The notes under the pieces are model-generated. The model was not told the DNA's origin and searched no databases. It worked only from the letters and a program-made list of their open reading frames with translations. Below, piece by piece: positions 1 to 34,585 of a stretch of 34,585 nucleotides of DNA; positions within the stretch are counted from its first letter, which is position 1; every line of letters starts with the position of its first letter. Where the stretch lies: IMG/VR virus record IMGVR_UViG_3300045988_064981, positions 1-34,585 of that record. One strand, 5' to 3'. A program made the position numbers and the translations under genes. Origin of the DNA: a virus.

Positions 1-55
1 ACACCACTGACGCACTTTTAACATAAAAAAGTACACCAAAGATTCGTAAAAATGC

Positions 56-85
56 TTGACAAGTACACCGATGGTGTACTATAAT
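56..85 (+). promoter_or_regulatory. Early rightward promoter (PR-like)
   Basis: TTGACA (56..61), 18-nt spacer, TATAAT (80..85). It lies directly upstream of the RHH gene at 132, and the spacer is filled by operator O1. Confidence 0.75.
63..79. promoter_or_regulatory. Operator O1, 17-bp palindrome GTACACC-GAT-GGTGTAC
   Basis: Perfect inverted repeat lying between the -35 and -10 of the early promoter. Confidence 0.75.
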
Positions 86-96
86 TTAGATACAAG

Positions 97-113
97 GTAC
101 ACCAATGGTGTAC
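97..113. promoter_or_regulatory. Operator O2, 17-bp palindrome GTACACC-AAT-GGTGTAC
   Basis: Second perfect inverted repeat, 34 bp downstream of O1, between the predicted TSS and the SD of the RHH gene. Confidence 0.7.
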
Positions 114-131
114 TGCGAAAGGAGAATGAGA

Positions 132-320
132 ATGTATAAGGACGACGTGAATACTAAACGAATGTCGATCTCGCTCCCTCCGGAGCTGGAACGCGCCGTT
201 ACTGATCTGCGGAAAACCGATCGTTTTTGCAGATGCTCCTACGCGGAGATTATCCGGCAGTTGATGCAGGCCGGGATTGATGCAGTATCTACGGGACAGC
301 AGACCCAGACAGGCAGGTAA
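132..320 (+). CDS. Ribbon-helix-helix (CopG/Arc-type) DNA-binding protein, Cro-like position
   Basis: SD AGGAGA at 119..124, 7 nt before the ATG at 132 (alternative ATG at 126). KRMSISLPPELERAVTDLRK...SYAEIIRQLMQAGID fits a strand-helix-helix pattern. It is the first gene of the rightward operon. Confidence 0.75.
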   Translation: MYKDDVNTKRMSISLPPELERAVTDLRKTDRFCRCSYAEIIRQLMQAGIDAVSTGQQTQTGR

Positions 321-337
321 CAAGGAGGTTGCCCAAA

Positions 338-493
338 ATGCTAGGACACCACCCGTTTTACTTCTGGTCGCTGGTGGCAGCGGCCATTATCGGAGCTGTT
401 ATCATGTGGCGCATTGCGAGAGAGTCAACGTGGATTTACGCCATATGGGCGGCATTCAATTGCGGCATTGCCTACCTGCTCTTTATGGTTTGA
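338..493 (+). CDS. Small hydrophobic protein (51 aa, two predicted TM segments)
   Basis: Not in the ORF track (<60 aa). SD AAGGAGG at 322..328, ATG at 338. Translation: MLGHHPFYFWSLVAAAIIGAVIMWRIARESTWIYAIWAAFNCGIAYLLFMV. The same caaggaggttgccc SD context recurs at 940..953. Confidence 0.5.
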   Translation: MLGHHPFYFWSLVAAAIIGAVIMWRIARESTWIYAIWAAFNCGIAYLLFMV

Positions 494-881
494 GAGCATT
501 GTAAAAATGCCCTCTGACGGCTGTGTACAGTGTGGACATTTCTTCGGTTTGGGGCTCCCCAAACACGTAATTGTTGCAGCTGCGGATGACCAACTCATTC
601 AGTTTGTCAACGTCCTCCCGTGCGTCGGGAGGAATATATCCGCTCAGCTCTCCATACCGCACGCTATATGCCTCGAGGTTGTCAGATTTTGGCGAAGCAA
701 TGGCGCGTGCCAGGGTGCTGAGATACCCGTTGATAACCTCTCCGCGTTGAGCCTCGCGCTCTTTGAGGATGTACATCCTCCGGGTGTGGTGGTTGTTGAT
801 GAGGGCGACGACAATGGGCGACAGTACGTTGGCGCCGAGTACGATCCATGCGGCAGTTGCAGACCAGTCGATTTGAGACAT
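483..881 (-). CDS. Hypothetical protein with N-terminal TM helix, opposite orientation to the early operon
   Basis: 132-aa ORF. SD GGAGGA lies 10 nt upstream of the ATG (881) on the - strand. N-terminus AAWIVLGANVLSPIVVALI is hydrophobic. No family recognised. Confidence 0.6.
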   Translation of the reverse strand: MSQIDWSATAAWIVLGANVLSPIVVALINNHHTRRMYILKEREAQRGEVINGYLSTLARAIASPKSDNLEAYSVRYGELSGYIPPDAREDVDKLNELVIRSCNNYVFGEPQTEEMSTLYTAVRGHFYNALKP

Positions 882-891
882 AGGTAAATAT

Positions 892-931
892 CCTCCATCG
901 GTTTGATACCGTCATTTTACTCCGATGGAGG
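892..931. promoter_or_regulatory. Perfect 10-bp inverted repeat CCTCCATCGG-N20-CCGATGGAGG around the SD and a possible promoter of the minus-strand gene
   Basis: Arms at 892..901 and 922..931. The left arm is the SD complement of gene 483..881. The loop holds TAAAAT on the - strand (914..919), with TTGTCG (937..942) 17 nt upstream of it. Confidence 0.6.
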
Positions 932-953
932 CGGAACGACAAGGAGGTTGCCC

Positions 954-1268
954 GTGAAACCGAAACTGTATAGCGAGCTGCGCGCAGAGATGCGGCGGCA
1001 GCACATCAAGATCGTGGACGTTGCCGGATGGCTGGGGCTCAAGGATTACAGCGTCGAGCGGCGGCTGCGAAACGAGTGCCCGTGGAAGCTGGACGAGATG
1101 TATACCATCCTCGACGGGCTGCACATCCCCAACAACAAGATGCACATCCTCTTTCCGCCGGGCGGAGAGTGGGCGGGTGCGCTGAATGAGCCGCCCAGCG
1201 TCAACAGACAGCTGCTCATCGCGTTGCGCAAGCTCATCAATGAGTGCGTCACCGGCGGGAGCAAGTGA
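954..1268 (+). CDS. HTH DNA-binding protein, DUF739/Cro-CI-like pattern
   Basis: GTG start at 954, 6 nt after AAGGAGG (941..947). KLYSELRAEMRRQHIKIVDVAGWLGLKDYSVERRLRNECPWKLDEMYTILDGLHIP resembles small phage HTH regulators. Confidence 0.6.
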   Translation: MKPKLYSELRAEMRRQHIKIVDVAGWLGLKDYSVERRLRNECPWKLDEMYTILDGLHIPNNKMHILFPPGGEWAGALNEPPSVNRQLLIALRKLINECVTGGSK

Positions 1269-1286
1269 CAGATAGGAGGATATCTC

Positions 1287-1583
1287 ATGACCAAGGTTAA
1301 AAACGCCCAATCCCCATACGACGCGCTGATCGTGGCGCTGGACAAGGCAGCGGAGGCCGCGCGCGAATGCCGGGAGGCATACATCCGGGACACGGAGATC
1401 ACAACCGAGTACATCCCCAACTGCAAGGCCGCTGTGCTGCTGGGCTGCTCTCCCTCGCACATCTGCCAACTGACCAAGGAGGGCAAGATCACCAAGTATG
1501 CGGCGGGCTACAACGTCGCCGAGCTGCGCCGGTATGCAAAAAATCCTCGGGCGGCTCGGCACCCGAAGGAATGGAGGGTATGA
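1287..1583 (+). CDS. Small DNA-binding protein with an HTH (excisionase/MerR-like pattern)
   Basis: SD TAGGAGGA, ATG at 1287. CKAAVLLGCSPSHICQLTKEGKI is HTH-like. The specific function is not assignable. Confidence 0.5.
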   Translation: MTKVKNAQSPYDALIVALDKAAEAARECREAYIRDTEITTEYIPNCKAAVLLGCSPSHICQLTKEGKITKYAAGYNVAELRRYAKNPRAARHPKEWRV

Positions 1584-1594
1584 GGATGCGTAAA

Positions 1595-2053
1595 TTATGG
1601 GGCAGGAGCATTGAGGACAAGCTGTTTGACGATTGCGACGAGCTCGCCGATATGCTCGATGAGCAGGGTGAGAGCGGAGCCAACGACCGCGCCGAACGCC
1701 GCTACAAGATAATCGTGACGACGGCCCTCTCGCTTATCTTTAGCCGCCTGGGCACGCTCTTGTTTCTTTTCAGCGTTTTTTCGGGCGTTGTGCTTGCGCT
1801 TCTTGCGATCCGCAAATAGCGCGGCTTCTCCATGCGGCGTCAATACGTAGTGCGTCACATGGACGTTGACAACGCCGGGGAGCTCGTCTGTGGCAAGACC
1901 GTCGGTATCAATACAGCCGGCCTCCATCAGGGCGTCAATCCAACGCTCATCCGCCGGAAAGGCGGCGTGCAGGTCATCAATGGCAACGCGCCCGTCGTGG
2001 CGCTGAATGTAGTCGAGCAGGGCAAGGGCTTTAGGCGATGCAAGCAAATTCAT
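1595..2053 (-). CDS. Hypothetical protein: winged-helix-like N-terminus, basic linker, hydrophobic C-terminal helix
   Basis: ATG at 2053 preceded by AAGGAGG at 8 nt. MNLLASPKALALLDYIQRHDGRVAIDDL is wHTH-like. Codon usage matches the genome. It competes with the + ORF 1586..1819 (see findings). Confidence 0.55.
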   Translation of the reverse strand: MNLLASPKALALLDYIQRHDGRVAIDDLHAAFPADERWIDALMEAGCIDTDGLATDELPGVVNVHVTHYVLTPHGEAALFADRKKRKHNARKNAEKKQERAQAAKDKREGRRHDYLVAAFGAVVGSALTLLIEHIGELVAIVKQLVLNAPAP

Positions 2054-2103
2054 AAAACTGGCCTCCTTTGAGGCCAATATACCACCGGATGGAGGATATG
2101 ACA

Positions 2104-2325
2104 ATGGACAAAATCAGTGTGACCTATGACACCCGCATCATCGGGGACAGGTTTGAGACTGTGACTGTGCTGCCCATCAGTGAGCAAAACTGGGAGCGGT
2201 TGGAGCGCAGGGAGAGCGACATTGCGCACTGCATGATCGAGCCCGCGCTGGTATCGCTGGAAATGATGCTCGACAGGATCTATGTCCCCGGCAGCATCAA
2301 GAGCGTCAAATTGGTAAGAGAGTAG
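2104..2325 (+). CDS. Hypothetical protein (73 aa)
   Basis: SD GGAGGA at 2091..2096, ATG at 2104. No motif recognised. Confidence 0.55.
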   Translation: MDKISVTYDTRIIGDRFETVTVLPISEQNWERLERRESDIAHCMIEPALVSLEMMLDRIYVPGSIKSVKLVRE

Positions 2326-2338
2326 GAGGTACAGGACA

Positions 2339-2536
2339 ATGGGACTGAGTGAGTTGTATTTGCAGATGGGCAGACTGATCTGCGCGTTTGTGATGATCGT
2401 GGGGATCATCGGCATTTTATGGCTGGCGGTTGACATCACGGCCAGCTGGGGACAAGAAAAGATCGACGCGACCGTCGAGCGCAAGCGCATGAGCTACCGC
2501 AAAATAGCCAAGCGGCACGGGAGGATTGTGAAATGA
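2339..2536 (+). CDS. Small membrane protein (65 aa)
   Basis: SD TAGGAGG, ATG at 2339. Hydrophobic core LICAFVMIVGIIGILWLAV. Confidence 0.6.
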   Translation: MGLSELYLQMGRLICAFVMIVGIIGILWLAVDITASWGQEKIDATVERKRMSYRKIAKRHGRIVK

Positions 2537-2799
2537 GCAAGGTCGGAGAGATGATGGGCAACGGCGGCAAAGGCAAGGTCGCGGTCGTGGACGATTACGA
2601 CGTTGCGGAGCCGGAGCATTACGCGCTGATCGTGCTGGAGGACAACGTGGTGCATGAGCACAGCAAAAATATGCCGATCCTGGCGATCTTGCAGGGAGCG
2701 GCGCAGGCCGCGCTCGGGGCTGGCATCGGCAAAAACACCCTGACCGCGTTTGTGACGGGCGTTATTGAGGACGTATACAACGATGCCTCAAACGCATAA
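2533..2799 (+). CDS. Hypothetical protein (88 aa)
   Basis: ATGA overlap with the upstream gene. The coding 3' end lies inside repeat 2786..2825. Confidence 0.6.
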   Translation: MSKVGEMMGNGGKGKVAVVDDYDVAEPEHYALIVLEDNVVHEHSKNMPILAILQGAAQAALGAGIGKNTLTAFVTGVIEDVYNDASNA

Positions 2800-2825
2800 A
2801 AAAAGAGCCGCTGAAACAGCGGCCA
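2786..2825. repeat. 40-bp direct repeat, copy 1, containing hairpin GCCGCTG-aaa-CAGCGGC
   Basis: cctcaaacGcataaaaaaagagccgctgaaacagcggcca has 39/40 identity to 4052..4091. The hairpin (2807..2823) has an A-run upstream, which is a T-run on the - strand. Confidence 0.9.
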
Positions 2826-2881
2826 AGAGAGAAAAACAATATAACACAAATAGAGTATAACGCGAAATGGAGGAATAATCA

Positions 2882-3250
2882 ATGCCCTTTATGCCGATCG
2901 AAAAGCTAGATAACCTCATGGGCGGCGCAATGCAGGAGAAATTCCGCGTGGCGCTGGCCGAAGTATTGGCGAATGTCCGCGATCCCAACACCAAGGCGAC
3001 CGCCAAACGCGGGATTACGCTGACGGTAATTATCGCGCCGAATGCCAACCGGGACACGGCACAGATGGAAGTGTCCGTAAAAACCAAGACAGCGCCCTCT
3101 GTGCCCGCCGAAACCACGATCTATCTTGACTACAACGATGATGGACTGGTGACGGCAACCGAAAAGCTTGACCAGATCCCCGGACAGATCAACATGGACG
3201 GCACGGAGACGCCGCTGCCCAATGTCGTGACGTTTGAGAGCAAAAAATAA
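2882..3250 (+). CDS. Phage protein resembling the family annotated as phage-associated replication terminator protein (function unverified)
   Basis: SD GGAGGA, ATG at 2882. GGAMQEKFRVALAEVLANVRDPNTKATAKRGITLTV matches my recollection of that family's N-terminal motif. Not verified by search. Confidence 0.45.
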   Translation: MPFMPIEKLDNLMGGAMQEKFRVALAEVLANVRDPNTKATAKRGITLTVIIAPNANRDTAQMEVSVKTKTAPSVPAETTIYLDYNDDGLVTATEKLDQIPGQINMDGTETPLPNVVTFESKK

Positions 3251-3264
3251 GGAGGACAACAAAA

Positions 3265-4029
3265 ATGGCTGAAAACAAGATGATCCAGACCCCCAACGAC
3301 CGCGAATCCCTCGAATACCTTGTCAACCTTGGACGTGAGCGGACGGATATCCGCACGGTTGTCATCGGTGACAACGTCTACACTCCCGACAATCTGCGCA
3401 TGATCCAGAAGGTTTATCCCCCGCGTCCGTCAACTTTCAGCGCGGCGACACTCTCTGGATTAGTGGATTACCTGCTGGCCGATGTGGACAAGCTGCATGC
3501 CAAGCATCCGCAGTATATGGTGTCTGTCAGCAGCCCCACCTGCGTTGAGGTGTACAGCCCTATTTACGGAGAGGAGCAGCGCCGTGACCTTGTTGCTAAA
3601 TGTGTTGTGCAGCTGCCGGGGCTGCGGACGGATTGCTACATGGATGCGGAGGATTTTACCGTTATGGTGCAGACCAAGGTTGAGCAGTCCAACAACCGTG
3701 ACCTTGTGCTTAAGTTTGTCGGCTCGATGAGAGATGAGCAGAGCAATCAGGTGGCCGACGATGGGTTTTCCCAGCGCGTGACGATCAAGACTGGCGTGTC
3801 TCAGGTGGGAGATGTGACGGTGGTCAATCCCGTATACCTTGCGCCCCGCCGCACCTTTCCCGAGGTTGCCCAGCCGGAAAGCCCCTATGTGCTGCGGCTG
3901 AAAGAGGGTCCAAAAGCGGCGCTGTACGACTGTGACGACCACACTTGGCGGGTTGAGGCGATTGCTAGCATTGGCACATGGCTCCGTGAGCAGCTTGTAG
4001 ACGATCCCTGCTTTGTGGTAATCGCATAA
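3265..4029 (+). CDS. Hypothetical phage early protein (254 aa), possibly DUF2303/YfdQ-like
   Basis: SD AAGGAGGA, ATG at 3265. This is a long clean ORF with genome-typical codon usage. The family assignment is uncertain. Confidence 0.7.
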   Translation: MAENKMIQTPNDRESLEYLVNLGRERTDIRTVVIGDNVYTPDNLRMIQKVYPPRPSTFSAATLSGLVDYLLADVDKLHAKHPQYMVSVSSPTCVEVYSPIYGEEQRRDLVAKCVVQLPGLRTDCYMDAEDFTVMVQTKVEQSNNRDLVLKFVGSMRDEQSNQVADDGFSQRVTIKTGVSQVGDVTVVNPVYLAPRRTFPEVAQPESPYVLRLKEGPKAALYDCDDHTWRVEAIASIGTWLREQLVDDPCFVVIA

Positions 4030-4051
4030 AAACAAAAAGGAGACAACGACA

Positions 4052-4091
4052 CCTCAAACACATAAAAAAAGAGCCGCTGAAACAGCGGCCA
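4052..4091. repeat. 40-bp direct repeat, copy 2, with the same hairpin
   Basis: cctcaaacAcataaaaaaagagccgctgaaacagcggcca. It carries a stop-codon context (acacataa) but no gene ends here. Confidence 0.9.
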
Positions 4092-4177
4092 GAGAATGAC
4101 ACTACAACCATAGGATAGCACGACATCGCCAACAAATCAAGTGTTTTCGGGGGCACAAGCCCAAACTGGAGGAGATT

Positions 4178-4981
4178 ATGTGGATAGAGCTGCACGACAA
4201 CCTGCCCGACCATCCCAAAATTGTGAAGCTGGCCGCTCTGACCAAGATGGACAGGGATCTGGCGCGGGCAAAACTTGAGCGCCTGTGGTTGTGGGCGCTG
4301 ACCAATCGTCTGAGCGGGGCACTGTCCTATGACGACGTGCTGCTGCTGACGGATGTGATGCGGATCAAGGGAGATCCGCAGAAGATGGTGGACGCGCTGG
4401 TTGCGTGCGGCCTGCTGGAGGACACCGGGAACGGATATTACATCCACGACTGGGATGAGCACGCCGGAGCGCTGATTGATCGACGTGAGCGACAGCGCCA
4501 ACAGGCGCGCGAGCGCAAACGGAAGTCGCGTGACAAGTGTGAAGATGTCACAGATATGTCACGCGTGACAAGCGTGACTGTCACGCCCCCTACCGTACCT
4601 ATACCTAACAAAGACAGTATAGACGACCCTACCACCCTATCTGTCTGTGCGCGCGAGGCGGACGGCCAACCTGTGGATAACTCTCCGTTGTCTGTGGATA
4701 ACTTAGACGAGCAGATCCGGGAGACGATCACGGAGGGGTTTACCGCCACGGCAGGGCGCGCGCCGAAGAGGACGGAGGTGGATGCGCTCATGGCCAACAC
4801 GGGCGCGGACGGCGGGATGTCGCCGGACATGATCCGGCTTGCCGTGTCCAAGGCAGTGACCTACGGCGCATCCTCCATCGCGGGGTACGCCTGCAAGGTC
4901 ATGGGCGGATGGAGATTGCATGAGCTATTTACGCCGGAGGCGGTCGAAAGATGGGAGATGCAGAGAGATGCAGGCACATAA
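4178..4981 (+). CDS. Replication initiation protein: phage replisome-organiser N-terminal region plus DnaD/DnaB_2-like C-terminal domain
   Basis: MWIELHDNLPDHPKIVKLA... is replisome-organiser-like. There is a basic linker. The C-terminus SPDMIRLAVSKAVTYGASSIAGYACKVMGGWRLHELFTPEAV is DnaD-domain-like. Confidence 0.7.
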   Translation: MWIELHDNLPDHPKIVKLAALTKMDRDLARAKLERLWLWALTNRLSGALSYDDVLLLTDVMRIKGDPQKMVDALVACGLLEDTGNGYYIHDWDEHAGALIDRRERQRQQARERKRKSRDKCEDVTDMSRVTSVTVTPPTVPIPNKDSIDDPTTLSVCAREADGQPVDNSPLSVDNLDEQIRETITEGFTATAGRAPKRTEVDALMANTGADGGMSPDMIRLAVSKAVTYGASSIAGYACKVMGGWRLHELFTPEAVERWEMQRDAGT

Positions 4982-5348
4982 GCTCGTCATTGAGGGCACG
5001 TTGCCGGGACTCAATGAGTACAGCGACACCGAGCGCAGGACTTCGGGCGCTCAAGCAGCCGCACGGCTCAAGCGGGACACGCAGGAGCTCATCGGCTGGT
5101 ATATCCGGGCGCAGCTGCGAGGGCTGCGCATCGAGCAGCGGGTGAGACTCGAGTACCTGTGGGTAGAGCCCAACCGCCGCAGGGACATGGATAACATCGC
5201 ATTTGCTCACAAATTTGTCCAGGATGCGCTGGTTGAGCAGGGCGTGCTAGGCGGTGACGGATGGCGATATATCAGCGGCTTTGCCGACACGTTTGACGTG
5301 GACCGGCAGAGGCCGAGAGTGGAGATCAAGATCATCGAGGAGGATTGA
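4968..5348 (+). CDS. rusA: RusA-family Holliday junction resolvase
   Basis: LPGLNEY..., PNRRRDMDNIAFAHKFVQDALVEQGVLGGD matches the RusA RRDxDN...DAL motif. It overlaps the upstream gene by 14 nt. Confidence 0.8.
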   Translation: MQAHKLVIEGTLPGLNEYSDTERRTSGAQAAARLKRDTQELIGWYIRAQLRGLRIEQRVRLEYLWVEPNRRRDMDNIAFAHKFVQDALVEQGVLGGDGWRYISGFADTFDVDRQRPRVEIKIIEED

Positions 5349-5350
5349 GC

Positions 5351-5728
5351 ATGGAAGAATATATCAAAAAAAGCGCTCTGAGGGCGTGCATATCTGAGTG
5401 GCTGGATGAGCTTCTGGCGGAAAAGCCAAAGACGCGCGCGGGAAAAAGAGCGGTGGAACGAGCGTTTTATGCGTATCACAAGGTCGCTGGCTATTTAGCC
5501 CAGGCTGCGCCGGCGGACGTAGTCAGTGCATATGACGAGGCGGTGGGGCCTGTGGACCGTAAAATGCTTATGGAGATGCTGAGCAGAGAGTATCGGCAGA
5601 TACAAAAATACTGGCGCGATACGTCGTATGGGCGCGAAAAATATCTTGAGGGCTATCGCGCGGCGATGGAGACGGCGCGGAACTATACCGAGAGCATGGG
5701 GGCGGCACGCGATGAACGGAATGTGTGA
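5351..5728 (+). CDS. Hypothetical protein (125 aa)
   Basis: SD GAGGAGGA, 6 nt before the ATG at 5351. No motif recognised. Confidence 0.6.
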   Translation: MEEYIKKSALRACISEWLDELLAEKPKTRAGKRAVERAFYAYHKVAGYLAQAAPADVVSAYDEAVGPVDRKMLMEMLSREYRQIQKYWRDTSYGREKYLEGYRAAMETARNYTESMGAARDERNV

Positions 5729-5954
5729 CGAGACCTGCAAGGGCTGCGTATATGTCAGGGTGATGGCGGGTGAGATTGGATTTGGCAATCGGCGCACACG
5801 ACAGACGGCGTGGTGTGATTTTATCGGCGTAAATGGGCACTCGCGCCCGTGCCCGGCCGGTAAGGGATGCACAGAACGAAAACACGCCGACCCGTACCAT
5901 TACGAGCTGCATTTCCATACCGAGTTCCCGATTACGGTCGATGTTAAGCCATAA
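5712..5954 (+). CDS. Small Cys-rich (probable zinc-binding) protein
   Basis: MNGMCDETCKGCVYV...WCDFIGVNGHSRPCPAGKGC. It overlaps the upstream stop. Confidence 0.5.
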   Translation: MNGMCDETCKGCVYVRVMAGEIGFGNRRTRQTAWCDFIGVNGHSRPCPAGKGCTERKHADPYHYELHFHTEFPITVDVKP

Positions 5955-6008
5955 GGAGGACGAGCGGCCATGATGATCGGCGCATACGACGGCAAGGAGG
6001 GGTGACGA

Positions 6009-6476
6009 GTGGAGCAAGCAGAGCGCAAGCGCATCAACACGCTGCTCTGGCAATGGGGGACAGCGCTGGAGGATTGCGAGCGGAGACGTGAGGAGATTCG
6101 GCGGCTCATGGCACAGGCAGAGGATGCGACCTGTGTTCTGCGGGCGCAGGCGCTCACGGCTATGCCGAGGGGCAGCGGCGTCAGTGATCCAACCGCCGCC
6201 GCCGTGCGAATGAAAGACGACGCGCTGCAACGGGTGGCCGTGCTGACAGAGGAGATTAACGCAATCATGGCGCGCAAGGTCAAGATGGACGCGGTCATCG
6301 GGATGCTGCCGGAGAGCAGACAGACACTGCTTGACCTGAGATATAAGCGCGGGATGGGATTGACGACGCAGATACCGATGCGCATGCACATCTCGGAGAG
6401 GACGGCATTTTACTGGCGGGATGAGATCCTCGATTATCTTTGCAGTTTTTTGCAGGATATTTGTGGTAACATATAA
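6009..6476 (+). CDS. ArpU/RinA-like (sigma-70 region-4-like) late-gene transcriptional activator
   Basis: GTG start after AAGGAGGGG. AMPRGSGVSDPTAAAV and a C-terminal HTH-like segment LLDLRYKRGMGLTTQIPMRMHISERTAFYWRDEIL. It sits immediately upstream of the packaging genes. Confidence 0.65.
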   Translation: MEQAERKRINTLLWQWGTALEDCERRREEIRRLMAQAEDATCVLRAQALTAMPRGSGVSDPTAAAVRMKDDALQRVAVLTEEINAIMARKVKMDAVIGMLPESRQTLLDLRYKRGMGLTTQIPMRMHISERTAFYWRDEILDYLCSFLQDICGNI

Positions 6477-6567
6477 TCGTGGGATTGAGACGGGACAACC
6501 TCAGACCACGGATATCCTCCTATATCCTCTCTAGTGTGGGCGTGTGTTGGTAAGGCGATGCACGGAT

Positions 6568-6594
6568 AGCCACTCGCATTTGCGGGTGGCTTTT
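6568..6594 (+). terminator. Hairpin with short T-tract downstream of the late activator gene
   Basis: agccactcgca-tt-tgcgggtggct forms an 11-bp stem (one G-U), followed by ttt. Confidence 0.45.
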
Positions 6595-6707
6595 CCCGTC
6601 CTTGCGCAGCAAGCAAGGATGGAGGCAATGAGGACGGGAGAGCGAGACAAACGTTCCGCGCGTCGGGGCGCTGTCAAGATTATGAGACAATGCAGGGAGG
6701 TGCAGCC

Positions 6708-7109
6708 GTGAGATATGCGTGCCCATATTGCGGACGGGTGCATGACAAGCGCAACGCTTGCGGGCTGGCACCCACTCGTCACGAGAGCGACACCGAGCAA
6801 CGACGCCTGCGCAACCGTCAGGCGTGGAAAAAGGTCAAGAGACTGGCCAATGAGAGGGACGGCTATCTGTGCGTGATGTGCCTGGCAGAGGGGACCATCA
6901 CCTACGGAGGATTAGAGACACATCACATCGTTCCGCTTGCCGTCGCGCCGGAGCTGGCTTACGACATTGACAACCTGGCCACCCTTTGCAAGCGGCATCA
7001 TGAGGCGGCGGAAAAGGATCCCCCCGACTCCCCGTCGGCGTTTTGGGAGAGCCTTCGCAACTACGGCAACCCCTCAGCGTGGAATTTATTGCGAAAACCC
7101 GGCGTTTGA
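6708..7109 (+). CDS. HNH endonuclease (packaging-associated)
   Basis: GTG at 6708 after GGGAGG. CPYCG...GYLCVMC...ETHHIVPL...DNLATLCKRHHEAAE. It is adjacent to the terminase genes, as in cos-type HK97-like phages. Confidence 0.85.
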   Translation: MRYACPYCGRVHDKRNACGLAPTRHESDTEQRRLRNRQAWKKVKRLANERDGYLCVMCLAEGTITYGGLETHHIVPLAVAPELAYDIDNLATLCKRHHEAAEKDPPDSPSAFWESLRNYGNPSAWNLLRKPGV

Positions 7110-7131
7110 GATTTGGAAGGAGGCGGCGGGA

Positions 7132-7662
7132 ATGGGACGACCGGCAAAATCTGTTGATGTGCTGACGAGCACCAAATCGTCGCACCTGACCAAGGACGAG
7201 ATCCGCACGCGCAAGGCGGCGGAAAGCGCCGGACTCTCCGGGACCAAGCTGCGCGAGCGCGCGGAGGTCAAGAGCGATCCGGTTGCGCACGCGGAATTTT
7301 TGCGCGTGTCCAGGTTACTGACAAAAGTCGGCAAGAACGACGCGATGTTTGAGCCGATCATCAACCGCTACTGTCAGCTGCAATCCGAGTGTGCAGCGTT
7401 TGAGGAAATGCGCGGAGAGTTTGAGGCAGACCTGAAAGAGCTGCGCGCGAATGTGGAAATCGAGGACGGGACGCGCTACCGGCTGAAAGCCAAGATGCAG
7501 GACGCGATCCTCAACGCCGACAAGCAGATCCAGCAGAAACGCAAGATGCTGTTTGACATCGAGCGCGAGTGCGGCATGACTGTCTCCTCCGCCGTCCGCA
7601 TCGTGCCGAAGGCCGCACCGAAGGAAACCAATCCGCTGTTGGAGATACTGGGTGGAGATTGA
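7132..7662 (+). CDS. terS: Terminase small subunit, P27 family-like
   Basis: SD GAAGGAGG, ATG at 7132. MGRPAKSVDVLTSTKSSHLTKDEIRTRKAAE...FEPIINRYCQL...MLFDIERECGMTVSS is typical of P27-type TerS. Confidence 0.8.
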   Translation: MGRPAKSVDVLTSTKSSHLTKDEIRTRKAAESAGLSGTKLRERAEVKSDPVAHAEFLRVSRLLTKVGKNDAMFEPIINRYCQLQSECAAFEEMRGEFEADLKELRANVEIEDGTRYRLKAKMQDAILNADKQIQQKRKMLFDIERECGMTVSSAVRIVPKAAPKETNPLLEILGGD

Positions 7663-9328
7663 GAGCAGCCGCGCGGCGGAGTACGCGCGCTGGTGCGTCG
7701 CGGAGACCGGCGGACAGGTGCCGCACTACGTCAAGCTGCAAGCGCGGCAATGGCTCGACATCCTCGAGGGCAAAGTGCCCGGTGCGCGTGTGGACGATGC
7801 GGCGTATAAGCGGGTGAGCAAACTACTGCGCCTGATGGTGCATCCCGACCTTGGCTGCCCCATGGCGGACGGACTCGAGGACTACGCGCACCTGCTCATC
7901 GCGGCAGTGTTTTGCACGAGGACGGACGACGGCGCGCGATACTACGAGACCGCCGTGCTCGAGATTGCGCGAAAGAATTTTAAGACGTTTAACAGTGCGG
8001 CGGTGTTTATTCTGCTGATGCTGACAGAGCCGCGCTTCTCCCGCTTTTTCTCGGTCGCACCGGACCTGAAGCTGTCCTCGGAGCTCAAAGTGGCGATCCG
8101 CAAGATCATCAAATCCTCGCCGCTGCTTGCAGACGACAGCGTCTTTAAGGTACTCCGCAGCGAGATCCGCTGCAAGCTGACCGACAGCGACTATACGCCG
8201 CTTGCGTACAGCAACGACAAGATGGACGGCAAGCTCGCCAATGCGTTCCTCGCGGATGAGGCGGGCGCGATGGACAGCTACCCGATTGAGGCTATGAGAT
8301 CCTCGCAGATCACGCTGCGCTCCAAGCTGGGCATCATCATCTCGACGCAGTACCCAAACGACGAAAACGCCATGATCGACGAGATCGACATCAGCAAAAA
8401 GGTGCTGGACGGGCTGCTCGAGGGGCGACGCTTTGCGCTGCTGTATGAGCCGGACAACGAGCTGCTGGGTGAGGATCACTGGCAGACCGACGACCGGGTG
8501 ATTTACCAGGCAAACCCGGTCACGATCAAAAACGAGAATATCTTCAAGGCCATCGCCGATATGCGGACGATGGCCATTTTGTATGAAAACAAGAGAGAGA
8601 ACTTTTTGTGCAAGCACTGCAACATCAAGTTTAAGGGGCTGGGCACAGAGGGCTATGTCGAGGTCTCAAGGGTGCAAGCGTGCCGGCGCGACGCGGATGA
8701 CAAATGGTGGCGCGGGCGGCGCGTGTGGCTGGGGCTCGACCTCTCACAGACCGACGATAACACGGCGGTTGCCATGGTCACGACGGAGGACAACAGGATC
8801 TATGCACGGGTGTGGGGATTTATTCCGGCAGCGCGAACGCTCCTGAAGTCCAAGCGCGAGGGCGTCAACTACGACCGCATGATCAAAGACGGCGTGTGCT
8901 TTGCGTGCGGCGATGAGGTCATCGACTACGGCGACGTGGAGCGCTGGATCATCGGGTTGCAGGAGCGGTACGGTGTGGAGGTCATGCAGATCGGCTACGA
9001 CCGATACAACGCAATCAGCACGGTGCAAAAACTGGAGGAGGAAGCGCTGGAATGCGTGGAGATCAAGCAGCACTCGTCCGTGCTGCACAGCCCGACCAAG
9101 TTGCTGCGCGAGCAGATCCTGAGCGGTGCGTTTGGCTACGACGCCAACCAGCTGCTTGAGATCAATTTTCAAAATGCCCGCTGCACGAAGGACACAAATA
9201 TGAATCTGTATGTCAACAAAAAGCGCAGCGCGGGCAAGGTCGATATGGTGGTTGCGCTGATCAACGCCGTGTACCTCGTGCAGCAGGAGATGCTGTACGG
9301 CAGCGGATTTGCGGCGCAGGTATTTTGA
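7652..9328 (+). CDS. terL: Terminase large subunit (Terminase_1-type)
   Basis: GTG at 7652 overlaps the terS stop. 558 aa. Walker-A-like EIARKNFKT, Walker-B-like AFLADEAGAMD, and a C-terminal nuclease-like region. Confidence 0.85.
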   Translation: MEIESSRAAEYARWCVAETGGQVPHYVKLQARQWLDILEGKVPGARVDDAAYKRVSKLLRLMVHPDLGCPMADGLEDYAHLLIAAVFCTRTDDGARYYETAVLEIARKNFKTFNSAAVFILLMLTEPRFSRFFSVAPDLKLSSELKVAIRKIIKSSPLLADDSVFKVLRSEIRCKLTDSDYTPLAYSNDKMDGKLANAFLADEAGAMDSYPIEAMRSSQITLRSKLGIIISTQYPNDENAMIDEIDISKKVLDGLLEGRRFALLYEPDNELLGEDHWQTDDRVIYQANPVTIKNENIFKAIADMRTMAILYENKRENFLCKHCNIKFKGLGTEGYVEVSRVQACRRDADDKWWRGRRVWLGLDLSQTDDNTAVAMVTTEDNRIYARVWGFIPAARTLLKSKREGVNYDRMIKDGVCFACGDEVIDYGDVERWIIGLQERYGVEVMQIGYDRYNAISTVQKLEEEALECVEIKQHSSVLHSPTKLLREQILSGAFGYDANQLLEINFQNARCTKDTNMNLYVNKKRSAGKVDMVVALINAVYLVQQEMLYGSGFAAQVF

Positions 9329-9340
9329 CGAGGTGAAACG

Positions 9341-11002
9341 ATGGGATGGATTAAACGAGTGCTCGGCCTCGAACGCCGGGCAACAGAGGTGGAAATCGAG
9401 AGCACGCTGCTGCAAAGCCTACTCGATGAATCGGATGTCACACGTGAAACAGCCTTGCAGGTGCCGACCATCAGCGGCGGGATTGACCTGCTCGGCGCGC
9501 TGGTGGCTAGTACGCCGATCAAGCTGTACCACGAGCACGACGGCAAGGCGCACGAGATTGTGGGCGATCCGCGCATCCGGTTGCTGAATGACGAGACCGG
9601 CGACACGCTCAACGCCAACGAGTTTTGGCGCGCGATGGTCCGGGACTACTACCTCGGCAAGGGTGGCTATGCGTACATCCAGCGCAGCGGGCTGAGCGTC
9701 ATCGGTCTGTACTATGTCGATGAGCGCAATATCAGCGTGGCACGCGGCGCGGACGCTATCTTTAAGGAGTACGACATCTTGGTGCAGGGAAAGCGCTACC
9801 TGCCGCACGACTTTTTGCGCATCCTCCGCAACACGCGGGACGGCGCAGAAGGAATCCCCATCACGCGCGAGAGCAAGACGCTGATCTCGACCGCGTACCA
9901 GACGCTGCTGCTTGAGCGCAAGCTCGCGCTCATGGGCGGCAACAAAAAGGGATTTATCCAGTCCGCGAAAAAGCTGACGCAGGAGGCCATCGAGCAGATC
10001 CGAAAATCGTGGAACGAGATCCACTCCAACAACGCCAGAGCCGACAACATCGTGGTGCTCAATGACGGCGTCACATTTAAGGAGTCCAGCGCGACGAGCG
10101 TCGAGTTGCAGCTCAACGAAAACAAGCGCACCAACGCGGATGAGTTTGCGAAGATCTTCCACGTGCCGTCGGGCATGATCGGCGGCACGGCAACGCAGTC
10201 GGACATTGCCAGCCTGGCGCGTCTGGCCGCGATCCCGCTGATGGAGGCCATCGAGTGCGCACTCAACCGCGACCTGCTGCTGGAGTCCGAAAAGGGCTCA
10301 CTGTATTTTGCGTTTGATACCAAGGAGCTGCTCAAGGCCGATATGCAGACGCGGTTTAATGCGTACAAGACCGCGCTGGACGCGAACTTTATGCAGATCG
10401 ACGAGGTGCGATTTGCCGAAGATCTCGACCCGCTCGGCCTGACGTGGATCAAGCTCGGCTTGCAGGATGTGCTGTACGACCCGCGCACCAAGCAGATTTA
10501 TACGCCCAACACCAATCAGACCACGCAAATGGACGAGCAGCCGTTGCCAACGGATGGAGACCGTGGTATAATGAATGAGCGGGCACAAAAGCGAAGAGAA
10601 AACGGCCAGTTTGGCGAGAGCGACGGCATGGGTGGAAAGGACTCCGGCGGGACTGGAGGACAAGGAAGTGCGGCAGAAGCGGAAGCCCCACCGAAAACGC
10701 GGAAACAGCCTAATGGTAGTATAGTGCTGGTAGCGGGTGAAAAGGAGCGCTATCGCAAAAATATCATTGGCACCAAGTGCGGCGATGGCGTGAAAATCAC
10801 GCGGTTTGGTAAGTCACACGTACTGGGAAGAATCGCGAAGCGAGGAATATCTCCAAAGCAGATAACGGATGCTCTGAAGGACAAACATCCGGACGCGTCA
10901 AAAACAATAGAGGGGAGATTTGCCTACAAAGACCCGAAGACGGGAGTGCGTGTTATTGTTGACCACAAGGACGGCGCAATCGTGACAGTCACCAACGAAT
11001 AG
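9341..11002 (+). CDS. HK97-family portal protein with a ~168-aa C-terminal extension (Gly-rich linker plus small toxin-like domain)
   Basis: The N-terminal ~385 aa are portal-like (position after TerL; ...PTISGGIDLLGALVASTPIKLY...). The extension contains GESDGMGGKDSGGTGGQGSAAEAEA and then SHVLGRIAKRGISPKQITDAL...GVRVIVDHKDGAIVTVT. Confidence 0.85.
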   Translation: MGWIKRVLGLERRATEVEIESTLLQSLLDESDVTRETALQVPTISGGIDLLGALVASTPIKLYHEHDGKAHEIVGDPRIRLLNDETGDTLNANEFWRAMVRDYYLGKGGYAYIQRSGLSVIGLYYVDERNISVARGADAIFKEYDILVQGKRYLPHDFLRILRNTRDGAEGIPITRESKTLISTAYQTLLLERKLALMGGNKKGFIQSAKKLTQEAIEQIRKSWNEIHSNNARADNIVVLNDGVTFKESSATSVELQLNENKRTNADEFAKIFHVPSGMIGGTATQSDIASLARLAAIPLMEAIECALNRDLLLESEKGSLYFAFDTKELLKADMQTRFNAYKTALDANFMQIDEVRFAEDLDPLGLTWIKLGLQDVLYDPRTKQIYTPNTNQTTQMDEQPLPTDGDRGIMNERAQKRRENGQFGESDGMGGKDSGGTGGQGSAAEAEAPPKTRKQPNGSIVLVAGEKERYRKNIIGTKCGDGVKITRFGKSHVLGRIAKRGISPKQITDALKDKHPDASKTIEGRFAYKDPKTGVRVIVDHKDGAIVTVTNE

Positions 11003-11013
11003 AGGGGTGTAAT

Positions 11014-11283
11014 GTGTTTGACAAAGAGATGTTCACGCCGGAGGAACGCGCGTGGATTAAGGACGAAATAAAAATCGATCTCGACCGCCAAGAATTTACA
11101 CAAGAGGTAATGAACAATATCTGGTGGGGAGCGATCGACATCGAATGCGACGAAGCAGAGCTGGAGGATGAAAGATATGCGGACGTTGATACGGATGCAG
11201 ATGATTTTGTCCCGGAGGAAACGGACCGCATAAAAATGGCTTGCAGAATTGTCGATAAGACGAACGCGAAATGCACGATATAA
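11014..11283 (+). CDS. Small highly acidic protein (89 aa), candidate immunity/antitoxin partner
   Basis: GTG at 11014 (or ATG at 11029). 27 D/E versus 11 K/R. GC is lower than the flanks. It is followed directly by an intrinsic terminator. Confidence 0.6.
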   Translation: MFDKEMFTPEERAWIKDEIKIDLDRQEFTQEVMNNIWWGAIDIECDEAELEDERYADVDTDADDFVPEETDRIKMACRIVDKTNAKCTI

Positions 11284-11301
11284 GCCAACAATAAAACCGA
11301 A

Positions 11302-11331
11302 AGCATCTTGAGAAATCAAGGTGCTTTTTTG
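11302..11331 (+). terminator. Rho-independent terminator inside the head operon
   Basis: agcatcttga-gaaa-tcaaggtgct forms a 10-bp stem (one G-U), followed by ttttttgtt. Confidence 0.75.
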
Positions 11332-11354
11332 TTGCCAGGAAAAGGAGTGAGAGC

Positions 11355-11948
11355 ATGAGAATTGAGATCCGCGCCGATGGGGCGCATATCTCCGGGTATG
11401 TCAATGCCACGGAGAAAAAGAGCAATCCGGTCATGACGCCGCACGGACGGGTAGTCGAAGAGATCGAGCCGCGCGCGTTTGCGGAGGCGCTGGAACGGGC
11501 ACAGGACGTGCCGCTGACGGTGGACCATACGGAAAAGGTGTATGCGTCTACCGGGGCGGGTACGATGGAGCTACGTGAGGACGGCATCGGCCTGCACGCG
11601 GACGCGACCGTTACCGATCCCGTGCTGATCGACGCGGCGCGCGGTGGGAAGATCCGTGGCTGGTCCTTTGGGATGTACAACGTGCAGGACGAGATCGAGC
11701 AGCGGGCGGACGACGTGCCACTGCGCAAAATCAAGGCTCTGGACCTTGACCATGTGACGCTTGTGATTGACAAGCGCCCTGTGTACAGCGCGACCTCGGT
11801 TGAGGTGCGCGCGGATGCGGAGGCGGTCGTGGAGACCCGCGCCGCATATGGAGACGCACAGATCGTGGACAATGTGCCGCGATTTGATAACTCGGCCTAC
11901 CGCGCACGCGTGGAGGCCATCAAAGATGTGAAGGAGGCAAACGAATGA
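11355..11948 (+). CDS. HK97-family prohead protease
   Basis: SD AAAGGAG. ISGYVNATEK...EIEPRAFAEAL...VPLTVDHT...LREDGIGLHADATV...GWSFGM pattern. It lies between portal and capsid. Confidence 0.8.
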   Translation: MRIEIRADGAHISGYVNATEKKSNPVMTPHGRVVEEIEPRAFAEALERAQDVPLTVDHTEKVYASTGAGTMELREDGIGLHADATVTDPVLIDAARGGKIRGWSFGMYNVQDEIEQRADDVPLRKIKALDLDHVTLVIDKRPVYSATSVEVRADAEAVVETRAAYGDAQIVDNVPRFDNSAYRARVEAIKDVKEANE

Positions 11949-13105
11949 AGAACCTGAAAGCACTGGTCGAGCGCCGTGCAAAGCTGCGCGGCGACATGAC
12001 CGCCATGGTCGAAAAGGCCGACACGGAAAAGCGCGCGCTGTCCGAAGAGGAGGCCGCTGCGTTCGACAAAGCCGAGGCGGAGATCAAGGCACTCGACGAG
12101 ACCATTGCGCGTATCAAGCGGATGCGCGACATCCCCGACGAGCCCGATGAGCCGCAGGGCGGCGAGGGCGGCGCGGACACGCTGTCCGAGGAGGAGCGCG
12201 CCTTTGCGGACTACGTCACCGGCAAGGTGACGGAGTTGCGTGCCGGCGAACAGAACGTGACCATGGGCAACAACGGCGCGATCATCCCCACGAGCATTGC
12301 GGACAAGATCATCAAAAAGATCAAGGACGTGTGCCCCATCCTTGAACGCGCGACCATGTACAACGTCAAGGGCACGCTCAAGGTCCCCGTCTGGGGCAAG
12401 GCCAACACCACCCACGACATCGCCGTGGGCTACCAGACCGAGTTTACCGACATCACCGCCGATGCGGGCAAATTTACCAGCATCGACCTGTCCGGCTATC
12501 TTGCCGGCGCGCTGGTGCTGATCGGCCGCTCTGTTGAAAACAACGGTGCGTTTAGCGTGGTCGATTTTATCACCACGCAGATTGCCGAGGAGGTTGCGGC
12601 GTGGATCGAGGGCCAGCTGCTGACCGGCACCGGCACGTCCGCCGCGCAGGGCGCGCTGAACTGCGACAACACCCTGACTGCCGCGGGTGCGACCGCCATC
12701 ACCGCCGACGAGCTGATTGAGCTCCAGTCCAAGGTCAAGCAGGCGTACCAGGGCGACGCGATCTGGATTATGAATCCTGCCACCTTTACGGCGATCAAAA
12801 AGCTCAAGGACAGCAACAACCGCTACCTGCTCCAGGACGATATCACCGGGGATTTCCCCTTCCGCTTGCTGGGCAAGCCGGTTTATCTGTCCGACAACAT
12901 GCCTGCCGTCGCCGCGTCTGCTAAGACGATCCTCTACGGCGACATGCGCGGCCTGTCCGTCAATTTCCGCGAAAACATCTCGGTCGAGGTCCTGCGCGAA
13001 AAGTACGCCACCCAGCACGCGCTGGGCGTTGTGACCTGGTTTGAGTTTGACTCCAAGGTGACGGACAACCAGCGCATGGCGGTGCTGGTGCAGAAAGAGT
13101 CCTAA
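11945..13105 (+). CDS. Major capsid protein, HK97 family
   Basis: ATGA overlap with the protease gene. N-terminal coiled-coil delta-like region (KALVERRAKLRGDMTAMVEKADTEKRALSEEE). 386 aa. Confidence 0.85.
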   Translation: MKNLKALVERRAKLRGDMTAMVEKADTEKRALSEEEAAAFDKAEAEIKALDETIARIKRMRDIPDEPDEPQGGEGGADTLSEEERAFADYVTGKVTELRAGEQNVTMGNNGAIIPTSIADKIIKKIKDVCPILERATMYNVKGTLKVPVWGKANTTHDIAVGYQTEFTDITADAGKFTSIDLSGYLAGALVLIGRSVENNGAFSVVDFITTQIAEEVAAWIEGQLLTGTGTSAAQGALNCDNTLTAAGATAITADELIELQSKVKQAYQGDAIWIMNPATFTAIKKLKDSNNRYLLQDDITGDFPFRLLGKPVYLSDNMPAVAASAKTILYGDMRGLSVNFRENISVEVLREKYATQHALGVVTWFEFDSKVTDNQRMAVLVQKES

Positions 13106-13120
13106 CGGAGGGGGCAAAAA

Positions 13121-13408
13121 ATGAAGCTGAGCGAGATTACCGCCCAGCTGGTGAAGCGATACGCGCACATTGACGGCAACGAGGATGATGAGCTCATCGA
13201 GCAGGTCATCCTCCCTGCCGCGCGGGCGTATGTGCTGAGCTATACCGGGCAGACCGCAGGGGCGGCGGACGAAATCCCAGATCTGGCCGTTGCGTGCCTG
13301 GCGCTGAGCTGCCACCTGTACGATCACAGGGACATGTCGGAGGACAAGGCACAGATCAACGCAGTGATGGACGGCATCCTCGGGATGCATGCACTCAACT
13401 ACCTGTAA
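13121..13408 (+). CDS. Head-tail connector (gp6-like)
   Basis: MKLSEITAQLVKRYAHIDGNEDDELIEQVILPAARAYVLSYTG is typical of gp6-like connectors. It follows the capsid gene. Confidence 0.7.
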   Translation: MKLSEITAQLVKRYAHIDGNEDDELIEQVILPAARAYVLSYTGQTAGAADEIPDLAVACLALSCHLYDHRDMSEDKAQINAVMDGILGMHALNYL

Positions 13409-13420
13409 GGAGGCATTGAC

Positions 13421-13789
13421 ATGGCATTTACCGCGCCGAATCCCGGCCGGATGCGCTGGCGGGTTACGATCGCAAAGGACACAACAGACACGCTGGACGC
13501 GGACGGCTATCCGACAGCGGGAATGCAGACGATCTGCGAGGGACGCGCGGCACGGATCGAGGCCGGGTATGGATTTGACACCGCCCAGCGCGATGAAGCG
13601 CAGCACGTCCAGCAGCGCACGGTGACAATACGCTACCTTGCGGGAGTAGACGAGACCTGCCGTGTCTATATCCACGGTGACGGGGACAAGGCGCAGGATC
13701 ACGCATGGTGGAAGGTCATTGGCCTGTACGATCCGACCGGGAGCAAGAGCTGGCTCTCGGTGACGATTGAGAGGGTGGTTGCACAATGA
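13421..13789 (+). CDS. Head-closure / head-tail adaptor protein
   Basis: The MRWRVTI...DADGYP...RTVTIRY pattern fits the head-tail joining family. Synteny supports the call. Confidence 0.65.
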   Translation: MAFTAPNPGRMRWRVTIAKDTTDTLDADGYPTAGMQTICEGRAARIEAGYGFDTAQRDEAQHVQQRTVTIRYLAGVDETCRVYIHGDGDKAQDHAWWKVIGLYDPTGSKSWLSVTIERVVAQ

Positions 13790-14124
13790 GCGTCAATGAG
13801 ATCATTCGCGGCGCGCTTGCGCCGACCGGGCTGACGTGCGTGCCGGACACGCACGTCCCCGGCGCGGGAACGTATTACACCTTTGCAGTGGACACGGTCC
13901 CGGCGGCGTGGGGCAACAACAGCCCGGACGCGGAGATTTGCAGCGTGTCGGTGCATCTGTGGGGGCCGTCCAAGGACAACCTGCTGGCGCTGCGTGCGAA
14001 AACGCGCCGTCTGCTGCACAACGCGGGGATGACGTGGCCAAGCGAGATCGACGCGAGCGACGAGGACGGGCAGCACTATCTGTATGAGTGCCAGGTCTTG
14101 CAGCCGGTCCCACAGGAGGCGTGA
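13786..14124 (+). CDS. Neck/tail-completion region protein (112 aa)
   Basis: ATGA coupling and position between adaptor and gp10-like genes. No firm motif. Confidence 0.55.
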   Translation: MSVNEIIRGALAPTGLTCVPDTHVPGAGTYYTFAVDTVPAAWGNNSPDAEICSVSVHLWGPSKDNLLALRAKTRRLLHNAGMTWPSEIDASDEDGQHYLYECQVLQPVPQEA

Positions 14125-14125
14125 A

Positions 14126-14560
14126 ATGGCGAAGCTCAATGTAGACTCCGCAAAGCGCGAGCTGGAGTCCGTGCTTGCACTGACGCAGGACATGTCGATG
14201 CTGCCGGCAGAGGTGCAGGACGCGATGCTGCAAGCGGAGGCCGAAGTGGTCTACCGCGCGCAGCATGAGTCCGCACTCAAGGATCTGGATGAGAGAGGTT
14301 ACAGCACGGGCGCGACGGCGGCGGCACTCGCCATCGACAAGCCCAAGGGCGGCAAAACGCGCTCCATCTCCATTGTATTTAAGGGCAAGCGCGGCGCGGG
14401 AAAGGCGAGGCGCTCCACATCCACAGTGGCATTTTTTAACGAGTTTGGCTCGAAGAGAATCCATGCGCGGAAGTGGATACAGAAGGCCAACGAGAGGAGC
14501 GCGGACGAAGCGGTGAAGGCCGCGATGAAGGTATACGATAACTGGCTCAACAGCCATTGA
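14126..14560 (+). CDS. HK97 gp10-family tail-completion protein
   Basis: The ATG at 14126 overlaps the upstream stop. VAFFNEFGSKRIHARKWIQKA resembles the gp10-family motif. Confidence 0.6.
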   Translation: MAKLNVDSAKRELESVLALTQDMSMLPAEVQDAMLQAEAEVVYRAQHESALKDLDERGYSTGATAAALAIDKPKGGKTRSISIVFKGKRGAGKARRSTSTVAFFNEFGSKRIHARKWIQKANERSADEAVKAAMKVYDNWLNSH

Positions 14561-14572
14561 AAGGAGTAAAGC

Positions 14573-15160
14573 ATGGCAAGATACGGTGCAAAATATGTCA
14601 AATGGGCGCCTTACAAGACGGCGGACAGCTCGTCCGCCGCGCCCGTGTATGACAACAGCAAAGCGGTCGAACTATCCGAGCTGACGACCGCCAACTGGAC
14701 GCCCACCATTGCGAGCGGCCAGCAGTACGGCAGCAACATCAAGGTTGAGGACATCTCGCAGGTCAAGGGCGGCACGCTGGCGCTGGAAGTGACCGACCTG
14801 CCCGAGGCGGCGCGCATTGCGATCTACGGCAACAAGCAGGACAGCGAGTCTGCCGCGACCAAGTCCGTGCAGGGCGCGGAAGACGAACCGCCCTACGGCG
14901 GAGTTGTGTACATCAAGTGCGGCGTGCGCAACGGTGTGTATTACTGGGAGGGGTATTTTTACCCCAAGTGCAAGGCGGTGCCGACGGCGGACGGCGTGCA
15001 GACTGGCAACAGCTCCATTACGCTGACCGGCGACAGCCTGAGTCTGTCCGTATTCCCGCGGCTCAACGACCAGGGCGTGAGGGAGATCTCCAAGCGCTTT
15101 GACACGGAGGCCGCTGCCGTCACCTGGTGCAACACGCAGCTGGGCATCACCGGGGGCTGA
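14573..15160 (+). CDS. Major tail protein (phi13-family-like)
   Basis: SD AAAGGAG. 195 aa. It lies immediately before the chaperone and tape measure genes and is followed by a strong terminator/attenuator. Confidence 0.75.
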   Translation: MARYGAKYVKWAPYKTADSSSAAPVYDNSKAVELSELTTANWTPTIASGQQYGSNIKVEDISQVKGGTLALEVTDLPEAARIAIYGNKQDSESAATKSVQGAEDEPPYGGVVYIKCGVRNGVYYWEGYFYPKCKAVPTADGVQTGNSSITLTGDSLSLSVFPRLNDQGVREISKRFDTEAAAVTWCNTQLGITGG

Positions 15161-15172
15161 TGAGACACGGAG

Positions 15173-15204
15173 GCGGGCAGGGATATCCCTGCCCGCTATT
15201 TTTG
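15173..15204 (+). terminator. Intrinsic terminator/attenuator after the major tail gene
   Basis: 24-nt perfect palindrome GCGGGCAGGGATATCCCTGCCCGC followed by TATTTTTG. Confidence 0.75.
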
Positions 15205-15226
15205 AATATAAACGGGGAGGATCGAG

Positions 15227-15619
15227 ATGAAAGAGGTAACTGTGAGGGTTGCGGGGCAGGAGATCCCGCTGTATTACAACGGCTATGCGATGTACGCCGT
15301 GCGCGATCTGCTGGGTGAGGAAAAAATCTATGATGTATTGGCGCAGGACACACCGGAGGCGTTTGAAAAAACGTGCGAGATTGCGTCGATCCTTGCCACG
15401 CAGGGCGAATTATACCGCCGCTACATCGGCATGGACAAGGGGCACATCCTCTCCGCGCAGGTGCTGCGGCTGATCCTCCGCCCGGCGGACATGGTGGCGC
15501 TGCGCAAGGCGATCATGGACGCATTTGTGGCGGGGATGCAGGCGGAGCAGCCGGAGGACGCGGACGTTGACCTCGGTTTGCAGGAGCTGGACGCAAAAAA
15601 GAGCAAAAAAAAAGGCTGA
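15227..15619 (+). CDS. Tail assembly chaperone, short form (gpG-like)
   Basis: SD GGGGAGGA. It lies between the major tail and tape measure genes and ends in ...DAKKSKKKG within an A-rich slippery tract. Confidence 0.8.
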   Translation: MKEVTVRVAGQEIPLYYNGYAMYAVRDLLGEEKIYDVLAQDTPEAFEKTCEIASILATQGELYRRYIGMDKGHILSAQVLRLILRPADMVALRKAIMDAFVAGMQAEQPEDADVDLGLQELDAKKSKKKG

Positions 15620-15750
15620 CGCGCGCTGAATACATCCACTTGGGGCTGCTGCTCGGGCTGGACCCGCGCACGACCCTGATGATGCGCCCCGGCGAGGTTG
15701 CGGAGCTCGCCCAGCTGCGCGCGCCGCGGGAGAAAGGTGAGGACAGATGA
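15227..15750 (+). CDS. Tail assembly chaperone, long form (G-T-like), by -1 programmed frameshift in the A9 run 15605..15613
   Basis: The -1 frame from 15613 reads RLTRAEYIHLGLLLGLDPRTTLMMRPGEVAELAQLRAPREKGEDR and stops at 15750, overlapping the tape measure ATG (ATGA). Confidence 0.7.
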
Positions 15751-18700
15751 GCGTAACGCGCACAATATCGACAAAACTGGCCATCGAGGGCGAGGCCGAA
15801 TATCAAGCCAAAGTCAGAGAGTGCAACGCGGCGCTGAAAGAGACCGGATCGGCGCTGGATCTGGTCAACGCCAAGTACGACGCCAACGACAAGAGCATGG
15901 AGGCGGTCAAGGCACGCGGCGAGGCACTTGAGGCCATGTACGACGCGCAAAACAAAAAGCTGACGGAGTCCCGCGCCGCGTTGGAAAACGCCCGGCAAGC
16001 GCAGGAAAAGCATGGGAAAACCGTGGACGATCTCAAAAAGCGGCTGGCAGACGCGACCGACGAGCTCAACAAAATGACCGAGAGCGGCGAGGACAACGAG
16101 GAGCAGCAAAAGGCGCTCAAGGACGAGATCGACAAGCTCAACAAGGAGCTGGGCATCGCACAGAACATGTATGACGCAGCGTCCAAGGGCGTGACCAACT
16201 GGACGATCTCGGCCAATAAGGCCGAGGCCGATCTCTACAAGCTCCAGCGCCGGATCGAGGAGAACAACAAGACGATGGAGGACACGCCCGGAACGGCGAA
16301 AGAGGCAGGCGACTCGCTGGGCTACTTGGGCAAGATGGGCGAGGACGCCAAGTCCATGATCGGTGATTTTTTGGGCAAGGCAGCGGAGATGGCCACGCTT
16401 GCGGGCATCATTGGGATCACAAAGCAGCTCGGCCAAGCGCTCTATGATATGGCGGACGCCTATATGGAGGCGGCAGCAACCATCGAAAAAGCCACCGGCG
16501 CGACCAAGGACGGCCTGAACGACATGACCAACACGGCCTATGAGGCGCTGGCGCAGACGTACACCACGCTGGACAACATCTCCGGCGCGGTCGGCGAGAT
16601 CAACACGCGCTTTGGCGTGACGGGCGACGATTTGGAGCGCCTGACGGTGATGTTTGCGGAGTTTGCCCGCATCACCGGCAAGGACGTCGTGGGCGCGGTG
16701 CAGCAGGTCTCCAAAATCGAAAAAGCGTGGAATATCGACATGGCGGACACGGAGCTGCTCATGGACAAGCTCGCCAAGGGCGCGCAGGCATCGGGCATCT
16801 CGGTAGACAGCCTCTCCTCCATGCTAATCGAAAACAAGGCGCAATTTACCTCGCTGGGGTACGGCCTCGACGAAGCAATCGGGCTGCTGTCCATGATGGA
16901 GCTGGAGGGCGTCAACGCGTCCCAGGCGCTGGCCGGTCTGCGCGCAGCCGCGAATAAGCTGGCCAGAGCGGGCAAGGACAGCAAGGACGGCATCCAGGAG
17001 TATATCCAGGCGATCAAGGAGGCAAAGACGCAAACCGAGGCGGCAAAGATCGGCCTGGAAGCCTTTGGCGAGGACGCGGGAGGCACACTGGTCGAGGCGA
17101 TCCGCTCGGGGCGGTTTGAACTCGGCGAGTGGACGGAGATGATTGCAACCGCGGACGGCACCCTGCAAGCAACTGCGGACACCTCCAAGACGTTTGGCGA
17201 GATCTGGCAAAACGTCAAAAACCAAGTCACGGCCAGCATCCAGGAGATCGGGCAGCAGATCGACCAGATGACGGGCAAGACGGCGGACGCGCTGACGCAG
17301 TCCGATGCGATGCTTGCCGATGCGCAGAGCAATTACGAGGCGTCTAGCAACCGCATCGCCGCGGCGAGCACGGTGGCTGCTGAATACGTCGCCCGGCTGG
17401 ATGCGTTGGAAAAGCAGGGCGTGACCACGAGCGAGGCGCAGCAGGAGTACAACAACCTGATTGAGCAGCTCAATACCATCATGCCGGAGCTCAACCTCCA
17501 ACTGGACGAGCAGACCGGACTGCTCAAGGGTGGCGCGGAAGCCTTGCTGGATAACGTCGAGGCATGGAAACAATGGGCGACGCAGCAGGCCATGCAGGAC
17601 AAGTACACCGACACGCTCAAGGCATACGGACAGGCGCAGGTTGAGGTTGCCGAAAACACTGTCAAGCGCGCGGAAGCACAGGAAAAGGTCAATAAGGCGC
17701 AGGCGGAATATAATGCCGCATATCTTTTGTGGCAAAAAGCGCTGAGCGAAGAGGATTATGACGCGGACATCCCAAGCTTAGAGGACGCGTGGAAAGATGC
17801 TGGTGCTACCCTCCGAAAAGCGCAAACAGAGCTCGAGAATTACGACAAGGCGCTCGATGACGCCAACGAAACGATGGAGGACTGCAACGAGCAGATCGAG
17901 GCCATGGGCAAGGTGCTCGATGAGACCACTGACACCACGGTGGAGGACACCGAGGACATGGCGGACAGCTGGGAGCAGTACGCCGAGAGCGCGGGAGCGG
18001 CGGTCGAAGCGATCAATGCCGAGCTGGCCGCGCTGCAAGAGGAGTACAAGGCGGCGTATGATACGGCGCGGACGGCCATCGACGGACAGATCTCCGCATT
18101 TAAGGAGATGCACCAGGCAACGGCGCAGGAGGCGCAAGCTGCTGCCGAAGCACTGGGCAAGGCGCTTGAGAGCCAGATCCAGTATTTGGCCGAGTACAAC
18201 GCCAATTTTGAGGATCTAATGAGCCGCAACATTGACGGCATCGACAAACTGGCCTCCGCCCTCGCGGACGGAAGCGAAGAGAGCGCGGCCATCCTTGCCG
18301 GCCTGTCCGACATGACGGACGAGGAGATCGAGGACATCATCGACAAGATGGGCGACGTCGAAAAGGGCAAAGACGTATTTGCCGAAAACGTGGCCAAGAT
18401 GCAGACCGACTACGACGAGCGGATGGAGGGCATCCGCACCAAGACGCAGGAGGTCATGGAGGACGTGGTGCAAAAGCTCAACGAGAGCGAGCGCGCCTAC
18501 GCCAGCGCGGCGTCCACCGGCGCAGCCGTTGCGGAGGGCTTGCAGTCGCAGGTCGGCGCGATCCAGGCGGTTGCGGACGAAATCAACAGCATCCTGCAAA
18601 GCATCGGCAACATGGCCGACCAGGTGAGCGCCAAGGCAGGCAAGATCAAAAAGCCGGGGCAGAGCAAAAATGGAACGTCGGCGGCGGTCGGATTGTACAG

Positions 18701-18923
18701 CGTCCCGTATGACGAGTTTGAGGCAGTGCTCCACCAGGGTGAGCGCGTGCTGACGGCAGCGGAGGCGCGCGTCTACAACGCCGCCGAAAAGAGCGGAAAG
18801 CTCACAAACAACAACGACAACTCCAAGACCGTCAACGTCGGCGGCATCACCATCAACGACGGCGGAAATGGCCGAAAGGTGGCGCGGCAGGTCGAAAAGG
18901 CCATCAGGAGGGCGCTGAGATGA
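15747..18923 (+). CDS. Tail tape measure protein
   Basis: 1058 aa. Coiled-coil rich, with a TP901-type core-like region (GISVDSLSSMLIENKAQFTSLGYGLDEAIGLLSMMELEGVNASQALAGLRAA). Confidence 0.9.
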   Translation: MSVTRTISTKLAIEGEAEYQAKVRECNAALKETGSALDLVNAKYDANDKSMEAVKARGEALEAMYDAQNKKLTESRAALENARQAQEKHGKTVDDLKKRLADATDELNKMTESGEDNEEQQKALKDEIDKLNKELGIAQNMYDAASKGVTNWTISANKAEADLYKLQRRIEENNKTMEDTPGTAKEAGDSLGYLGKMGEDAKSMIGDFLGKAAEMATLAGIIGITKQLGQALYDMADAYMEAAATIEKATGATKDGLNDMTNTAYEALAQTYTTLDNISGAVGEINTRFGVTGDDLERLTVMFAEFARITGKDVVGAVQQVSKIEKAWNIDMADTELLMDKLAKGAQASGISVDSLSSMLIENKAQFTSLGYGLDEAIGLLSMMELEGVNASQALAGLRAAANKLARAGKDSKDGIQEYIQAIKEAKTQTEAAKIGLEAFGEDAGGTLVEAIRSGRFELGEWTEMIATADGTLQATADTSKTFGEIWQNVKNQVTASIQEIGQQIDQMTGKTADALTQSDAMLADAQSNYEASSNRIAAASTVAAEYVARLDALEKQGVTTSEAQQEYNNLIEQLNTIMPELNLQLDEQTGLLKGGAEALLDNVEAWKQWATQQAMQDKYTDTLKAYGQAQVEVAENTVKRAEAQEKVNKAQAEYNAAYLLWQKALSEEDYDADIPSLEDAWKDAGATLRKAQTELENYDKALDDANETMEDCNEQIEAMGKVLDETTDTTVEDTEDMADSWEQYAESAGAAVEAINAELAALQEEYKAAYDTARTAIDGQISAFKEMHQATAQEAQAAAEALGKALESQIQYLAEYNANFEDLMSRNIDGIDKLASALADGSEESAAILAGLSDMTDEEIEDIIDKMGDVEKGKDVFAENVAKMQTDYDERMEGIRTKTQEVMEDVVQKLNESERAYASAASTGAAVAEGLQSQVGAIQAVADEINSILQSIGNMADQVSAKAGKIKKPGQSKNGTSAAVGLYSVPYDEFEAVLHQGERVLTAAEARVYNAAEKSGKLTNNNDNSKTVNVGGITINDGGNGRKVARQVEKAIRRALR

Positions 18924-19792
18924 GACAAAACGAGGCCATCCAGTGGATTAGCCCCAGTGGCGAGGCGATCACCATCGCCGCGTTGGGAACGCCGGTGCAT
19001 CTGGACGAGGTGCGCGGGCTGGACGGGTTGGAGCAGGACATCTACACCGTCAAGGGAAGCGGACAGGCGGGTTTGAGCGTGGCGGGCGCGACGCTGATGG
19101 AGCGGGAGATCGAGATCACGGTCTCCATCGCGCGCAACCACGTCCCCTACCGCCGTGCGCTTCTGCGCGCGTTTCGCCCGGCCTCTACGCCGGGCACGCT
19201 GGTATTCCGCCGCGGCGAAGAGTCGTGGCACATCTCCGCATATGTCGAGACTGCCCCGGTGTTTGAGCTGGGCGTGCTCGAGACGGGCACGATCACGCTG
19301 CTCTGCCCCTCCCCCGCGCTGCTGGCGGGCGATGCGGACGCAACGGGAAGCGTAGACATTGCCGAGTGGATCGACGACATCGAATTTGATTTTGAGATCC
19401 CCGCAGAAGGGCACACGTTGGCGCATCGTGCGCCGCAGCTGATCGTGGACGTGTACAACGACGGCGATCTGGAGGCGGGCACGCGGATCGTGTTTGCCGC
19501 CAACGGCGCGGCGAAAAACCCGAGCCTGGTCAACGTCCAGACGCAGGAGAAAATCAGCCTGACGATTACCTTGCAGGCGGGCGACCTGCTGGAGGTCAAC
19601 ACGGCCTACGGCAAAAAGCGCGTCACGCTGACGCGCGACGGGGCGCAGAGTAACGTATTTAACCTGCTGGACGCGGGCAGCACGTGGATGCAGATGCATC
19701 CGGGCGACAACTTTTTGAGATTTGCCGCGGACGAGGGCGCGGACAACCTCGACGTGCGGATCTATTCATCGTCGGCTTACTCCGGCGTGTAA
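18920..19792 (+). CDS. Distal tail protein (Dit, siphovirus tail component)
   Basis: ATGA overlap with the tape measure gene. 290 aa. Assigned by synteny. Confidence 0.7.
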   Translation: MRQNEAIQWISPSGEAITIAALGTPVHLDEVRGLDGLEQDIYTVKGSGQAGLSVAGATLMEREIEITVSIARNHVPYRRALLRAFRPASTPGTLVFRRGEESWHISAYVETAPVFELGVLETGTITLLCPSPALLAGDADATGSVDIAEWIDDIEFDFEIPAEGHTLAHRAPQLIVDVYNDGDLEAGTRIVFAANGAAKNPSLVNVQTQEKISLTITLQAGDLLEVNTAYGKKRVTLTRDGAQSNVFNLLDAGSTWMQMHPGDNFLRFAADEGADNLDVRIYSSSAYSGV

Positions 19793-19802
19793 GGAGGGGA
19801 GA

Positions 19803-20942
19803 TTGTTGGTATTCCAAGTATATTCGCCCGCGGGATCGGCGCTGGGGCTGGTGGAAGCCTATGAGAGCGTCACGTGGACGCGCCGCCTGTATGAGGCGGG
19901 AGAGATTGAGATCGTAGCCCCTGCCACGCCGGAGCATCTGGCGCTGCTCAAGGACGGCAACATCGTCGTGCGCGATATGACGGACGGCGATGCGGCGATC
20001 ATCGAGGGCGTGGAGCTGGAGCGCGACGAAGAGGGCAGCACGATCACCGCGACCGGGCAACTGCTTGCGGGCGTGCTGGCGCGCCGCATCGTCGCACAGG
20101 ACACCGCGCTGACCGGGGACGCGGAGAGCGTCATGCTCAAGCTCATCGGTGACAACTGTGTGAGCGTGGACGCCGCGCGCAAGATCCCCGGCATGAGCGT
20201 GCCCGACAGCCAGGGGCGCGGCGGCGAAGTCACCGAGTCAAAGGCGCTGGGCAAAACGGTGCTCAAGGCGCTGACCGACATTGCGGAGACGCAGGGCGTC
20301 GGGTTTAGGGTTTGCTGGCCGAGTTGGGCGGTGCAGATCGTCATGGGATTGGACCGCACCAAGGCGCAGACCGCAAACCCGCGCGCGATCCTGTCCGTGG
20401 AGGGCGAGACGCTGAATGCCATCAGCTACAAGCATGACAGCGCGGGCAGCGTCAACGCCGCGACGGTGTACTGCGATATGCGCAGCAGCGGCACGAGCCT
20501 CAACAGTTTTTCCGAGGCGGTCGGCTCCGCCTCGGGATTGGAACGCCGCGAGATCTATCTGACCGCATCGCCCAAGGACGCGGTGGTGACGGTGGAGATC
20601 CGCCCGGCGGACAAGGGCGGCGGCAAGGTGGTCACGACCGACTACACTGCGGGCGCGATCAACGTCGGCAAGCAGGCGCTTGCCGAATACGCCGTTGAGG
20701 ACGCAGTCAGCGGTCGCACGTCCAACCTCGGCGGGCTGGTGCTGCGGCAGGACTTTGATCTGGGCGACAAGGTGACGATTGTCAGCACCGAGTGGGGCAT
20801 CGAGCAGGACGCGGTGATTACCGAGACCACGGAGACCTACGACGCGGAGGGCGTGCAGGTTGAGATCGTATTCGGCAAGCGCTCCACGGTGCGGGAGCTG
20901 CTGACCAAAGATATAGACAAGGAGATGGGACGCAATGGCTGA
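19803..20942 (+). CDS. Tail-associated protein, Siphovirus Gp37-like
   Basis: TTG start (19803 or 19806) after AAGGAGGGGA. VYSPAGSALGLVEAYESVTWTRRLYEAGEIEIVAP resembles the Gp37-like N-terminus. Confidence 0.6.
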   Translation: MLVFQVYSPAGSALGLVEAYESVTWTRRLYEAGEIEIVAPATPEHLALLKDGNIVVRDMTDGDAAIIEGVELERDEEGSTITATGQLLAGVLARRIVAQDTALTGDAESVMLKLIGDNCVSVDAARKIPGMSVPDSQGRGGEVTESKALGKTVLKALTDIAETQGVGFRVCWPSWAVQIVMGLDRTKAQTANPRAILSVEGETLNAISYKHDSAGSVNAATVYCDMRSSGTSLNSFSEAVGSASGLERREIYLTASPKDAVVTVEIRPADKGGGKVVTTDYTAGAINVGKQALAEYAVEDAVSGRTSNLGGLVLRQDFDLGDKVTIVSTEWGIEQDAVITETTETYDAEGVQVEIVFGKRSTVRELLTKDIDKEMGRNG

Positions 20943-22056
20943 GTTGTATTTTCCGTTTGCGTCGGTCTCGGGTGACCGAAAGGTGGGCCCGGAGATCTAC
21001 GAGCGGATGCTGGGCGACATGTTTACGGCGGGTGTGTTTCCACGGGGCGAAATGTTGGCGGTCGCGCCGGCGAGCGGAATGCAGATCACGCTCAAGACCG
21101 GCGGCGCGGTGCTGATCCGCACGGACGCAACGTCCGCAGGTCCGCGCGGCTACCTGTACAGCAACACGGCGGCGCAGACGCTGACCTGCAATGTGGCCGA
21201 CGGCGTAGCCGGGCGCATTGACGCGGTTGTGCTGCGATGGAGCCGCACAGCGCGCAGCGTGACGGCGGCGATTGTGACGGGCACGCCTGCGGCAACGCCC
21301 ACCGCGCCCACGCCGACGCGGACAGCGGACACGTGGGAAATGTGTCTGGCACAAATCAGCGTTGCGGCGGGCGCGACGGAGATCACGGCGGCGCAGATCA
21401 CCGACACGCGCGAGACGGAGCTGTGCGGCATTGCATCCAGCATCGCGCAGCTGGACAGCGCGGATTTTTACGCCCAGCAGACGCAGCTGCTGAATAACTG
21501 GCTGGCCGATGCGGATGATGACGCCAAGGCGCAGCTTGCGCAGCAGGCGTCGGATTTTAACACCTGGTTTGAGGCGACCAAGACGAGCGCGACCGAATAC
21601 TTTGCCGAGCAGGAGACGACGTTTGAGAACTGGTTTGCTGGGATCAAAAACACGCTGGGCACGGATGTAGCGGGAAGCCTGGGCATGGCAGTCGAAGCGC
21701 TGCAAACCGACGTCGGGACGCTCAAGACCAATGTCTCCGCGCTGCAAACCACGGCGACGGGATTGCGCACCGATGTGGACGCAAAGCAGCCCAAGCGGAT
21801 CACAAGCACCAACGTCAGCGTGGCTACGTCGGCGTGGGTGGCGGACAGCACGTACAGCGACTATCCCAAGGCTGCAACTGTGTCCATCTCCGGCGTAACG
21901 GCAACCATGGTGCCGGAGGTGGTATTTGCACCGGGCGATGCGACCAGCGGCAATTATGCCCCGGTCGCCGTATGCGTGGCTGGTGGCGTGAAGGTTTTTG
22001 CGGCAGAAGCACCTGAAGCGGCGATTACGCTGCTGACGATTGTGGTATGGGGGTGA
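20935..22056 (+). CDS. Tail fibre / receptor-binding structural protein with central coiled-coil
   Basis: 373 aa. It follows the Dit and Gp37-like genes. Heptad-like segment LLNNWLADADDDAKAQLAQQASDFNTWFEATKTSATEYFAEQETTFENWF. Confidence 0.6.
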   Translation: MAELYFPFASVSGDRKVGPEIYERMLGDMFTAGVFPRGEMLAVAPASGMQITLKTGGAVLIRTDATSAGPRGYLYSNTAAQTLTCNVADGVAGRIDAVVLRWSRTARSVTAAIVTGTPAATPTAPTPTRTADTWEMCLAQISVAAGATEITAAQITDTRETELCGIASSIAQLDSADFYAQQTQLLNNWLADADDDAKAQLAQQASDFNTWFEATKTSATEYFAEQETTFENWFAGIKNTLGTDVAGSLGMAVEALQTDVGTLKTNVSALQTTATGLRTDVDAKQPKRITSTNVSVATSAWVADSTYSDYPKAATVSISGVTATMVPEVVFAPGDATSGNYAPVAVCVAGGVKVFAAEAPEAAITLLTIVVWG

Positions 22057-22060
22057 GTGT

Positions 22061-23338
22061 ATGGCAGTAGGACGGACAAATGCATCGGCAAAGGGCGGCG
22101 GGGTTGATTTGAGCATCGTGTACTCTGACACGCAGCCACCAACTGATGCGGGGGAGCTGTGGGTCAAAGACTCCGCCGCGGCGAAGAGCGTGTATGTTAC
22201 GCCGTATGCGGAGCTTGCGAATTACGTTGTCACTGAGGACACTGGATGCGTTAATACGACCAGGTTATATTGCGCAGGAGCCGGAAGCTACAATGGCAAG
22301 ATATACTGGATTGCGTGGTCCGGCAGCTTGTACGGTAGCGCAAAACTCTCTTTATACAGTTATAATCCACAGACAAATGCAGTAACGGCAGAGCTTAGTA
22401 ATTTTTTTACTATGTCCGCGTATCAAAATATGTCGAATGTAATTGCGGCTGAACTGAAAGGGAACAAGTTTTTTGTGGCATCGTCTGGCCCCGACCTCCG
22501 ATTAGCAGTGTTGGATATTGACACCTTGGTGTACACGATAAACACGAACGCAGAAATCCTTAACAATGATAATTCGAGTTACACGAACAGCAGATATGAC
22601 TTTGGGTTGTCTGCGGACGGAAGCAAATTATATAGCGGGGGAAATGATTCCAAGTACCTGTATGTCTACGACACAATAACAAAGACATCGACAACGTACT
22701 ATGGGAAGGTTGGCAAGAACCCTCAGTATTTTTTTGACGATGGAACTTATATCTATATCATCCATGGGTATGACAACAAAGCAATATCTGTGCTCCGATC
22801 GTCGAATTTTGATGTGGTTACAACGACCAGCGCACTGCCCGGTTATGTAAGAGCGTGCTTTATGGTTGGCGGATCAATATATATCGGTATAGGCCCGACC
22901 TCGATATATAAGTTGGAGTATAACGGTAATGCCATATCGTTTGTTCATGTTTCCGATTCTGCCCCGGAATGGGCAGAATCAACTGCTTATAATTCGGCAC
23001 AAAAGTATGGAGACTTGTTCGGGACCGTCGGCCAATATACACATAGTGCCTATGCAGCAATTGGCGATACGTTATATTGCATTTGTGCTGGTGGATCGGG
23101 CATATCGTCCAATGACGTGCCGATAAAACGTGTCAAGTTTTCGGCGGCGGCGTATGCGCATGACGCGCTGATCGTGACCACTACCGGAGCGCCCAAAAAC
23201 AGAACAAAACTGGTTACATCGGACGGGTTTAACGTCAAAATCAATGTCAACAAATTGTACAAGACAGACAACGCGGGCAACATGACCGAGGTCGACGGGT
23301 ACAGCAAAAATTTGGCCGGAGAGTGGGTCAAAATATAA
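22061..23338 (+). CDS. Kelch/beta-propeller-like repeat protein (probable host-recognition tail protein), AT-rich
   Basis: Six blade-like repeats (GKIYWIAW, GNKFFVAS, GSKLYSGG, GTYIYIIHG, GGSIYIGIG, GDTLYCICAGG). Codon usage is visibly AT-shifted relative to the flanks. Confidence 0.7.
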   Translation: MAVGRTNASAKGGGVDLSIVYSDTQPPTDAGELWVKDSAAAKSVYVTPYAELANYVVTEDTGCVNTTRLYCAGAGSYNGKIYWIAWSGSLYGSAKLSLYSYNPQTNAVTAELSNFFTMSAYQNMSNVIAAELKGNKFFVASSGPDLRLAVLDIDTLVYTINTNAEILNNDNSSYTNSRYDFGLSADGSKLYSGGNDSKYLYVYDTITKTSTTYYGKVGKNPQYFFDDGTYIYIIHGYDNKAISVLRSSNFDVVTTTSALPGYVRACFMVGGSIYIGIGPTSIYKLEYNGNAISFVHVSDSAPEWAESTAYNSAQKYGDLFGTVGQYTHSAYAAIGDTLYCICAGGSGISSNDVPIKRVKFSAAAYAHDALIVTTTGAPKNRTKLVTSDGFNVKINVNKLYKTDNAGNMTEVDGYSKNLAGEWVKI

Positions 23339-23351
23339 GGGGGGGCTTGCG

Positions 23352-23648
23352 ATGTGGACTTATGAAATGTATGCGGCACGCGACACGACTAACGAAAAAA
23401 TGAATCTTGTACGTGAGAGATTTGGCTTTGCCGGAAAGGATGCGTATTTTTTGCTGCGCGATGGAGTGGTTTACATGGTGCAATGGGCTGGACAATATCC
23501 GGAGCAGTACGGAGCAACGCTTGAAGAGGCGGCGGCTAATCACTGCACGGCACTAAATGCCGAAACCGATCCGCAGCCGGCATCGACAACCGACGCGGCG
23601 ACGATGGAGGCCGCGCTGAATGAGTTGGGGGTGATTACTCGTGAGTAA
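23352..23648 (+). CDS. Hypothetical protein (98 aa)
   Basis: SD AAGGGGGG, ATG at 23352. No motif recognised. Confidence 0.55.
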   Translation: MWTYEMYAARDTTNEKMNLVRERFGFAGKDAYFLLRDGVVYMVQWAGQYPEQYGATLEEAAANHCTALNAETDPQPASTTDAATMEAALNELGVITRE

Positions 23649-24060
23649 GGTAAGATCGGACATCCTCCGGCAGGCGCAGGAGATCCGCAAGGCGACACAG
23701 ACCCTCGCGGCCTACGCGCCGGACGAAGTGGCACTGGCGGCTCCTGCGGTGCTGTTTGACACATGGAGCGCGAGCGGGGTGGCCTATGCCAAGGGCGACA
23801 TCCGGCAGTACAACGGCCTGCTGTACCGCTGCGCACAGCCGCACACATCACAGTCTGACCGGACACCGTCCGCTGCTGAGTCCCTCTGGACTCGGATCGC
23901 AGACCCGACGCAGGAGTGGCCGGAGTGGATTCAGCCGACCGGGGCGCACGACGCATATGCCAAGGGCGCAAAGGTCAGCTATAACGGCAAGCACTGGGTT
24001 AGCACGGCTGACGCTAATGTGTGGGCGCCTGGAACATATGGTTGGGAGGAGGCGACCTGA
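23641..24060 (+). CDS. Protein with two carbohydrate-binding CBM5/12-like repeats
   Basis: AYAKGDIRQYNGLLYRCAQPHTSQSDRTPSAAESLW and AYAKGAKVSYNGKHWVSTADANVWAPG fit the Y-x-G-D/x-V-x-YNG...W pattern. Confidence 0.6.
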   Translation: MSKVRSDILRQAQEIRKATQTLAAYAPDEVALAAPAVLFDTWSASGVAYAKGDIRQYNGLLYRCAQPHTSQSDRTPSAAESLWTRIADPTQEWPEWIQPTGAHDAYAKGAKVSYNGKHWVSTADANVWAPGTYGWEEAT

Positions 24061-25310
24061 TGCACATCCGAGTCAAGATCACCCGCGACAGGAGCGGCAG
24101 GGTTGTGACGATGGAGATGGAGGACTATCTCAAGGGCGTGGTGCCGTCTGAAATCAAGGCGGAGACCTGTCCGATGGAGGCGCAAAAGGCACAGGCTATT
24201 GCCGCACGAACGTATGCCATCCGCAAGACCATCGACCGCCGCAGCAAGCCCTACGACGTGGACGATACCGCCGGATATCAGGCGTATGGAGCGCGACCGC
24301 GTCACAAAAACAGCGACGCGGCAGTGGAAGCAACGCGCGGACTGGTGCTGATGTACGGCGGCAAGCTCATTGACGCGGTCTACACCGACAGCAACGGCGG
24401 TCGCTGCGTGTCCTCCTTGGAGCGCTGGGGCAGTGCTGTCCCCTACCTGATCGACCAGCTCGACCCCTATGACAACTCCGGCAAGGTGCGCGGGCATGGT
24501 GTAGGACTGAGCCAGACCGGAGCTGCCACAAGGGGAAAAGCGGGGCAGACATGCGCGGAAATCCTCGGATTTTATTATCCGAGGGCGGTGATAAAAAAGC
24601 TGAAGGAGGCCGACAAGATGAATCTCGATGCAAAGCTGTCCGAGAATTTTACGCTGCGGGAATTTTATGACCCGGCGAACTATGTGGACGTGCTCAAGGG
24701 CAAGGCCGCACCCATCGTGCAGCCCAGCGACATTGACCACCGCATCATCGCCCTGCTGGAAAAGCTGCGGGCGAAGTACCGCCAGAAATGGCCGGGCGTG
24801 GTGATACGCATCCGACCGCATGGCGGCTACCGTCCCGATCCGCTGAACAAGCTGGTGGGCGGCGCACCCGGAAGCCAGCACCGCAAGGGCAACGCGGCGG
24901 ATTATAGCGTCGTGGTGCTTGGCAAGGCAATCGACGCGCCGACGCTGGCAGTCTGGACGGAGCATTACATGCAGGAGCTGGGCATCAAGGGCGGCATTGG
25001 GATGTACAAGGCCACCGACAATTACATCCATGTGGACGCGCGCGGAAAAAATGTCGCCTGGTACGACAGTTATTCTTCGGCCGGCTGCCCCGGACAGGGT
25101 GGTCGGCCTTGCACGTACCGCAAGGGCAGCAAGGGTGCGGGCGTGGTGCTGATCCAGCGGTATCTGGGCATCCCGGCAGATGGCAAATACGGCCCCAAAA
25201 CGATGGAGGCCGTGAAGGAATGGCAGGCGGAACACGGATGCACGCCGGACGGCATCTTTGGGCGCGAGACCAACCGCAAGATGGGCTATGTGCTGCCCTG
25301 GGAGGTGTAA
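24060..25310 (+). CDS. Three-domain endolysin: SpoIID/LytB-like, Peptidase_M15 (DUF882-type) and PG_binding_1
   Basis: YLKGVVPSEI...EAQKAQAIAARTYA (SpoIID-like). FTLREF...SQHRKGNAADY...IHVDAR (M15 zinc ligand pattern). GAGVVLIQRYLGIPADGKYGPKTMEAVKEWQAEHGCTPDGIFGRET (PG-binding). Confidence 0.8.
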   Translation: MHIRVKITRDRSGRVVTMEMEDYLKGVVPSEIKAETCPMEAQKAQAIAARTYAIRKTIDRRSKPYDVDDTAGYQAYGARPRHKNSDAAVEATRGLVLMYGGKLIDAVYTDSNGGRCVSSLERWGSAVPYLIDQLDPYDNSGKVRGHGVGLSQTGAATRGKAGQTCAEILGFYYPRAVIKKLKEADKMNLDAKLSENFTLREFYDPANYVDVLKGKAAPIVQPSDIDHRIIALLEKLRAKYRQKWPGVVIRIRPHGGYRPDPLNKLVGGAPGSQHRKGNAADYSVVVLGKAIDAPTLAVWTEHYMQELGIKGGIGMYKATDNYIHVDARGKNVAWYDSYSSAGCPGQGGRPCTYRKGSKGAGVVLIQRYLGIPADGKYGPKTMEAVKEWQAEHGCTPDGIFGRETNRKMGYVLPWEV

Positions 25311-25313
25311 GCC

Positions 25314-25643
25314 GTGACGCAAGAGACGATCCTGTACGGGCTGCTCTTTATCCTCGCGCTTGTGCCGCTTGCGAATGTGATTATCGCCGCCGTCAATCTC
25401 TGGCGCTCCAAAAACAAGGACACCAAGGGAGACAGCGCCCAAGCGACAACGCTGCTGGTGGAGATCGGCGCAATCAAGAGCGGAGTTGAAGACATCAAGG
25501 CCGAACAAAAGGCGCAGGCCAAGACCAACATAGAGGTCTTGCAGCGGCTCACGGCGGTGGAAGAGTCCGCCAAGCAGGCACACAAGCGCATCGACCGCAT
25601 CCAGGAGGGGCGCGATTATCAGGACGGCGGTCACGGTGGCTAA
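25314..25643 (+). CDS. Holin-like protein, BhlA/UviB-like topology (N-terminal TM plus coiled-coil)
   Basis: GTG after GGGAGGTG. ILYGLLFILALVPLANVIIAAV followed by the charged helix GVEDIKAEQKAQAKTNIEVLQRL. Confidence 0.5.
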   Translation: MTQETILYGLLFILALVPLANVIIAAVNLWRSKNKDTKGDSAQATTLLVEIGAIKSGVEDIKAEQKAQAKTNIEVLQRLTAVEESAKQAHKRIDRIQEGRDYQDGGHGG

Positions 25644-25662
25644 GCTGAGCAAAGGCACGCGG

Positions 25663-25872
25663 ATGGCGAACAAGGTGCTGTTGTTTTTGGCAGTGTATCT
25701 GATCCTGTTTACGGTGGCCGAGACCATCGTGTTTTGCACCACCGGGCAGGAGCAGACCGAGCTGGTGAACATGACCTTTACGGTTTTTGGTGTAGAGCTG
25801 GGCGGCCTGCTGGCAAAGCGAATCGCTGAAAAGGTATTTGGCAAAAATAAAGATGCAGATACGGAGGAATAA
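25663..25872 (+). CDS. Small membrane protein (two hydrophobic segments), lysis cassette
   Basis: ATG at 25663 (alternative GTG at 25636). VLLFLAVYLILFTVAETIVF and FTVFGVELGGLLA. The SD is weak. Confidence 0.45.
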   Translation: MANKVLLFLAVYLILFTVAETIVFCTTGQEQTELVNMTFTVFGVELGGLLAKRIAEKVFGKNKDADTEE

Positions 25873-25875
25873 ATT

Positions 25876-26163
25876 ATGAATCTCGATTGGACGATGATCA
25901 CGGGTATTGCCGCTGCGGTGGCGTGTGTGGGTATGGCGCTGGTGGTTATCCTCTGGCTGTGCGGCAAAATCAGCTCCGACCGCGTGACGCAGGTCTGGCG
26001 CTGGGTGTGCTGGCTGGTGCAGGCGGCTGAGCAACTATTTGGAGCCAAAACAGGCGAACAGAAGCATGACTATGTTGTGGACATGCTCAAGCAGCTGGGG
26101 ATCAAGGTCACGGACGAGATCGACGCGCTGATTGAGGCGGCTGTGCGCGAGTTGACGGACTAA
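25876..26163 (+). CDS. Holin, LL-H family-like
   Basis: SD GGAGGAA. N-terminal TM ITGIAAAVACVGMALVVILWL and C-terminus EQKHDYVVDMLKQLGIKVTDEIDALIEAAVRE, typical of LL-H-type holins. Confidence 0.65.
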   Translation: MNLDWTMITGIAAAVACVGMALVVILWLCGKISSDRVTQVWRWVCWLVQAAEQLFGAKTGEQKHDYVVDMLKQLGIKVTDEIDALIEAAVRELTD

Positions 26164-26181
26164 GGAGGGAGCTGGTGTGCG

Positions 26182-26403
26182 ATGCTTGCAGAGATCACGC
26201 GCGCCGGACTGAGCCGTGCACAGGTGGGAGCGCTGATTGACGAGTGGGTGTTTTCGGCGCGGGACAGACAGATCCTGCGCCTGAAGCTGCTGGACGGGCA
26301 GACCTATGAGCAAATTGCAGAGGCGGTGCGTCCGCAGATGTCGCCGCGGCAGATCAAGCGGATTGTGACCTGCCGGGTGGATGATTTGCTCAAGCGAGTA
26401 TGA
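26182..26403 (+). CDS. Stand-alone sigma-70 region-4 / LuxR-like HTH protein (73 aa)
   Basis: SARDRQILRLKLLDGQTYEQIAEAVRPQMSPRQIKRIV has a region-4-like pattern. It is the last gene before a strong terminator. Confidence 0.55.
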   Translation: MLAEITRAGLSRAQVGALIDEWVFSARDRQILRLKLLDGQTYEQIAEAVRPQMSPRQIKRIVTCRVDDLLKRV

Positions 26404-26405
26404 TG

Positions 26406-26439
26406 TTGGGGTGGGCTTCGGCCTGCCCCAATTTTTTTT
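26406..26439 (+). terminator. Rho-independent terminator ending the late/lysis operon
   Basis: ttggggtgggc-ttcg-gcctgccccaa stem followed by tttttttt. Confidence 0.8.
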
Positions 26440-26451
26440 GATTTTTGGGGC

Positions 26452-26547
26452 GAAAATCTTTGGAAAGGTGTTGACAATATACGATTAATCATATATAATA
26501 ATAGATGTAAGGGGGAGATGGAAATCCCCGGAACAAACGAGGAGGAC
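26452..26547 (+). repeat. Promoter/operator/leader cassette, copy 1 (~90% identical to 27962..28057)
   Basis: gaaaatctt..ggtgTTGACAatatacgattaatcataTATAATaata..gggggagatggaaatcccc..acgaggagga. Confidence 0.9.
26471..26499 (+). promoter_or_regulatory. Consensus sigma-A-type promoter with embedded palindrome (accessory operon 1)
   Basis: TTGACA (26471..26476), 17 nt, TATAAT (26494..26499). The spacer holds atatacgattaatcatatat, a 19/20 palindrome. Confidence 0.75.
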
Positions 26548-26554
26548 ATGGAAA

Positions 26555-26899
26555 ATGAAAAAGGAACTTGCAAACGAGATTAAGGCTGTGGCACACGAGA
26601 TGGGTCTTGACGCTTGGGACCGCGAATACGAGTACGTTGGCATCCGCGTGCAGGAGCAGGAGTTTGAGCTGGGTGAGATCACTCACAAGTCTCACAACTG
26701 GGGCTACAACGACAATTATGAGACCGTGGACTTTGGTGAGGAGCTTGACGGCATCTGCTGCACCCGCCTGGAGGAGGCCGAAAAAAGCGAATACTTTGGT
26801 GAACATATCGCCGTCATCTGCGGCAACCACGCTACGTTTGGCGAGGACGACGGTGAGATCATCATCGAGGATCCCGTGGTTGTCAAGATCATCAGATAA
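26555..26899 (+). CDS. Highly acidic protein (114 aa), unknown family
   Basis: SD GAGGAGGA, 7 nt before the ATG. 28 D/E versus 10 K/R. It is the first gene after cassette copy 1. Confidence 0.75.
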   Translation: MKKELANEIKAVAHEMGLDAWDREYEYVGIRVQEQEFELGEITHKSHNWGYNDNYETVDFGEELDGICCTRLEEAEKSEYFGEHIAVICGNHATFGEDDGEIIIEDPVVVKIIR

Positions 26900-26913
26900 T
26901 TGGAGCAGCATCA

Positions 26914-27552
26914 ATGCCTGACGTAAAAGCAAATCTCAAATGCAGGGAGTGTGGGATCCCCATCCCACACCCCACTGCGTATCAAACGCTCTGCGACGAG
27001 TGCGCAAAGCGCCTGAAAAGTGCAATGGCGCTCCGGCCGCGTGTATGCGTCGAGTGCGGGGTTACATTTGACGGTTATCCCAAATCTAAGCGCTGTCCGG
27101 CTTGCCGGCATGAGCGCGTGCTGCGGCTTCGGGCGGGGTATCGGGCTGCGGAAAAGGCGGGCAAACAGCGCAAAATTGGCGAGACATATCTGTGCGAGAG
27201 ATGCGGCAAGCCGTATACGCTGACCGGCGGATTGCAGCGATATTGCCCGGATTGCAAGGACGATGCGGTGCTGGAGGCCAATCGCGCTGCGTCCCGCGAG
27301 TATATGCGGGCGCACCGGGGCGAGCAGAAGCGATCTAAACACGCCGTCAGATATTGCGTGGTCTGCGGGAGGGATATCTCCGCGAACACCAGCACTATCA
27401 CGTGCAGCCCGGAGTGCGCGCTGGAGCGGAGACGGCAGCGGCAGCGCGCTGCGGATGCTCGGCGCGGAGTCGGGCGCGGCTCACAGGATTACACCCCAAC
27501 AAAAGCACGCGGGGTCCCGCGTACCCTGAAGTCGGCAAAAAAGGAGGAATAA
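26914..27552 (+). CDS. Multi-zinc-ribbon protein (4 CxxC...CxxC units), paralogue of 28729..29901
   Basis: CRECG..CDEC, CVECG..CPAC, CERCG..CPDC and CVVCG..CSPEC, with a basic C-terminus. It is collinear with the N-terminal half of the longer paralogue. Confidence 0.8.
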   Translation: MPDVKANLKCRECGIPIPHPTAYQTLCDECAKRLKSAMALRPRVCVECGVTFDGYPKSKRCPACRHERVLRLRAGYRAAEKAGKQRKIGETYLCERCGKPYTLTGGLQRYCPDCKDDAVLEANRAASREYMRAHRGEQKRSKHAVRYCVVCGRDISANTSTITCSPECALERRRQRQRAADARRGVGRGSQDYTPTKARGVPRTLKSAKKEE

Positions 27553-27553
27553 T

Positions 27554-27763
27554 ATGGCAGTATCAGACGCCCAGAGAGCGGCGTCCGCGCGCTGGGAAAA
27601 AAAGAACCGCAAGGCCGTAGCCTGCACGCTTCCTCGAGAGGAGGCAGAAGCGTTTTACGCCGCGGTAAAAGAGGACGGCACAAGCGTCAACGATGTGCTC
27701 AAACGATGGATCCGTGACTATATGGCGTGCAGGGCTGACAAAAATGAGTCTTGCAAAACGTGA
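27554..27763 (+). CDS. RHH-like small DNA-binding protein (69 aa)
   Basis: SD AAGGAGGA. KAVACTLPREEAEAFYAAVKEDGTSVNDVLKRWIRDYM fits strand-helix-helix. It is homologous to an internal segment of the 28729..29901 product. Confidence 0.65.
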   Translation: MAVSDAQRAASARWEKKNRKAVACTLPREEAEAFYAAVKEDGTSVNDVLKRWIRDYMACRADKNESCKT

Positions 27764-27927
27764 GTGGCTGTGCTATCTTATAGTTGCATACCGTGTCAGG
27801 CACGCCTCCTCGCGCGCCTGTGGATTGAAATGCGAATAGCAATGCAGACGATGCTTTTTCCAACCTTGCTCTTGCGGGGCGATGCGATGCTCGTGGTATG
27901 CGGAGCGCATCTCAGCATCCGACGCAG

Positions 27928-27961
27928 AGAGAGTCCCGCAAGGGACTCTCTTCTTTTTTTT
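27928..27961 (+). terminator. Rho-independent terminator ending accessory operon 1
   Basis: agagagtccc-gcaa-gggactctct followed by tcttttttttt. Confidence 0.85.
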
Positions 27962-28057
27962 GAAAATCTTCAAAAAGGTGTTGACAATATACGATTAATC
28001 GTATATAATAATAAGTGTCAAGGGGAGATGGAAATCCCCAAGAACAACGAGGAGGAT
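27962..28057 (+). repeat. Promoter/operator/leader cassette, copy 2
   Basis: gaaaatctt..ggtgTTGACAatatacgattaatcgtaTATAATaata..aggggagatggaaatcccc..acgaggagga. Confidence 0.9.
27981..28009 (+). promoter_or_regulatory. Consensus promoter with perfect 20-bp palindrome ATATACGATTAATCGTATAT (accessory operon 2)
   Basis: TTGACA (27981..27986), 17 nt, TATAAT (28004..28009). The palindrome at 27987..28006 overlaps the -10. Confidence 0.75.
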
Positions 28058-28064
28058 GATTGAG

Positions 28065-28736
28065 ATGTACGTATACGATCGTGGACTGTATGTATTTAAT
28101 CGTGACGAGATGAGATTTATGGACGGCAAGACCGTCCTCATAATCAACACCATGCGCCGCGCCCCCGACGAAAGTCGCCCGTGCCACAACACCGACGAGA
28201 TCATCGGCAAGGTGATTGACGTCGATGCCCTCCCGTACGACATTGCACATGATGCGTATGTCGTGCCGGACGTCGAGGCCATCAAGGCGGCGGTTGCCGA
28301 AAAATATCCTGTTGATTGCGCTGAGCTGGATGACGGCTCCGTGGGATGGACGAACATAGACGAGGAGCCGTGCTGCGAGTATACATACGGGGTGTGCATC
28401 CCGAGTATGTATAACATCCCTGATGAGTTGGACGATGATGAGCAGCTTGAGTGGTGGGCAGATCATCACTGGGAGCGCGACGAGGGCGAGCCGGAGTGGT
28501 ATGATACGCTCAAGGAGGCTCTCGCGGCAGCTGACAAAGCGTTTTCTGCCGGACAGCCCATCCCCTGGATCTACATCCAAAAATTTAACGTCAAGACCGG
28601 CGATCCGGAGTACGAGCTGGATGAGATCGAGCTGGATGCGGATGAGGACGGCAATTGGGACATGGGGTCGGACGATCCGCTGGCGTGGAAAGAGTACAAT
28701 CTGGCTTGTGACGAGGATGAGGTAGACAATGCCTGA
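28065..28736 (+). CDS. Highly acidic protein (223 aa), unknown family
   Basis: ATG at 28065, 9 nt after GGAGG (the ATG at 28056 abuts the SD). The C-terminal third is nearly poly-D/E (DELDDDEQLEWW..DPEYELDEIELDADEDG..CDEDEVDNA). Confidence 0.75.
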   Translation: MYVYDRGLYVFNRDEMRFMDGKTVLIINTMRRAPDESRPCHNTDEIIGKVIDVDALPYDIAHDAYVVPDVEAIKAAVAEKYPVDCAELDDGSVGWTNIDEEPCCEYTYGVCIPSMYNIPDELDDDEQLEWWADHHWERDEGEPEWYDTLKEALAAADKAFSAGQPIPWIYIQKFNVKTGDPEYELDEIELDADEDGNWDMGSDDPLAWKEYNLACDEDEVDNA

Positions 28737-29901
28737 GATCAGAGCCAACGTTATTTGCCGAGAGTGCGGGACACCAATCCCGCACCCTACTCGGTATCAA
28801 AAACTTTGCGACGAGTGCCAGCAAAAAGCAATCCACAAGGGCAAAAAAGTTGAACGCATTTGCACCGAGTGCGGTCGGAAATTTATCGGCGGGCCCAGTG
28901 CCAAGAGATGCCCGGACTGCAAGCGTGAGCGCGACCTAGAGAGAGCGCGGCTGCACCAGCAAGCCAAGGCTGCGGGGCACGCGCGGGAGCTTGGAAGGAC
29001 GTATATCTGTGAGGCGTGCGGAAAACCTTACGTCCTCAATAGTGGGATGCAAAAATATTGCCCGGACTGCATGGAGGAGCAACGCAAAAAAGATACCCGT
29101 GAAAAAGTGAATGACTACATGCGTGCCAATAAAGGCAAGTATCCCAAATACCCGCGTATGAGAGTATGCGTGATCTGCGGTAAGATACTCGAGCCGGGGA
29201 CGCGCGAGATTACATGCAGCCCGGAATGTGCGGAAAAAAGAGCGTTGCAACAATACGACGCGTCAATGGGTAATCCTGATCCGGACTATCACCCGACAAA
29301 GGGCGCCGGGCATCCGCAAAAATCCAGACGCCAGATGACTGAGCTCTCGACGTCAGGAGCGACCGATCAGTTAGTGCAACCCCACAAAGCAGTCTGTTGC
29401 AAATTGCCCGTAGATGAGGCTAGGTCGTTTGCGAATGCGGCTCTTGTTAATGGGATGTCCGCATCACAACTCTTGCAGCAGCTGGTCCGCGACTACATGG
29501 CAAACAAAGACATAGCGGCGTTGGCGGCCGCGGCTGAAAAATTACCGAAGCACGCGCGCCGAGATGTAAAAAAAACTTGTCAAAAGTGCGGTATCGAATT
29601 TATGGGAGATCGCATTGCAAAATACTGCCCCGCATGCAAGATAGCGGTCCAGCGCCAGCAGACGTTAGACTACTCAAGACGCATGCGCCCAAAGACCAGC
29701 CGCCATGTAGGCGAGGTCTATCCGTGCAAGCGCTGTGGTAATGATTATGTACTAGAGACTCCTGGTCAGCAGTATTGCCGTAAGTGTGCCAAGATTGCAT
29801 ATAGAGAGTATGCAGCCAATGCATATCAAAATAAGCGAGCCCGCGAAGCGCAAAAAAAAGAAGCAACGCCGGAGGAAGAGTCACAAAATACAGATCAGTG
29901 A
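28729..29901 (+). CDS. Multi-zinc-ribbon protein with internal RHH-like segment (6 CxxC...CxxC units)
   Basis: 390 aa. The N-terminal ~200 aa are collinear with 26914..27552. The middle segment KAVCCKLPVDEARSFANAALVNGMSASQLLQQLVRDYM matches the 27554..27763 product. Two further zinc ribbons follow at the C-terminus. Confidence 0.8.
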   Translation: MPEIRANVICRECGTPIPHPTRYQKLCDECQQKAIHKGKKVERICTECGRKFIGGPSAKRCPDCKRERDLERARLHQQAKAAGHARELGRTYICEACGKPYVLNSGMQKYCPDCMEEQRKKDTREKVNDYMRANKGKYPKYPRMRVCVICGKILEPGTREITCSPECAEKRALQQYDASMGNPDPDYHPTKGAGHPQKSRRQMTELSTSGATDQLVQPHKAVCCKLPVDEARSFANAALVNGMSASQLLQQLVRDYMANKDIAALAAAAEKLPKHARRDVKKTCQKCGIEFMGDRIAKYCPACKIAVQRQQTLDYSRRMRPKTSRHVGEVYPCKRCGNDYVLETPGQQYCRKCAKIAYREYAANAYQNKRAREAQKKEATPEEESQNTDQ

Positions 29902-29903
29902 TA

Positions 29904-29930
29904 AGCCGCCCCACATGGGGCGGCTTTTTT
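29904..29930 (+). terminator. Rho-independent terminator ending accessory operon 2
   Basis: gccgcccc-acat-ggggcggc followed by tttttt. Confidence 0.85.
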
Positions 29931-29961
29931 GTCCCTAAAATGTCCCCATTTTGACACCGAA

Positions 29962-30002
29962 GTGTCCCCTGCATGACATCGTGCAGGGGGCGCTTTTTTT
30001 TT
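29962..30002 (+). terminator. Second tandem terminator
   Basis: gtgtcccctgca-tgacatcg-tgcagggggcgc (12-bp stem with two G-U pairs) followed by ttttttttt. Confidence 0.7.
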
Positions 30003-30029
30003 ACAATTTTATCAGGAGGTGGAGAAAAG

Positions 30030-30437
30030 ATGAATGGATATGGCAATCCTTACGGCTACCCCTATAGCCCCGGATATCAGCAGCAGATGTACGGGCAGCA
30101 AATGCCGCAGCGGTATGAGCTGGTCAAAGTCAGCGGACGCGGCGGCGTGGACGCGCTCCGGGTTGCGCCGCGAAGCGAGCTGCTTGCAATGGACACGTCC
30201 CGCGCCGACGTGCTGCTCGCGTGGTACATCCAGGCGGATGACGCAGGTTATAAGTCGGTGACGCCCTACGTGCTGACACCTTACACCGATCCCGCGCCGA
30301 TTGATGCAACGAACATCGAGCAGAGGCTCAAGAGATTGGAGGAGATCATTGATGGCAAATCCGTTGCTGGCAAGCCTACAAAAGCAGACCGCGCCGCAGC
30401 AGCCCGCCAACCCGTTGCAGATGCTGGCGGAGTTTAG
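30030..30437 (+). CDS. Hypothetical protein with Tyr/Gly/Gln/Pro-rich N-terminus
   Basis: SD AGGAGGTGGAG, ATG at 30030. NGYGNPYGYPYSPGYQQQMYGQQMPQRYELVKVSGRGGVDALRV... Confidence 0.65.
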   Translation: MNGYGNPYGYPYSPGYQQQMYGQQMPQRYELVKVSGRGGVDALRVAPRSELLAMDTSRADVLLAWYIQADDAGYKSVTPYVLTPYTDPAPIDATNIEQRLKRLEEIIDGKSVAGKPTKADRAAAARQPVADAGGV

Positions 30438-30621
30438 GCGCTTTGCGTCCGGCATCATCCCGTTGCAGATGCTGGCGGAGTTTAGGCGCTTTGCGTCCGG
30501 CATCACCCCGCAGCAGGCGCAGACAAAAGTCGAAGAGCTGCTGCAATCCGGGCAAATGTCGCAGGAGCAGTTTGAGAGCCTAAAAAAACCGGCGCAGGAT
30601 TTTATGGAGTTTCTTAAATAG
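30352..30621 (+). CDS. Gln-rich small protein carrying an internal 16-aa perfect duplication
   Basis: SD GGAGGAG, ATG at 30352. PLQMLAEFRRFASGI occurs twice. It overlaps the previous ORF by 86 nt. Confidence 0.55.
   Translation: MANPLLASLQKQTAPQQPANPLQMLAEFRRFASGIIPLQMLAEFRRFASGITPQQAQTKVEELLQSGQMSQEQFESLKKPAQDFMEFLK
30411..30506 (+). repeat. Perfect 48-bp tandem duplication (2 units, differing only at the last base)
   Basis: cccgttgcagatgctggcggagtttaggcgctttgcgtccggcatca[t/c] at 30411..30458 and 30459..30506. In frame (16 codons). Confidence 0.95.
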
Positions 30622-30674
30622 CCGGTGCGCAACGGCTATTTGTGAATAAATCTATCAAAAAAGGAGTGTGCGTA

Positions 30675-31334
30675 ATGGACAATAATTACAGTCTCTCTGA
30701 TCTGCGTGCGGCGGTCGGCGACGAAGACAAGGGCTTCGGCGGCGGCATGGGCGCATGGTGGATCATCATCCTCTTTTTGTTTGTCTTTATGGGCGGCGGC
30801 TTTGGCGGCTGGAATCGTCAGCAGGTGCAGCCGGGCGAGTTTGGCCAGTATGCGACCGCTGCCAGCCAGCAGCAGATCCTGTTTGGGCAGCAGTTTGGCG
30901 AGATCAACGACCGCCTGACGGCGCTGGGCAACGGCGTGGCGTCGCTGGGCTACGATATGCAGGGCAGCCTCGGTCAGCTTGGCAAGGACATCGCCCTCGG
31001 CCAGGCGGGCACCAACACCACGATCATGCAGACCGGCAACGCCTTGCAGCAGCAGATCGCGTCCTACTGCTGTGAAAACAGGCTGGCAACCGCCAACCTC
31101 TCGGCGCAGATCGACCGTCAGACCTGCGACATTACCACCGCGATCCACGCAGAGGGCGAAGCGACGCGCAACCTGATCCAGACCAGTGAGATTCAGCGGC
31201 TCCGCGACAAGGTCGCTGGGCTTGAGATGGACAGCCGGATGTGCGGCGTAGTCCGCTATCCCATGTCCTACTCCTACAACGCCGGACCCTCCCCGTTTTG
31301 CGGGGGCGGTTGCAATTGCGGCGTGAATATGTAA
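30675..31334 (+). CDS. Membrane protein, Gly/Gln-rich with Cys motifs (unknown family)
   Basis: SD AAAGGAG, ATG at 30675. TM segment GAWWIIILFLFVFMGGGFGGW. Motifs YCCENR and QTCDI, and C-terminus FCGGGCNCGVNM. Confidence 0.7.
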   Translation: MDNNYSLSDLRAAVGDEDKGFGGGMGAWWIIILFLFVFMGGGFGGWNRQQVQPGEFGQYATAASQQQILFGQQFGEINDRLTALGNGVASLGYDMQGSLGQLGKDIALGQAGTNTTIMQTGNALQQQIASYCCENRLATANLSAQIDRQTCDITTAIHAEGEATRNLIQTSEIQRLRDKVAGLEMDSRMCGVVRYPMSYSYNAGPSPFCGGGCNCGVNM

Positions 31335-31370
31335 CCAACTGAGCAATGGCCCATTAGGCCGACAACATGA

Positions 31371-31399
31371 GCGGCAGGGTGTAAACCCTGCCGCTTTTT
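31371..31399 (+). terminator. Rho-independent terminator
   Basis: gcggcaggg-tgtaaa-ccctgccgc followed by ttttt. Confidence 0.75.
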
Positions 31400-31418
31400 G
31401 AAGAAAGGAGTTTGTAAT

Positions 31419-31823
31419 ATGGCACGCAATCTGATCTATACGGTAAACACCACGGGCGCCGCCGCGCCGATCGGCAGCACCGTCCCTGTGGGCAGCATCA
31501 TCCGGCGGTACGGCAAGTGCATCAGCGCCGAGGGCGAGAGTATCGTGCTGCTTGAGCCGGGAGATTATCTTGTGACGATGACTGCGACCGCGACGGCAGC
31601 GACCGTCGGAAACGTGGCGCTTGGCATCCAGCAGGACGGCGTCGCCGTGCCGGGAGCGACCGCAACGGAGACCGTTGCGACAGCAGGCACCGAATACGTC
31701 AATCTGTCGTTCGCCCCCATCGTGCGCGTGAGATGCTGCGGCAATGCGCGTCTCACCGTTGTGGTTGCCGGCACGACTGAGCCGACGATCACCAACCTTG
31801 CGATTGGAGTGGTCCGCGTATGA
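31419..31823 (+). CDS. BclA C-terminal-domain-like (TNF/C1q-like jelly-roll) protein without collagen repeats
   Basis: SD AAAGGAG. The pattern PGDYLVTMTATATAATVGNVALGIQQDGVAVPGATATETV...VNLSFAPIVRV...ARLTVVVAG...NLAIGVVRV resembles exosporium BclA-CTD-type domains by eye. Confidence 0.5.
   Translation: MARNLIYTVNTTGAAAPIGSTVPVGSIIRRYGKCISAEGESIVLLEPGDYLVTMTATATAATVGNVALGIQQDGVAVPGATATETVATAGTEYVNLSFAPIVRVRCCGNARLTVVVAGTTEPTITNLAIGVVRV

Positions 31824-34585: not shown

Follow-up and report, generated by a model that had tools for sequence, protein, structure and literature searches.

The window analysed here, a stretch of 34,585 nucleotides of viral DNA deposited as IMG/VR record IMGVR_UViG_3300045988_064981, encodes the head genes of a phage on its plus strand. 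A large terminase (7652..9328; PF03354, PF20441) is followed by the gene under study (9341..11002), a small ORF denoted ORF89 (11014..11283), a prohead serine protease of family S78 (11355..11948; PF04586, E 1.2e-25), which is a candidate processing enzyme, and an HK97-type major capsid protein (11945..13105; PF05065, E 3.9e-46). The order of terminase, portal, prohead protease and HK97-type capsid is that of the HK97 family. A tyrosine integrase is encoded on the minus strand (32319..33488; PF00589, PF22022, PF14659), and the phage is therefore considered temperate. The source is a temperate gut phage. In a sister contig (L001), the precomputed Pfam hits of the called genes extend from RecT to the tail genes and contain no MuF family.

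The gene at 9341..11002 encodes a protein of 553 amino acids in one reading frame, as given by the ORF list and by seven independent assemblies. Its first part, about aa 1-390 (9341..10510, plus strand), is an HK97-family portal core. The assignment is based on PF04860 Phage_portal (aa 47-360, E 7.5e-49, 167 bits against a cut-off of 39 in the Pfam scan), the equivalog model TIGR01537 portal_HK97 (aa 33-365, 157 bits against a cut-off of 112), phrog_12, and the portals of cultured phages, whose alignment with the window protein stops at approximately aa 400. Phage_portal is the sole Pfam family above threshold on the ORF. The portal is an essential structural ring, present in 12 copies per virion, with the C-terminus pointing into the capsid interior. 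In the window protein the portal matches, which end at aa ~360-400, are followed by a linker and a domain of 103 residues, confirming the C-terminal extension that an earlier, sequence-only reading of this DNA had proposed. We note that annotation pipelines label such genes plainly as 'portal protein', and that the putative effector and its partner are missed.

Linker, reproducibility and a deletion allele of the fused gene

The low-complexity linker comprises 60 residues (aa 391-450; 10511..10690, plus strand) and is bounded by the end of the portal-core matches and by aa 451, where the confidently folded domain sets in. The translation bears out the composition described earlier, with a Q/T/P-rich segment followed by a basic and a Gly/Ser/Ala-rich segment. 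The linker includes a conserved junction motif, RRENGQFGESDGMGG (aa 418-432; 10592..10636, plus strand), and the left breakpoint of the exchangeable cassette described below is located directly after this motif. From here the Gly/Ser/Ala-rich part extends to aa 450, followed by the domain with GKSHVLGRIAKRGISPKQITDAL...GVRVIVDHKDGAIVTVTNE. A tripeptide G[RQK][FW] is found in 98 of 103 tails of homologous portals; in the tails listed it sits within a motif like NHDPxxG(R/Q)F(T/S)SGGG that precedes the variable domain.

The 553-aa fused ORF is identical in architecture across seven contigs (L011-L014, L016-L018) that come from different samples and were assembled separately, without a single amino-acid change among them in aa 433-553. 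The fusion is kept in a 72%-identical relative (P0007), and fused homologues reach down to 46% portal identity, the diverged examples including, besides P0007, also P0009, P0012, P0017, P0024, P0074, P0101 and P0107. A minority allele, carried by L001, L002, L015 and P0003, lacks a segment of 109 nt (10666..10774, plus strand) lying between a pair of AAGTGCGGC repeats at 10666..10674 and 10775..10783. Owing to the resulting frameshift, the allele encodes a 447-aa portal and a separate 70-aa ORF, the latter retaining the whole DUF4258 core. Since conserved residues of the domain (ERxRY...IGxKTxDG) are lost, the deletion allele represents the derived state. A reversible phase switch was considered for the 109-nt difference and rejected, as a deletion between direct repeats is irreversible. 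If the genomes L001, L002 and L015 are those of viable phages, the fusion is dispensable for making virions.

The near-identical contigs with a 447-aa portal and a separate 70-aa ORF are also the one observation in favour of an artefact of assembly or frameshift, with the true gene ending near aa 400-447, as the sequence-only reading had cautioned. We assign this explanation next to no probability. The loss of 109 nt between 9-nt direct repeats accounts for the split form, the intact fusion is present in at least seven separately assembled contigs as well as in homologues with 46-72% portal identity, and the deleted segment is under purifying selection (dN/dS of 0.08 over aa 451-483).

Family and fold of the C-terminal domain

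The C-terminal domain (aa 451-553, 103 residues; 10691..10999, plus strand) has a pI of 10.2 and a GC content of 0.50, compared to 0.59 in the portal core, in agreement with the lower GC noted before; the respective value for the protease and capsid genes is 0.62. We assign it as a divergent DUF4258/Ntox49-type domain with a predicted BECR fold, on the basis of transitive HMM links, an invariant His/Arg pair, an AF2 model and structural matches. Against PF14076 (DUF4258), the window sequence reaches 14.3 bits (E 0.05), under the gathering cut-off of 25, with an alignment covering profile positions 3-69 of 71. A phmmer search with the window domain retrieves P0128 (E 3.3e-6) and P0133 (E 6.1e-5), which score 28.0 and 28.5 bits against PF14076, respectively, above the cut-off, and 19 of the 29 aligned relatives match the model at E <= 0.01 (best 5.6e-8). 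The Pfam comparison that had been suggested as a check is thus negative for the window sequence and positive for most of its aligned relatives. None of the Pfam models PBECR1-5 matches the domain at E <= 1.

The exhaustive phmmer search yields 22 matches, located at the C-terminus of other proteins including giant proteins of the type Phage_portal_3-NUDIX-(ART). The family is seen by this search; a word-indexed homologue search with the 103-aa domain finds just P0001, the 70-aa product of the split allele, and tblastn against 50,697 deposited phage genomes gives no match. The subfamily has an extra N-terminal element of ~40 residues, consisting of two short strands and a helix (ERxRY...IGxKTSDG), which lies outside the Pfam model. 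Invariant positions in the domain are G483, H493 (10817..10819), R501 (10841..10843) and Y529; T549 is located in the last strand. H493 and R501 (H43 and R51 in domain numbering) are invariant across 29 diverged aligned sequences and fit the Ntox49 signature, given as 'H, [KR]' (Zhang et al. 2012, PMC3482391). The dN/dS over the whole domain is 0.15, which indicates purifying selection.

In the AF2 model (pLDDT 93.5) helices are followed by three terminal strands. The top Foldseek matches in the PDB are CdiA-CT NC101, RelE2, colicin D, HigB and colicin E5, all of them BECR toxins, with moderate scores (E 0.028-0.3, TM 0.44-0.52). Phage proteins in BFVD match the model with a TM of up to 0.71, one of them a DUF4258 phage protein. 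A PDB profile search with the domain alignment gives colicin E5 as its top three matches (E 0.6-0.75), which is not significant alone, and the window domain itself has no significant sequence match to solved CDI or colicin toxins (best E 0.6). Taken with the HMM links and the invariant His and Arg, the model and its structural matches indicate that the earlier identification of a DUF4258-like, BECR RNase-toxin type was right.

A very basic domain tethered inside the capsid beside the DNA might also be a non-catalytic appendage of the portal, nucleic-acid-binding or structural, that holds the DNA end or organises packaged DNA, ORF89 being an unrelated head or assembly factor. Such a role has been proposed for the inactive PBECR domain of the head protein Mu gp30 (Iyer et al. 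2017, PMC5512222). DUF4258 itself is listed with unknown function (Gerdes 2025, PMC11980606), and most relatives have an Asp after the His (HAxDR) where the window has a Gly (HVLGR). The invariance of the His and the Arg, residues typical of active sites of the Ntox49 type, argues against an inactive domain, as do two features of the surrounding genes, the joint exchange of domain and neighbour and the distribution of the small ORF, which an appendage leaves unexplained. We regard it as unlikely.

An exchangeable cassette and its downstream ORF

The end of the linker, the toxin-like domain and a small acidic ORF form an exchangeable cassette of lower GC (10637..11299, plus strand; GC 0.496). 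On both sides, up to position 10636 and from 11290-11300 onwards, the DNA is ~96% identical to that of L003, L004 and L005, but it lacks homology in between. This reflects a very recent cassette exchange among phages whose flanks are ~96% identical. In L003-L005, ORF89 is replaced by a Cys_rich_CPCC ORF. The alternative tail matches chain A of 8ey4, a solved complex of a CdiA-CT toxin and its immunity protein CdiI (sequence E 1.8e-13, Foldseek TM 0.80), and the ORF downstream of it matches chain I (E 2.8e-18), so that both chains of the complex have counterparts in the sister cassette. In near-identical phages, the window cassette is therefore replaced by a bona fide CdiA-CT/CdiI-type pair. 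The same type of cassette is found on a MuF protein of the Streptococcus phage MismyG, and the analogy to MuF polymorphic toxins drawn by the sequence-only reading holds in this respect. The presence of 8ey4-like pairs in both contexts suggests that portals, MuF proteins and bacterial CDI systems draw on one pool of toxin-immunity modules. A literature search for '8EY4' and 'Cys_rich_CPCC' returned no papers. A comparison of the window-class and class-1 domains by hhalign gives a probability of 1.4%, and we treat both classes as unrelated by sequence, though structurally both look colicin-like.

ORF89 (11014..11283, plus strand) encodes an acidic protein of 89 amino acids (pI 4.1), annotated here as the putative cognate immunity protein. 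It is under purifying selection (dN/dS 0.23). Searches against Pfam, PHROGs, NCBIfam, PADLOC and the PDB found nothing, and among the antitoxin families in Pfam and NCBIfam (HTH, RHH, MqsA-type) none matches. In a homologue search, all proteins retrieved belong to this cassette; the similarity to the ORFs that follow other window-class tails is weak and collinear (pairwise E 0.01).

Tails of at least 60 aa are present on 103 of the 120 nearest portal homologues, in at least five classes. For four classes other than that of the window, the Pfam scan gives no significant family. In-frame fusions to the portal span 46% to 100% portal identity and are also found on an unrelated portal family, Phage_portal_3. 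A small acidic ORF between portal and protease is present in all 12 distinct tailed loci and in none of the six tail-less loci, hence tails and small acidic ORFs strictly co-occur. Two features are characteristic of polymorphic toxins, namely a conserved carrier with alternative, unrelated C-terminal domains and the exchange of a toxin domain together with its downstream immunity gene as a cassette, and both are observed among these portals. The most likely function of ORF89 is that of a cognate immunity protein of the domain, judged from its context: the joint exchange, the co-occurrence, the opposite charge and the purifying selection. The best explanation for domain and ORF89 is a single exchangeable toxin-immunity cassette between RRENGQFGESDGMGG and the prohead protease gene. 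The sequence-only reading had named the 11014..11283 product for co-expression with the domain, and the gene does behave like an immunity gene, being swapped together with the tail and found solely where a tail is present.

In a temperate phage, a toxin and its partner may also serve the prophage inside the host cell, as a toxin-antitoxin or addiction module. The toxin would then be made alone, through an internal start or promoter or, in the deletion allele, as the 70-aa ORF, and its fusion to the portal would be incidental rather than a means to load virion cargo. DUF4258 is indeed listed among RelE/ParE-type TA toxins (PMC11980606), and the deletion allele provides a free-standing ORF with the whole DUF4258 core. 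A strong promoter-like site (TTGCCA-17-TATAAT with TG upstream, 11/12 in a consensus scan; 10544..10572, plus strand) lies close upstream, within the coding region of the linker and 5' of the cassette; one such site was found versus 0.9 expected by chance at the scan threshold, and in L001 its second hexamer is TATACT. An incidental fusion is, however, at odds with an in-frame arrangement that is kept from 46% to 100% identity and has arisen also on Phage_portal_3. Moreover, the order of toxin and then immunity gene, with a partner that has no recognisable DNA-binding domain, is the layout of polymorphic toxins and not that of usual type II TA systems, which consist of a free-standing toxin and a DNA-binding antitoxin; here the putative toxin forms the C-terminal part of a structural protein of 553 aa. 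The alternative cassette type of the sister phages is, in addition, carried by MuF in another phage. An addiction module therefore seems improbable to us.

A putative portal-borne toxin and related systems

The reading we favour, with some reservation, is that the locus is a portal-borne polymorphic toxin-immunity locus, in which an RNase-type toxin is carried by the portal, analogous to MuF toxins. The C-terminus of the portal would carry a small, basic, metal-independent toxin domain of the RNase type on a flexible tether of ~60 residues, and the portal would act as carrier, the role held by MuF in MuF polymorphic toxins. As part of the portal, the domain would be packaged in up to 12 copies. 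Because the portal remains in the capsid, delivery needs a cleavage step, unlike in the case of MuF; proteolysis in the linker may free the domain, with the neighbouring S78 protease as the obvious candidate. The freed domain would then exit with the DNA and, after entry into a new host cell, cut RNA there (tRNA, rRNA or mRNA). Cells that produce the phage, and lysogens bearing the same cassette, would be protected through neutralisation of the domain by ORF89.

Fusions of a BECR domain to a portal are already known. Fusions to MuF and to portal domains were described as the simplest architectures with PBECR domains, and the portal-PBECR fusions were predicted to be packaged and injected (Iyer et al. 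2017, J Bacteriol, PMC5512222). The locus described here adds another case, and the earlier expectation that a portal-anchored version would be unusual is contradicted by that report as well as by the tails on 103 of the 120 nearest homologues. Like the portal- and MuF-PBECR proteins, the window protein combines a predicted BECR RNase at the C-terminus of a portal with a location among late head genes; unlike them, its domain belongs to the DUF4258/Ntox49 lineage, as judged from the links given above, and has no match to PBECR1-5. Such fusions form the 'simple' end of the polyvalent proteins. Relatives of the domain occur on large portal-NUDIX-ART proteins (P0122, P0133), which are typical polyvalent proteins, whereas the window locus has a single effector and lacks both a processing metallopeptidase and LPD domains. 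It also has a co-varying immunity-like gene, a feature of polymorphic toxins that is not stressed for polyvalent proteins.

The likeness to MuF toxins (Zhang et al. 2012, PMC3482391; Jamet et al. 2017, PMC5576092; Bxa and Apk2, PMC11699363) consists of a conserved N-terminal head domain, a variable C-terminal domain that is a putative toxin here, a small immunity-like gene directly downstream, and the occurrence on temperate phages infecting gut Firmicutes. Ntox49 is itself listed among the MuF-borne toxins (Zhang et al. 2012, PMC3482391). MuF toxins are defined by an N-terminal MuF domain (PF04233, PF06152 or MuF3/4), which the Pfam scan does not find on the window ORF. The carrier is instead the portal, with 12 copies per virion compared to 1-2 copies of MuF in SPP1. 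MuF toxins are common in gut prophages, and their biological role and delivery route are still unknown (PMC11699363). When the toxin forms part of the portal, its position and copy number are fixed and its tether is defined, which leads to concrete questions: whether it is cut off, by which protease, and whether it exits with the DNA.

With CdiA-CT/CdiI and the colicins D and E5 the domain probably shares the fold class (Foldseek 5i4r, 5znm, 1tfk, 3ao9), according to its model. As in CdiA, the C-terminal toxin module is marked by a peptide motif, VENN in CdiA and NGQFGESDGMGG or NHDPxxGRFTSG here, and is followed by an immunity gene, a putative one in the present case. The predicted delivery machine differs, with a phage capsid in place of the type V secretion filament or of the translocation domain of colicins. 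T4 Alt and the T4 internal proteins, the P22 ejection proteins and the N4 vRNAP are examples of proteins that are kept in the head and become active once a new cell is infected (PMC5512222 and established knowledge). The window domain would likewise be stored in the head and act after infection. These known packaged proteins are free in the capsid or are freed from a targeting peptide by the prohead protease. To our knowledge, none of them is a covalent extension of the portal.

A wider reading, which we hold to be possible but doubtful, is that HK97-type portals of gut Oscillospiraceae phages make up a separate family of polymorphic toxins that had so far escaped characterisation. The junction motif would then serve both as recombination boundary and as release site for the prohead protease, up to 12 toxin copies would be ejected with the DNA, and ORF89 would found a new immunity family. 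If true, lysogens would be protected solely against phages with the same cassette, resulting in a kin-discrimination system. The junction motif meant in this context is NHDPxxG(R/Q)F(T/S)SGGG, or NGQFGESDGMGG in the window.

A portal gene with a C-terminal domain

The gene order around 9341..11002 (ORF list and Pfam) is that of a standard HK97-type head module. It consists of a large terminase (7652..9328), a portal-linker-domain ORF (9341..11002, + strand) that forms one uninterrupted 553-aa frame, an 89-aa ORF (ORF89, 11014..11283), an S78 prohead protease (11355..11948), and an HK97-type capsid protein (11945..13105). Within the 553-aa ORF, aa 47-360 match Pfam Phage_portal (E 7.5e-49) and aa 33-365 match TIGR01537 portal_HK97 (157 bits); the alignment of cultured-phage portals to the window portal stops at ~aa 400. 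As described in the sequence-only reading, the translation then continues through a Q/T/P-rich stretch, a basic stretch that terminates in RRENGQFGESDGMGG (aa 418-432), and a Gly/Ser/Ala linker up to aa 450, followed by a basic C-terminal domain of 103 aa (pI 10.2). The lower GC content it ascribed to the C-terminal region is equally evident, with 0.496 in 10637..11299 versus 0.59 in the portal core and 0.62 in protease and capsid.

The initial homologue search gave only P0001, a 70-aa protein identical to the last 70 residues of the 553-aa ORF. Its contigs (L001 and L002) are near-identical phages in which a 447-aa portal is followed by a 70-aa ORF, and alignment shows that they lack 109 nt corresponding to window 10666..10774. 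The segment is flanked by two copies of AAGTGCGGC, at 10666 and 10775 (repeat region 10666..10783; L001 9986..9994). Since 109 is not a multiple of three, its loss shifts the frame: the shortened portal ends in ...GQGSAAMA, and the 70-aa ORF, whose GTG start overlaps the portal stop codon, retains the whole DUF4258 core. The deletion allele is found in three contigs (L001, L002 and L015). The 553-aa fused ORF is present in seven more contigs, each from a different sample set, without any amino-acid change in aa 433-553, and the fusion is kept in homologues from 72% (P0007) down to ~46-53% portal identity. The deleted segment codes for conserved domain residues (ERxRY...IGxKTxDG); between the window and the P0007 locus, dN/dS is 0.15 for the domain and 0.08 for the part removed by the deletion. 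Taken together, these comparisons mark, at the level of sequence, the fused form as the common and ancestral state and the deletion allele as a derived variant that arose between the direct repeats. Comparing portal lengths in relatives, as had been proposed, therefore shows a real fusion, and an assembly or frameshift artefact is extremely improbable. Provided that the genomes with the deletion belong to viable phages, virions can be made without the fusion.

The split allele is also one of the observations in favor of an alternative explanation, namely that the region 10637..11299 (the cassette, comprising the domain and ORF89) is an intracellular addiction module that is expressed separately from the portal. 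Another is a strong sigma-70-like site (TTGCCA, 17 nt, TATAAT, with an upstream TG; 11 of 12) at 10544..10572 (+ strand), inside the portal linker coding region and ~60 nt upstream of the cassette, whose second hexamer is TATACT in L001. From this site, the cassette or ORF89 might be expressed in lysogens independently of the portal. We nonetheless regard an addiction module as unlikely.

Identity of the C-terminal domain

The domain had been likened by eye to small RNase toxins of the BECR/RelE-like fold. Scored alone against DUF4258, it reaches 14.3 bits (E 0.05, profile positions 3-69 of 71), below the cut-off of 25. Exhaustive searching of 1.84 billion representatives with phmmer yields 22 relatives, in every one of which the domain is C-terminal, and 19 of the 29 aligned sequences match DUF4258 at E <= 0.01. 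Invariant in the 29-sequence alignment are G33, H43, R51 and Y79 (portal G483, H493, R501 and Y529), and the last strand holds Thr or Ser. The AlphaFold2 model obtained with this alignment as input (pLDDT 93.5) consists of two short strands, three helices, the second of which is opened by H43, and a three-stranded C-terminal sheet. Its top PDB match by Foldseek is the CdiA-CT tRNase of E. coli NC101 (E 0.028, probability 0.96, TM 0.44-0.51), with RelE2, colicin D, HigB and colicin E5 among the further top matches; no PDB match reaches E 1e-3. The top of the BFVD list is made up of uncharacterised phage proteins (TM up to 0.71), and a DUF4258 protein of Microbacterium phage Honk also appears in it. 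No match to the domain was found among 50,697 deposited phage genomes.

Ntox49 is a predicted BECR-fold toxin with a conserved 'H, [KR]' and with MuF proteins among its carriers (Zhang et al. 2012, PMC3482391). DUF4258 overlaps Ntox49 and falls in the colicin-like BECR branch (2026 preprint); its function is listed as unknown (Gerdes 2025, PMC11980606). We assign aa 451-553 with high confidence to a divergent DUF4258/Ntox49-type BECR domain with intact predicted catalytic residues, and consider it improbable that the domain is a non-catalytic DNA- or RNA-binding appendage.

Four of the phmmer relatives (P0122, P0133, P0138 and P0139) carry an N-terminal Phage_portal_3, a different portal family. 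P0122 (1394 aa) has the order portal-NUDIX-ADP-ribosyltransferase-domain, P0133 (1063 aa) is portal-NUDIX-domain with a C-terminus scoring 28.5 bits on DUF4258, P0138 (715 aa) likewise runs from Phage_portal_3 through NUDIX to the DUF4258-like domain at its C-terminus, and P0139 carries the end of a Phage_portal_3 domain. We note that the first three are polyvalent-protein-like giants of a portal family other than that of the window.

Exchange of portal tails and their companion ORFs

Tails of at least 60 residues past the portal core are present in 103 of the 120 best portal homologues and fall into five or more classes between which BLAST detects no similarity. A G[RQK][FW] tripeptide occurs in 98 of these 103 tails; in the tails listed it belongs to a conserved motif before the variable domain, typically R-A-N-P-N-H-D-P-x-x-G-(R/Q)-F-(T/S)-S-G-G-G. 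The junction motif reads NGQFGESDGMGG in the window (10592..10636, aa 418-432) and NHDPxxG(R/Q)F(T/S)SGGG in most relatives (tails of P0002-P0121), and similar motifs stand ahead of the domain in several relatives from the exhaustive search, including P0139 and short solo proteins. The motif recalls VENN, which delimits CdiA-CT modules, and may be a processing site, a recombination signal or both.

The portals P0004, P0005 and P0006 of sister phages are 94-98% identical to the window portal up to aa 434-454 and entirely different beyond. Their loci (L003-L005) are ~96% identical to the window in DNA up to 10636, directly after the junction motif, and this level of identity resumes at 11290-11300. 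A block of 663 nt separating the two flanks is exchanged, which replaces the C-terminal domain as well as the small ORF behind it, the position of ORF89 being taken by a 64-83-aa Cys_rich_CPCC protein. The incoming tail (class 1; invariant residues H, H, Y, R, Y, T) matches chain A of PDB 8ey4, an E. coli contact-dependent growth inhibition (CDI) toxin-immunity complex, both in sequence (E 1.8e-13) and by Foldseek (E 8.3e-4, TM 0.80, rmsd 1.6 A; colicin D next), and the CPCC ORF matches the partner chain I (E 2.8e-18). By these two matches, each half of the allele that replaces the window cassette is homologous to one partner of a toxin-immunity pair of solved structure. This alternative cassette resides on portals of the sister phages (L003 5297..5927; L005 3561..4122) and, in Streptococcus phage MismyG (L036, 2217..3930), at the C-terminal end of a MuF protein that is followed by a CPCC ORF, a canonical MuF polymorphic toxin. 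One and the same module therefore travels between bacterial CDI systems and two different carriers among phage head proteins.

Tails and small ORFs go together. Among inspectable loci with distinct tailed portals and the protease gene in view, an acidic ORF (64-99 aa, pI 4.1-4.9) lies between portal and protease in 12 of 12, window type included; it is absent at all six tail-less portals (tails 13-24 aa), in four of which portal and protease genes abut or overlap. The ORFs following other tails of the window's DUF4258-like class are mutually related (E 2e-12), and ORF89 is weakly but collinearly related to them (E 0.01, shared I-E-x-D-E and D-R-x-K motifs). Purifying selection acts on ORF89 (dN/dS 0.23), and searches of Pfam, PHROGs, NCBIfam, PADLOC and the PDB gave no match to it.

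At least three further tail types occur on the window's portal family: class 2 (P0016, P0078, P0119), class 4 (P0019, P0083, P0099; ending in ...E(I/L/V)HW...G...K(R/V)KRW), and P0113. They have no Pfam match and are probably further toxin families; the class 2 tail (e.g. L030) likewise precedes an acidic ORF, of 83 aa. An acidic 83-aa ORF also accompanies the portal P0107, which has a window-class tail, at L010 (GCA_037306465.1, JAXZKL010000057.1, 3001..4872), where the two adjoin bacterial genes of ordinary kinds (for a YitT membrane protein, an HhH-GPD glycosylase and a methyltransferase). In the stretch shown, the genes called upstream of this portal include no terminase, and the locus may be a prophage remnant retaining the toxin-immunity end.

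Proposed function, precedent and phage context

The analysis supports the architecture, the predicted fold family, selection, the exchange of cassettes, the pairing with an immunity-like gene and a temperate lifestyle, and we consider the toxin-immunity reading as a whole more likely than not. Portal C-termini face the capsid interior, so that up to twelve domain copies would be enclosed with the DNA, each held on a ~60-residue tether. Activity in a target cell would require both a cut that frees the domain from the portal, for which the S78 protease encoded 350 nt downstream is the obvious candidate, and its passage through the channel with the DNA; delivery by such ejection is a tentative proposal that we hold somewhat doubtful. 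Once freed, the domain would cleave RNA; its neutralisation, both in the cell that produces the phage and in lysogens carrying the same cassette, would fall to ORF89.

To call a portal-anchored toxin unusual, as the sequence-only reading did, is an overstatement, since a BECR RNase on a portal is already known, MuF and portal fusions being described as the simplest PBECR architectures (Iyer et al. 2017, PMC5512222), later work of that group reports portals fused to Nudix, 2H and ART domains, and MuF polymorphic toxins with downstream immunity genes are established (Zhang et al. 2012, PMC3482391; Jamet et al. 2017, PMC5576092). Four features appear undescribed in the literature searched: an HK97-family portal bearing a DUF4258/Ntox49-type domain, the swapping of whole toxin-immunity cassettes on a portal gene in the very recent past, the near-universal tails in the window's portal clade, and the ORF89 family. 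With its defined stoichiometry, the portal locus lends itself to the question of how phage toxins carried on head proteins are released and delivered.

A tyrosine integrase gene (32319..33488, - strand) marks the element as a temperate phage. Relatives are found in Oscillospiraceae, Subdoligranulum and Ruminococcaceae MAGs, some on contigs of 167-387 kb, and the size of the sister contigs (34-36.5 kb) suggests that little of the genome is missing from the window. A multi-domain endolysin (24021..25310, + strand) combines a SpoIID-like domain, an M15 peptidase and PG_binding_1. Two proteins with N-terminal matches to double zinc-ribbon (DZR) models, near or below the Pfam thresholds (26914..27552 and 28729..29901, both + strand), are encoded between the lysis genes and the integrase, and may be lysogeny-expressed cargo.

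Follow-up and report, generated by a model that had tools for sequence, protein, structure and literature searches.

A putative polymorphic toxin/immunity moron at the portal/protease junction of an HK97-like phage

The window analysed here is a 34,585-bp stretch of viral DNA (IMG/VR record IMGVR_UViG_3300045988_064981, positions 1 to 34,585). Its portal gene (9341-11002, plus strand, stop codon 11000-11002) codes for an HK97-type protein of 553 aa, the conserved part of which, hereafter the core, corresponds to positions 9341-10540 and is the "trafficking" part of a fusion protein. The Pfam profile Phage_portal (PF04860, E = 7.5e-49) covers only aa 47-360, the TIGR01537 portal_HK97 profile also matches, and the core shares 45-68% identity with 160 related portals. 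Downstream lies the gene for a prohead serine protease of the S78 family (11355-11948, plus strand; PF04586, E = 1.2e-25), which is flanked by the capsid gene (11945-13105) with its delta domain, at the end of which the motif E-x-R-[AG] occurs 2-3 times. A separate scaffold-protein role was dropped from consideration, as the capsid gene has this delta domain of its own. No MuF domain (PF04233/PF06152 or MuF3/4) was detected in the portal protein or in the interval between the portal and protease genes. The portal-to-capsid region had no BLASTN match among 50,697 GenBank phages, and in a TBLASTN search of GenBank phages with the portal protein the core alone was matched (aa 15-400) at no more than 42% identity. 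Rfam and tRNA scans of the window returned nothing, and the PADLOC and NCBIfam scans gave no match to the cassette described below.

The comparison set consisted of 138 non-redundant related loci, 113 of which possess short portals of about 400-430 aa. In these 113 loci the protease gene mostly overlaps or abuts the portal gene (gap from -38 to +23 nt), in agreement with the original prediction, made from the nucleotide sequence of the window alone, that the two genes are normally adjacent. The same prediction had pointed to an 89-aa ORF with 27 D/E and 11 K/R residues intervening between them in the window, and this ORF is indeed present at positions 11014-11283 (plus strand).

ORF89 starts with GTG 11 nt past the portal stop codon and is predicted to encode an acidic three-helix protein (30% D/E, net charge -16, pI 4.09), a candidate immunity partner of the portal tail. 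The junction (11003-11013, plus strand) carries a Shine-Dalgarno sequence, AGGGGTG, 4 nt upstream of the start, an arrangement that would allow tight translational coupling to the portal stop; in the relatives, the start of the partner ORF ranges from an overlap with the portal stop to about 17 nt downstream. Comparison with a 74%-identical homologue from another genomic context gave a saturated pS of about 1.0 with pN = 0.158, and comparison with a second copy gave an omega of 0.14, so ORF89 is a real gene under purifying selection and more than a chance ORF. The AF2 model comprises three helices with a pLDDT of 75.7. A search of 1.84 billion representative proteins returned only ORF89 itself, which makes it an orphan constituting one family. 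Likewise, no relative was found in one genome per GTDB species or, with TBLASTN, in GenBank phages, no immunity family (Imm22, other Imm families, SUKH) or any other family was matched in Pfam, PHROGs, NCBIfam or PADLOC, and the Foldseek comparison of the model with PDB and BFVD gave nothing below E = 0.8. No HTH, RHH or other DNA-binding domain was found in ORF89 with Pfam.

ORF89 is followed by a predicted intrinsic terminator (11299-11331, plus strand) with a 13-bp stem, a GAAA loop and a run of six T residues, located 24 nt before the start codon of the protease gene, the first essential late gene past it. The hairpin, AAAGCATCTTGA-GAAA-TCAAGGTGCTTT followed by the T-run, has a folding energy of -20.5 kcal/mol (z = -4.4), none of 200 shuffled sequences being as stable. 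It was not listed by a simple terminator scan of the window, and the support for it is therefore its folding energy and its conservation in relatives. All the cassette-bearing relatives that were examined have a hairpin with a T-run in this position, and a nearly identical stem is found in locus L093, which carries different cargo, and in the chromosomal remnant L012 described below. The original prediction was right about a good terminator hairpin ahead of essential late genes. The putative terminator is not peculiar to this cassette and belongs to a conserved right-hand junction common to all the cassette-bearing relatives.

Past the core, the portal reading frame continues into a linker (10541-10702, plus strand) composed of a conserved demarcation motif and a Gly-rich spacer. 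In the linker alignment (A2) the motif reads ..PLP..GI-x-ER/A..NGQF.., the slash marking a putative cut, with L, R, G and F being invariant; E-x-R-[AG] is found at one aligned position in 19 of the 20 extended portals, the window having N-E-R-A. The linker may represent a cleavage site of the prohead protease as well as a recombination boundary. Protein searches with the linker alignment returned short fragments only.

At its left edge the cassette contains, within the portal frame, a promoter-like element of the sigma-70/sigma-A type (10544-10572, plus strand) consisting of TTGCCA, 17 nt and TG-n-TATAAT, which agrees with 11 of the 12 consensus positions and has the extended -10 TG. This element, embedded in the coding sequence and missed in the original prediction, would complete the moron. 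In 17 of the 21 cassette-bearing loci this motif recurs at the corresponding position, its 17-nt spacing unchanged, and none was found near the portal end in the 113 short-portal loci. The residues encoded by it vary between loci (GIM, AIL, GTI, DII, GSM), and the codons used are rare ones (TTG, 9% of Leu; ATA, 1% of Ile). Within the phage population the hexamers are invariant and 8 of the 17 spacer positions vary. The putative promoter is conserved at the nucleotide level, with part of this conservation being explained by the overlapping conserved peptide motif. Inspection of the tails downstream of it revealed no in-frame start codon that is conserved and accompanied by a ribosome-binding site.

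The C-terminal tail domain of the portal (10703-11002, plus strand; pI 9.95, net charge +9) is predicted to be a DUF4258/Ntox49-like RNase toxin with the BECR fold. Its match to Pfam DUF4258 lies below the gathering threshold (14.3 bits with a cutoff of 25, E = 0.05, profile positions 3-69 of 71). The tails of two relatives, L100 and L113, are 33-35% identical to it (z = 10.4, 0 of 2000 shuffles as good), and the L113 tail reaches 24.6 bits against the same cutoff (E = 3.2e-5). DUF4258 has an overlap with Ntox49, an RNase toxin of the BECR type that is found on MuF proteins (bioRxiv 10.64898/2026.08.28.747851; PMC3482391). H24, R32 and K44, invariant in the three-member tail alignment A4, agree with the Ntox49 signature, a conserved "H, [KR]" (Zhang et al. 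2012, PMC3482391). Judging by these similarities, the window tail is a probable RNase toxin domain. Its AF2 model is unreliable (pLDDT 46), the predicted helix and beta-strands being compatible with the alpha+beta BECR fold; the Foldseek matches of a model with such a pLDDT (TBP and others) were rejected as meaningless. No match of the window tail to the Pfam PBECR families was obtained at E ≤ 0.1, a search of a 5.8-billion-protein database with this tail alone returned only its own truncated variant, the A4 family had no match in IMG/VR, and the profiles of A4 and of the commonest family, A7, gave nothing significant among PDB sequences. A sister tail family matches PDB 8EY4, a "PT-VENN domain-containing protein" (E = 1.5e-5), as well as the C-termini of PHROG portal and minor-head-protein families.

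The cassette differs from its surroundings in base composition. The GC content drops to 0.46-0.50 at positions 10700-11400 compared to about 0.59-0.65 in the flanks, being 0.47-0.49 in the tail and ORF89 and 0.59-0.62 in the flanking genes, and GC3 is 0.54 in the tail and 0.56 in ORF89 versus 0.75-0.85 in the TerL, portal core (0.81), protease and capsid genes. A sharp-edged block at positions 10601-11398 (plus strand), which includes the Gly-rich linker, the tail, ORF89, the terminator, the protease ribosome-binding site and the first 15 protease codons, contains 7 segregating sites in approximately 800 nt among 11 copies of the window phage, compared to about 10 in every 100 nt of the flanking sequence. 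Its population diversity is about 15-fold lower than that of the flanks (pi of 0.0022 in the tail and 0.0028 in ORF89 versus 0.034 in the portal core), its GC content is 0.50 versus 0.59-0.62, and its left edge falls within the linker at 10600/10601, all of which marks it as recently acquired or swept. The joint acquisition of the tail and ORF89, originally proposed from their common low GC content, is supported by the shared low GC3 and the single low-diversity block; the unit has a foreign composition and has recently spread through the phage population.

The distribution of the cassette among related phages, which the original prediction put forward as a check, is patchy: it occurs in 0 of the 113 short-portal relatives and hence is not universally conserved. 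A crude automatic classification of the 138 loci gave 15 with a tail and an acidic ORF, two with a tail only, four with an acidic ORF only and 117 with neither, which corresponds to a Fisher p of 1.1e-14, although P-values overstate independence since the loci are related. On inspection, one of the "tail only" loci (L017) proved to have a CPCC partner with a mis-chosen start and the other (L114) a helical crown-type extension, and three of the four "acidic ORF only" loci proved to be tail-bearing portals mis-flagged as P-loop. After this correction, a partner ORF, either small and acidic or of the CPCC type, followed by a terminator is found downstream of 19 of 19 linker-tail portals. Portals extended by an AAA_33-like P-loop or a helical crown show no gap and no acidic ORF.

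The tails and their partners also co-vary, the similarity matrices being correlated with a Mantel r of 0.56 (0 of 5000 permutations as high), to which linkage of adjacent genes alone could contribute. At least four or five tail families are carried by portals that are 45-68% identical, with the tails having pI values of 9.1-10.9 and the listed partners complementary values of 4.1-4.5. The L017 and L093 tails are paired with Cys_rich_CPCC partners (E = 1e-16), and the L100 and L113 tails with acidic partners homologous to each other (z = 14). The latter partners and ORF89 are not claimed as one family, the profile comparison being not significant (hhalign probability 1.4%; z = 0.5 and 3.1). CPCC genes sit in immunity islands, a circumstance set aside as evidence here, and nothing was found in the literature on CPCC proteins as immunity proteins. 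The toxin/immunity-like layout suggested by the original prediction is thus seen as a partner ORF behind every linker-tail portal, with tail and partner similarities co-varying and tail homologues scoring near the DUF4258 threshold.

Two chromosomal copies were found outside any phage. One of them (L011) is a stand-alone ORF89 homologue located between a GNAT gene and galE, which has no tail and is under strong purifying selection. The other (L012) is a remnant beside a 5S rRNA gene that retains the promoter, a frameshifted ORF89 and the terminator and has the toxin core deleted. These copies, although only two, appear to follow the pattern of orphan immunity genes.

Taken together, the region 10544-11331 is quite reasonably read as a portal-borne polymorphic toxin/immunity moron, an interpretation that we consider on balance probable and in which the tail would be toxic and ORF89 would bind it. 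A conserved carrier, a demarcation motif, a co-varying downstream gene and orphan copies, as expected of polymorphic toxins, are all found, together with the absence from relatives, the deviant composition and the predicted downstream terminator expected of morons. The region would form one exchangeable accessory unit, and the phage carrying it between its portal and protease genes would be a temperate HK97-like siphophage infecting gut Firmicutes of the Oscillospiraceae type. In its in-frame first part, the linker and the Gly-rich spacer would bear a basic domain, some 95 aa in length, from the DUF4258/Ntox49 group with a BECR fold and presumed RNase activity, twelve copies of which would face the capsid interior of each virion. 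ORF89, coupled to the portal stop, is most likely the antidote of the tail, that is, a cognate acidic immunity protein that would mask and neutralise it in the producing cell. If active in vivo, the host-type promoter in the linker would drive separate transcription of ORF89 in lysogens and soon after injection, and the terminator would stop this transcript ahead of the protease gene. Lysogens would then be shielded from the toxin of sibling virions, and read-through of the terminator would be required for late transcription.

A bolder version of this reading, which is doubtful as a whole, makes the portal vertex a toxin launcher. The 12 RNase domains of a virion would be cut off by the protease at E-x-R/A and injected with the DNA into the target cell, and only lysogens would survive an encounter with sibling virions, by virtue of the antidote made from the codon-embedded, terminator-insulated promoter. 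The junction would then be a plug-and-play dock for phages of gut Clostridia, with the promoter and linker on the left, the terminator on the right and the toxin/antidote cargo swapped between them.

Among the other explanations the one that survives best, though we regard it as unlikely, is that ORF89 is a charge-masking assembly chaperone and the basic tail a non-toxic domain for nucleic-acid binding or DNA retention in the capsid. Until the procapsid is assembled, the acidic protein would prevent aggregation of the tail or its attachment to RNA or DNA of the cell, in the manner of a histone chaperone. The strong charge complementarity in all the pairs fits this well, as does the commonest tail family (KTKYAPSPQRN...), which has a net charge of up to +18 and no recognisable catalytic family, and tight translational coupling would suit a stoichiometric partner. 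However, the exchange of several unrelated tail families on one conserved linker is unusual for structural roles, two of these families are homologous to bona fide toxin domains, and most relatives (the 113 short-portal loci) manage without any tail. In addition, there is nothing to chaperone in L011 and L012, and a separate promoter for the partner alone would be purposeless if the partner were needed only late.

Somewhat less credible again is the view of ORF89 as an independent anti-defence moron, namely a DNA-mimic, anti-restriction or other anti-defence protein (in principle Ocr- or ArdA-like) with early expression from a host-type promoter, placed beside the tail merely through a shared insertion hot spot. 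ORF89 is small, helical and rich in D/E, it is bounded in a moron-like way by a predicted host-type promoter and a predicted terminator, its homologue in L011 exists without any tail, and the portal/protease junction of other relatives does hold unrelated cargo such as YjcQ, HNH, Bro/ANT-like and P-loop genes. Yet at this junction the partner never occurs without a tail, nor a tail without a partner, despite the exchange of cassettes; moreover, one tail family has Cys-rich zinc ribbons and not DNA mimics as its partners, and ORF89 is not similar to any phage protein family.

It is very unlikely that the pair is a prophage-borne type II-like toxin-antitoxin or abortive-infection module, in which a free tail and ORF89 would both be made from the internal promoter, with the effect that the prophage is stabilised or the lysogen gains protection from other phages, and in which the portal fusion would be incidental. 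DUF4258 is listed among type II toxins (PMC11980606), the promoter lies upstream of the tail-coding region as well as of ORF89, and L002, a variant found in nature, has a 109-nt deletion that leaves a 70-aa tail ORF no longer joined to the portal. On the other hand, DUF4258 modules are listed with the antitoxin first (PMC11980606), while the order here is the toxin and then the partner. The tail is always an in-frame portal fusion through the conserved linker, with no conserved start codon and ribosome-binding site after the promoter by inspection, so that the free-standing toxin ORF, the DNA-binding antitoxin and the antitoxin-first order of type II systems are all lacking at the locus, and PADLOC gave no match. 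Finally, a chance ORF with a fortuitous hairpin in a long intergenic spacer, to which the GTG start and the lack of a database family might point, is already refuted by the purifying selection on ORF89 and disagrees with its reasonably confident AF2 model, its retention in 47 contigs and the equivalent ORFs and terminators in all the cassette-bearing relatives.

Polymorphic toxins carried by phages have until now been linked to minor head proteins of the MuF type, with portal fusions noted as domain architectures only. The present locus and about 20 relatives would constitute a complete modular system on an HK97-type portal, comprising the carrier, linker, toxin-like tail, antidote-like gene, promoter and terminator. 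If confirmed, the portal-borne toxin/immunity moron would give abundant phages of gut Firmicutes a new means of delivering inter-bacterial or host-takeover toxins, at 12 copies per virion, and would add several new candidate toxin and immunity families, with ORF89 as an orphan. It would also provide a clean example of a promoter held in an essential structural gene by nucleotide-level selection, bear on terminator read-through in Firmicutes phages through its essential late genes behind a conserved terminator, and offer a permissive position through which cargo proteins could be brought into capsids.

Among known systems, the locus resembles CdiA-CT/CdiI and Rhs-CT/RhsI in having a demarcation motif, a variable C-terminus, a downstream gene and orphan modules elsewhere, and the match of the sister tail family is to the C-terminal domain of the PT-VENN protein in PDB 8EY4. 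Delivery would differ, with a virion taking the place of the type V or type VI secretion system, and the demarcation motif is ..E-x-R-A-N-P-x-H-D-P-K-N-G-R-F.. instead of VENN or PxxxxDPxGL.

In colicin operons, the immunity gene has its promoter within the colicin gene itself. A study by Chak and James (1985) is cited as having dealt with separate promoters of such immunity genes. The nuclease colicin operons (cea-cei-T1-cel of ColE2/E3/E7) consist of a toxin, a coupled acidic immunity gene and an intrinsic terminator with read-through (PMC2896534, PMC4161892). A predicted toxin domain, the coupled acidic gene, the predicted terminator and downstream genes in need of read-through are shared with the present locus, although these downstream genes are essential virion genes and not a lysis gene. 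Furthermore, the toxin-like domain here belongs to a structural protein, an SOS box is lacking, and the two systems have unrelated sequences.

Morons of lambdoid and HK97-like phages are said to have been described in 2000, by Juhala and colleagues and by Hendrix and colleagues, as extra genes with their own promoter and terminator. Like them, the cassette is absent from close relatives, deviates in base composition and has a putative promoter and terminator as its flanks in a late operon. Unlike classical morons, its 5' half is translated within the upstream essential gene, the coding sequence of which holds the putative promoter, and it combines a conserved dock with polymorphic cargo.

The closest parallels concern toxins on head proteins. 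In the MuF systems of Firmicutes prophages, a head/packaging protein carries variable C-terminal toxins including Ntox49 and other BECR RNases, with an immunity gene downstream, and delivery with the injected DNA has been proposed (Jamet et al. 2017, PMC5576092; PMC3482391). The conserved N-terminal head-protein carrier, the variable C-terminal tail and the small downstream gene are the same here, and one of the tail families also ends a PHROG "minor head protein" family. In contrast to MuF, the carrier is an HK97-type portal (PF04860) with no MuF/SPP1-gp7 domain and no muf gene, 12 copies per virion are implied instead of 1-2, and the cassette, which has a predicted terminator and a predicted, conserved promoter embedded in the coding sequence, separates the portal gene from the protease gene. 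Fusions of portal or MuF proteins to PBECR, 2H and InPase effector domains are described in the "polyvalent protein" survey, where, in its passages on such fusions, a portal domain with a C-terminal BECR-type RNase is read as a packaged and injected effector (Iyer et al. 2017, PMC5512222). The window tail differs from the fusions in those passages in its lack of a PBECR match, and where they speak of effectors with no mention of a cognate partner, the tails described here are accompanied by a co-varying acidic partner, a putative promoter and a predicted terminator.

The plus strand of the window carries a standard HK97-like head module according to gene calls and profile searches: an HNH endonuclease (6690-7109), a small terminase with a weak Terminase_4 match (7132-7662), a large terminase (7652-9328), a 553-aa portal (9341-11002), the 89-aa acidic ORF89 (11014-11283), an S78 prohead protease (11355-11948) and a major capsid protein with an N-terminal delta domain (11945-13105), followed by connector and tail genes. 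The portal profile spans only residues 47-360 of the portal and the PHROG portal family reaches residue ~454; the final ~140 residues, which end in a basic domain (10703-11002, hereafter the tail), form an extension.

Comparison was made with related loci (designated by L numbers), 80 of them taken from IMG/VR and 80 from a GTDB set with one genome per species. Their portal cores are 44-68% identical, and Oscillospiraceae, Ruminococcaceae, Subdoligranulum and other Clostridia are named as hosts. In the default arrangement, a portal of 399-432 aa ends in a stop codon that overlaps or directly adjoins the protease start. A minority of the loci encode portals of 496-590 aa consisting of the core, a conserved linker (..PLP..DGI-x-E-x-R-A-N-P-x-H-D-P-K-N-G-R-F.. 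followed by Gly-rich sequence in each of them; alignment A2) and a basic domain of ~70-115 aa with a pI of 9.1-10.9. Near the stop codon of every linker-tail portal there is a partner gene, a small acidic ORF of 63-127 aa (pI 4.1-4.5 where computed), replaced in the L017/L093 family by a Cys_rich_CPCC zinc-ribbon protein. The partner in L075 (4035-4832) has 265 aa with 72 D/E and is composed of three tandem acidic 'KANPKGDFW'-type domains with poly-Glu joints, and an acidic partner of the common tail family (L098, 5530-5790) matches DUF1931 (E = 3e-4, 21.4 bits) just below the cutoff of 21.8.

An automatic and deliberately crude classification of 138 non-redundant loci gave 15 with both a tail and an acidic ORF, two with the tail only, four with the acidic ORF only and 117 with neither (Fisher p = 1.1e-14). 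Inspection of exceptions revealed a mis-chosen partner start codon in L017, an extension of the helical crown type with no linker-tail in L114, Gly-rich linkers that had set off the P-loop filter in L014, L024 and L102, and an unrelated 560-aa ORF filling the gap in L073. In the corrected count, the partner accompanies 19/19 linker-tail portals and no short portal, which is the outcome of the presence/absence check proposed in the original prediction. Two other types of extension served as controls, an AAA_33-like P-loop domain (L139, L146, L147, L160) and a helical crown segment (L114, L149), and all portals of these types lack the partner ORF; the gap before the protease gene is 102 nt in L114 and absent in the others.

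At least four or five tail families share one linker. The tails of L100 and L113 share 33-35% identity with the window tail (z = 10.4, 0/2000 composition-preserving shuffles), and H24, R32 and K44 are invariant across the three-sequence alignment. Pfam DUF4258 is matched by the L113 tail with E = 3.2e-5 and 24.6 bits (cutoff 25) and by the window tail with E = 0.05 over profile positions 3-69 of 71. DUF4258 overlaps Ntox49 and has been assigned to the colicin-like RNase toxins with a BECR fold (bioRxiv 10.64898/2026.08.28.747851), it is among listed TA toxins (PMC11980606), and Zhang et al. give its conserved residues as 'H, [KR]' and its occurrence as on MuF carriers and in Caudovirales (PMC3482391). 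Since the L017/L093 tail family matches the whole length of PDB 8EY4, an 88-aa chain of a 'PT-VENN domain-containing protein' (E = 1.5e-5), as well as the C-termini of one PHROG portal and one PHROG minor-head-protein family, the portal position appears to carry bona fide polymorphic-toxin C-terminal domains. The tail and partner similarity matrices are correlated across 19 loci (Mantel r = 0.56, 0/5000 permutations as high), as linkage alone would also make them. The L100 and L113 partners are homologous to one another (z = 14); homology of ORF89 to them was undetected (hhalign probability 1.4%; z = 0.5 and 3.1).

ORF89 itself is exactly as first described, with a GTG start, 89 aa, 27 D/E and 11 K/R, and has a pI of 4.09. 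A word-indexed search of 5.8 billion proteins returned three clusters, HMMER, run exhaustively with the ORF89 alignment against 1.84 billion representatives, found no match beyond the ORF89 family, and none was found in Pfam, PHROGs, NCBIfam or PADLOC. The AlphaFold model consists of three helices (pLDDT 75.7) and has no fold match in PDB or BFVD. Relative to the 74% identical homologue in the chromosomal locus L011, synonymous sites are saturated (pS ~1.0) and pN is 0.158, and relative to the copy in the chromosomal locus L012 omega is 0.14; by these substitution patterns ORF89 is a real gene under clear selection, and by the searches it is an orphan. In L011, a short chromosomal contig, the homologue lies between a GNAT acetyltransferase gene and a convergent galE, with its own RBS and hairpin and with neither portal nor tail, the similarity (70% nucleotide) being confined to the ORF. 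L012, flanked by a 5S rRNA gene and a gene for an ABC permease, retains the equivalents of window 10536-10617, with the promoter and linker, and of 10906-11451, which runs from the last 32 codons of the tail through ORF89 and the terminator into the protease gene (32 codons). The intervening 10618-10905, encoding the tail-domain core, is lost, and ORF89 in this locus has a 1-nt frameshift near codon 73. These are the only two cases, both on short contigs, and they fit the pattern of orphan immunity genes in polymorphic toxin systems.

Across eleven copies of the window phage from different metagenomes (the window and L001-L010), the portal core, the first part of the linker and the protease gene have nucleotide diversities of 0.034, 0.044 and 0.039, and the tail, ORF89 and the terminator spacer have values of 0.0022, 0.0028 and 0.006, respectively. 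The low-diversity block is sharply bounded at 10600/10601 and ~11398 and defines a unit of Gly-rich linker, tail, ORF89, terminator and protease 5' end. The GC dip anticipated by the original prediction was found, with values of 0.46-0.50 across 10700-11400, and GC3 is 0.54-0.56 in the tail and ORF89 vs 0.75-0.85 in the neighbouring head genes. This GC3 shift and the sharp-edged block support the proposed joint acquisition of the tail and ORF89 and mark the cassette as foreign and of recent spread. In the L002 variant, present in several samples, a 109-nt deletion (window 10666-10774) cuts the portal to 447 aa and leaves the final 70 tail codons as a separate ORF (P0004; 3 contigs).

Only one strong match to a sigma-70-type promoter lies near the cassette, at 10544-10572 on the plus strand (TTGCCA-17-TG-n-TATAAT, 11/12 consensus positions), in the portal frame at the linker start. 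A strict scan (TTGnnn, 17-nt spacer, extended TG, TAnnnT, at least 9/12 matches) gave 19 matches in 21 cassette-bearing loci (183 kb), 17 of them at this site, and 15 in 113 short-portal loci (874 kb), none of them near the portal end. The residues encoded at the -10 vary (G-I-M, A-I-L, G-T-I, D-I-I, G-S-M), with TAnnnT and TG being kept, and the codons used include TTG and ATA, which make up 9% of Leu and 1% of Ile codons in the structural genes of this phage. L040 has lost the homologous segment and has an 11/12 match slightly further downstream. Within the population of the window phage, the -35 hexamer, the TG and T1, A2 and T6 of the -10 are all invariant, and 8/17 spacer positions vary, with amino-acid changes. 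This is good, though indirect, evidence that selection acts on the promoter, and a peptide motif may account for part of the conservation. Because there is no conserved in-frame start codon 3' of the embedded promoter, ORF89, ~435 nt downstream, is likely the translated product of its transcript. An out-of-frame 49-aa ORF (10575-10724) starts 3 nt past the -10 hexamer, upstream of the expected transcription start, and so is probably not expressed.

The terminator hairpin with its T-run (11299-11331, plus strand; -20.5 kcal/mol, z = -4.4) was matched in stability by 0/200 shuffles on folding and is absent from the output of the consensus scan. In all cassette-bearing relatives examined, a strong hairpin and T-run stand immediately 5' of the protease ribosome-binding site. 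The stem of L093, which has a different tail and a CPCC partner, is nearly identical to the window stem GAGCATCTTGAGCAATCAAGGTGCTTTTTT, and the L102 and L106 stems are related to it. Because of this near identity despite different cargo, the junction can be described as a dock of conserved flanks (promoter and linker on the left, terminator and protease RBS on the right) around variable cargo, and the terminator is part of the dock and not of the cargo. The point originally raised about essential late genes behind a terminator stands. The 24 nt from the terminator to the protease start codon are too short for a promoter; no antitermination function was identified among the window genes. Another strong terminator-like hairpin (15172-15197; 11 bp, 9 of them G-C) directly follows a 195-aa ORF (14573-15160), taken as the major tail protein from its position only, and would be a second terminator within the late operon.

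Other cargo is found at the same junction. In L139, L146, L147 and L160, the AAA_33-like P-loop domain (GPPGSGKTTWV...RPDK...W) forms a direct C-terminal extension of the portal, followed by neither a gap nor a partner ORF, and elsewhere it is a separate gene after the terminator (L104, 5830-6313; L015, ~4280-4579, truncated). A YjcQ-family gene (PF09639, E = 1e-17 in L024) lies between the acidic partner and the terminator in L024 (2227-2565) and L098 (5787-6104), with a remnant in L075 (4844-4966), and looks like a second moron at the dock. Short-portal relatives with a gap (L080, L082/L152, L087, L153, L157, L118, L073/L136, L169) carry unrelated inserts, which to judge by sequence motifs alone resemble Bro/ANT-like proteins, a GIY-YIG-like protein, an HNH protein, a 560-aa SGNH-like protein and a 631-aa protein; Pfam scans covered the window proteins and selected tails and partners only. 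In this clade, the junction seems to serve generally as a hot spot for insertions.

The original observation is borne out, and several independent comparative lines support the original reading of a moron with a candidate immunity partner. It is highly probable from these comparisons that a single exchangeable accessory cassette comprises the tail, ORF89, the promoter and the terminator, and we lean towards a BECR-type toxin domain on the portal, with ORF89 as the partner that neutralises it. Portal-BECR fusions have already been noted, as architectures, by Iyer et al. (2017, PMC5512222). Novelty would appear to lie in the partner gene that co-varies, in a promoter embedded in coding sequence, in the dock with its conserved terminator and in ORF89 as an orphan family.

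For regulation, the nearest analogue is the nuclease colicin operon, where toxin and immunity gene are coupled in translation and the T1 terminator restricts read-through into the next gene (PMC2896534, PMC4161892). As to delivery, 19/20 extended portals have E-x-R-[AG] at a shared position in the linker (the window has N-E-R-A), most relatives have E-x-R-A (LERRA) at portal residues 9-13 (window 9341-9400), and the end of the capsid delta domain, the expected maturation cleavage region, contains 2-3 repeats of E-x-R-[AG] (EEER|AF, ELR|AG). Since the linker and the delta-domain end share this motif, the prohead protease may, speculatively, cut the tail off the portal within the procapsid, and the portal N-terminus may also be processed. 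The freed tail would then leave the capsid along with the DNA, an exit proposed for MuF toxins (PMC5576092; PMC3482391). Membership in the MuF toxin family was rejected, there being no MuF domain, although by analogy the cassette would work like that family.

Follow-up and report, generated by a model that had tools for sequence, protein, structure and literature searches.

Organization of the two modules

The analysed stretch of DNA, referred to below as the window, comprises 34,585 nucleotides of a virus record (IMGVR_UViG_3300045988_064981). It stems from a temperate gut phage in which two copies of a strong promoter drive small operons with swappable genes. The features of these operons, here called modules 1 and 2, are as follows.

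26405-26440, plus strand: intrinsic terminator T0, 12-bp stem and T-run (hairpin 26405-26432)
26452-26470, plus strand: A-rich segment GAAAATCTTTGGAAAGGTG of cassette 1, upstream of the -35 hexamer
26471-26499, plus strand: promoter 1; TTGACA (26471-26476), 17-bp spacer, TATAAT (26494-26499)
26477-26496, no strand assigned: operator copy 1, type A, ATATACGATTAATCaTATAT, one mismatch (A for G at 26491)
26512-26529, plus strand: leader inverted repeat GGGGA-GATGGAAA-TCCCC, copy 1
26539-26545, plus strand: Shine-Dalgarno sequence GAGGAGG, copy 1, 9 nt before ATG 26555
26555-26899, plus strand: cargo gene p114 (family F14); acidic product (pI 4.4), no match to a known family
26914-27552, plus strand: p212; basic product (pI 9.7), four CxxC...CxxC zinc ribbons with a long helix after each
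27554-27763, plus strand: p69 (type RHH69), RHH-like; final gene of module 1, beginning 1 nt past the p212 stop codon
27764-27926, plus strand: conserved noncoding 3' region of module 1
27927-27960, plus strand: intrinsic terminator T1, end of module 1 (hairpin 27927-27952, T-run)
27962-27980, plus strand: A-rich upstream segment GAAAATCTTCAAAAAGGTG of cassette 2
27981-28009, plus strand: promoter 2; TTGACA (27981-27986), 17-bp spacer, TATAAT (28004-28009)
27987-28006, no strand assigned: operator copy 2, ATATACGATTAATCGTATAT, perfect 20-bp palindrome
28022-28039, plus strand: leader inverted repeat GGGGA-GATGGAAA-TCCCC, copy 2
28049-28055, plus strand: Shine-Dalgarno sequence GAGGAGG, copy 2, 9 nt before ATG 28065
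28065-28736, plus strand: cargo gene F01; 223 aa, pI 4.05, 58 D+E residues, no match to a known family
28729-29901, plus strand: p390 fusion; six zinc ribbons, four before and two after an RHH-like segment (residues 220-258)
29903-29996, plus strand: two tandem intrinsic terminators (29903-29926 and 29959-29996), end of module 2

Judged by their sequences, the two units are paralogous modules, each consisting of a cassette, variable cargo, a four-zinc-ribbon protein and a ribbon-helix-helix (RHH) unit. The zinc-ribbon part is p212 in module 1 and the N-terminus of p390 in module 2 (45% identity), and the RHH unit is p69 in module 1 and residues 220-258 of p390 in module 2 (46% identity to p69). 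A preceding reading of the window without database searches (the sequence-only reading) had described two operons headed by the same promoter cassette; the shared promoter stands, but the kinship is wider and extends to the whole module. It had further placed a strong terminator directly before each cassette and after each operon, and terminator-like hairpins with T-runs were found at these places. T0 lies shortly before cassette 1 and closes the late/lysis transcription unit. The noncoding 3' region of module 1 contains about 110 nt that do not vary among seven relatives, and it is predicted to form a long hairpin. The start of the first gene of module 2, previously set at 28056 (226-aa ORF), had to be moved to ATG 28065, because ATG 28056 abuts the Shine-Dalgarno sequence and reads ATA in the related locus L025.

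The cassettes (26452-26547 and 27962-28057) are identical at 82 of 96 positions in an ungapped alignment and at 85 of 97 when one gap is allowed, and a repeat search of the window returned both as a single 95-nt family (86%). The pairwise alignment therefore confirms two matching segments, for which the earlier estimate of about 90% identity was slightly too high. The first genes behind the two copies are indeed unrelated. The paralogous coding DNA of the modules is only about 57% identical (zinc-ribbon DNA 57%, RHH core 57%), whereas the cassettes reach 85-88%. Since the flanking paralogous genes have diverged this far, the duplication is old, and the cassette is therefore constrained or homogenised and no recent neutral duplicate, in agreement with the selection on the cassette that had been suggested. 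Furthermore, the cassette was found in all close relatives, its absence from all of them having been named as a sign of a recent neutral duplication. The hexamers, the inverted repeat and the Shine-Dalgarno sequence are essentially invariant across 29 cassettes.

Promoter, operator and leader

Both promoters match the consensus TTGACA-17-TATAAT at 12 of 12 positions, as had been read previously. Only three such perfect promoters occur in the unique genome, compared with a mean of 0.0035 in 2000 shuffles. The A-rich segment upstream of the -35 hexamer looks like an UP element and is kept in both copies, in relatives and even in the distant cassettes of types C and E described below. The palindrome ATATACGATTAATCGTATAT, correctly noted before as perfect in copy 2 and carrying one mismatch in copy 1, occupies the whole promoter spacer and extends into the first bases of the -10 hexamer. 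The mismatch at 26491 is private to the window and L058; the perfect form is found in L034, L049 and L053, and altogether in 22 of 24 type A spacers. No further copy with up to three mismatches was detected in the window (0.07 expected by chance). The phage's own early promoter has the same design with a different palindrome, GTACACC-N3-GGTGTAC, which sets the accessory operator apart from the immunity operator. The phage immunity repressor, whose operators have the latter sequence, was rejected as the regulator.

The GGGGA-N8-TCCCC repeat and the GAGGAGG Shine-Dalgarno sequence are present in each copy, as described before. In copy 1 the repeat spans about +7 to +24 from the predicted transcription start. 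It is a separate, regulator-independent element, and may be either a 5' mRNA hairpin that influences translation or mRNA stability, or another DNA site to which a constant component of the system binds. Its stem shows one compensatory and one disruptive change in 29 cassettes, and its folding z-scores are weak (-0.4 to -2.4). Every match of the Rfam covariance models over positions 26100-30200 lay far below the gathering score. Binding of a CsrA-type protein at the GGA of the repeat loop and at the Shine-Dalgarno sequence was considered and set aside.

Operator type and regulator gene switch together

About 25 related gut-metagenome phage loci were compared. In this set every switch of operator type is accompanied by a switch of the stand-alone regulator gene, and vice versa. 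Type A (TATACGATTAATCGTATA) is found with RHH69 in 14 loci, including the window, L025, L026 and L028. The other ten of these loci, picked solely for an exact copy of p69, are all of type A (17 of 17 full cassettes). Type A had been predicted for these loci beforehand, and the prediction held. Type B, T(A/C)TACGCT(C/A)TAGCGTATA, accompanies RHH72 (L001, L029/L030 and L043/L044). With type C (TACCAC-N7-GTGGTA; L024, L039 and L045) the RHH protein is missing or shortened to 38 aa with loss of its β-strand, and the regulator belongs to an Xre-HTH family. A diverged member of this family goes with type D (TATACACG-N5-CGTGTATA; L046), and a 73-aa Xre protein with type E (L048). One genome has one operator type in both cassettes (A/A in the window and L026, B/B in L001).

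The comparison of the window with L001 shows where the change lies. The zinc-ribbon gene is 93% identical between the two, the sigma-like gene 92%, cargo gene F01 91% and the 3'UTR 90%, whereas the cassettes share only 74-77% and the RHH gene 70%. Thus, operator and RHH protein diverged together. As the loci of types A and B are closely related to each other, the concordant loci represent few independent events; roughly five operator/regulator switches are seen in all. Two binders of the palindrome had been put forward by the sequence-only reading. The covariation of the operator type with the stand-alone regulator gene supports p69, while the RHH segment of p390 does not covary with the operator.

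The RHH matches of p69 are weak but consistent, and its assignment to this fold, which depends on sub-threshold matches, is a weak one. The protein matched the ParG profile with E=0.025 (15.1 bits, cut-off 21.4) and AvtR with E=0.11, and its gene gave a weak match to PF10723 (RepB-RCR_reg). The model predicts an extended segment (residues 18-27) followed by two helices (28-41 and 45-61), in line with the strand-helix-helix core of about 45 residues in the Arc/MetJ/CopG/ParG superfamily, with a monomer pLDDT of only 69, and the top Foldseek matches were the RHH proteins NikR and ParD2 at E>1. A search with p69 returned a tiny family of three clusters, all from this phage group; the exact protein has entries in 212 blocks of the sequence collection.

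Cargo and zinc-ribbon genes

Across the loci compared, the stretch from the leader and Shine-Dalgarno sequence to the zinc-ribbon gene is a swappable cargo slot that mostly holds genes for small acidic proteins. Two cargo proteins are pentapeptide or hexapeptide β-helix repeat proteins. Searches of the cargo proteins against Pfam, PHROGs, NCBIfam and PADLOC returned no anti-defence, defence or toxin family, and sequence comparison of p114, F01, p212 and p69 with the PDB yielded no significant match. Among the genes of these operons, p212 is the partner that stays constant. A fold search with its product gave no significant PDB match, its sequence matches were to generic zinc ribbons only, PADLOC gave no match, and its matches in BFVD were only to uncultured gut-phage proteins with automatic names.

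Searches in wider collections were performed as well. Among 50,697 GenBank phage records, no match was obtained for positions 26100-30100 (blastn in distant mode) or 7600-25300 (megablast); the capsid protein is closest to those of Lactobacillus phages, at only about 44% identity. The exact promoter plus operator has no match in IMG/VR. The 16-nt palindrome core has 14 there, which are ascribed to chance because none lies in a matching promoter context. One of these, in L012, has an unrelated TATACG-N6-CGTATA arrangement. The 18-nt leader repeat was found in IMG/VR only in the L001/L016 contig and in one chance match (L017). A scan of genome contigs with p212 revealed no confirmed relative, and a scan with the leader pattern only chance matches (Nitrospira, Verrucomicrobiales and a Bacillota MAG).

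Proposed regulation

We propose that the modules are probably transcribed from strong, autorepressed sigma-A promoters, p69 being the repressor of both. Each cassette would be a constitutively strong, activator-independent sigma-A promoter made up of the A-rich segment, TTGACA, the 17-bp spacer and TATAAT, and its spacer and -10 edge would hold the palindromic operator of a repressor encoded by the operon itself. Host RNA polymerase would fire both promoters once the DNA becomes available. p69 would then build up, bind ATATACGATTAATCGTATAT in both promoters and block the polymerase, resulting in a quick burst followed by a low, self-limited level of expression. The flanking terminators would shield both units from late-gene read-through. 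The units had been described as insulated and separately controlled; the terminators on both sides fit the insulation, but instead of being controlled separately the modules look co-regulated, as both carry one operator type.

By architecture, the operons resemble both Aca-repressed anti-defence operons and phage morons, and the label anti-defence is applied by analogy; the cargo points to it only through its small size, its acidity and its β-helix repeats. The RHH repressor Aca14 binds an inverted repeat overlapping the -10 hexamer and represses its own and a neighbouring operon (PMC13551039). The acr-aca operons (PMC13551039; Aca2, PMC6765145) and the modules have in common a strong promoter with an inverted repeat overlapping the -10 hexamer, small variable genes first and the gene of a small DNA-binding protein last. 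In module 1 this last gene is p69, with its weak RHH matches, and relatives carry Xre-HTH genes. As with Aca14, the same operator also heads a neighbouring operon, and HTH or RHH regulator families take the same position in related operons. In all five types an operator in the -35/-10 region co-occurs with its own regulator type. The inverted repeat in the 5'UTR can be compared to the RNA motifs of Aca1 and Aca2, but it is unlike the DNA operator, whereas the RNA site of Aca2 resembles its operator. In contrast to acr-aca operons, no cargo gene here is a known Acr or anti-defence gene, a conserved multi-zinc-ribbon protein with no acr-aca counterpart is always encoded beside the regulator, and the hosts are uncultured gut Bacillota, not Proteobacteria. 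p69 is set beside Aca14 (WP_005725436.1) by operon design and not by sequence.

A second parallel is found in the lysogeny control of other phages. Regulator-matched operator switching is known from the heteroimmune immunity regions of lambdoid phages and the Arc/Mnt-type RHH repressors of P22. There, as in the modules, the operator is a palindrome situated inside the core promoter or overlapping it, and repressor gene and operator diverge together while the flanking genes stay similar. The difference is that the control acts here on accessory operons and not on the lysis-lysogeny switch, for which the window has its own, different palindrome.

Alternative explanations

The same regulatory logic could also serve conversion or defence genes expressed from the prophage, that is classical morons, and not early anti-defence genes, which we consider possible but somewhat unlikely. 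The autorepressor would then keep a low steady level in the lysogen, and the products would benefit the host or exclude other phages. Morons of HK97/HK022-type phages are autonomous promoter-gene-terminator units inserted between conserved genes. Correspondingly, each module has its own promoter and factor-independent terminators, and both lie between the lysis genes and the integrase gene, the usual position of morons. Module 2, moreover, varies among otherwise similar phages: it is complete in the window, L025, L049, L051, L053-55, L057 and L058, absent in L052 and truncated in L028, L039, L043, L050 and L056. The operator differs from the immunity operator, and the phage repressor would therefore not silence the modules in the lysogen. 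However, the cargo proteins have no match to any PADLOC defence model, and small, mostly acidic orphans together with two β-helix repeat proteins are more typical of inhibitors than of defence enzymes. In L039, a phage of another type, the module has early and replication genes as neighbours. The two tandem units also deviate from morons in sharing one operator and one repressor, and in combining a swappable cargo slot with conserved regulator and zinc-ribbon genes instead of being single-gene insertions.

A more far-reaching and, in our view, unlikely interpretation is that the zinc-ribbon protein and the interchangeable RHH/HTH regulator form a so far undescribed two-component unit for control and effector functions in the anti-defence islands of phages of gut Bacillota. 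The regulator would repress transcription at the spacer operator, and the invariant GGGGA-N8-TCCCC of the leader would be bound by the zinc-ribbon protein or by the p390 RHH domain, itself invariant, so that post-initiation or translational control would be added as a further layer. The cargo (F14, F01, F02, F03, F10 and the pentapeptide/hexapeptide repeat proteins) would then be new anti-defence proteins.

Still less do we expect the zinc-ribbon protein and its DNA-binding neighbour to be a toxin-antitoxin-like pair, or a fused version of one, with the palindrome as its operator and the cargo genes as passengers. Their genes always abut or overlap (1 nt gap in the window, overlap in L045, L046 and L048), fusions of zinc ribbons with RHH segments occur (p390, a 178-aa protein in L031 and a 364-aa protein in L018), and the partner has either an RHH or an Xre-HTH as its DNA-binding domain, a kind of swapping that is typical among antitoxins. 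Tight gene coupling, an autoregulatory promoter palindrome and interchangeable DNA-binding domains are likewise features of type II systems with RHH or Xre antitoxins. On the other hand, p212 has no enzymatic domain, toxin-family match, structural match or recognisable toxin fold. A constant antitoxin is also lacking: the zinc-ribbon homologue P0007 is a lone gene without a regulator between the integrase and lysin genes in L020-L023, and in L039 an intact zinc-ribbon gene stands next to an RHH gene whose product no longer has its DNA-binding strand. The additional cargo genes upstream are a further difference from type II systems.

It is improbable that the palindrome is bound by a protein other than p69, for instance a host factor, p73 with its likeness to sigma region 4, p212 or p390. 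As basic proteins with several zinc ribbons, p212 and p390 plausibly bind nucleic acids, and p73 has an HTH and is encoded just upstream of cassette 1. However, p212 (91-93%) and p73 (92%) keep above 90% identity when type A genomes are compared with type B genomes, a single type of RHH domain occurs in p390 throughout A, B and C genomes, and in L039 the module lacks a neighbouring p73 gene. The stand-alone regulator gene is the only one to change with the operator. Hence, p73, p212 and the RHH domain of p390 were rejected as determinants of operator specificity, as none of them covaries with it.

Finally, breakpoints inside cassette 2 that fuse the -35 hexamer to the ATG of p390 (deletions in L039, L043 and L050), a breakpoint at the operator centre in L052 and the mosaic of cargo between a conserved leader and a conserved zinc-ribbon gene might point to a likeness that is a by-product of recent duplication or gene conversion, with a palindrome that plays no part in regulation or provides a site at which cassettes are shuffled by recombination, but this is most improbable given flanking paralogous genes of only 57% identity, a palindrome at the same promoter position in five sequence types, each with a different regulator, no recombinase gene associated with the modules and the perfect operator in nearly all type A spacers.

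Significance

With its consensus promoter, its regulator-matched palindrome and its conserved leader, the cassette is a compact, portable handle that flags a cargo slot with exchangeable genes in temperate phages whose hosts are uncultured Bacillota of the human gut. Discovery guided by regulatory sequences has been used before for archaeal viruses (PMC11065993). If the analogy to the Aca systems holds, a search with the cassette would yield new anti-defence candidates from a phage group without cultured relatives. In addition, the natural swaps within one promoter scaffold (A with RHH69, B with RHH72, C and D with Xre-HTH proteins and E with Xre) are a ready system for studies of RHH and HTH specificity and for orthogonal repressible promoters in gut Firmicutes.

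Two closely similar promoter cassettes in a temperate phage genome

The window begins and ends with an exact 119-bp direct repeat (1-119 = 34467-34585) and therefore represents a complete, circularly assembled temperate phage genome of 34,466 bp. Nearly all of its genes are carried by the + strand, in the order structural genes, endolysin, holin-like genes, a 73-aa protein, the two modules, five small genes and, on the - strand, integrase.

Features of the accessory region and its surroundings
24021-25310: endolysin
26182-26403: p73, 73-aa sigma-70-region-4-like protein (weak matches to sigma-70 region 4 and LuxR-type HTH)
26452-26547: cassette 1 (promoter, palindromic operator, leader repeat, SD), followed by cargo gene p114
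26914-27552: p212, four CxxC...CxxC zinc ribbons
27554-27763: p69, putative ribbon-helix-helix (RHH) regulator
27962-28057: cassette 2, followed by cargo gene F01
28729-29901: p390, zinc-ribbon and RHH segments
30030-32134, + strand: five further genes
32191-32217: bidirectional terminator after the five genes
32319-33488, - strand: tyrosine integrase

The p73 gene is the last before terminator T0; its exact sequence occurs on 304 contigs, and it is labelled 'ECF sigma factor' in one virome annotation. Conserved in many relatives, the five genes that separate module 2 from the integrase may likewise have accessory or conversion roles. Among their products are a 230-aa protein (phrog_16490) with a predicted hydrophobic segment and a 141-aa protein (31398-31823) with a sub-threshold match to the BclA C-terminal domain.

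The similarity of cassettes 1 and 2 claimed by the sequence-only reading is confirmed and non-random, with 82/96 positions identical in an ungapped pairwise alignment and 85/97 with one gap. In both, an A-rich stretch precedes a consensus promoter, TTGACA-17-TATAAT. Its spacer is filled by the 20-bp palindrome ATATACGATTAATCGTATAT, which extends into the first bases of the -10; a protein bound at this position would keep RNA polymerase off either promoter. The palindrome is perfect in copy 2, differs in copy 1 by A for G at 26491, and has no further copy anywhere in the window. The leader repeat GGGGA-GATGGAAA-TCCCC and a GAGGAGG SD, 9 nt ahead of the start codon, follow in both cassettes. Terminator-like hairpins with T-runs are located directly before each cassette and after module 2. 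The unique genome contains three perfect consensus promoters as compared to 0.0035 expected from shuffles, the third being the phage's own early promoter. Promoters, palindrome with its single mismatch, leader repeat, SD and terminators are thus as had been described, and the first genes, p114 and F01, are indeed unrelated to each other; the start of the gene behind copy 2 has to be corrected from 28056 to the ATG at 28065.

The modules as old paralogues

Both modules have the layout terminator, cassette, cargo, zinc-ribbon unit, RHH unit, terminator. The first 200 residues of p390 are 45% identical to p212; p390 has two additional zinc ribbons at its C-terminus, and p69 is 46% identical to p390 residues 220-258. 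Family searches with p114 and F01 gave no match to any known family. Nucleotide identity between the modules is 57% for the zinc-ribbon and RHH segments and 85-88% for the cassettes; the 50 nt upstream of the two cassettes are unrelated (32%). These comparisons indicate that the two units are whole-module paralogues and that the duplication is old. Given the difference between genes and cassettes, the cassette has been either held constant, as the suggested selection would do, or homogenised.

Operator type and regulator gene

No cultured relative was found among 50,697 GenBank phage records. Relatives were found through the zinc-ribbon protein, whose family is small (27 clusters at E<1e-3 among 5.8 billion), through a degenerate leader pattern in metagenomes and through exact-sequence look-ups of p69 and its homologues. 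About 25 informative loci (L-numbers) were obtained in all, for the most part from human gut metagenomes. The sequence-only reading had made its case depend on the presence of the cassette in relatives, and it is present in every close relative. Hexamers, leader repeat and SD are essentially invariant among the 29 cassettes compared. Five types of palindrome were distinguished, all of them placed in the spacer of TTGAC(A/G)-17-TATAAT and reaching into the -10.

Operator types, regulators and loci
Type A: TATACGATTAATCGTATA; RHH69, beta-strand KAVACTL; window, L025, L026, L028, L049-L058
Type B: T(A/C)TACGCT(C/A)TAGCGTATA; RHH72, KAITCVL; L001, L029/L030, L043/L044
Type C: TACCAC-N7-GTGGTA; 115-126-aa Xre-HTH family; L024, L039, L045
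Type D: TATACACG-N5-CGTGTATA; diverged member of type C's HTH family; L046
Type E: TTATCCT-N4-AGGATTA; 73-aa Xre protein; L048

RHH72 and RHH69, the stand-alone regulators, are about 62% identical, and the type B palindrome is shifted by 2 bp toward the -10. At type C loci the RHH is absent or cut to 38 aa; in L039 its N-terminus and beta-strand are gone. Compared with L001 (type B), the type A window is 90-93% identical in the zinc-ribbon gene, sigma-like gene, cargo F01 and 3'UTR, 74-77% in the cassettes and 70% in the RHH gene. The two cassettes of one genome always have the same operator type. L049-L058 were retrieved solely for encoding exact p69, and 17/17 of their full cassettes are type A, as predicted. 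The type of operator thus changes together with the regulator gene encoded in the same operon, and this co-variation supports p69 as the candidate palindrome binder. The RHH segment of p390, the other candidate that had been named, is unchanged across operator types. Since p212 and p73 likewise fail to follow the operator type, all three were rejected as determinants of operator specificity.

The immunity repressor was likewise rejected as accessory-operator binder. The early promoter, a perfect TTGACA-18-TATAAT (34522-34551 = 56-85), has the same design as the cassettes with a different palindrome in the spacer, AGTACACC-GAT-GGTGTACT, which argues against this repressor. A second palindrome, GGTACACC-AAT-GGTGTACT, is found just downstream, a divergent 11/12 promoter at 34458-34430 (-), and the first rightward ORF (105-320, 71 aa), reading '...KRMSISLPPELERAV...', looks RHH by eye. 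The region 34430-34585 / 1-320 is probably the lysis-lysogeny switch.

On L012, an unrelated IMG/VR contig, positions 549-620 read TTGACA-TTATACGTTTGAGCGTATAA-CAT and then TTATACGATTAATCGTATAA, with two TATACG-N6-CGTATA palindromes at a promoter-like site. The half-site is shared either by coincidence or through a related repressor specificity elsewhere.

Matches of p69 to ParG (E=0.025), PF10723 and AvtR (E=0.11) are all weak. Its structural model (pLDDT 69) is extended over residues 18-27 and helical over 28-41 and 45-61; the top fold matches, non-significant, are the RHH proteins NikR and ParD2. Weak as they are, these mutually consistent indications suggest that p69 is RHH-like. We propose that p69 binds both operators and represses both promoters. 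Module 1 would then be negatively autoregulated and module 2 repressed in trans, giving a fast burst of expression followed by a self-limited level, and the terminators would insulate both modules from late read-through.

Leader repeat and 3' region

In the predicted MFE fold, the leader pairs GGGGA with UCCCC in a 5-bp stem that encloses an 8-nt loop, and UGU with ACA in a short stem below it. The structure would lie only a few nucleotides from the predicted 5' end, and its folding z-scores, -0.4 to -2.4, are weak. Of 29 cassettes, 27 have an unaltered stem; in L001 copy 1 an A-U pair is replaced by C-G, a compensatory change, and L030 has an A.G mismatch. The loop is conserved to the same degree as the stem. 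Diverged repeats accompany type C (GGGA...TCCC, L039) and type D operators (GGGC-CACC-GCCC, L046); the repeat is thus independent of regulator type. It may be either an mRNA hairpin acting on stability or translation, or a DNA repeat at about +7 to +24 for a constant component. An Rfam scan of the region gave no family match to it.

The noncoding stretch 27764-27926, from the p69 stop codon to terminator T1, is 89-99% identical in relatives, with about 110 nt invariant even beside an RHH gene of only ~60-70% identity. RNAalifold predicts a long hairpin here, with too little sequence variation behind the prediction, and Rfam gave no match. The stretch may give rise to a 3'UTR-derived RNA or be bound by a protein.

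Cargo slot, mobility and zinc-ribbon proteins

The slot from the SD to the zinc-ribbon gene is mosaic among relatives, containing the cargo families F14 (that of p114), F14 plus a 269-aa protein, F02 plus F03, F10, F10 plus F01, or F01 alone. Module 2 is complete, absent (L052) or a remnant in which the -35 is joined directly to the p390 start codon (L028, L039, L043, L050, L056).

Cassette 2 remnants
L039: 8305-8352
L043: 8412-8466
L050: 6411-6442
L052: 6408-6443

Several remnants retain terminator and -35 and then pass directly into the p390 start codon (...GGTGTTGACAATAG followed by ATGCCTGAG); in L052 the breakpoint is at the operator centre. The p390 copies behind these remnants have neither -10 nor SD.

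In L039/L040 a module (6000-9511; type C operator, Xre-HTH, zinc-ribbon protein, truncated RHH, p390) is located between terminase and replication genes of an unrelated phage with a P22-like portal, and modules thus move between phage types. L034 (1-9400) matches the window in its lysis genes, in the p73 gene and in cassette 1 followed by cargo F14, and looks different in the tail region, which suggests mosaic exchange around the boundary between lysis and accessory genes. The two modules also fit the structural definition of phage morons.

Cargo proteins are for the most part small and acidic (pI 4.4 for p114, 4.05 for F01, 4.6 for F10, 4.05 for a 61-aa protein of L024); those of more distant operons include a 480-aa pentapeptide-repeat and a 245-aa hexapeptide-repeat protein. 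In the AlphaFold model of p212 (pLDDT 85), a zinc ribbon and then a long helix make up each of four consecutive units; the model has no significant fold match in the PDB, and in BFVD it matches uncultured gut-phage proteins only. Zinc-ribbon and regulator genes are always directly adjacent or overlapping, and fusions of the zinc-ribbon gene to an RHH also occur, which indicates a functional link between the two. A TA-like pair of the two proteins is, however, a weakened explanation, as the zinc-ribbon gene occurs alone in L020-L023, arguing against a toxin role, and no toxin signature was found.

Relation to known systems

According to a 2026 study, Aca14 is an RHH repressor whose inverted repeat overlaps the -10 and which represses its own and a neighbouring operon, and many Aca proteins have binding sites before adjacent operons and structured motifs in 5'UTRs (PMC13551039). 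In archaeal viruses, anti-defence genes have already been identified through regulatory sequences that they share (PMC11065993). By analogy, the acr-aca operon appears as the closest match in logic to the two modules: common to both are a strong promoter with an inverted-repeat operator at the core promoter, variable genes in first position (inhibitors in acr-aca) and a repressor gene in last position (putative in module 1). In contrast, acr-aca operons have nothing comparable to the conserved zinc-ribbon partner. In family searches no cargo protein was a known inhibitor, and membership of the modules is not established.

Overall, the interpretation of the sequence-only reading is supported and sharpened. 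The modules are a previously undescribed example of a well-known regulatory arrangement, to which they add natural swaps of operator and regulator within one promoter scaffold and an unexplained zinc-ribbon partner of the regulator.

Follow-up and report, generated by a model that had tools for sequence, protein, structure and literature searches.

The question raised by this locus is whether two small operons, flanked by lysis genes and integrase in a circular phage genome of ~34.5 kb (host group: gut Clostridia), are built like acr-aca operons and, if so, whether the acidic proteins that they encode act against host defences. Such an acr-aca-like architecture had been proposed in a first-pass annotation of the window (the whole stretch of DNA that was analysed, 34,585 nucleotides), of which all coordinates and residue counts were reproduced here. 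We read the two operons as a pair of autonomous accessory-gene units ("morons") of acr-aca-like build, a sequence-based interpretation to which we give roughly one chance in two, the anti-defence function of the cargo being hypothetical. The features of the locus are listed below.

26405..26432 (+), terminator-like hairpin with T-run, at the 3' end of the lysis/sigma-r4-like operon, insulating cassette 1
26471..26499 (+), promoter P1, TTGACA-17-TATAAT, 12/12 consensus match
26477..26496, predicted operator O1, 20-bp palindrome ATATACGATTAATCaTATAT, filling the P1 spacer and overlapping the -10
26512..26529 (+), small GC stem-loop (GGGGA...UCCCC) in the 5' UTR of cassette 1, ~10 nt 5' of the Shine-Dalgarno
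26555..26899 (+), acid1, cargo of cassette 1, 114 aa, pI 4.40, member of the "A1" family
26914..27552 (+), ZnR1, basic (pI 9.7), 16 Cys forming four CxxC...CxxC zinc ribbons
27554..27763 (+), RHH1, 69-aa ribbon-helix-helix (RHH) protein, predicted operator-binding repressor, starting 2 nt past the ZnR1 stop
27927..27952 (+), terminator-like hairpin at the 3' end of cassette 1
27981..28009 (+), promoter P2, TTGACA-17-TATAAT, 12/12 consensus match
27987..28006, predicted operator O2, perfect 20-bp palindrome ATATACGATTAATCGTATAT, in the P2 spacer and -10
28022..28039 (+), stem-loop in the 5' UTR of cassette 2, paralogue of the cassette 1 stem-loop
28065..28736 (+), acid2, cargo of cassette 2, 223 aa, pI 4.05, overlapping the ZnR2 start by 8 nt
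28729..29901 (+), ZnR2, 390-aa fusion protein, four zinc ribbons followed by an RHH and two further ribbons
29383..29502 (+), RHH module within ZnR2 (aa 219-258)
29903..29926 (+), terminator-like hairpin at the 3' end of cassette 2
29959-29996, second terminator-like hairpin beyond cassette 2

Both terminator-insulated cassettes have the same gene order, i.e., an acidic gene, then a four-zinc-ribbon protein, then an RHH module, as had been noticed at first reading. ZnR1 and ZnR2 share 45% identity across 203 aa; the RHH has a gene of its own in cassette 1 and is embedded in ZnR2 in cassette 2. The placement given earlier also stands, with an endolysin and a holin 5' of the cassettes and an integrase 3' of them, all passing the Pfam cut-offs. 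A moron, as understood by Hendrix and co-workers, is an autonomous promoter-gene-terminator unit found between conserved phage genes. Like morons, the cassettes have their own promoter and terminator, are inserted between conserved genes and are polymorphic (present or absent) among related phages; unlike ordinary morons, they also bring an operator and a predicted repressor of their own, in a control region present in two or three copies per genome (e.g., three operator copies in the related genome L006 and two in L009).

The control regions match the strong promoter with inverted repeat described in the first-pass annotation. P1 and P2, whose perfect match to the consensus identifies them as predicted host sigma-A-type promoters, lie inside a 95-nt direct repeat, the two copies of which are 86% identical. 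O1 departs from a perfect palindrome by a single G>A mismatch, which is absent from close relatives, and the palindrome ATATACGATTAATCRTATAT is restricted to the O1 and O2 sites (2 observed vs. 0 expected in 100 shuffles). More broadly, all cassette promoters carry a palindrome overlapping the -10, and at least 11 distinct palindromes were found, each within the spacer of a near-perfect promoter. The early/immunity promoter of the phage is likewise a consensus promoter whose spacer harbours a palindrome, so that this design marks repressor control generally rather than anti-defence specifically. The immunity operator itself (GTACACC-N4-GGTGTAC) is unrelated to the cassette operator, which implies that the prophage repressor would not silence the cassettes.

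Profile searches with the RHH module matched AvtR (2e-5), ParG, Arc, CopG and Mnt. Aca14 is a validated RHH regulator of anti-CRISPR genes, which binds a 20-bp inverted repeat over the -10 and represses both its own operon and a neighbouring one (bioRxiv 10.64898/2026.07.27.740549, PMC13551039). The cassettes resemble Aca14 operons in their variable cargo in first position and small, predicted RHH repressor in last position, in the AT-rich 20-bp inverted repeat over the -10, repeated on two neighbouring operons, and in the regulator, since the RHH profile aligns with Aca14 (hhalign probability 94%, E 1.4e-7). Yet the 44 aligned columns show just 25% identity, and BLASTP returns no alignment, a remote similarity that we interpret as a fold and superfamily in common. 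The cassettes differ further in having no known Acr among their cargo, in adding or fusing a multi-zinc-ribbon gene and in their hosts, which are Clostridia (plus Paenibacillus), as opposed to Pasteurella and other Proteobacteria for Aca14. This added multi-zinc-ribbon partner is what is new relative to the known acr-aca design; zinc-finger regulators of acr operons were raised only as a question in the Aca14 paper (bioRxiv 10.64898/2026.07.27.740549, PMC13551039).

Which of the two conserved proteins goes with the operator can be judged from L009, where the RHH is 65% identical and both promoters carry TACGCTCTAGCGTA in place of TACGATTAATCGTA, while the ZnR is still 91% identical. It is thus the RHH, and not the zinc-ribbon protein, with which the operator varies. 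Depending on the phage, the ZnR is fused or adjacent to an RHH, an HTH_3 or an HTH-like domain, and in some phages its partner is, by eye, an apparent AP2-type domain.

To see how the cargo behaves, we ran the bait search proposed at first reading, and the upstream genes turned out to be swapped at exact boundaries, with promoter, operator and regulators kept. Between the window and L005, identity is ~97.6% up to 28056, beyond which L005 has, in place of acid2, an acidic gene of 92 aa that is unrelated to it, and similarity returns at 28729, precisely at the ZnR2 start. In the pair L032 and L027 (promoter 88%, HTH and ZnR 95%), one genome has A1 as cargo where its counterpart has two different acidic genes, and in L009 two other genes stand in place of A1, 5' of the well-conserved ZnR. 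Among 97 surveyed operons, all driven by a consensus promoter with a palindrome, 55 protein families were counted, ~14 of them in first position. Acidic families occupy ~89 of the 97 first positions, even though some first-position genes are basic, not acidic; A1 comes first in 57 of its 58 cases, behind 18 operator variants, and the ZnR, at positions 1-3, is never the lead gene. The earlier picture of a variable first gene followed by a conserved DNA-binding gene was thus confirmed, with one amendment: acid1 is no hypervariable one-off, as it belongs to the conserved and widespread A1 family, whose members recur in first position with many different regulators. In contrast, acid2 is an orphan present only in close relatives, and a natural variant in which P2 and most of acid2 are deleted indicates that this cargo is dispensable.

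As for the cargo itself, the composition first counted for acid1 (28 D/E vs. 10 K/R in 114 aa) is correct, and acid2 has 58 D/E and 16 K/R; by net negative charge per residue, the two rank 1st and 3rd among the 53 called genes. The "almost poly-acidic C-terminal third" attributed to acid2 is slightly overstated: two acidic blocks do exist (residues 112-148, 14 D/E and 1 K/R; last 38 residues, 16 D/E and 1 K/R), but they are separated by a non-acidic stretch (5 vs. 4). That acid1 and acid2 are not visibly related was upheld by hhalign (probability 0.07%). Structure prediction gave a confident globular model for acid1 but one too poor to be used for acid2 (pLDDT 48.5). With E up to 1, Pfam returned nothing for acid1 and a lone non-significant SERTA match for acid2 (E 0.2), the PDB sequence search returned nothing for either, and the PDB fold search found no relative of acid1 (best E 0.79, TM below 0.3). 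No known Acr or anti-defence homologue was found among the cargo in Pfam, PHROGs or PDB sequences, nor by fold for acid1, and no match to defence-system, structural or metabolic families was obtained, the last two being those named at first reading as able to overturn the proposal. Acid1 and acid2 are like Ocr and ArdA, acidic DNA mimics that counter restriction, in being small and strongly net negative, but homology to them was rejected for lack of any significant Pfam match, of any PDB sequence match and, for acid1, of any fold match.

Altogether, the acr-aca-like reading is reinforced by the cargo swaps, the palindromes over the -10 and the similarity of the RHH to Aca14: an RHH regulator is encoded in the same operon 3' of the cargo, an inverted repeat covers the promoter, and the cargo varies while the regulator is kept. 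An acr-aca-like regulatory design, in which repression is predicted, is therefore very probable. Upon DNA entry, the host RNA polymerase would fire P1 and P2 without any phage factor, producing a burst of acid1 and acid2; the co-transcribed RHH1 and the RHH of ZnR2 would then dimerise on the common palindrome and occlude the -10, switching off both operons, as with Aca proteins. The basic multi-zinc-ribbon protein would be a conserved partner, whatever the DNA-binding domain that it accompanies, and may act as a co-repressor or as a second nucleic-acid-binding module. Finally, the acidic cargo would inhibit host proteins, most likely those of anti-phage defence, a role that we regard as plausible at slightly less than even odds. 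A much bolder generalisation, tentative and rather improbable as a whole, is that multi-zinc-ribbon proteins with interchangeable RHH, HTH or AP2-like domains may form an unrecognised class of Aca-type regulators. This class would mark upwards of 400 anti-defence islands among the phages of gut Clostridia and related Firmicutes, and acid1, with its new fold, would be a new anti-defence protein, as would acid2 and some dozen further families of first-position genes, small and mostly acidic.

Other explanations share part of this evidence. The location of the cassettes, at the end of the prophage with the lysis genes on one side and attP/integrase on the other, is a classic moron locus, and this location, their autonomy, their polymorphism and an operator distinct from that of immunity would all suit genes for lysogenic conversion or superinfection exclusion, which, under low autorepressed expression from the prophage, would aid the lysogen or block other phages. 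We consider this unlikely: the cargo has no match to defence-system models, acid1 shows by eye no transmembrane segment or signal peptide, unlike typical exclusion proteins, and inhibitors fit better with small acidic proteins devoid of enzymatic domains, while the cargo-first, regulator-last order with autorepression looks like a burst-limiting design. Another precedent is the immI region of P22 (arc-ant-mnt), in which RHH repressors on operators overlapping a strong promoter result in a short burst of a small effector. The predicted RHH repressors and operators over P1 and P2 recall this Arc/Mnt design; moreover, in some genomes A1 adjoins a divergent RHH/HTH gene with three operator copies in between, and in Paenibacillus phage Halcyone the cluster adjoins the lysogeny module, so that the acidic protein might be an antirepressor or a lysis-lysogeny modulator under tight RHH control. 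However, the regulator comes first in P22, and its effector is an antirepressor matched to its own repressor, whereas near-identical phages exchange the present cargo for unrelated proteins with all else retained, which would be surprising for a component tuned to the repressor of the phage itself; acid2 is deletable in nature, no Ant, KilAC or BRO homology was found, and the immunity operator is unrelated to the cassette operator. We hold an internal switch of this kind to be quite improbable.

The weight could also be shifted from the acidic proteins to the ZnR, as the real effector (e.g., a transcription factor aimed at the host or a DNA binder associated with a nuclease) for which the acidic proteins would be modulators or chaperones. 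The ZnR is the most widely conserved component (409 viral loci), it matches phrog_1271 "HNH endonuclease" at E 1e-15, a label also borne by some deposited phage records, and A1 and ZnR occur together in phages as distant as those of Clostridia and of Paenibacillus larvae; such co-travel could mean that the two work together directly, instead of being cargo and regulator. Nevertheless, we rejected the endonuclease assignment, since the alignment of 28 ZnR sequences has no conserved His or Asn for an HNH site, its invariant columns being only Cys, Gly, Phe, Arg, Tyr and Gln, while the recurrent fusion to sequence-specific DNA-binding domains indicates a regulatory role. The two partners are also separable, A1 being without ZnR in 28 of 45 viral operons the same ZnR being found with unrelated cargo and ZnR genes in general with at least seven unrelated upstream families, which leaves a ZnR effector very improbable. 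As regards a toxin-antitoxin (addiction) module comparable to omega-epsilon-zeta, in which the acidic protein would be the antitoxin, the basic zinc-ribbon protein the toxin and the RHH the regulator, this separability speaks against an obligate cognate pair, and type II modules in that sense were rejected. The succession of an acidic and a basic gene, with an RHH and a palindromic operator, does superficially resemble a type II operon, but no toxin-domain homology was found and the ZnR is fused to DNA-binding domains instead, so that we view an addiction module as the remotest of these explanations.

Another parallel to the acr-aca-like reading comes from Firmicutes. Work by Rauch in 2017 and Osuna in 2020 reportedly described acrIIA loci in Listeria prophages, with the autorepressor AcrIIA1. 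These loci share with the cassettes their occurrence in temperate phages of Firmicutes, 3' of the lysis genes at the prophage end, as well as small acidic inhibitor genes that differ between phages and a palindrome-autorepressed promoter. In contrast, their regulator, of the HTH type, doubles as an Acr and no zinc-ribbon gene accompanies it, and Pfam and PDB sequence searches detected no similarity between the genes of the cassettes and those of the Listeria loci.

To our knowledge, gut Clostridia phages have so far contributed few known anti-defence proteins, and searches by bait have mostly started from the HTH Aca proteins of Proteobacteria. Together, the zinc-ribbon protein and the palindrome-bearing consensus promoter provide a usable bait, which retrieves hundreds of viral loci where the first-position genes are swapped in an acr-like manner. 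Candidates for direct assay are acid2, members of the A1 family and the remaining small acidic families in first position, and the question of the Aca14 authors about zinc-finger-type proteins in such operons becomes testable. Should the regulator-class reading be true, the first-position families would act against the defence systems of little-studied hosts; should the cargo have another function, the locus would still document a widespread, modular and probably self-repressed expression cassette in temperate phages of Firmicutes.

Within the regulator-class reading, the zinc-ribbon protein might act both on operator DNA and on the 5' UTR hairpin. The stem-loop is of weak statistical significance (z about -2), and it reappears in L009 with a compensatory change (GGGGC...GCCCC).

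Both cassettes of this phage probably have an acr-aca-like regulatory architecture, a reading that comparative data support strongly and to which we assign a probability of about 0.85. Their location, with the lysis genes on one side and the integrase on the other, as reported in the first-pass annotation, was confirmed, as were the promoter with an inverted repeat and the zinc-ribbon plus ribbon-helix-helix (RHH) gene set behind each acidic gene, the RHH being fused to the zinc-ribbon protein (ZnR) in cassette 2.

Features of the cassettes and flanking phage genes
24021-25310, endolysin (SpoIID/M15/PG-binding), above Pfam cut-off
25876-26163, holin, above Pfam cut-off
26405-26432, terminator-like hairpin upstream of cassette 1
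26471-26499, promoter P1, 12/12 to TTGACA-17-TATAAT
26555-26899, acidic cargo gene acid1
26914-27552, zinc-ribbon gene ZnR1
27554-27763, RHH1
27927-27952, terminator-like hairpin closing cassette 1 and lying upstream of cassette 2
27981-28009, promoter P2, 12/12 to TTGACA-17-TATAAT
28065-28736, acidic cargo gene acid2
28729-29901, zinc-ribbon gene ZnR2, with the fused RHH at aa 219-258
29903-29926, terminator-like hairpin closing cassette 2
32319-33488, minus strand, tyrosine integrase, above Pfam cut-off

The two promoters lie inside a 95-nt direct repeat (86% identical), and the spacer of each is filled by a palindrome, ATATACGATTAATCGTATAT, that extends into the start of the -10 element; these are its only two sites in the window (0 expected by chance). 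The genes are tightly coupled, with a gap of 1 nt between ZnR1 and RHH1 and an overlap of 8 nt between acid2 and ZnR2. At the operator of P1 (O1), a single G>A change affects the right half-site (window 26491), while the closest relatives (L005-L008) have a perfect palindrome at this promoter, so that repression of P1 might be weaker in this phage. In several cassette groups, a small GC stem-loop is found just 5' of the Shine-Dalgarno sequence, at 26512-26529 in cassette 1, with a compensatory change in the related locus L009; hairpin and ZnR occur together in 19 of 26 operons, vs. 7 of 16 operons without the hairpin, an association that is weak and confounded by relatedness.

The first 116 bases of the window (1-116) are identical to the last ones (34470-34585), hence it represents a complete genome, circular or circularly permuted, of about 34,469 bp, which also encodes a large terminase and a portal protein (both above Pfam cut-offs). 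Near-identical contigs of 34-41 kb occur in human gut metagenomes, and relatives of the cassette genes are found in genomes of Clostridia (Enterocloster, [Clostridium] asparagiforme, Lachnospiraceae), in one Raoultibacter and in cultured phages (Blautia phage Montmirail, Flavonifractor phage Cormatin and the Paenibacillus larvae phages Halcyone, Heath and Scottie). A blastn search of the cassette region against 50,697 phage records returned no match. Directly upstream of cassette 1, the lysis operon ends with a 73-aa protein (26182-26403) that is kept in close relatives and consists of little beyond a sigma-70 region-4-like helix-turn-helix (Sigma70_r4_2, E 5e-4, below cut-off).

To examine the neighbourhoods of the bait gene, as proposed in the first-pass annotation, we searched with the ZnR alignment, which yielded 409 viral loci with a relative, of which 80 were fetched; genes were called with a simple RBS-guided caller (the calls contain a few spurious small ORFs) and their products clustered. 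Among these fetched loci, the genes that precede ZnR within its operon are highly varied, as the idea of a variable first gene had anticipated: they belong to the acid1 family (A1), to acid2, to a family of 89-92 aa proteins (pI 4.1-4.7), to an 86-aa plus 72-aa pair (pI 4.1), to a family of 106-108 aa proteins (pI 4.2), to a hexapeptide-repeat protein and to two basic families. Pairwise blastn shows that cargo is swapped at exact borders. The window and L005 are 97.6% identical up to 28056, then differ in their cargo, and are similar again from 28729, the first base of ZnR2. L032 and L027 have promoters 88% alike and HTH and ZnR genes 95% alike but differ in their cargo, A1 for one locus and the 86+72 aa pair for the other. 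L009 keeps ZnR and RHH (86% nucleotide identity) but carries two other genes where A1 would be.

With A1 as bait, 64 viral and 11 genomic loci were retrieved, A1 being called in 45 of the viral ones; a promoter with at least 10/12 consensus positions lies within 160 nt upstream in 38 of these 45. A pooled set of 97 operons behind palindrome-bearing consensus promoters contains 55 protein families, about 14 of them in first position: A1 comes first in 57 of its 58 occurrences, behind 18 operator variants, whereas ZnR never does, and about 89 of the 97 operons begin with a gene from an acidic family. A scan of 36 further cassette-gene families identified nothing beyond regulators (HTH_3, sigma-70 region 4) and a single hexapeptide-repeat protein. 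An assignment of the 235-aa neighbour gene of the group III loci to PAPS reductases was dropped (no Pfam match).

The promoter design is common to every cassette group, whereas the palindrome is particular to each group:

Palindromes of the cassette groups
TACGATTAATCGTA, this window
TACGCTCTAGCGTA, L009
TACGCTAATATTAGCGTA, HTH_3 group
CCACGCATTGCGTGG, L018 and L031
ATTACACACGTGTGTAAT, L016
TACACATTTAAATGTGTA, Enterocloster
TATAGCATGCTATA, [Clostridium] asparagiforme locus L098 and viral contig L135
ATTCGTACGAAT, Montmirail

The ZnR of L009 is 91% identical to ZnR1, its RHH only 65%, and the altered palindrome is present at both of its cassette promoters, which argues, on the evidence of one evolutionary event affecting two promoters, that the operator follows the RHH rather than ZnR. 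The DNA-binding partner also differs by group: an RHH, an HTH_3 protein whose N-terminus is Cys-rich, an HTH-like domain or a divergently transcribed NikA/TacA-like RHH. The palindrome-in-spacer design is not particular to the cassettes, since the early/immunity promoter of the phage (34522-34551, 12/12) also has a palindrome, AGTACACCGATGGTGTACT, inside its spacer. The surrounding region (34430-34585 and 1-320) has the appearance of a lysis-lysogeny switch, with divergent promoters (34522-34551, plus strand, 12/12; 34458-34430, minus strand, 11/12) and several GTACACC-N4-GGTGTAC copies, of which one falls within the spacer on the plus strand; its small flanking proteins (34019-34408, minus strand; 132-320, plus strand) look RHH-like by eye, with no Pfam support at E <=0.001.

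ZnR1 and ZnR2 are paralogues (45% identical) with four CxxC...CxxC ribbons each, to which ZnR2 adds the RHH and two more ribbons. The protein is basic (pI 9.7) and its matches are limited to generic zinc-ribbon models, including in the PDB, where the ZnR profile reaches E 0.002 or worse. The labels "HNH endonuclease" and "TnpX" carried by some relatives find no support in the alignment, which has no conserved His or Asn, and the HNH reading was rejected. Fusions of ZnR with RHH, with HTH-like domains or with a domain that looks AP2-type by eye are recurrent, and they suggest that ZnR is functionally tied to sequence-specific DNA binding.

Regarding the cargo, the residue counts of the first-pass annotation (28 D/E versus 10 K/R in acid1) proved exact, and acid2 and acid1 rank first and third in negative charge among the 53 called genes. 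The two had been described as not visibly related, and no relationship emerged on comparison. The A1 family (104-134 aa, 53 clusters) has 21 invariant positions. For acid1, no match was found in Pfam, NCBIfam or PADLOC, nor among PDB sequences (E threshold 10). The sole PHROG match is weak and partial, confined to the C-terminal part and to an uncharacterised family (7.5e-05). Its AlphaFold model is confident (pLDDT 89.6) and features one helix followed by a beta-rich domain, for which no counterpart was found among PDB folds (best E 0.79, TM <0.3), the BFVD returning uncharacterised viral proteins only. As for acid2, it is an orphan: a word-index search gave 2 relatives, a full HMMER search against 1.84 billion representatives gave nothing besides its own cluster except a deletion artefact and one marginal match (E 7.5e-04, to a 1085-aa protein), and its AF2 model is unusable (pLDDT 48.5). 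In the metagenomic variant P0083, an intergenic ORF is joined to the last 26 residues of acid2 (window about 27972-28656), a natural deletion of P2 and most of acid2 with ZnR2 retained.

The cassettes resemble the Listeria acrIIA1 loci, which lie downstream of lysin, as well as P22 arc-ant and Hendrix-type morons. The RHH profile (RHH1 and the fused RHH segment) matches AvtR, ParG, Arc, CopG and Mnt. A 2026 study described Aca14, an RHH anti-CRISPR-associated regulator whose binding site, a 20-bp inverted repeat, overlaps the -10 element and which represses its own and a neighbouring operon, and its authors pose the question of similar roles for zinc-finger proteins (bioRxiv 10.64898/2026.07.27.740549, PMC13551039). 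Compared with the Aca14 sequence (Table S2 of bioRxiv 10.64898/2026.07.27.740549), our RHH profile gives an hhalign probability of 94% (E 1.4e-7, 25% identity), while BLASTP yields no alignment; this remote likeness points to a fold and a mode of action in common. Aca-type autorepressed cassettes are already known, and what appears to be new here is the addition of a multi-zinc-ribbon partner, in phages of Clostridia; neither a zinc-ribbon partner for acr-type operons nor a zinc-ribbon Aca-type regulator turned up in our literature searches.

Other readings of the acidic gene and its neighbour were considered. A toxin-antitoxin system would require an obligate pair, yet among the 45 viral A1 loci ZnR lies downstream in 17 and is missing in 28, and the same ZnR is found beside unrelated cargo, hence this reading was rejected. 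A1 and ZnR occur together even in the distant Paenibacillus phages, so that they may be direct partners. Within the acr-aca-like architecture, an anti-defence role of the acidic proteins is plausible, at slightly less than even odds, and the practical value of the comparison lies in a list of candidate genes ready for testing.

Several loci show further arrangements of these elements. In the close relative L006 (5491-8394), the promoter and operator of the window are present in three copies, the first driving an acidic protein of 108 aa that bears a ParB-like "DKHHT" motif, the second A1 with a 269-aa hexapeptide-repeat (left-handed beta-helix) protein, ZnR and RHH, and the third acid2. In L098 (3200-4300, [Clostridium] asparagiforme chromosome) and L094/L096, A1 comes first in one arm of a bidirectional operon pair, with one palindrome on both promoters and three intergenic copies; the other arm has a NikA/TacA-like RHH as its first gene and also encodes another acidic protein, of 82 aa, and a zinc-ribbon protein whose C-terminal segment looks AP2-like by eye.

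Downstream, a conserved gene block (29973-32134) always adjoins the cassettes in relatives, in either orientation. It includes a Gly/Tyr/Pro/Gln-rich protein (135-154 aa), a 104-aa protein, a protein of 219-230 aa that by eye has a hydrophobic stretch near its N-terminus and is Cys-rich at its C-terminus, and a BclA_C-like protein (134-141 aa). A 48-nt tandem duplication in perfect register (30408-30503, 98% identical) doubles 16 residues (PLQMLAEFRRFASGI) of the ORF at 30301-30621. Finally, 31-nt direct repeats (32142-32172 and 32318-32348, 90% identical), which may be attP or integrase arm-type sites, stand on both sides of a bidirectional terminator that separates the last plus-strand gene from the 3' end of the integrase gene.

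Follow-up and report, generated by a model that had tools for sequence, protein, structure and literature searches.

Paralogous predicted zinc-ribbon proteins with a separate or fused RHH-like module in two accessory operons of a temperate phage

The window analysed here, a stretch of 34,585 nucleotides (34.6 kb), is a complete temperate phage genome whose host probably belongs to the Oscillospiraceae. Two of its genes, encoding the cysteine-rich proteins P0001 and P0002, each stand last in a short accessory operon, with the lysis genes on one side and the integrase on the other. The operon layout runs from a terminator through a 12/12 consensus promoter with a palindrome, a conserved leader and one to three variable small genes to the ribbon gene with its RHH module. 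Across the loci compared, ribbon genes sit between the lysis genes and either the integrase or an equivalent genome end, and the four-ribbon core of these proteins is present in only 4 of 301 Oscillospiraceae genomes. The features of the two operons are listed here in order.

26405..26440, plus strand: intrinsic terminator with a 12-bp stem and T run, which ends the preceding sigma-r4-like gene and sets operon 1 apart (terminator scan)
26452..26546, plus strand: promoter cassette P1 (direct repeat, promoter match)
26555..26899, plus strand: operon 1 cargo gene, encoding a 114-aa acidic protein of pI 4.4 (ORF)
26914..27552, plus strand: P0001, 212 aa, basic (pI 9.7), with four Cys4 zinc ribbons and a long helix after each (ORF, BLASTP, Cys alignment)
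27554..27763, plus strand: P0003, 69 aa, RHH-type and predicted to bind DNA, apparently translationally coupled to P0001 (profile, AF2, Foldseek)
27764..27962, plus strand: conserved non-coding stretch of ~165 nt closed by an intrinsic terminator with its stem at 27927-27952 and a T run (locus comparison)
27962..28056, plus strand: promoter cassette P2, with the same leader hairpin as P1 and an RBS (direct repeat, promoter scan)
28056..28736, plus strand: operon 2 cargo gene, encoding a 226-aa very acidic protein of pI 4.05 (ORF)
28729..29901, plus strand: P0002, 390 aa (ORF)
28729..29328, plus strand: P0002 residues 1-200, a four-ribbon core paralogous to P0001 (BLASTP)
29380..29502, plus strand: P0002 residues 218-258, an internal RHH module homologous to P0003 (alignment)
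29572..29793, plus strand: P0002 residues 282-355, two more Cys4 ribbons related to core ribbons 2-3 (BLASTP)
29903..29996, plus strand: two intrinsic terminators closing operon 2 (terminator scan)

As the original prediction had it, P0001 and P0002 are collinear paralogues: BLASTP aligns them from residue 1 over 203 aa at 45% identity (E 6e-59), and the C-terminal residues 282-374 of P0002 also match P0001 ribbons 2-3 (BLASTP E 7e-11). Its count of four ribbons in the shorter protein and six in the longer holds as well, P0002 having the same four and two more after the RHH. Judged from these alignments, P0002 is a core followed by an RHH-like module and two ribbons. The 16 cysteines of P0001, invariant in 43 homologues, fall into the groups C10/13/27/30, C45/48/61/64, C94/97/111/114 and C148/151/164/168; the predicted CxxC...CxxC unit describes them generally, except that the last pair of P0001 (C164/168) is CxxxC. 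The tail of P0001 is also conserved (D-x-RRG...PDY-x-PTK), the AF2 model of the protein is confident (pLDDT 88.6), and the gene is under purifying selection, with dN/dS of 0.10-0.30 against relatives. The ribbon proteins are basic, with pI values of 9.3-9.7. Local tandem duplication of the two genes was considered and rejected, as related phages carry either type without the other. Relatives also have a stand-alone gene for an RHH with two ribbons, P0033, which is 50% identical to P0002 residues 228-385 and in L014 and L025 occupies the same position as P0002.

The family defined by the four-ribbon core is carried by phages and comprises about 800 clusters (50% identity). The repeat was not recognised when it was first described, and the family is indeed unnamed: the Pfam models DZR and DZR_2 match at or just under threshold, with P0002 scoring 27.7 and 27.2 against gathering scores of 27.3 and 27, and P0001 scoring 23.8 and 20.5, both under threshold. 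DZR_2 is matched by 65 of 96 family members. A search of the core fold against the PDB gave no match at E ≤ 0.001, and one against BFVD returned only uncharacterised gut phage homologues with automatic labels. Assignment as an HNH endonuclease (phrog_1271) was rejected, given that only the ribbon array matches, at positions 154-259 of 361, and no Pfam HNH match was found.

About half of the family consists of core-only proteins, and in others the core is fused to HTH_3, HTH_31, AP2, sigma-r4 or GerE domains. RHH and core share one chain in P0002, P0005 and P0006. Elsewhere a separate RHH or HTH gene adjoins the core, either upstream (L045, L009, L047) or downstream (the window, L042), and the HTH type of these adjacent genes occurs fused in P0014 and P0018. 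A DNA-binding gene lies directly adjacent in six of the seven core-only proteins examined; the other, P0063 in L046, has no adjacent DNA-binding gene. Fused and adjacent states thus recur in the family, and this repeated fusion and splitting of one core with DNA-binding modules amounts to a natural experiment in modular regulator building.

The 69-aa product of the small ORF, P0003, aligns inside the long protein as predicted, where it is 46% identical to residues 220-258 of P0002 across 39 aa (E 6e-10). RHH dimers bind repeated operators by placing a two-stranded sheet in the DNA major groove. Profile searches with P0003 gave matches to EndoAI (E 0.008, the best PDB sequence match), AvtR (0.01), ParG (0.025), CopG (0.13) and Arc (0.28), and the Pfam ParG model also matched at E 0.025, under its cut-off. 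In the AF2 model, residues 18-27 are extended and helices span residues 28-41 and 45-61. Almost all Foldseek matches to this model are RHH proteins, headed by ParG, ORF56, Arc, CopG, CopA-SO, AmrZ and NikR, with target-normalised TM scores of 0.6-0.8 and weak E values of 0.35-10. Sequence and predicted fold thus suggest that P0003 is RHH-like, an assignment consistent across matches that are each statistically weak (E 0.008-0.4 by sequence, 0.35-10 by fold).

At the end of operon 1, the stop of P0001 and the start of P0003 are separated as TAA, one base, ATG, with a good SD, GGAGGA, 7 nt 5' of the ATG. The identical stop/SD/ATG junction is found in seven other assemblies drawn from ENA, Logan and IMG/VR (L001, L005, L014, L016, L022, L023 and L024), an intact RHH frame is also present in L020 and L021, and the P0004 cluster of 122 member sequences carries the same stop as P0001. 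We give next to no credence to the idea that the gene is truly fused and only looks split at 27552/27554 through a frameshift error of assembly or sequencing. An A-rich run (GCAAAAAAGG) does adjoin the junction and the two frames are offset by +1, but against such an error stand the seven identical junctions, the well-placed SD, an RHH ORF whose frame is kept despite about 38% amino-acid divergence between two RHH types, and the changes that separate P0003 from its same-type counterparts in L021 and L022, 6 of them synonymous and 0 non-synonymous. A programmed frameshift was also rejected: the A-AAA-AAG heptamer that ends P0001 would lead into the -1 frame, which stops after about 25 codons, whereas the RHH frame is +1, and the heptamer is not conserved in L005. 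Homology, the conserved junction and purifying selection together establish that a homologous module has its own gene in operon 1 and lies within the longer protein in operon 2.

The original prediction called this a gene fission or fusion. Its split and fused states are both there; the direction of change is weakly resolved. All five RHH-linked cores fall in one starred clade of the tree (98/95) with a weak inner branch (87/49). A distant core, that of L045, also has an RHH gene upstream, which shows that the association of RHH and core is older than this clade. The fission or fusion event is by itself ordinary.

A small, coupled gene pair of this kind might be read as a toxin-antitoxin pair in which the basic ribbon protein is the toxin and the RHH protein the antitoxin. 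RHH domains are common among antitoxins, the best PDB match of P0003 is to the antitoxin EndoAI, and two family members have a weak MqsA_antitoxin match. However, P0002, P0005 and P0006 carry both parts in one chain, the partner may equally be an HTH, AP2 or sigma-r4 domain, and searches of Pfam, NCBIfam and PADLOC gave no toxin domain match. These points make the toxin-antitoxin reading highly improbable.

Upstream, the two operons are headed by a 95-nt direct repeat, the P1 and P2 cassettes being 86% identical. P1 is a 12/12 promoter match with TTGACA at 26471-26476, a 17-nt spacer and TATAAT at 26494-26499, and P2 has TTGACA at 27981-27986, a 17-nt spacer and TATAAT at 28004-28009. Across the spacer and -10 element of P1 runs a 20-nt palindrome (ATATACGATTAATCATATAT, 26477-26496), and in P2 the corresponding palindrome is perfect (ATATACGATTAATCGTATAT, 27987-28006) and likewise spans the spacer and -10. 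This palindrome has only two sites in the window, those in P1 and P2, against 0.12 expected. The P1 leader forms a predicted hairpin, GGGGAGATGGAAATCCCC, at 26512-26529, followed by the RBS GAGGAGGA. In relatives the same promoter cassette stands in front of other cargo genes; a search of isolate and MAG genomes did not find it.

Between the operons, the ~165-nt stretch is nearly identical among phages whose RHH genes differ at dS about 1. Compensatory changes occur at two terminator stem pairs, there being too little variation elsewhere in the stretch for covariation. Rfam, searched over 25500-31000 with the ~165-nt stretch included, gave nothing near gathering score.

RHH module and operator vary together among relatives. 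The 'KAVACTLPREEAEAF' RHH (the window, L014, L016, L020, L021 and L022) pairs with operator CGATTAATCG (type A), which L026 has too, on a contig that stops short of the RHH gene. The 'KAITCVLPRKQAEAL' RHH (L005, L023 and L024) pairs with CGCT(A/C)TAGCG (type B, CGCTATAGCG). No mixed pair was seen in the loci compared, although cargo genes shuffle between types; the covariation covers two operator types in related, non-independent phages. Between types, the ribbon gene is 91-95% identical (about 93% at the nucleotide level), the junction 100% and the downstream stretch about 100%, and identity falls to 55-65% in the RHH core (dS about 1). By these alignments, the exchange is limited to the putative DNA-reading module, with the rest of the operon unchanged, and a mosaic profile places the exchangeable specificity core of P0003 in the codons at about 27574-27744. 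This matched swap of RHH core and operator offers a clean case of specificity-cassette exchange. The second cassette of L005 has no regulator of its own and the same operator as the first, an arrangement that fits control in trans.

Analogous promoter palindromes are present in L005, L007, L009, L023 and L042. Those of L007, L009 and L042, which have a separate HTH_3-type regulator of about 115 aa, are a different palindrome, CCAC..GTGG, over the -10. The RHH of P0002 differs from P0003 in its predicted DNA-contact strand, and P0002-type RHH modules are found with all three operator types (the window, L001 and L007), so the RHH of P0002 may not bind P1 or P2.

That P0002's RHH is not tied to one operator type is one of the observations that would suit general phage transcription factors, acting late or in lysogenic conversion, whose principal targets are at other sites of the host or phage genome while another phage repressor binds the P1/P2 palindrome. 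Further RHH proteins of the phage are located at its lysogeny switch, and the promoter-with-palindrome design recurs at the early promoter at 56-84, also a consensus promoter. The palindrome there is a different one, however (GTACACC...), TACG..CGTA occurring only at P1 and P2, and the operator palindrome switches in step with the 69/72-aa RHH rather than with the remainder of the phage. We therefore consider a general factor quite unlikely.

The genes that the cassettes precede are variable. Neither the 114-aa nor the 226-aa cargo protein has a match in Pfam, PHROGs, NCBIfam or PADLOC, and a reading of the locus as a defence system was dropped when PADLOC gave no meaningful match. A search of 5.8 billion proteins gave only 2 clusters homologous to the 226-aa protein, which has no known relatives beyond the phage group. 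Because no cargo gene matches a known anti-defence or other family, an anti-defence role could be proposed by analogy only. Relatives have unrelated 99-aa and 87-aa genes in place of the operon 1 cargo, their cargo genes being orphans or hexapeptide and pentapeptide repeat proteins, and across loci at least 10 distinct sets of cargo genes precede the ribbon and DNA-binding genes.

This pattern of a conserved core behind varying upstream genes would also be expected if the four-ribbon array were itself the payload, a phage effector that binds nucleic acid or protein of the host or a competitor (in anti-defence or host takeover, for example), with RHH, HTH or AP2 as a mere autoregulator. About half of the family is core-only, and some Acr proteins have an RHH or HTH module built in (PMC13551039). 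Moreover, swapping of the RHH leaves the core at 91-95% identity, which indicates that the core does not co-adapt with the operator-reading module. On the other side, a strongly basic zinc-ribbon array is typical of nucleic-acid-binding regulators more than of known Acr proteins, the ribbon gene is last in its operon, a regulator-like position, and neither PADLOC nor any other family library gave a match. We judge the payload reading rather unlikely.

Our preferred reading, held with moderate confidence, is that the P0001 and P0002 genes are regulator modules of the two accessory operons, an Aca14-like autorepressor with a basic zinc-ribbon partner. The RHH part would be a sequence-specific repressor, acting as a dimer or tetramer, that binds the TATACG-N6-CGTATA palindrome overlapping the spacer and -10 of the strong P1 and P2 promoters, so that it would down-regulate its own operon by feedback and also control its neighbour, as Aca14 and other Aca regulators do in phage anti-defence operons. 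The strongly basic Cys4 array would bind four zinc ions and serve as a conserved partner to any DNA-binding module fused to it or encoded by an adjoining gene, most likely adding non-specific DNA or RNA contacts or driving oligomerisation. Operon 1 would supply the parts as separate, translationally coupled genes, and operon 2 as one chain with two extra ribbons.

A bolder version, which we consider unlikely, is that the array is a new phage-specific partner domain on interchangeable RHH, HTH and AP2 modules that adds a second binding activity, for instance for the P1/P2 leader hairpin or the ~165-nt element. If true, these proteins would control accessory or anti-defence operons of gut Clostridia phages through both DNA and RNA, and the ribbon gene would be an anchor for finding new anti-defence genes there. 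To our knowledge, counter-defence and lysogenic-conversion genes are almost unexplored in gut Oscillospiraceae phages.

Several known systems resemble parts of this arrangement. The phrog_1271 'HNH endonuclease' profile matches partially (E 1e-12 to 1e-16), the ribbon proteins being without the HNH catalytic domain, and actinophage HNH proteins with zinc-ribbon arrays give a distant fold match over those arrays. Pfam DZR (PF12773) and DZR_2 (PF18912) describe CxxC-Xn-CxxC ribbon pairs that match the family, but as a generic two-ribbon unit they miss the four-ribbon-plus-helices core, the 16 invariant cysteines and the conserved tail. In haloarchaeal CdrL an RHH domain precedes a double zinc ribbon (PMC7439475). 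The domain order of CdrL, RHH_1 and then two Cys4 ribbons (Pfam DZR), is that of P0033 and the C-terminal half of P0002 at the level of domain type; CdrL differs in being a chromosomal archaeal protein of a cell-division locus without the four-ribbon core. AcrIIA1 (HTH) and AcrIF25 (RHH) combine a conserved functional domain with an exchangeable autoregulatory DNA-binding module whose type varies between homologues, as in the ribbon family, although the ribbon core is without known anti-defence activity or homology.

The closest likeness, in layout, is to Aca14, an RHH protein whose target is an inverted repeat over the -10 and which represses a neighbouring operon as well as its own (PMC13551039). 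Here too a small RHH gene comes last in a short phage operon whose other small genes vary, the strong promoter has an inverted repeat overlapping its -10, and the same motif heads the neighbouring operon. The host groups differ, gut Oscillospiraceae for the window and Proteobacteria for Aca14, and unlike those of Aca14, the window's upstream genes match no known Acr or anti-defence gene. We know of no described Aca protein with a 180-aa zinc-ribbon array, those described being small DNA-binding domains; the regulator of the window comes with such a four-ribbon array, separate or fused. As a conserved terminal regulator gene, it resembles the anchor by which Aca genes led to the discovery of Acr proteins.

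The three open reading frames behind the original prediction are present as described:

26914-27552, + strand: P0001, 212 aa, the four-ribbon protein of operon 1
27554-27763, + strand: P0003, 69 aa, the ribbon-helix-helix (RHH)-type protein beside P0001
28729-29901, + strand: P0002, 390 aa, the long fused paralogue in operon 2

The proposed collinear paralogy of P0001 and P0002 holds under formal alignment (BLASTP, 45% identity over 203 residues starting at residue 1, E 6e-59). Sixteen P0001 cysteines, unchanged across 43 aligned homologues, make up four Cys4 sites, to which P0002 adds two, so the count of four versus six ribbons is correct; residues 282-374 at the P0002 C terminus are an extra copy of ribbons 2-3 (E 7e-11). 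Residues 220-258 of P0002 match P0003 (46% identity, E 6e-10), which bears out both the alignment of the 69-aa protein with an internal P0002 segment and the view that one module is separate in operon 1 and fused in operon 2. The first ~30 codons of the two ribbon genes are more alike than the rest (26912-27003 versus 28727-28818, 75% nucleotide identity and 22/30 residues, against 45% for the remainder), which points either to tighter constraint on ribbon 1 within the clade or to gene conversion of part of the sequence.

An exhaustive search for the four-ribbon Cys4 array, which we call the core, returned representatives of 797 clusters (50% identity), of which 403 reach E ≤ 1e-10. Its Pfam signals do not go beyond the generic DZR and DZR_2 domains and lie at threshold or under it; the array family is unnamed. 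The AF2 model (pLDDT 88.6, pTM 0.64) contains four units, each a zinc ribbon followed by a long helix, and no solved structure matched this fold at E ≤ 0.001. In BFVD, the matches at 30-33% identity are uncharacterised gut Siphoviridae proteins; ribbon arrays within actinophage HNH proteins match at greater distance. The ribbon proteins are strongly basic (pI 9.3-9.7). Core relatives are present in Oscillospiraceae MAGs, with the full core in only 4 of 301 sampled Oscillospiraceae genomes, as expected of a phage-borne accessory gene. The family extends beyond tailed-phage genomes: in the element L048 (2444-3540), the gene for the core-only protein P0089 runs over the stop codon of a small serine recombinase gene (Resolvase + HTH), and ArdC and restriction enzyme genes lie in the same element.

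The separation of P0001 from P0003 is not a sequencing artefact. The junction, ...AAGGAGGAATAA-T-ATGGCAGT, reads in order as an SD sequence, stop codon, single base and start codon, and is identical in the independent assemblies of seven other loci (L001, L005, L014, L016, L022, L023 and L024); the RHH frame is also open in L020 and L021. The cluster of the homologue P0004 (122 member sequences, 92% identical) has the same stop as P0001. Against L021/L022, the P0003 frame differs by six synonymous and no non-synonymous changes, and the ribbon gene has a dN/dS of 0.10-0.30 relative to its relatives; this pattern indicates two translated genes, both under purifying selection. An A-AAA-AAG slippery-type heptamer lies just ahead of the P0001 stop (27532-27552). 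Programmed frameshifting into the RHH gene is nevertheless rejected, because a -1 slip meets a stop after ~25 codons without entering the RHH frame, and L005 does not conserve the heptamer.

Across related loci, all combinations of order, fusion and separation of core and RHH are encountered, and an HTH_3-type module (~115 aa) shows similar behavior.

Arrangements of the core and its DNA-binding modules
Core, then separate RHH gene: window operon 1, L001, L005, L014, L020-L024
Separate RHH gene, then core: L045
Core fused to RHH: P0005 (locus L008, with an extra small RHH ORF upstream)
Core-RHH-two ribbons in one chain: P0002, P0006
RHH-two ribbons without core: P0033, in the P0002 position in L014, L016, L017, L025
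Separate HTH_3-type gene upstream of core: L009, L007
Separate HTH_3-type gene downstream of core: L042
HTH_3-type module fused to core C terminus: P0014, P0018

Additional domains among 96 longer core members are DNA-binding modules (HTH_3, HTH_31, HTH_19, AP2, HTH_23, Sigma70_r4_2, GerE and MqsA-like), and for six of the seven core-only proteins with an examined neighborhood, a directly neighboring gene encodes a DNA-binding protein, in most cases with stop and start codons that overlap. This alternation of fusion and adjacency is a classic Rosetta-stone signal, predicting that the core works jointly with its DNA-binding module. Some related phages have a P0001-type gene and no P0002-type gene, and others the reverse, so the two copies in the window reflect modular assembly and local tandem duplication is rejected. 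A maximum-likelihood tree of cores places the split P0001/P0004 together with the fused P0005 and P0002/P0006 in one well-supported clade (98/95). Parsimony on this tree favors a fused ancestor with fission in the P0001 line, as far as can be read from a weak branch (P0005 as sister to P0001, support just 87/49) and with RHH adjacency also far outside the clade (L045). By itself, such a fission or fusion event is ordinary.

The 34,585-bp window has direct terminal repeats and is a complete virus record, running from structural genes through a SpoIID/M15 endolysin, holins, a sigma-region-4-like protein, both operons and further cargo to a minus-strand tyrosine integrase. Features around the operons and at the record ends are:

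26182-26403: 73-aa sigma-70 region-4-like protein between holins and operon 1, conserved in L005 at this position
26512-26529 and 28022-28039: leader hairpin GGGGAGATGGAAATCCCC, between -10 and RBS of both cassettes
27764-27962: ~165 nt of non-coding sequence with a terminator, following the RHH gene
56-84 and 34522-34550: consensus promoter TTGACA-AGTACACCGATGGTGTAC-TATAAT, identical copies at both record ends

Each operon begins after an intrinsic terminator with a 95-nt cassette (P1 and P2, 86% identical), opens with a very acidic protein (114 aa, pI 4.4, and 226 aa, pI 4.05) and ends with its ribbon gene. Family libraries and homologue searches gave these first-gene products no known relatives beyond this phage group, and window cargo genes had no Pfam, NCBIfam or PADLOC matches by which to recognize a function. 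A downstream cargo ORF contains a 48-nt in-frame tandem duplication (30408-30503, copies 98% identical). In relatives, the cargo upstream of ribbon genes includes an acidic 245-aa hexapeptide-repeat beta-helix protein (L008 28-765 and L007 5271-6008; Pfam Hexapep E 1e-34, no transferase context) and a 480-aa pentapeptide-repeat protein (L009 544-1986). Both folds are known to mimic DNA in other contexts; these proteins are candidate DNA mimics, which would agree with counter-defence roles of cargo genes but does not prove them.

Both cassettes carry a TTGACA-17-TATAAT promoter (12/12 consensus match), a small leader hairpin and a strong RBS. A 20-nt palindrome, ATATACGATTAATCGTATAT, spans the spacer and -10 and occurs in the window only at P1 and P2 (0.12 expected). 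The hairpin is kept ahead of unrelated cargo genes in relatives, and the L005 P1 variant, GGGGC...GCCCC, preserves pairing. The identical promoters at the record ends fit its terminal repeat; the copy at 56-84, probably a lysogeny-switch early promoter, shares the promoter-with-palindrome design with a different specificity (GTACACC).

Several concordant tests point, weakly, to P0003 being RHH-like. It matches Pfam ParG at E 0.025, its homologues bear a weak RepB-RCR_reg mark, and its profile matches EndoAI, AvtR, ParG, CopG and Arc. The AF2 model shows an extended segment and two helices, and its Foldseek matches are almost exclusively RHH proteins (target-normalised TM 0.6-0.8).

The strongest functional evidence for an RHH role comes from covariation with the operator, the palindrome within each cassette. 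A leader-sequence scan of metagenomes added seven loci, which were pooled with the others for typing.

RHH and operator types
Type A: RHH strand and helix KAVACTLPREEAEAF; operator TATACGATTAATCGTATA; window, L014, L016, L020, L021, L022
Type B: RHH strand and helix KAITCVLPRKQAEAL; operator TACGCT(A/C)TAGCGTA; L005, L023, L024

No mixed pairs occur among the type A and B loci despite cargo shuffling across types: L021 and L022 carry the cargo of type B phages, yet have type A operator and RHH. (L026 has a type A operator, and its contig stops before the RHH gene.) In a sliding comparison of the window with L023, identity is ~93% in the ribbon gene and 100% at the P0001/P0003 junction, drops to 55-65% only in the RHH core (27574-27744), and returns to ~100% downstream; dS is ~1 in the RHH core versus 0.16-0.2 in the ribbon gene. 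The RHH segment predicted to read DNA has been exchanged together with its operator, as a matched pair; the ribbon protein has not been exchanged. The second cassette of L005 has no regulator and shares the operator of the first cassette, consistent with control in trans. In the three loci with a separate HTH_3-type regulator, another palindrome, CCAC..GTGG, lies over the -10. P0002's internal RHH differs in its predicted contact strand, KAVCCKLP, and is found with all three operator types.

Between phages with adjacent RHH genes at dS ~1, the ~165-nt stretch after the RHH gene keeps ~98-100% identity, so its conservation exceeds that of synonymous sites in the ribbon gene. Its terminator stem shows compensatory changes, and in L001, L022 and L023 a P0002-type gene directly follows, without its own promoter. 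It has no Rfam match; it may act as a structured RNA or attenuator, or else mark a recombination boundary.

We propose that the RHH protein would bind the palindrome and repress P1 and P2, combining autoregulation with control of the neighboring operon. The four-ribbon array may serve as an accessory nucleic-acid-binding or oligomerising partner, judging from its basic charge, fold and association with DNA-binding modules. That the array is instead a conserved effector, with the DNA-binding module as its built-in regulator, has parallels in AcrIIA1 or AcrIF25, and we regard it as rather unlikely. The ribbon family, its modular build and the paired exchange of RHH and operator merit moderate interest and lend themselves to direct tests.

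The repression proposed for P0003 follows the same logic as that of Aca14, an RHH protein shown experimentally to bind an inverted repeat over the -10 and to repress its own and an adjacent operon (PMC13551039). Haloarchaeal CdrL, an RHH followed by a double zinc ribbon (PMC7439475), is a precedent for that domain order. The unit is best classed with the Aca-like regulators of phage operons; the zinc-ribbon array family at its base has no name.
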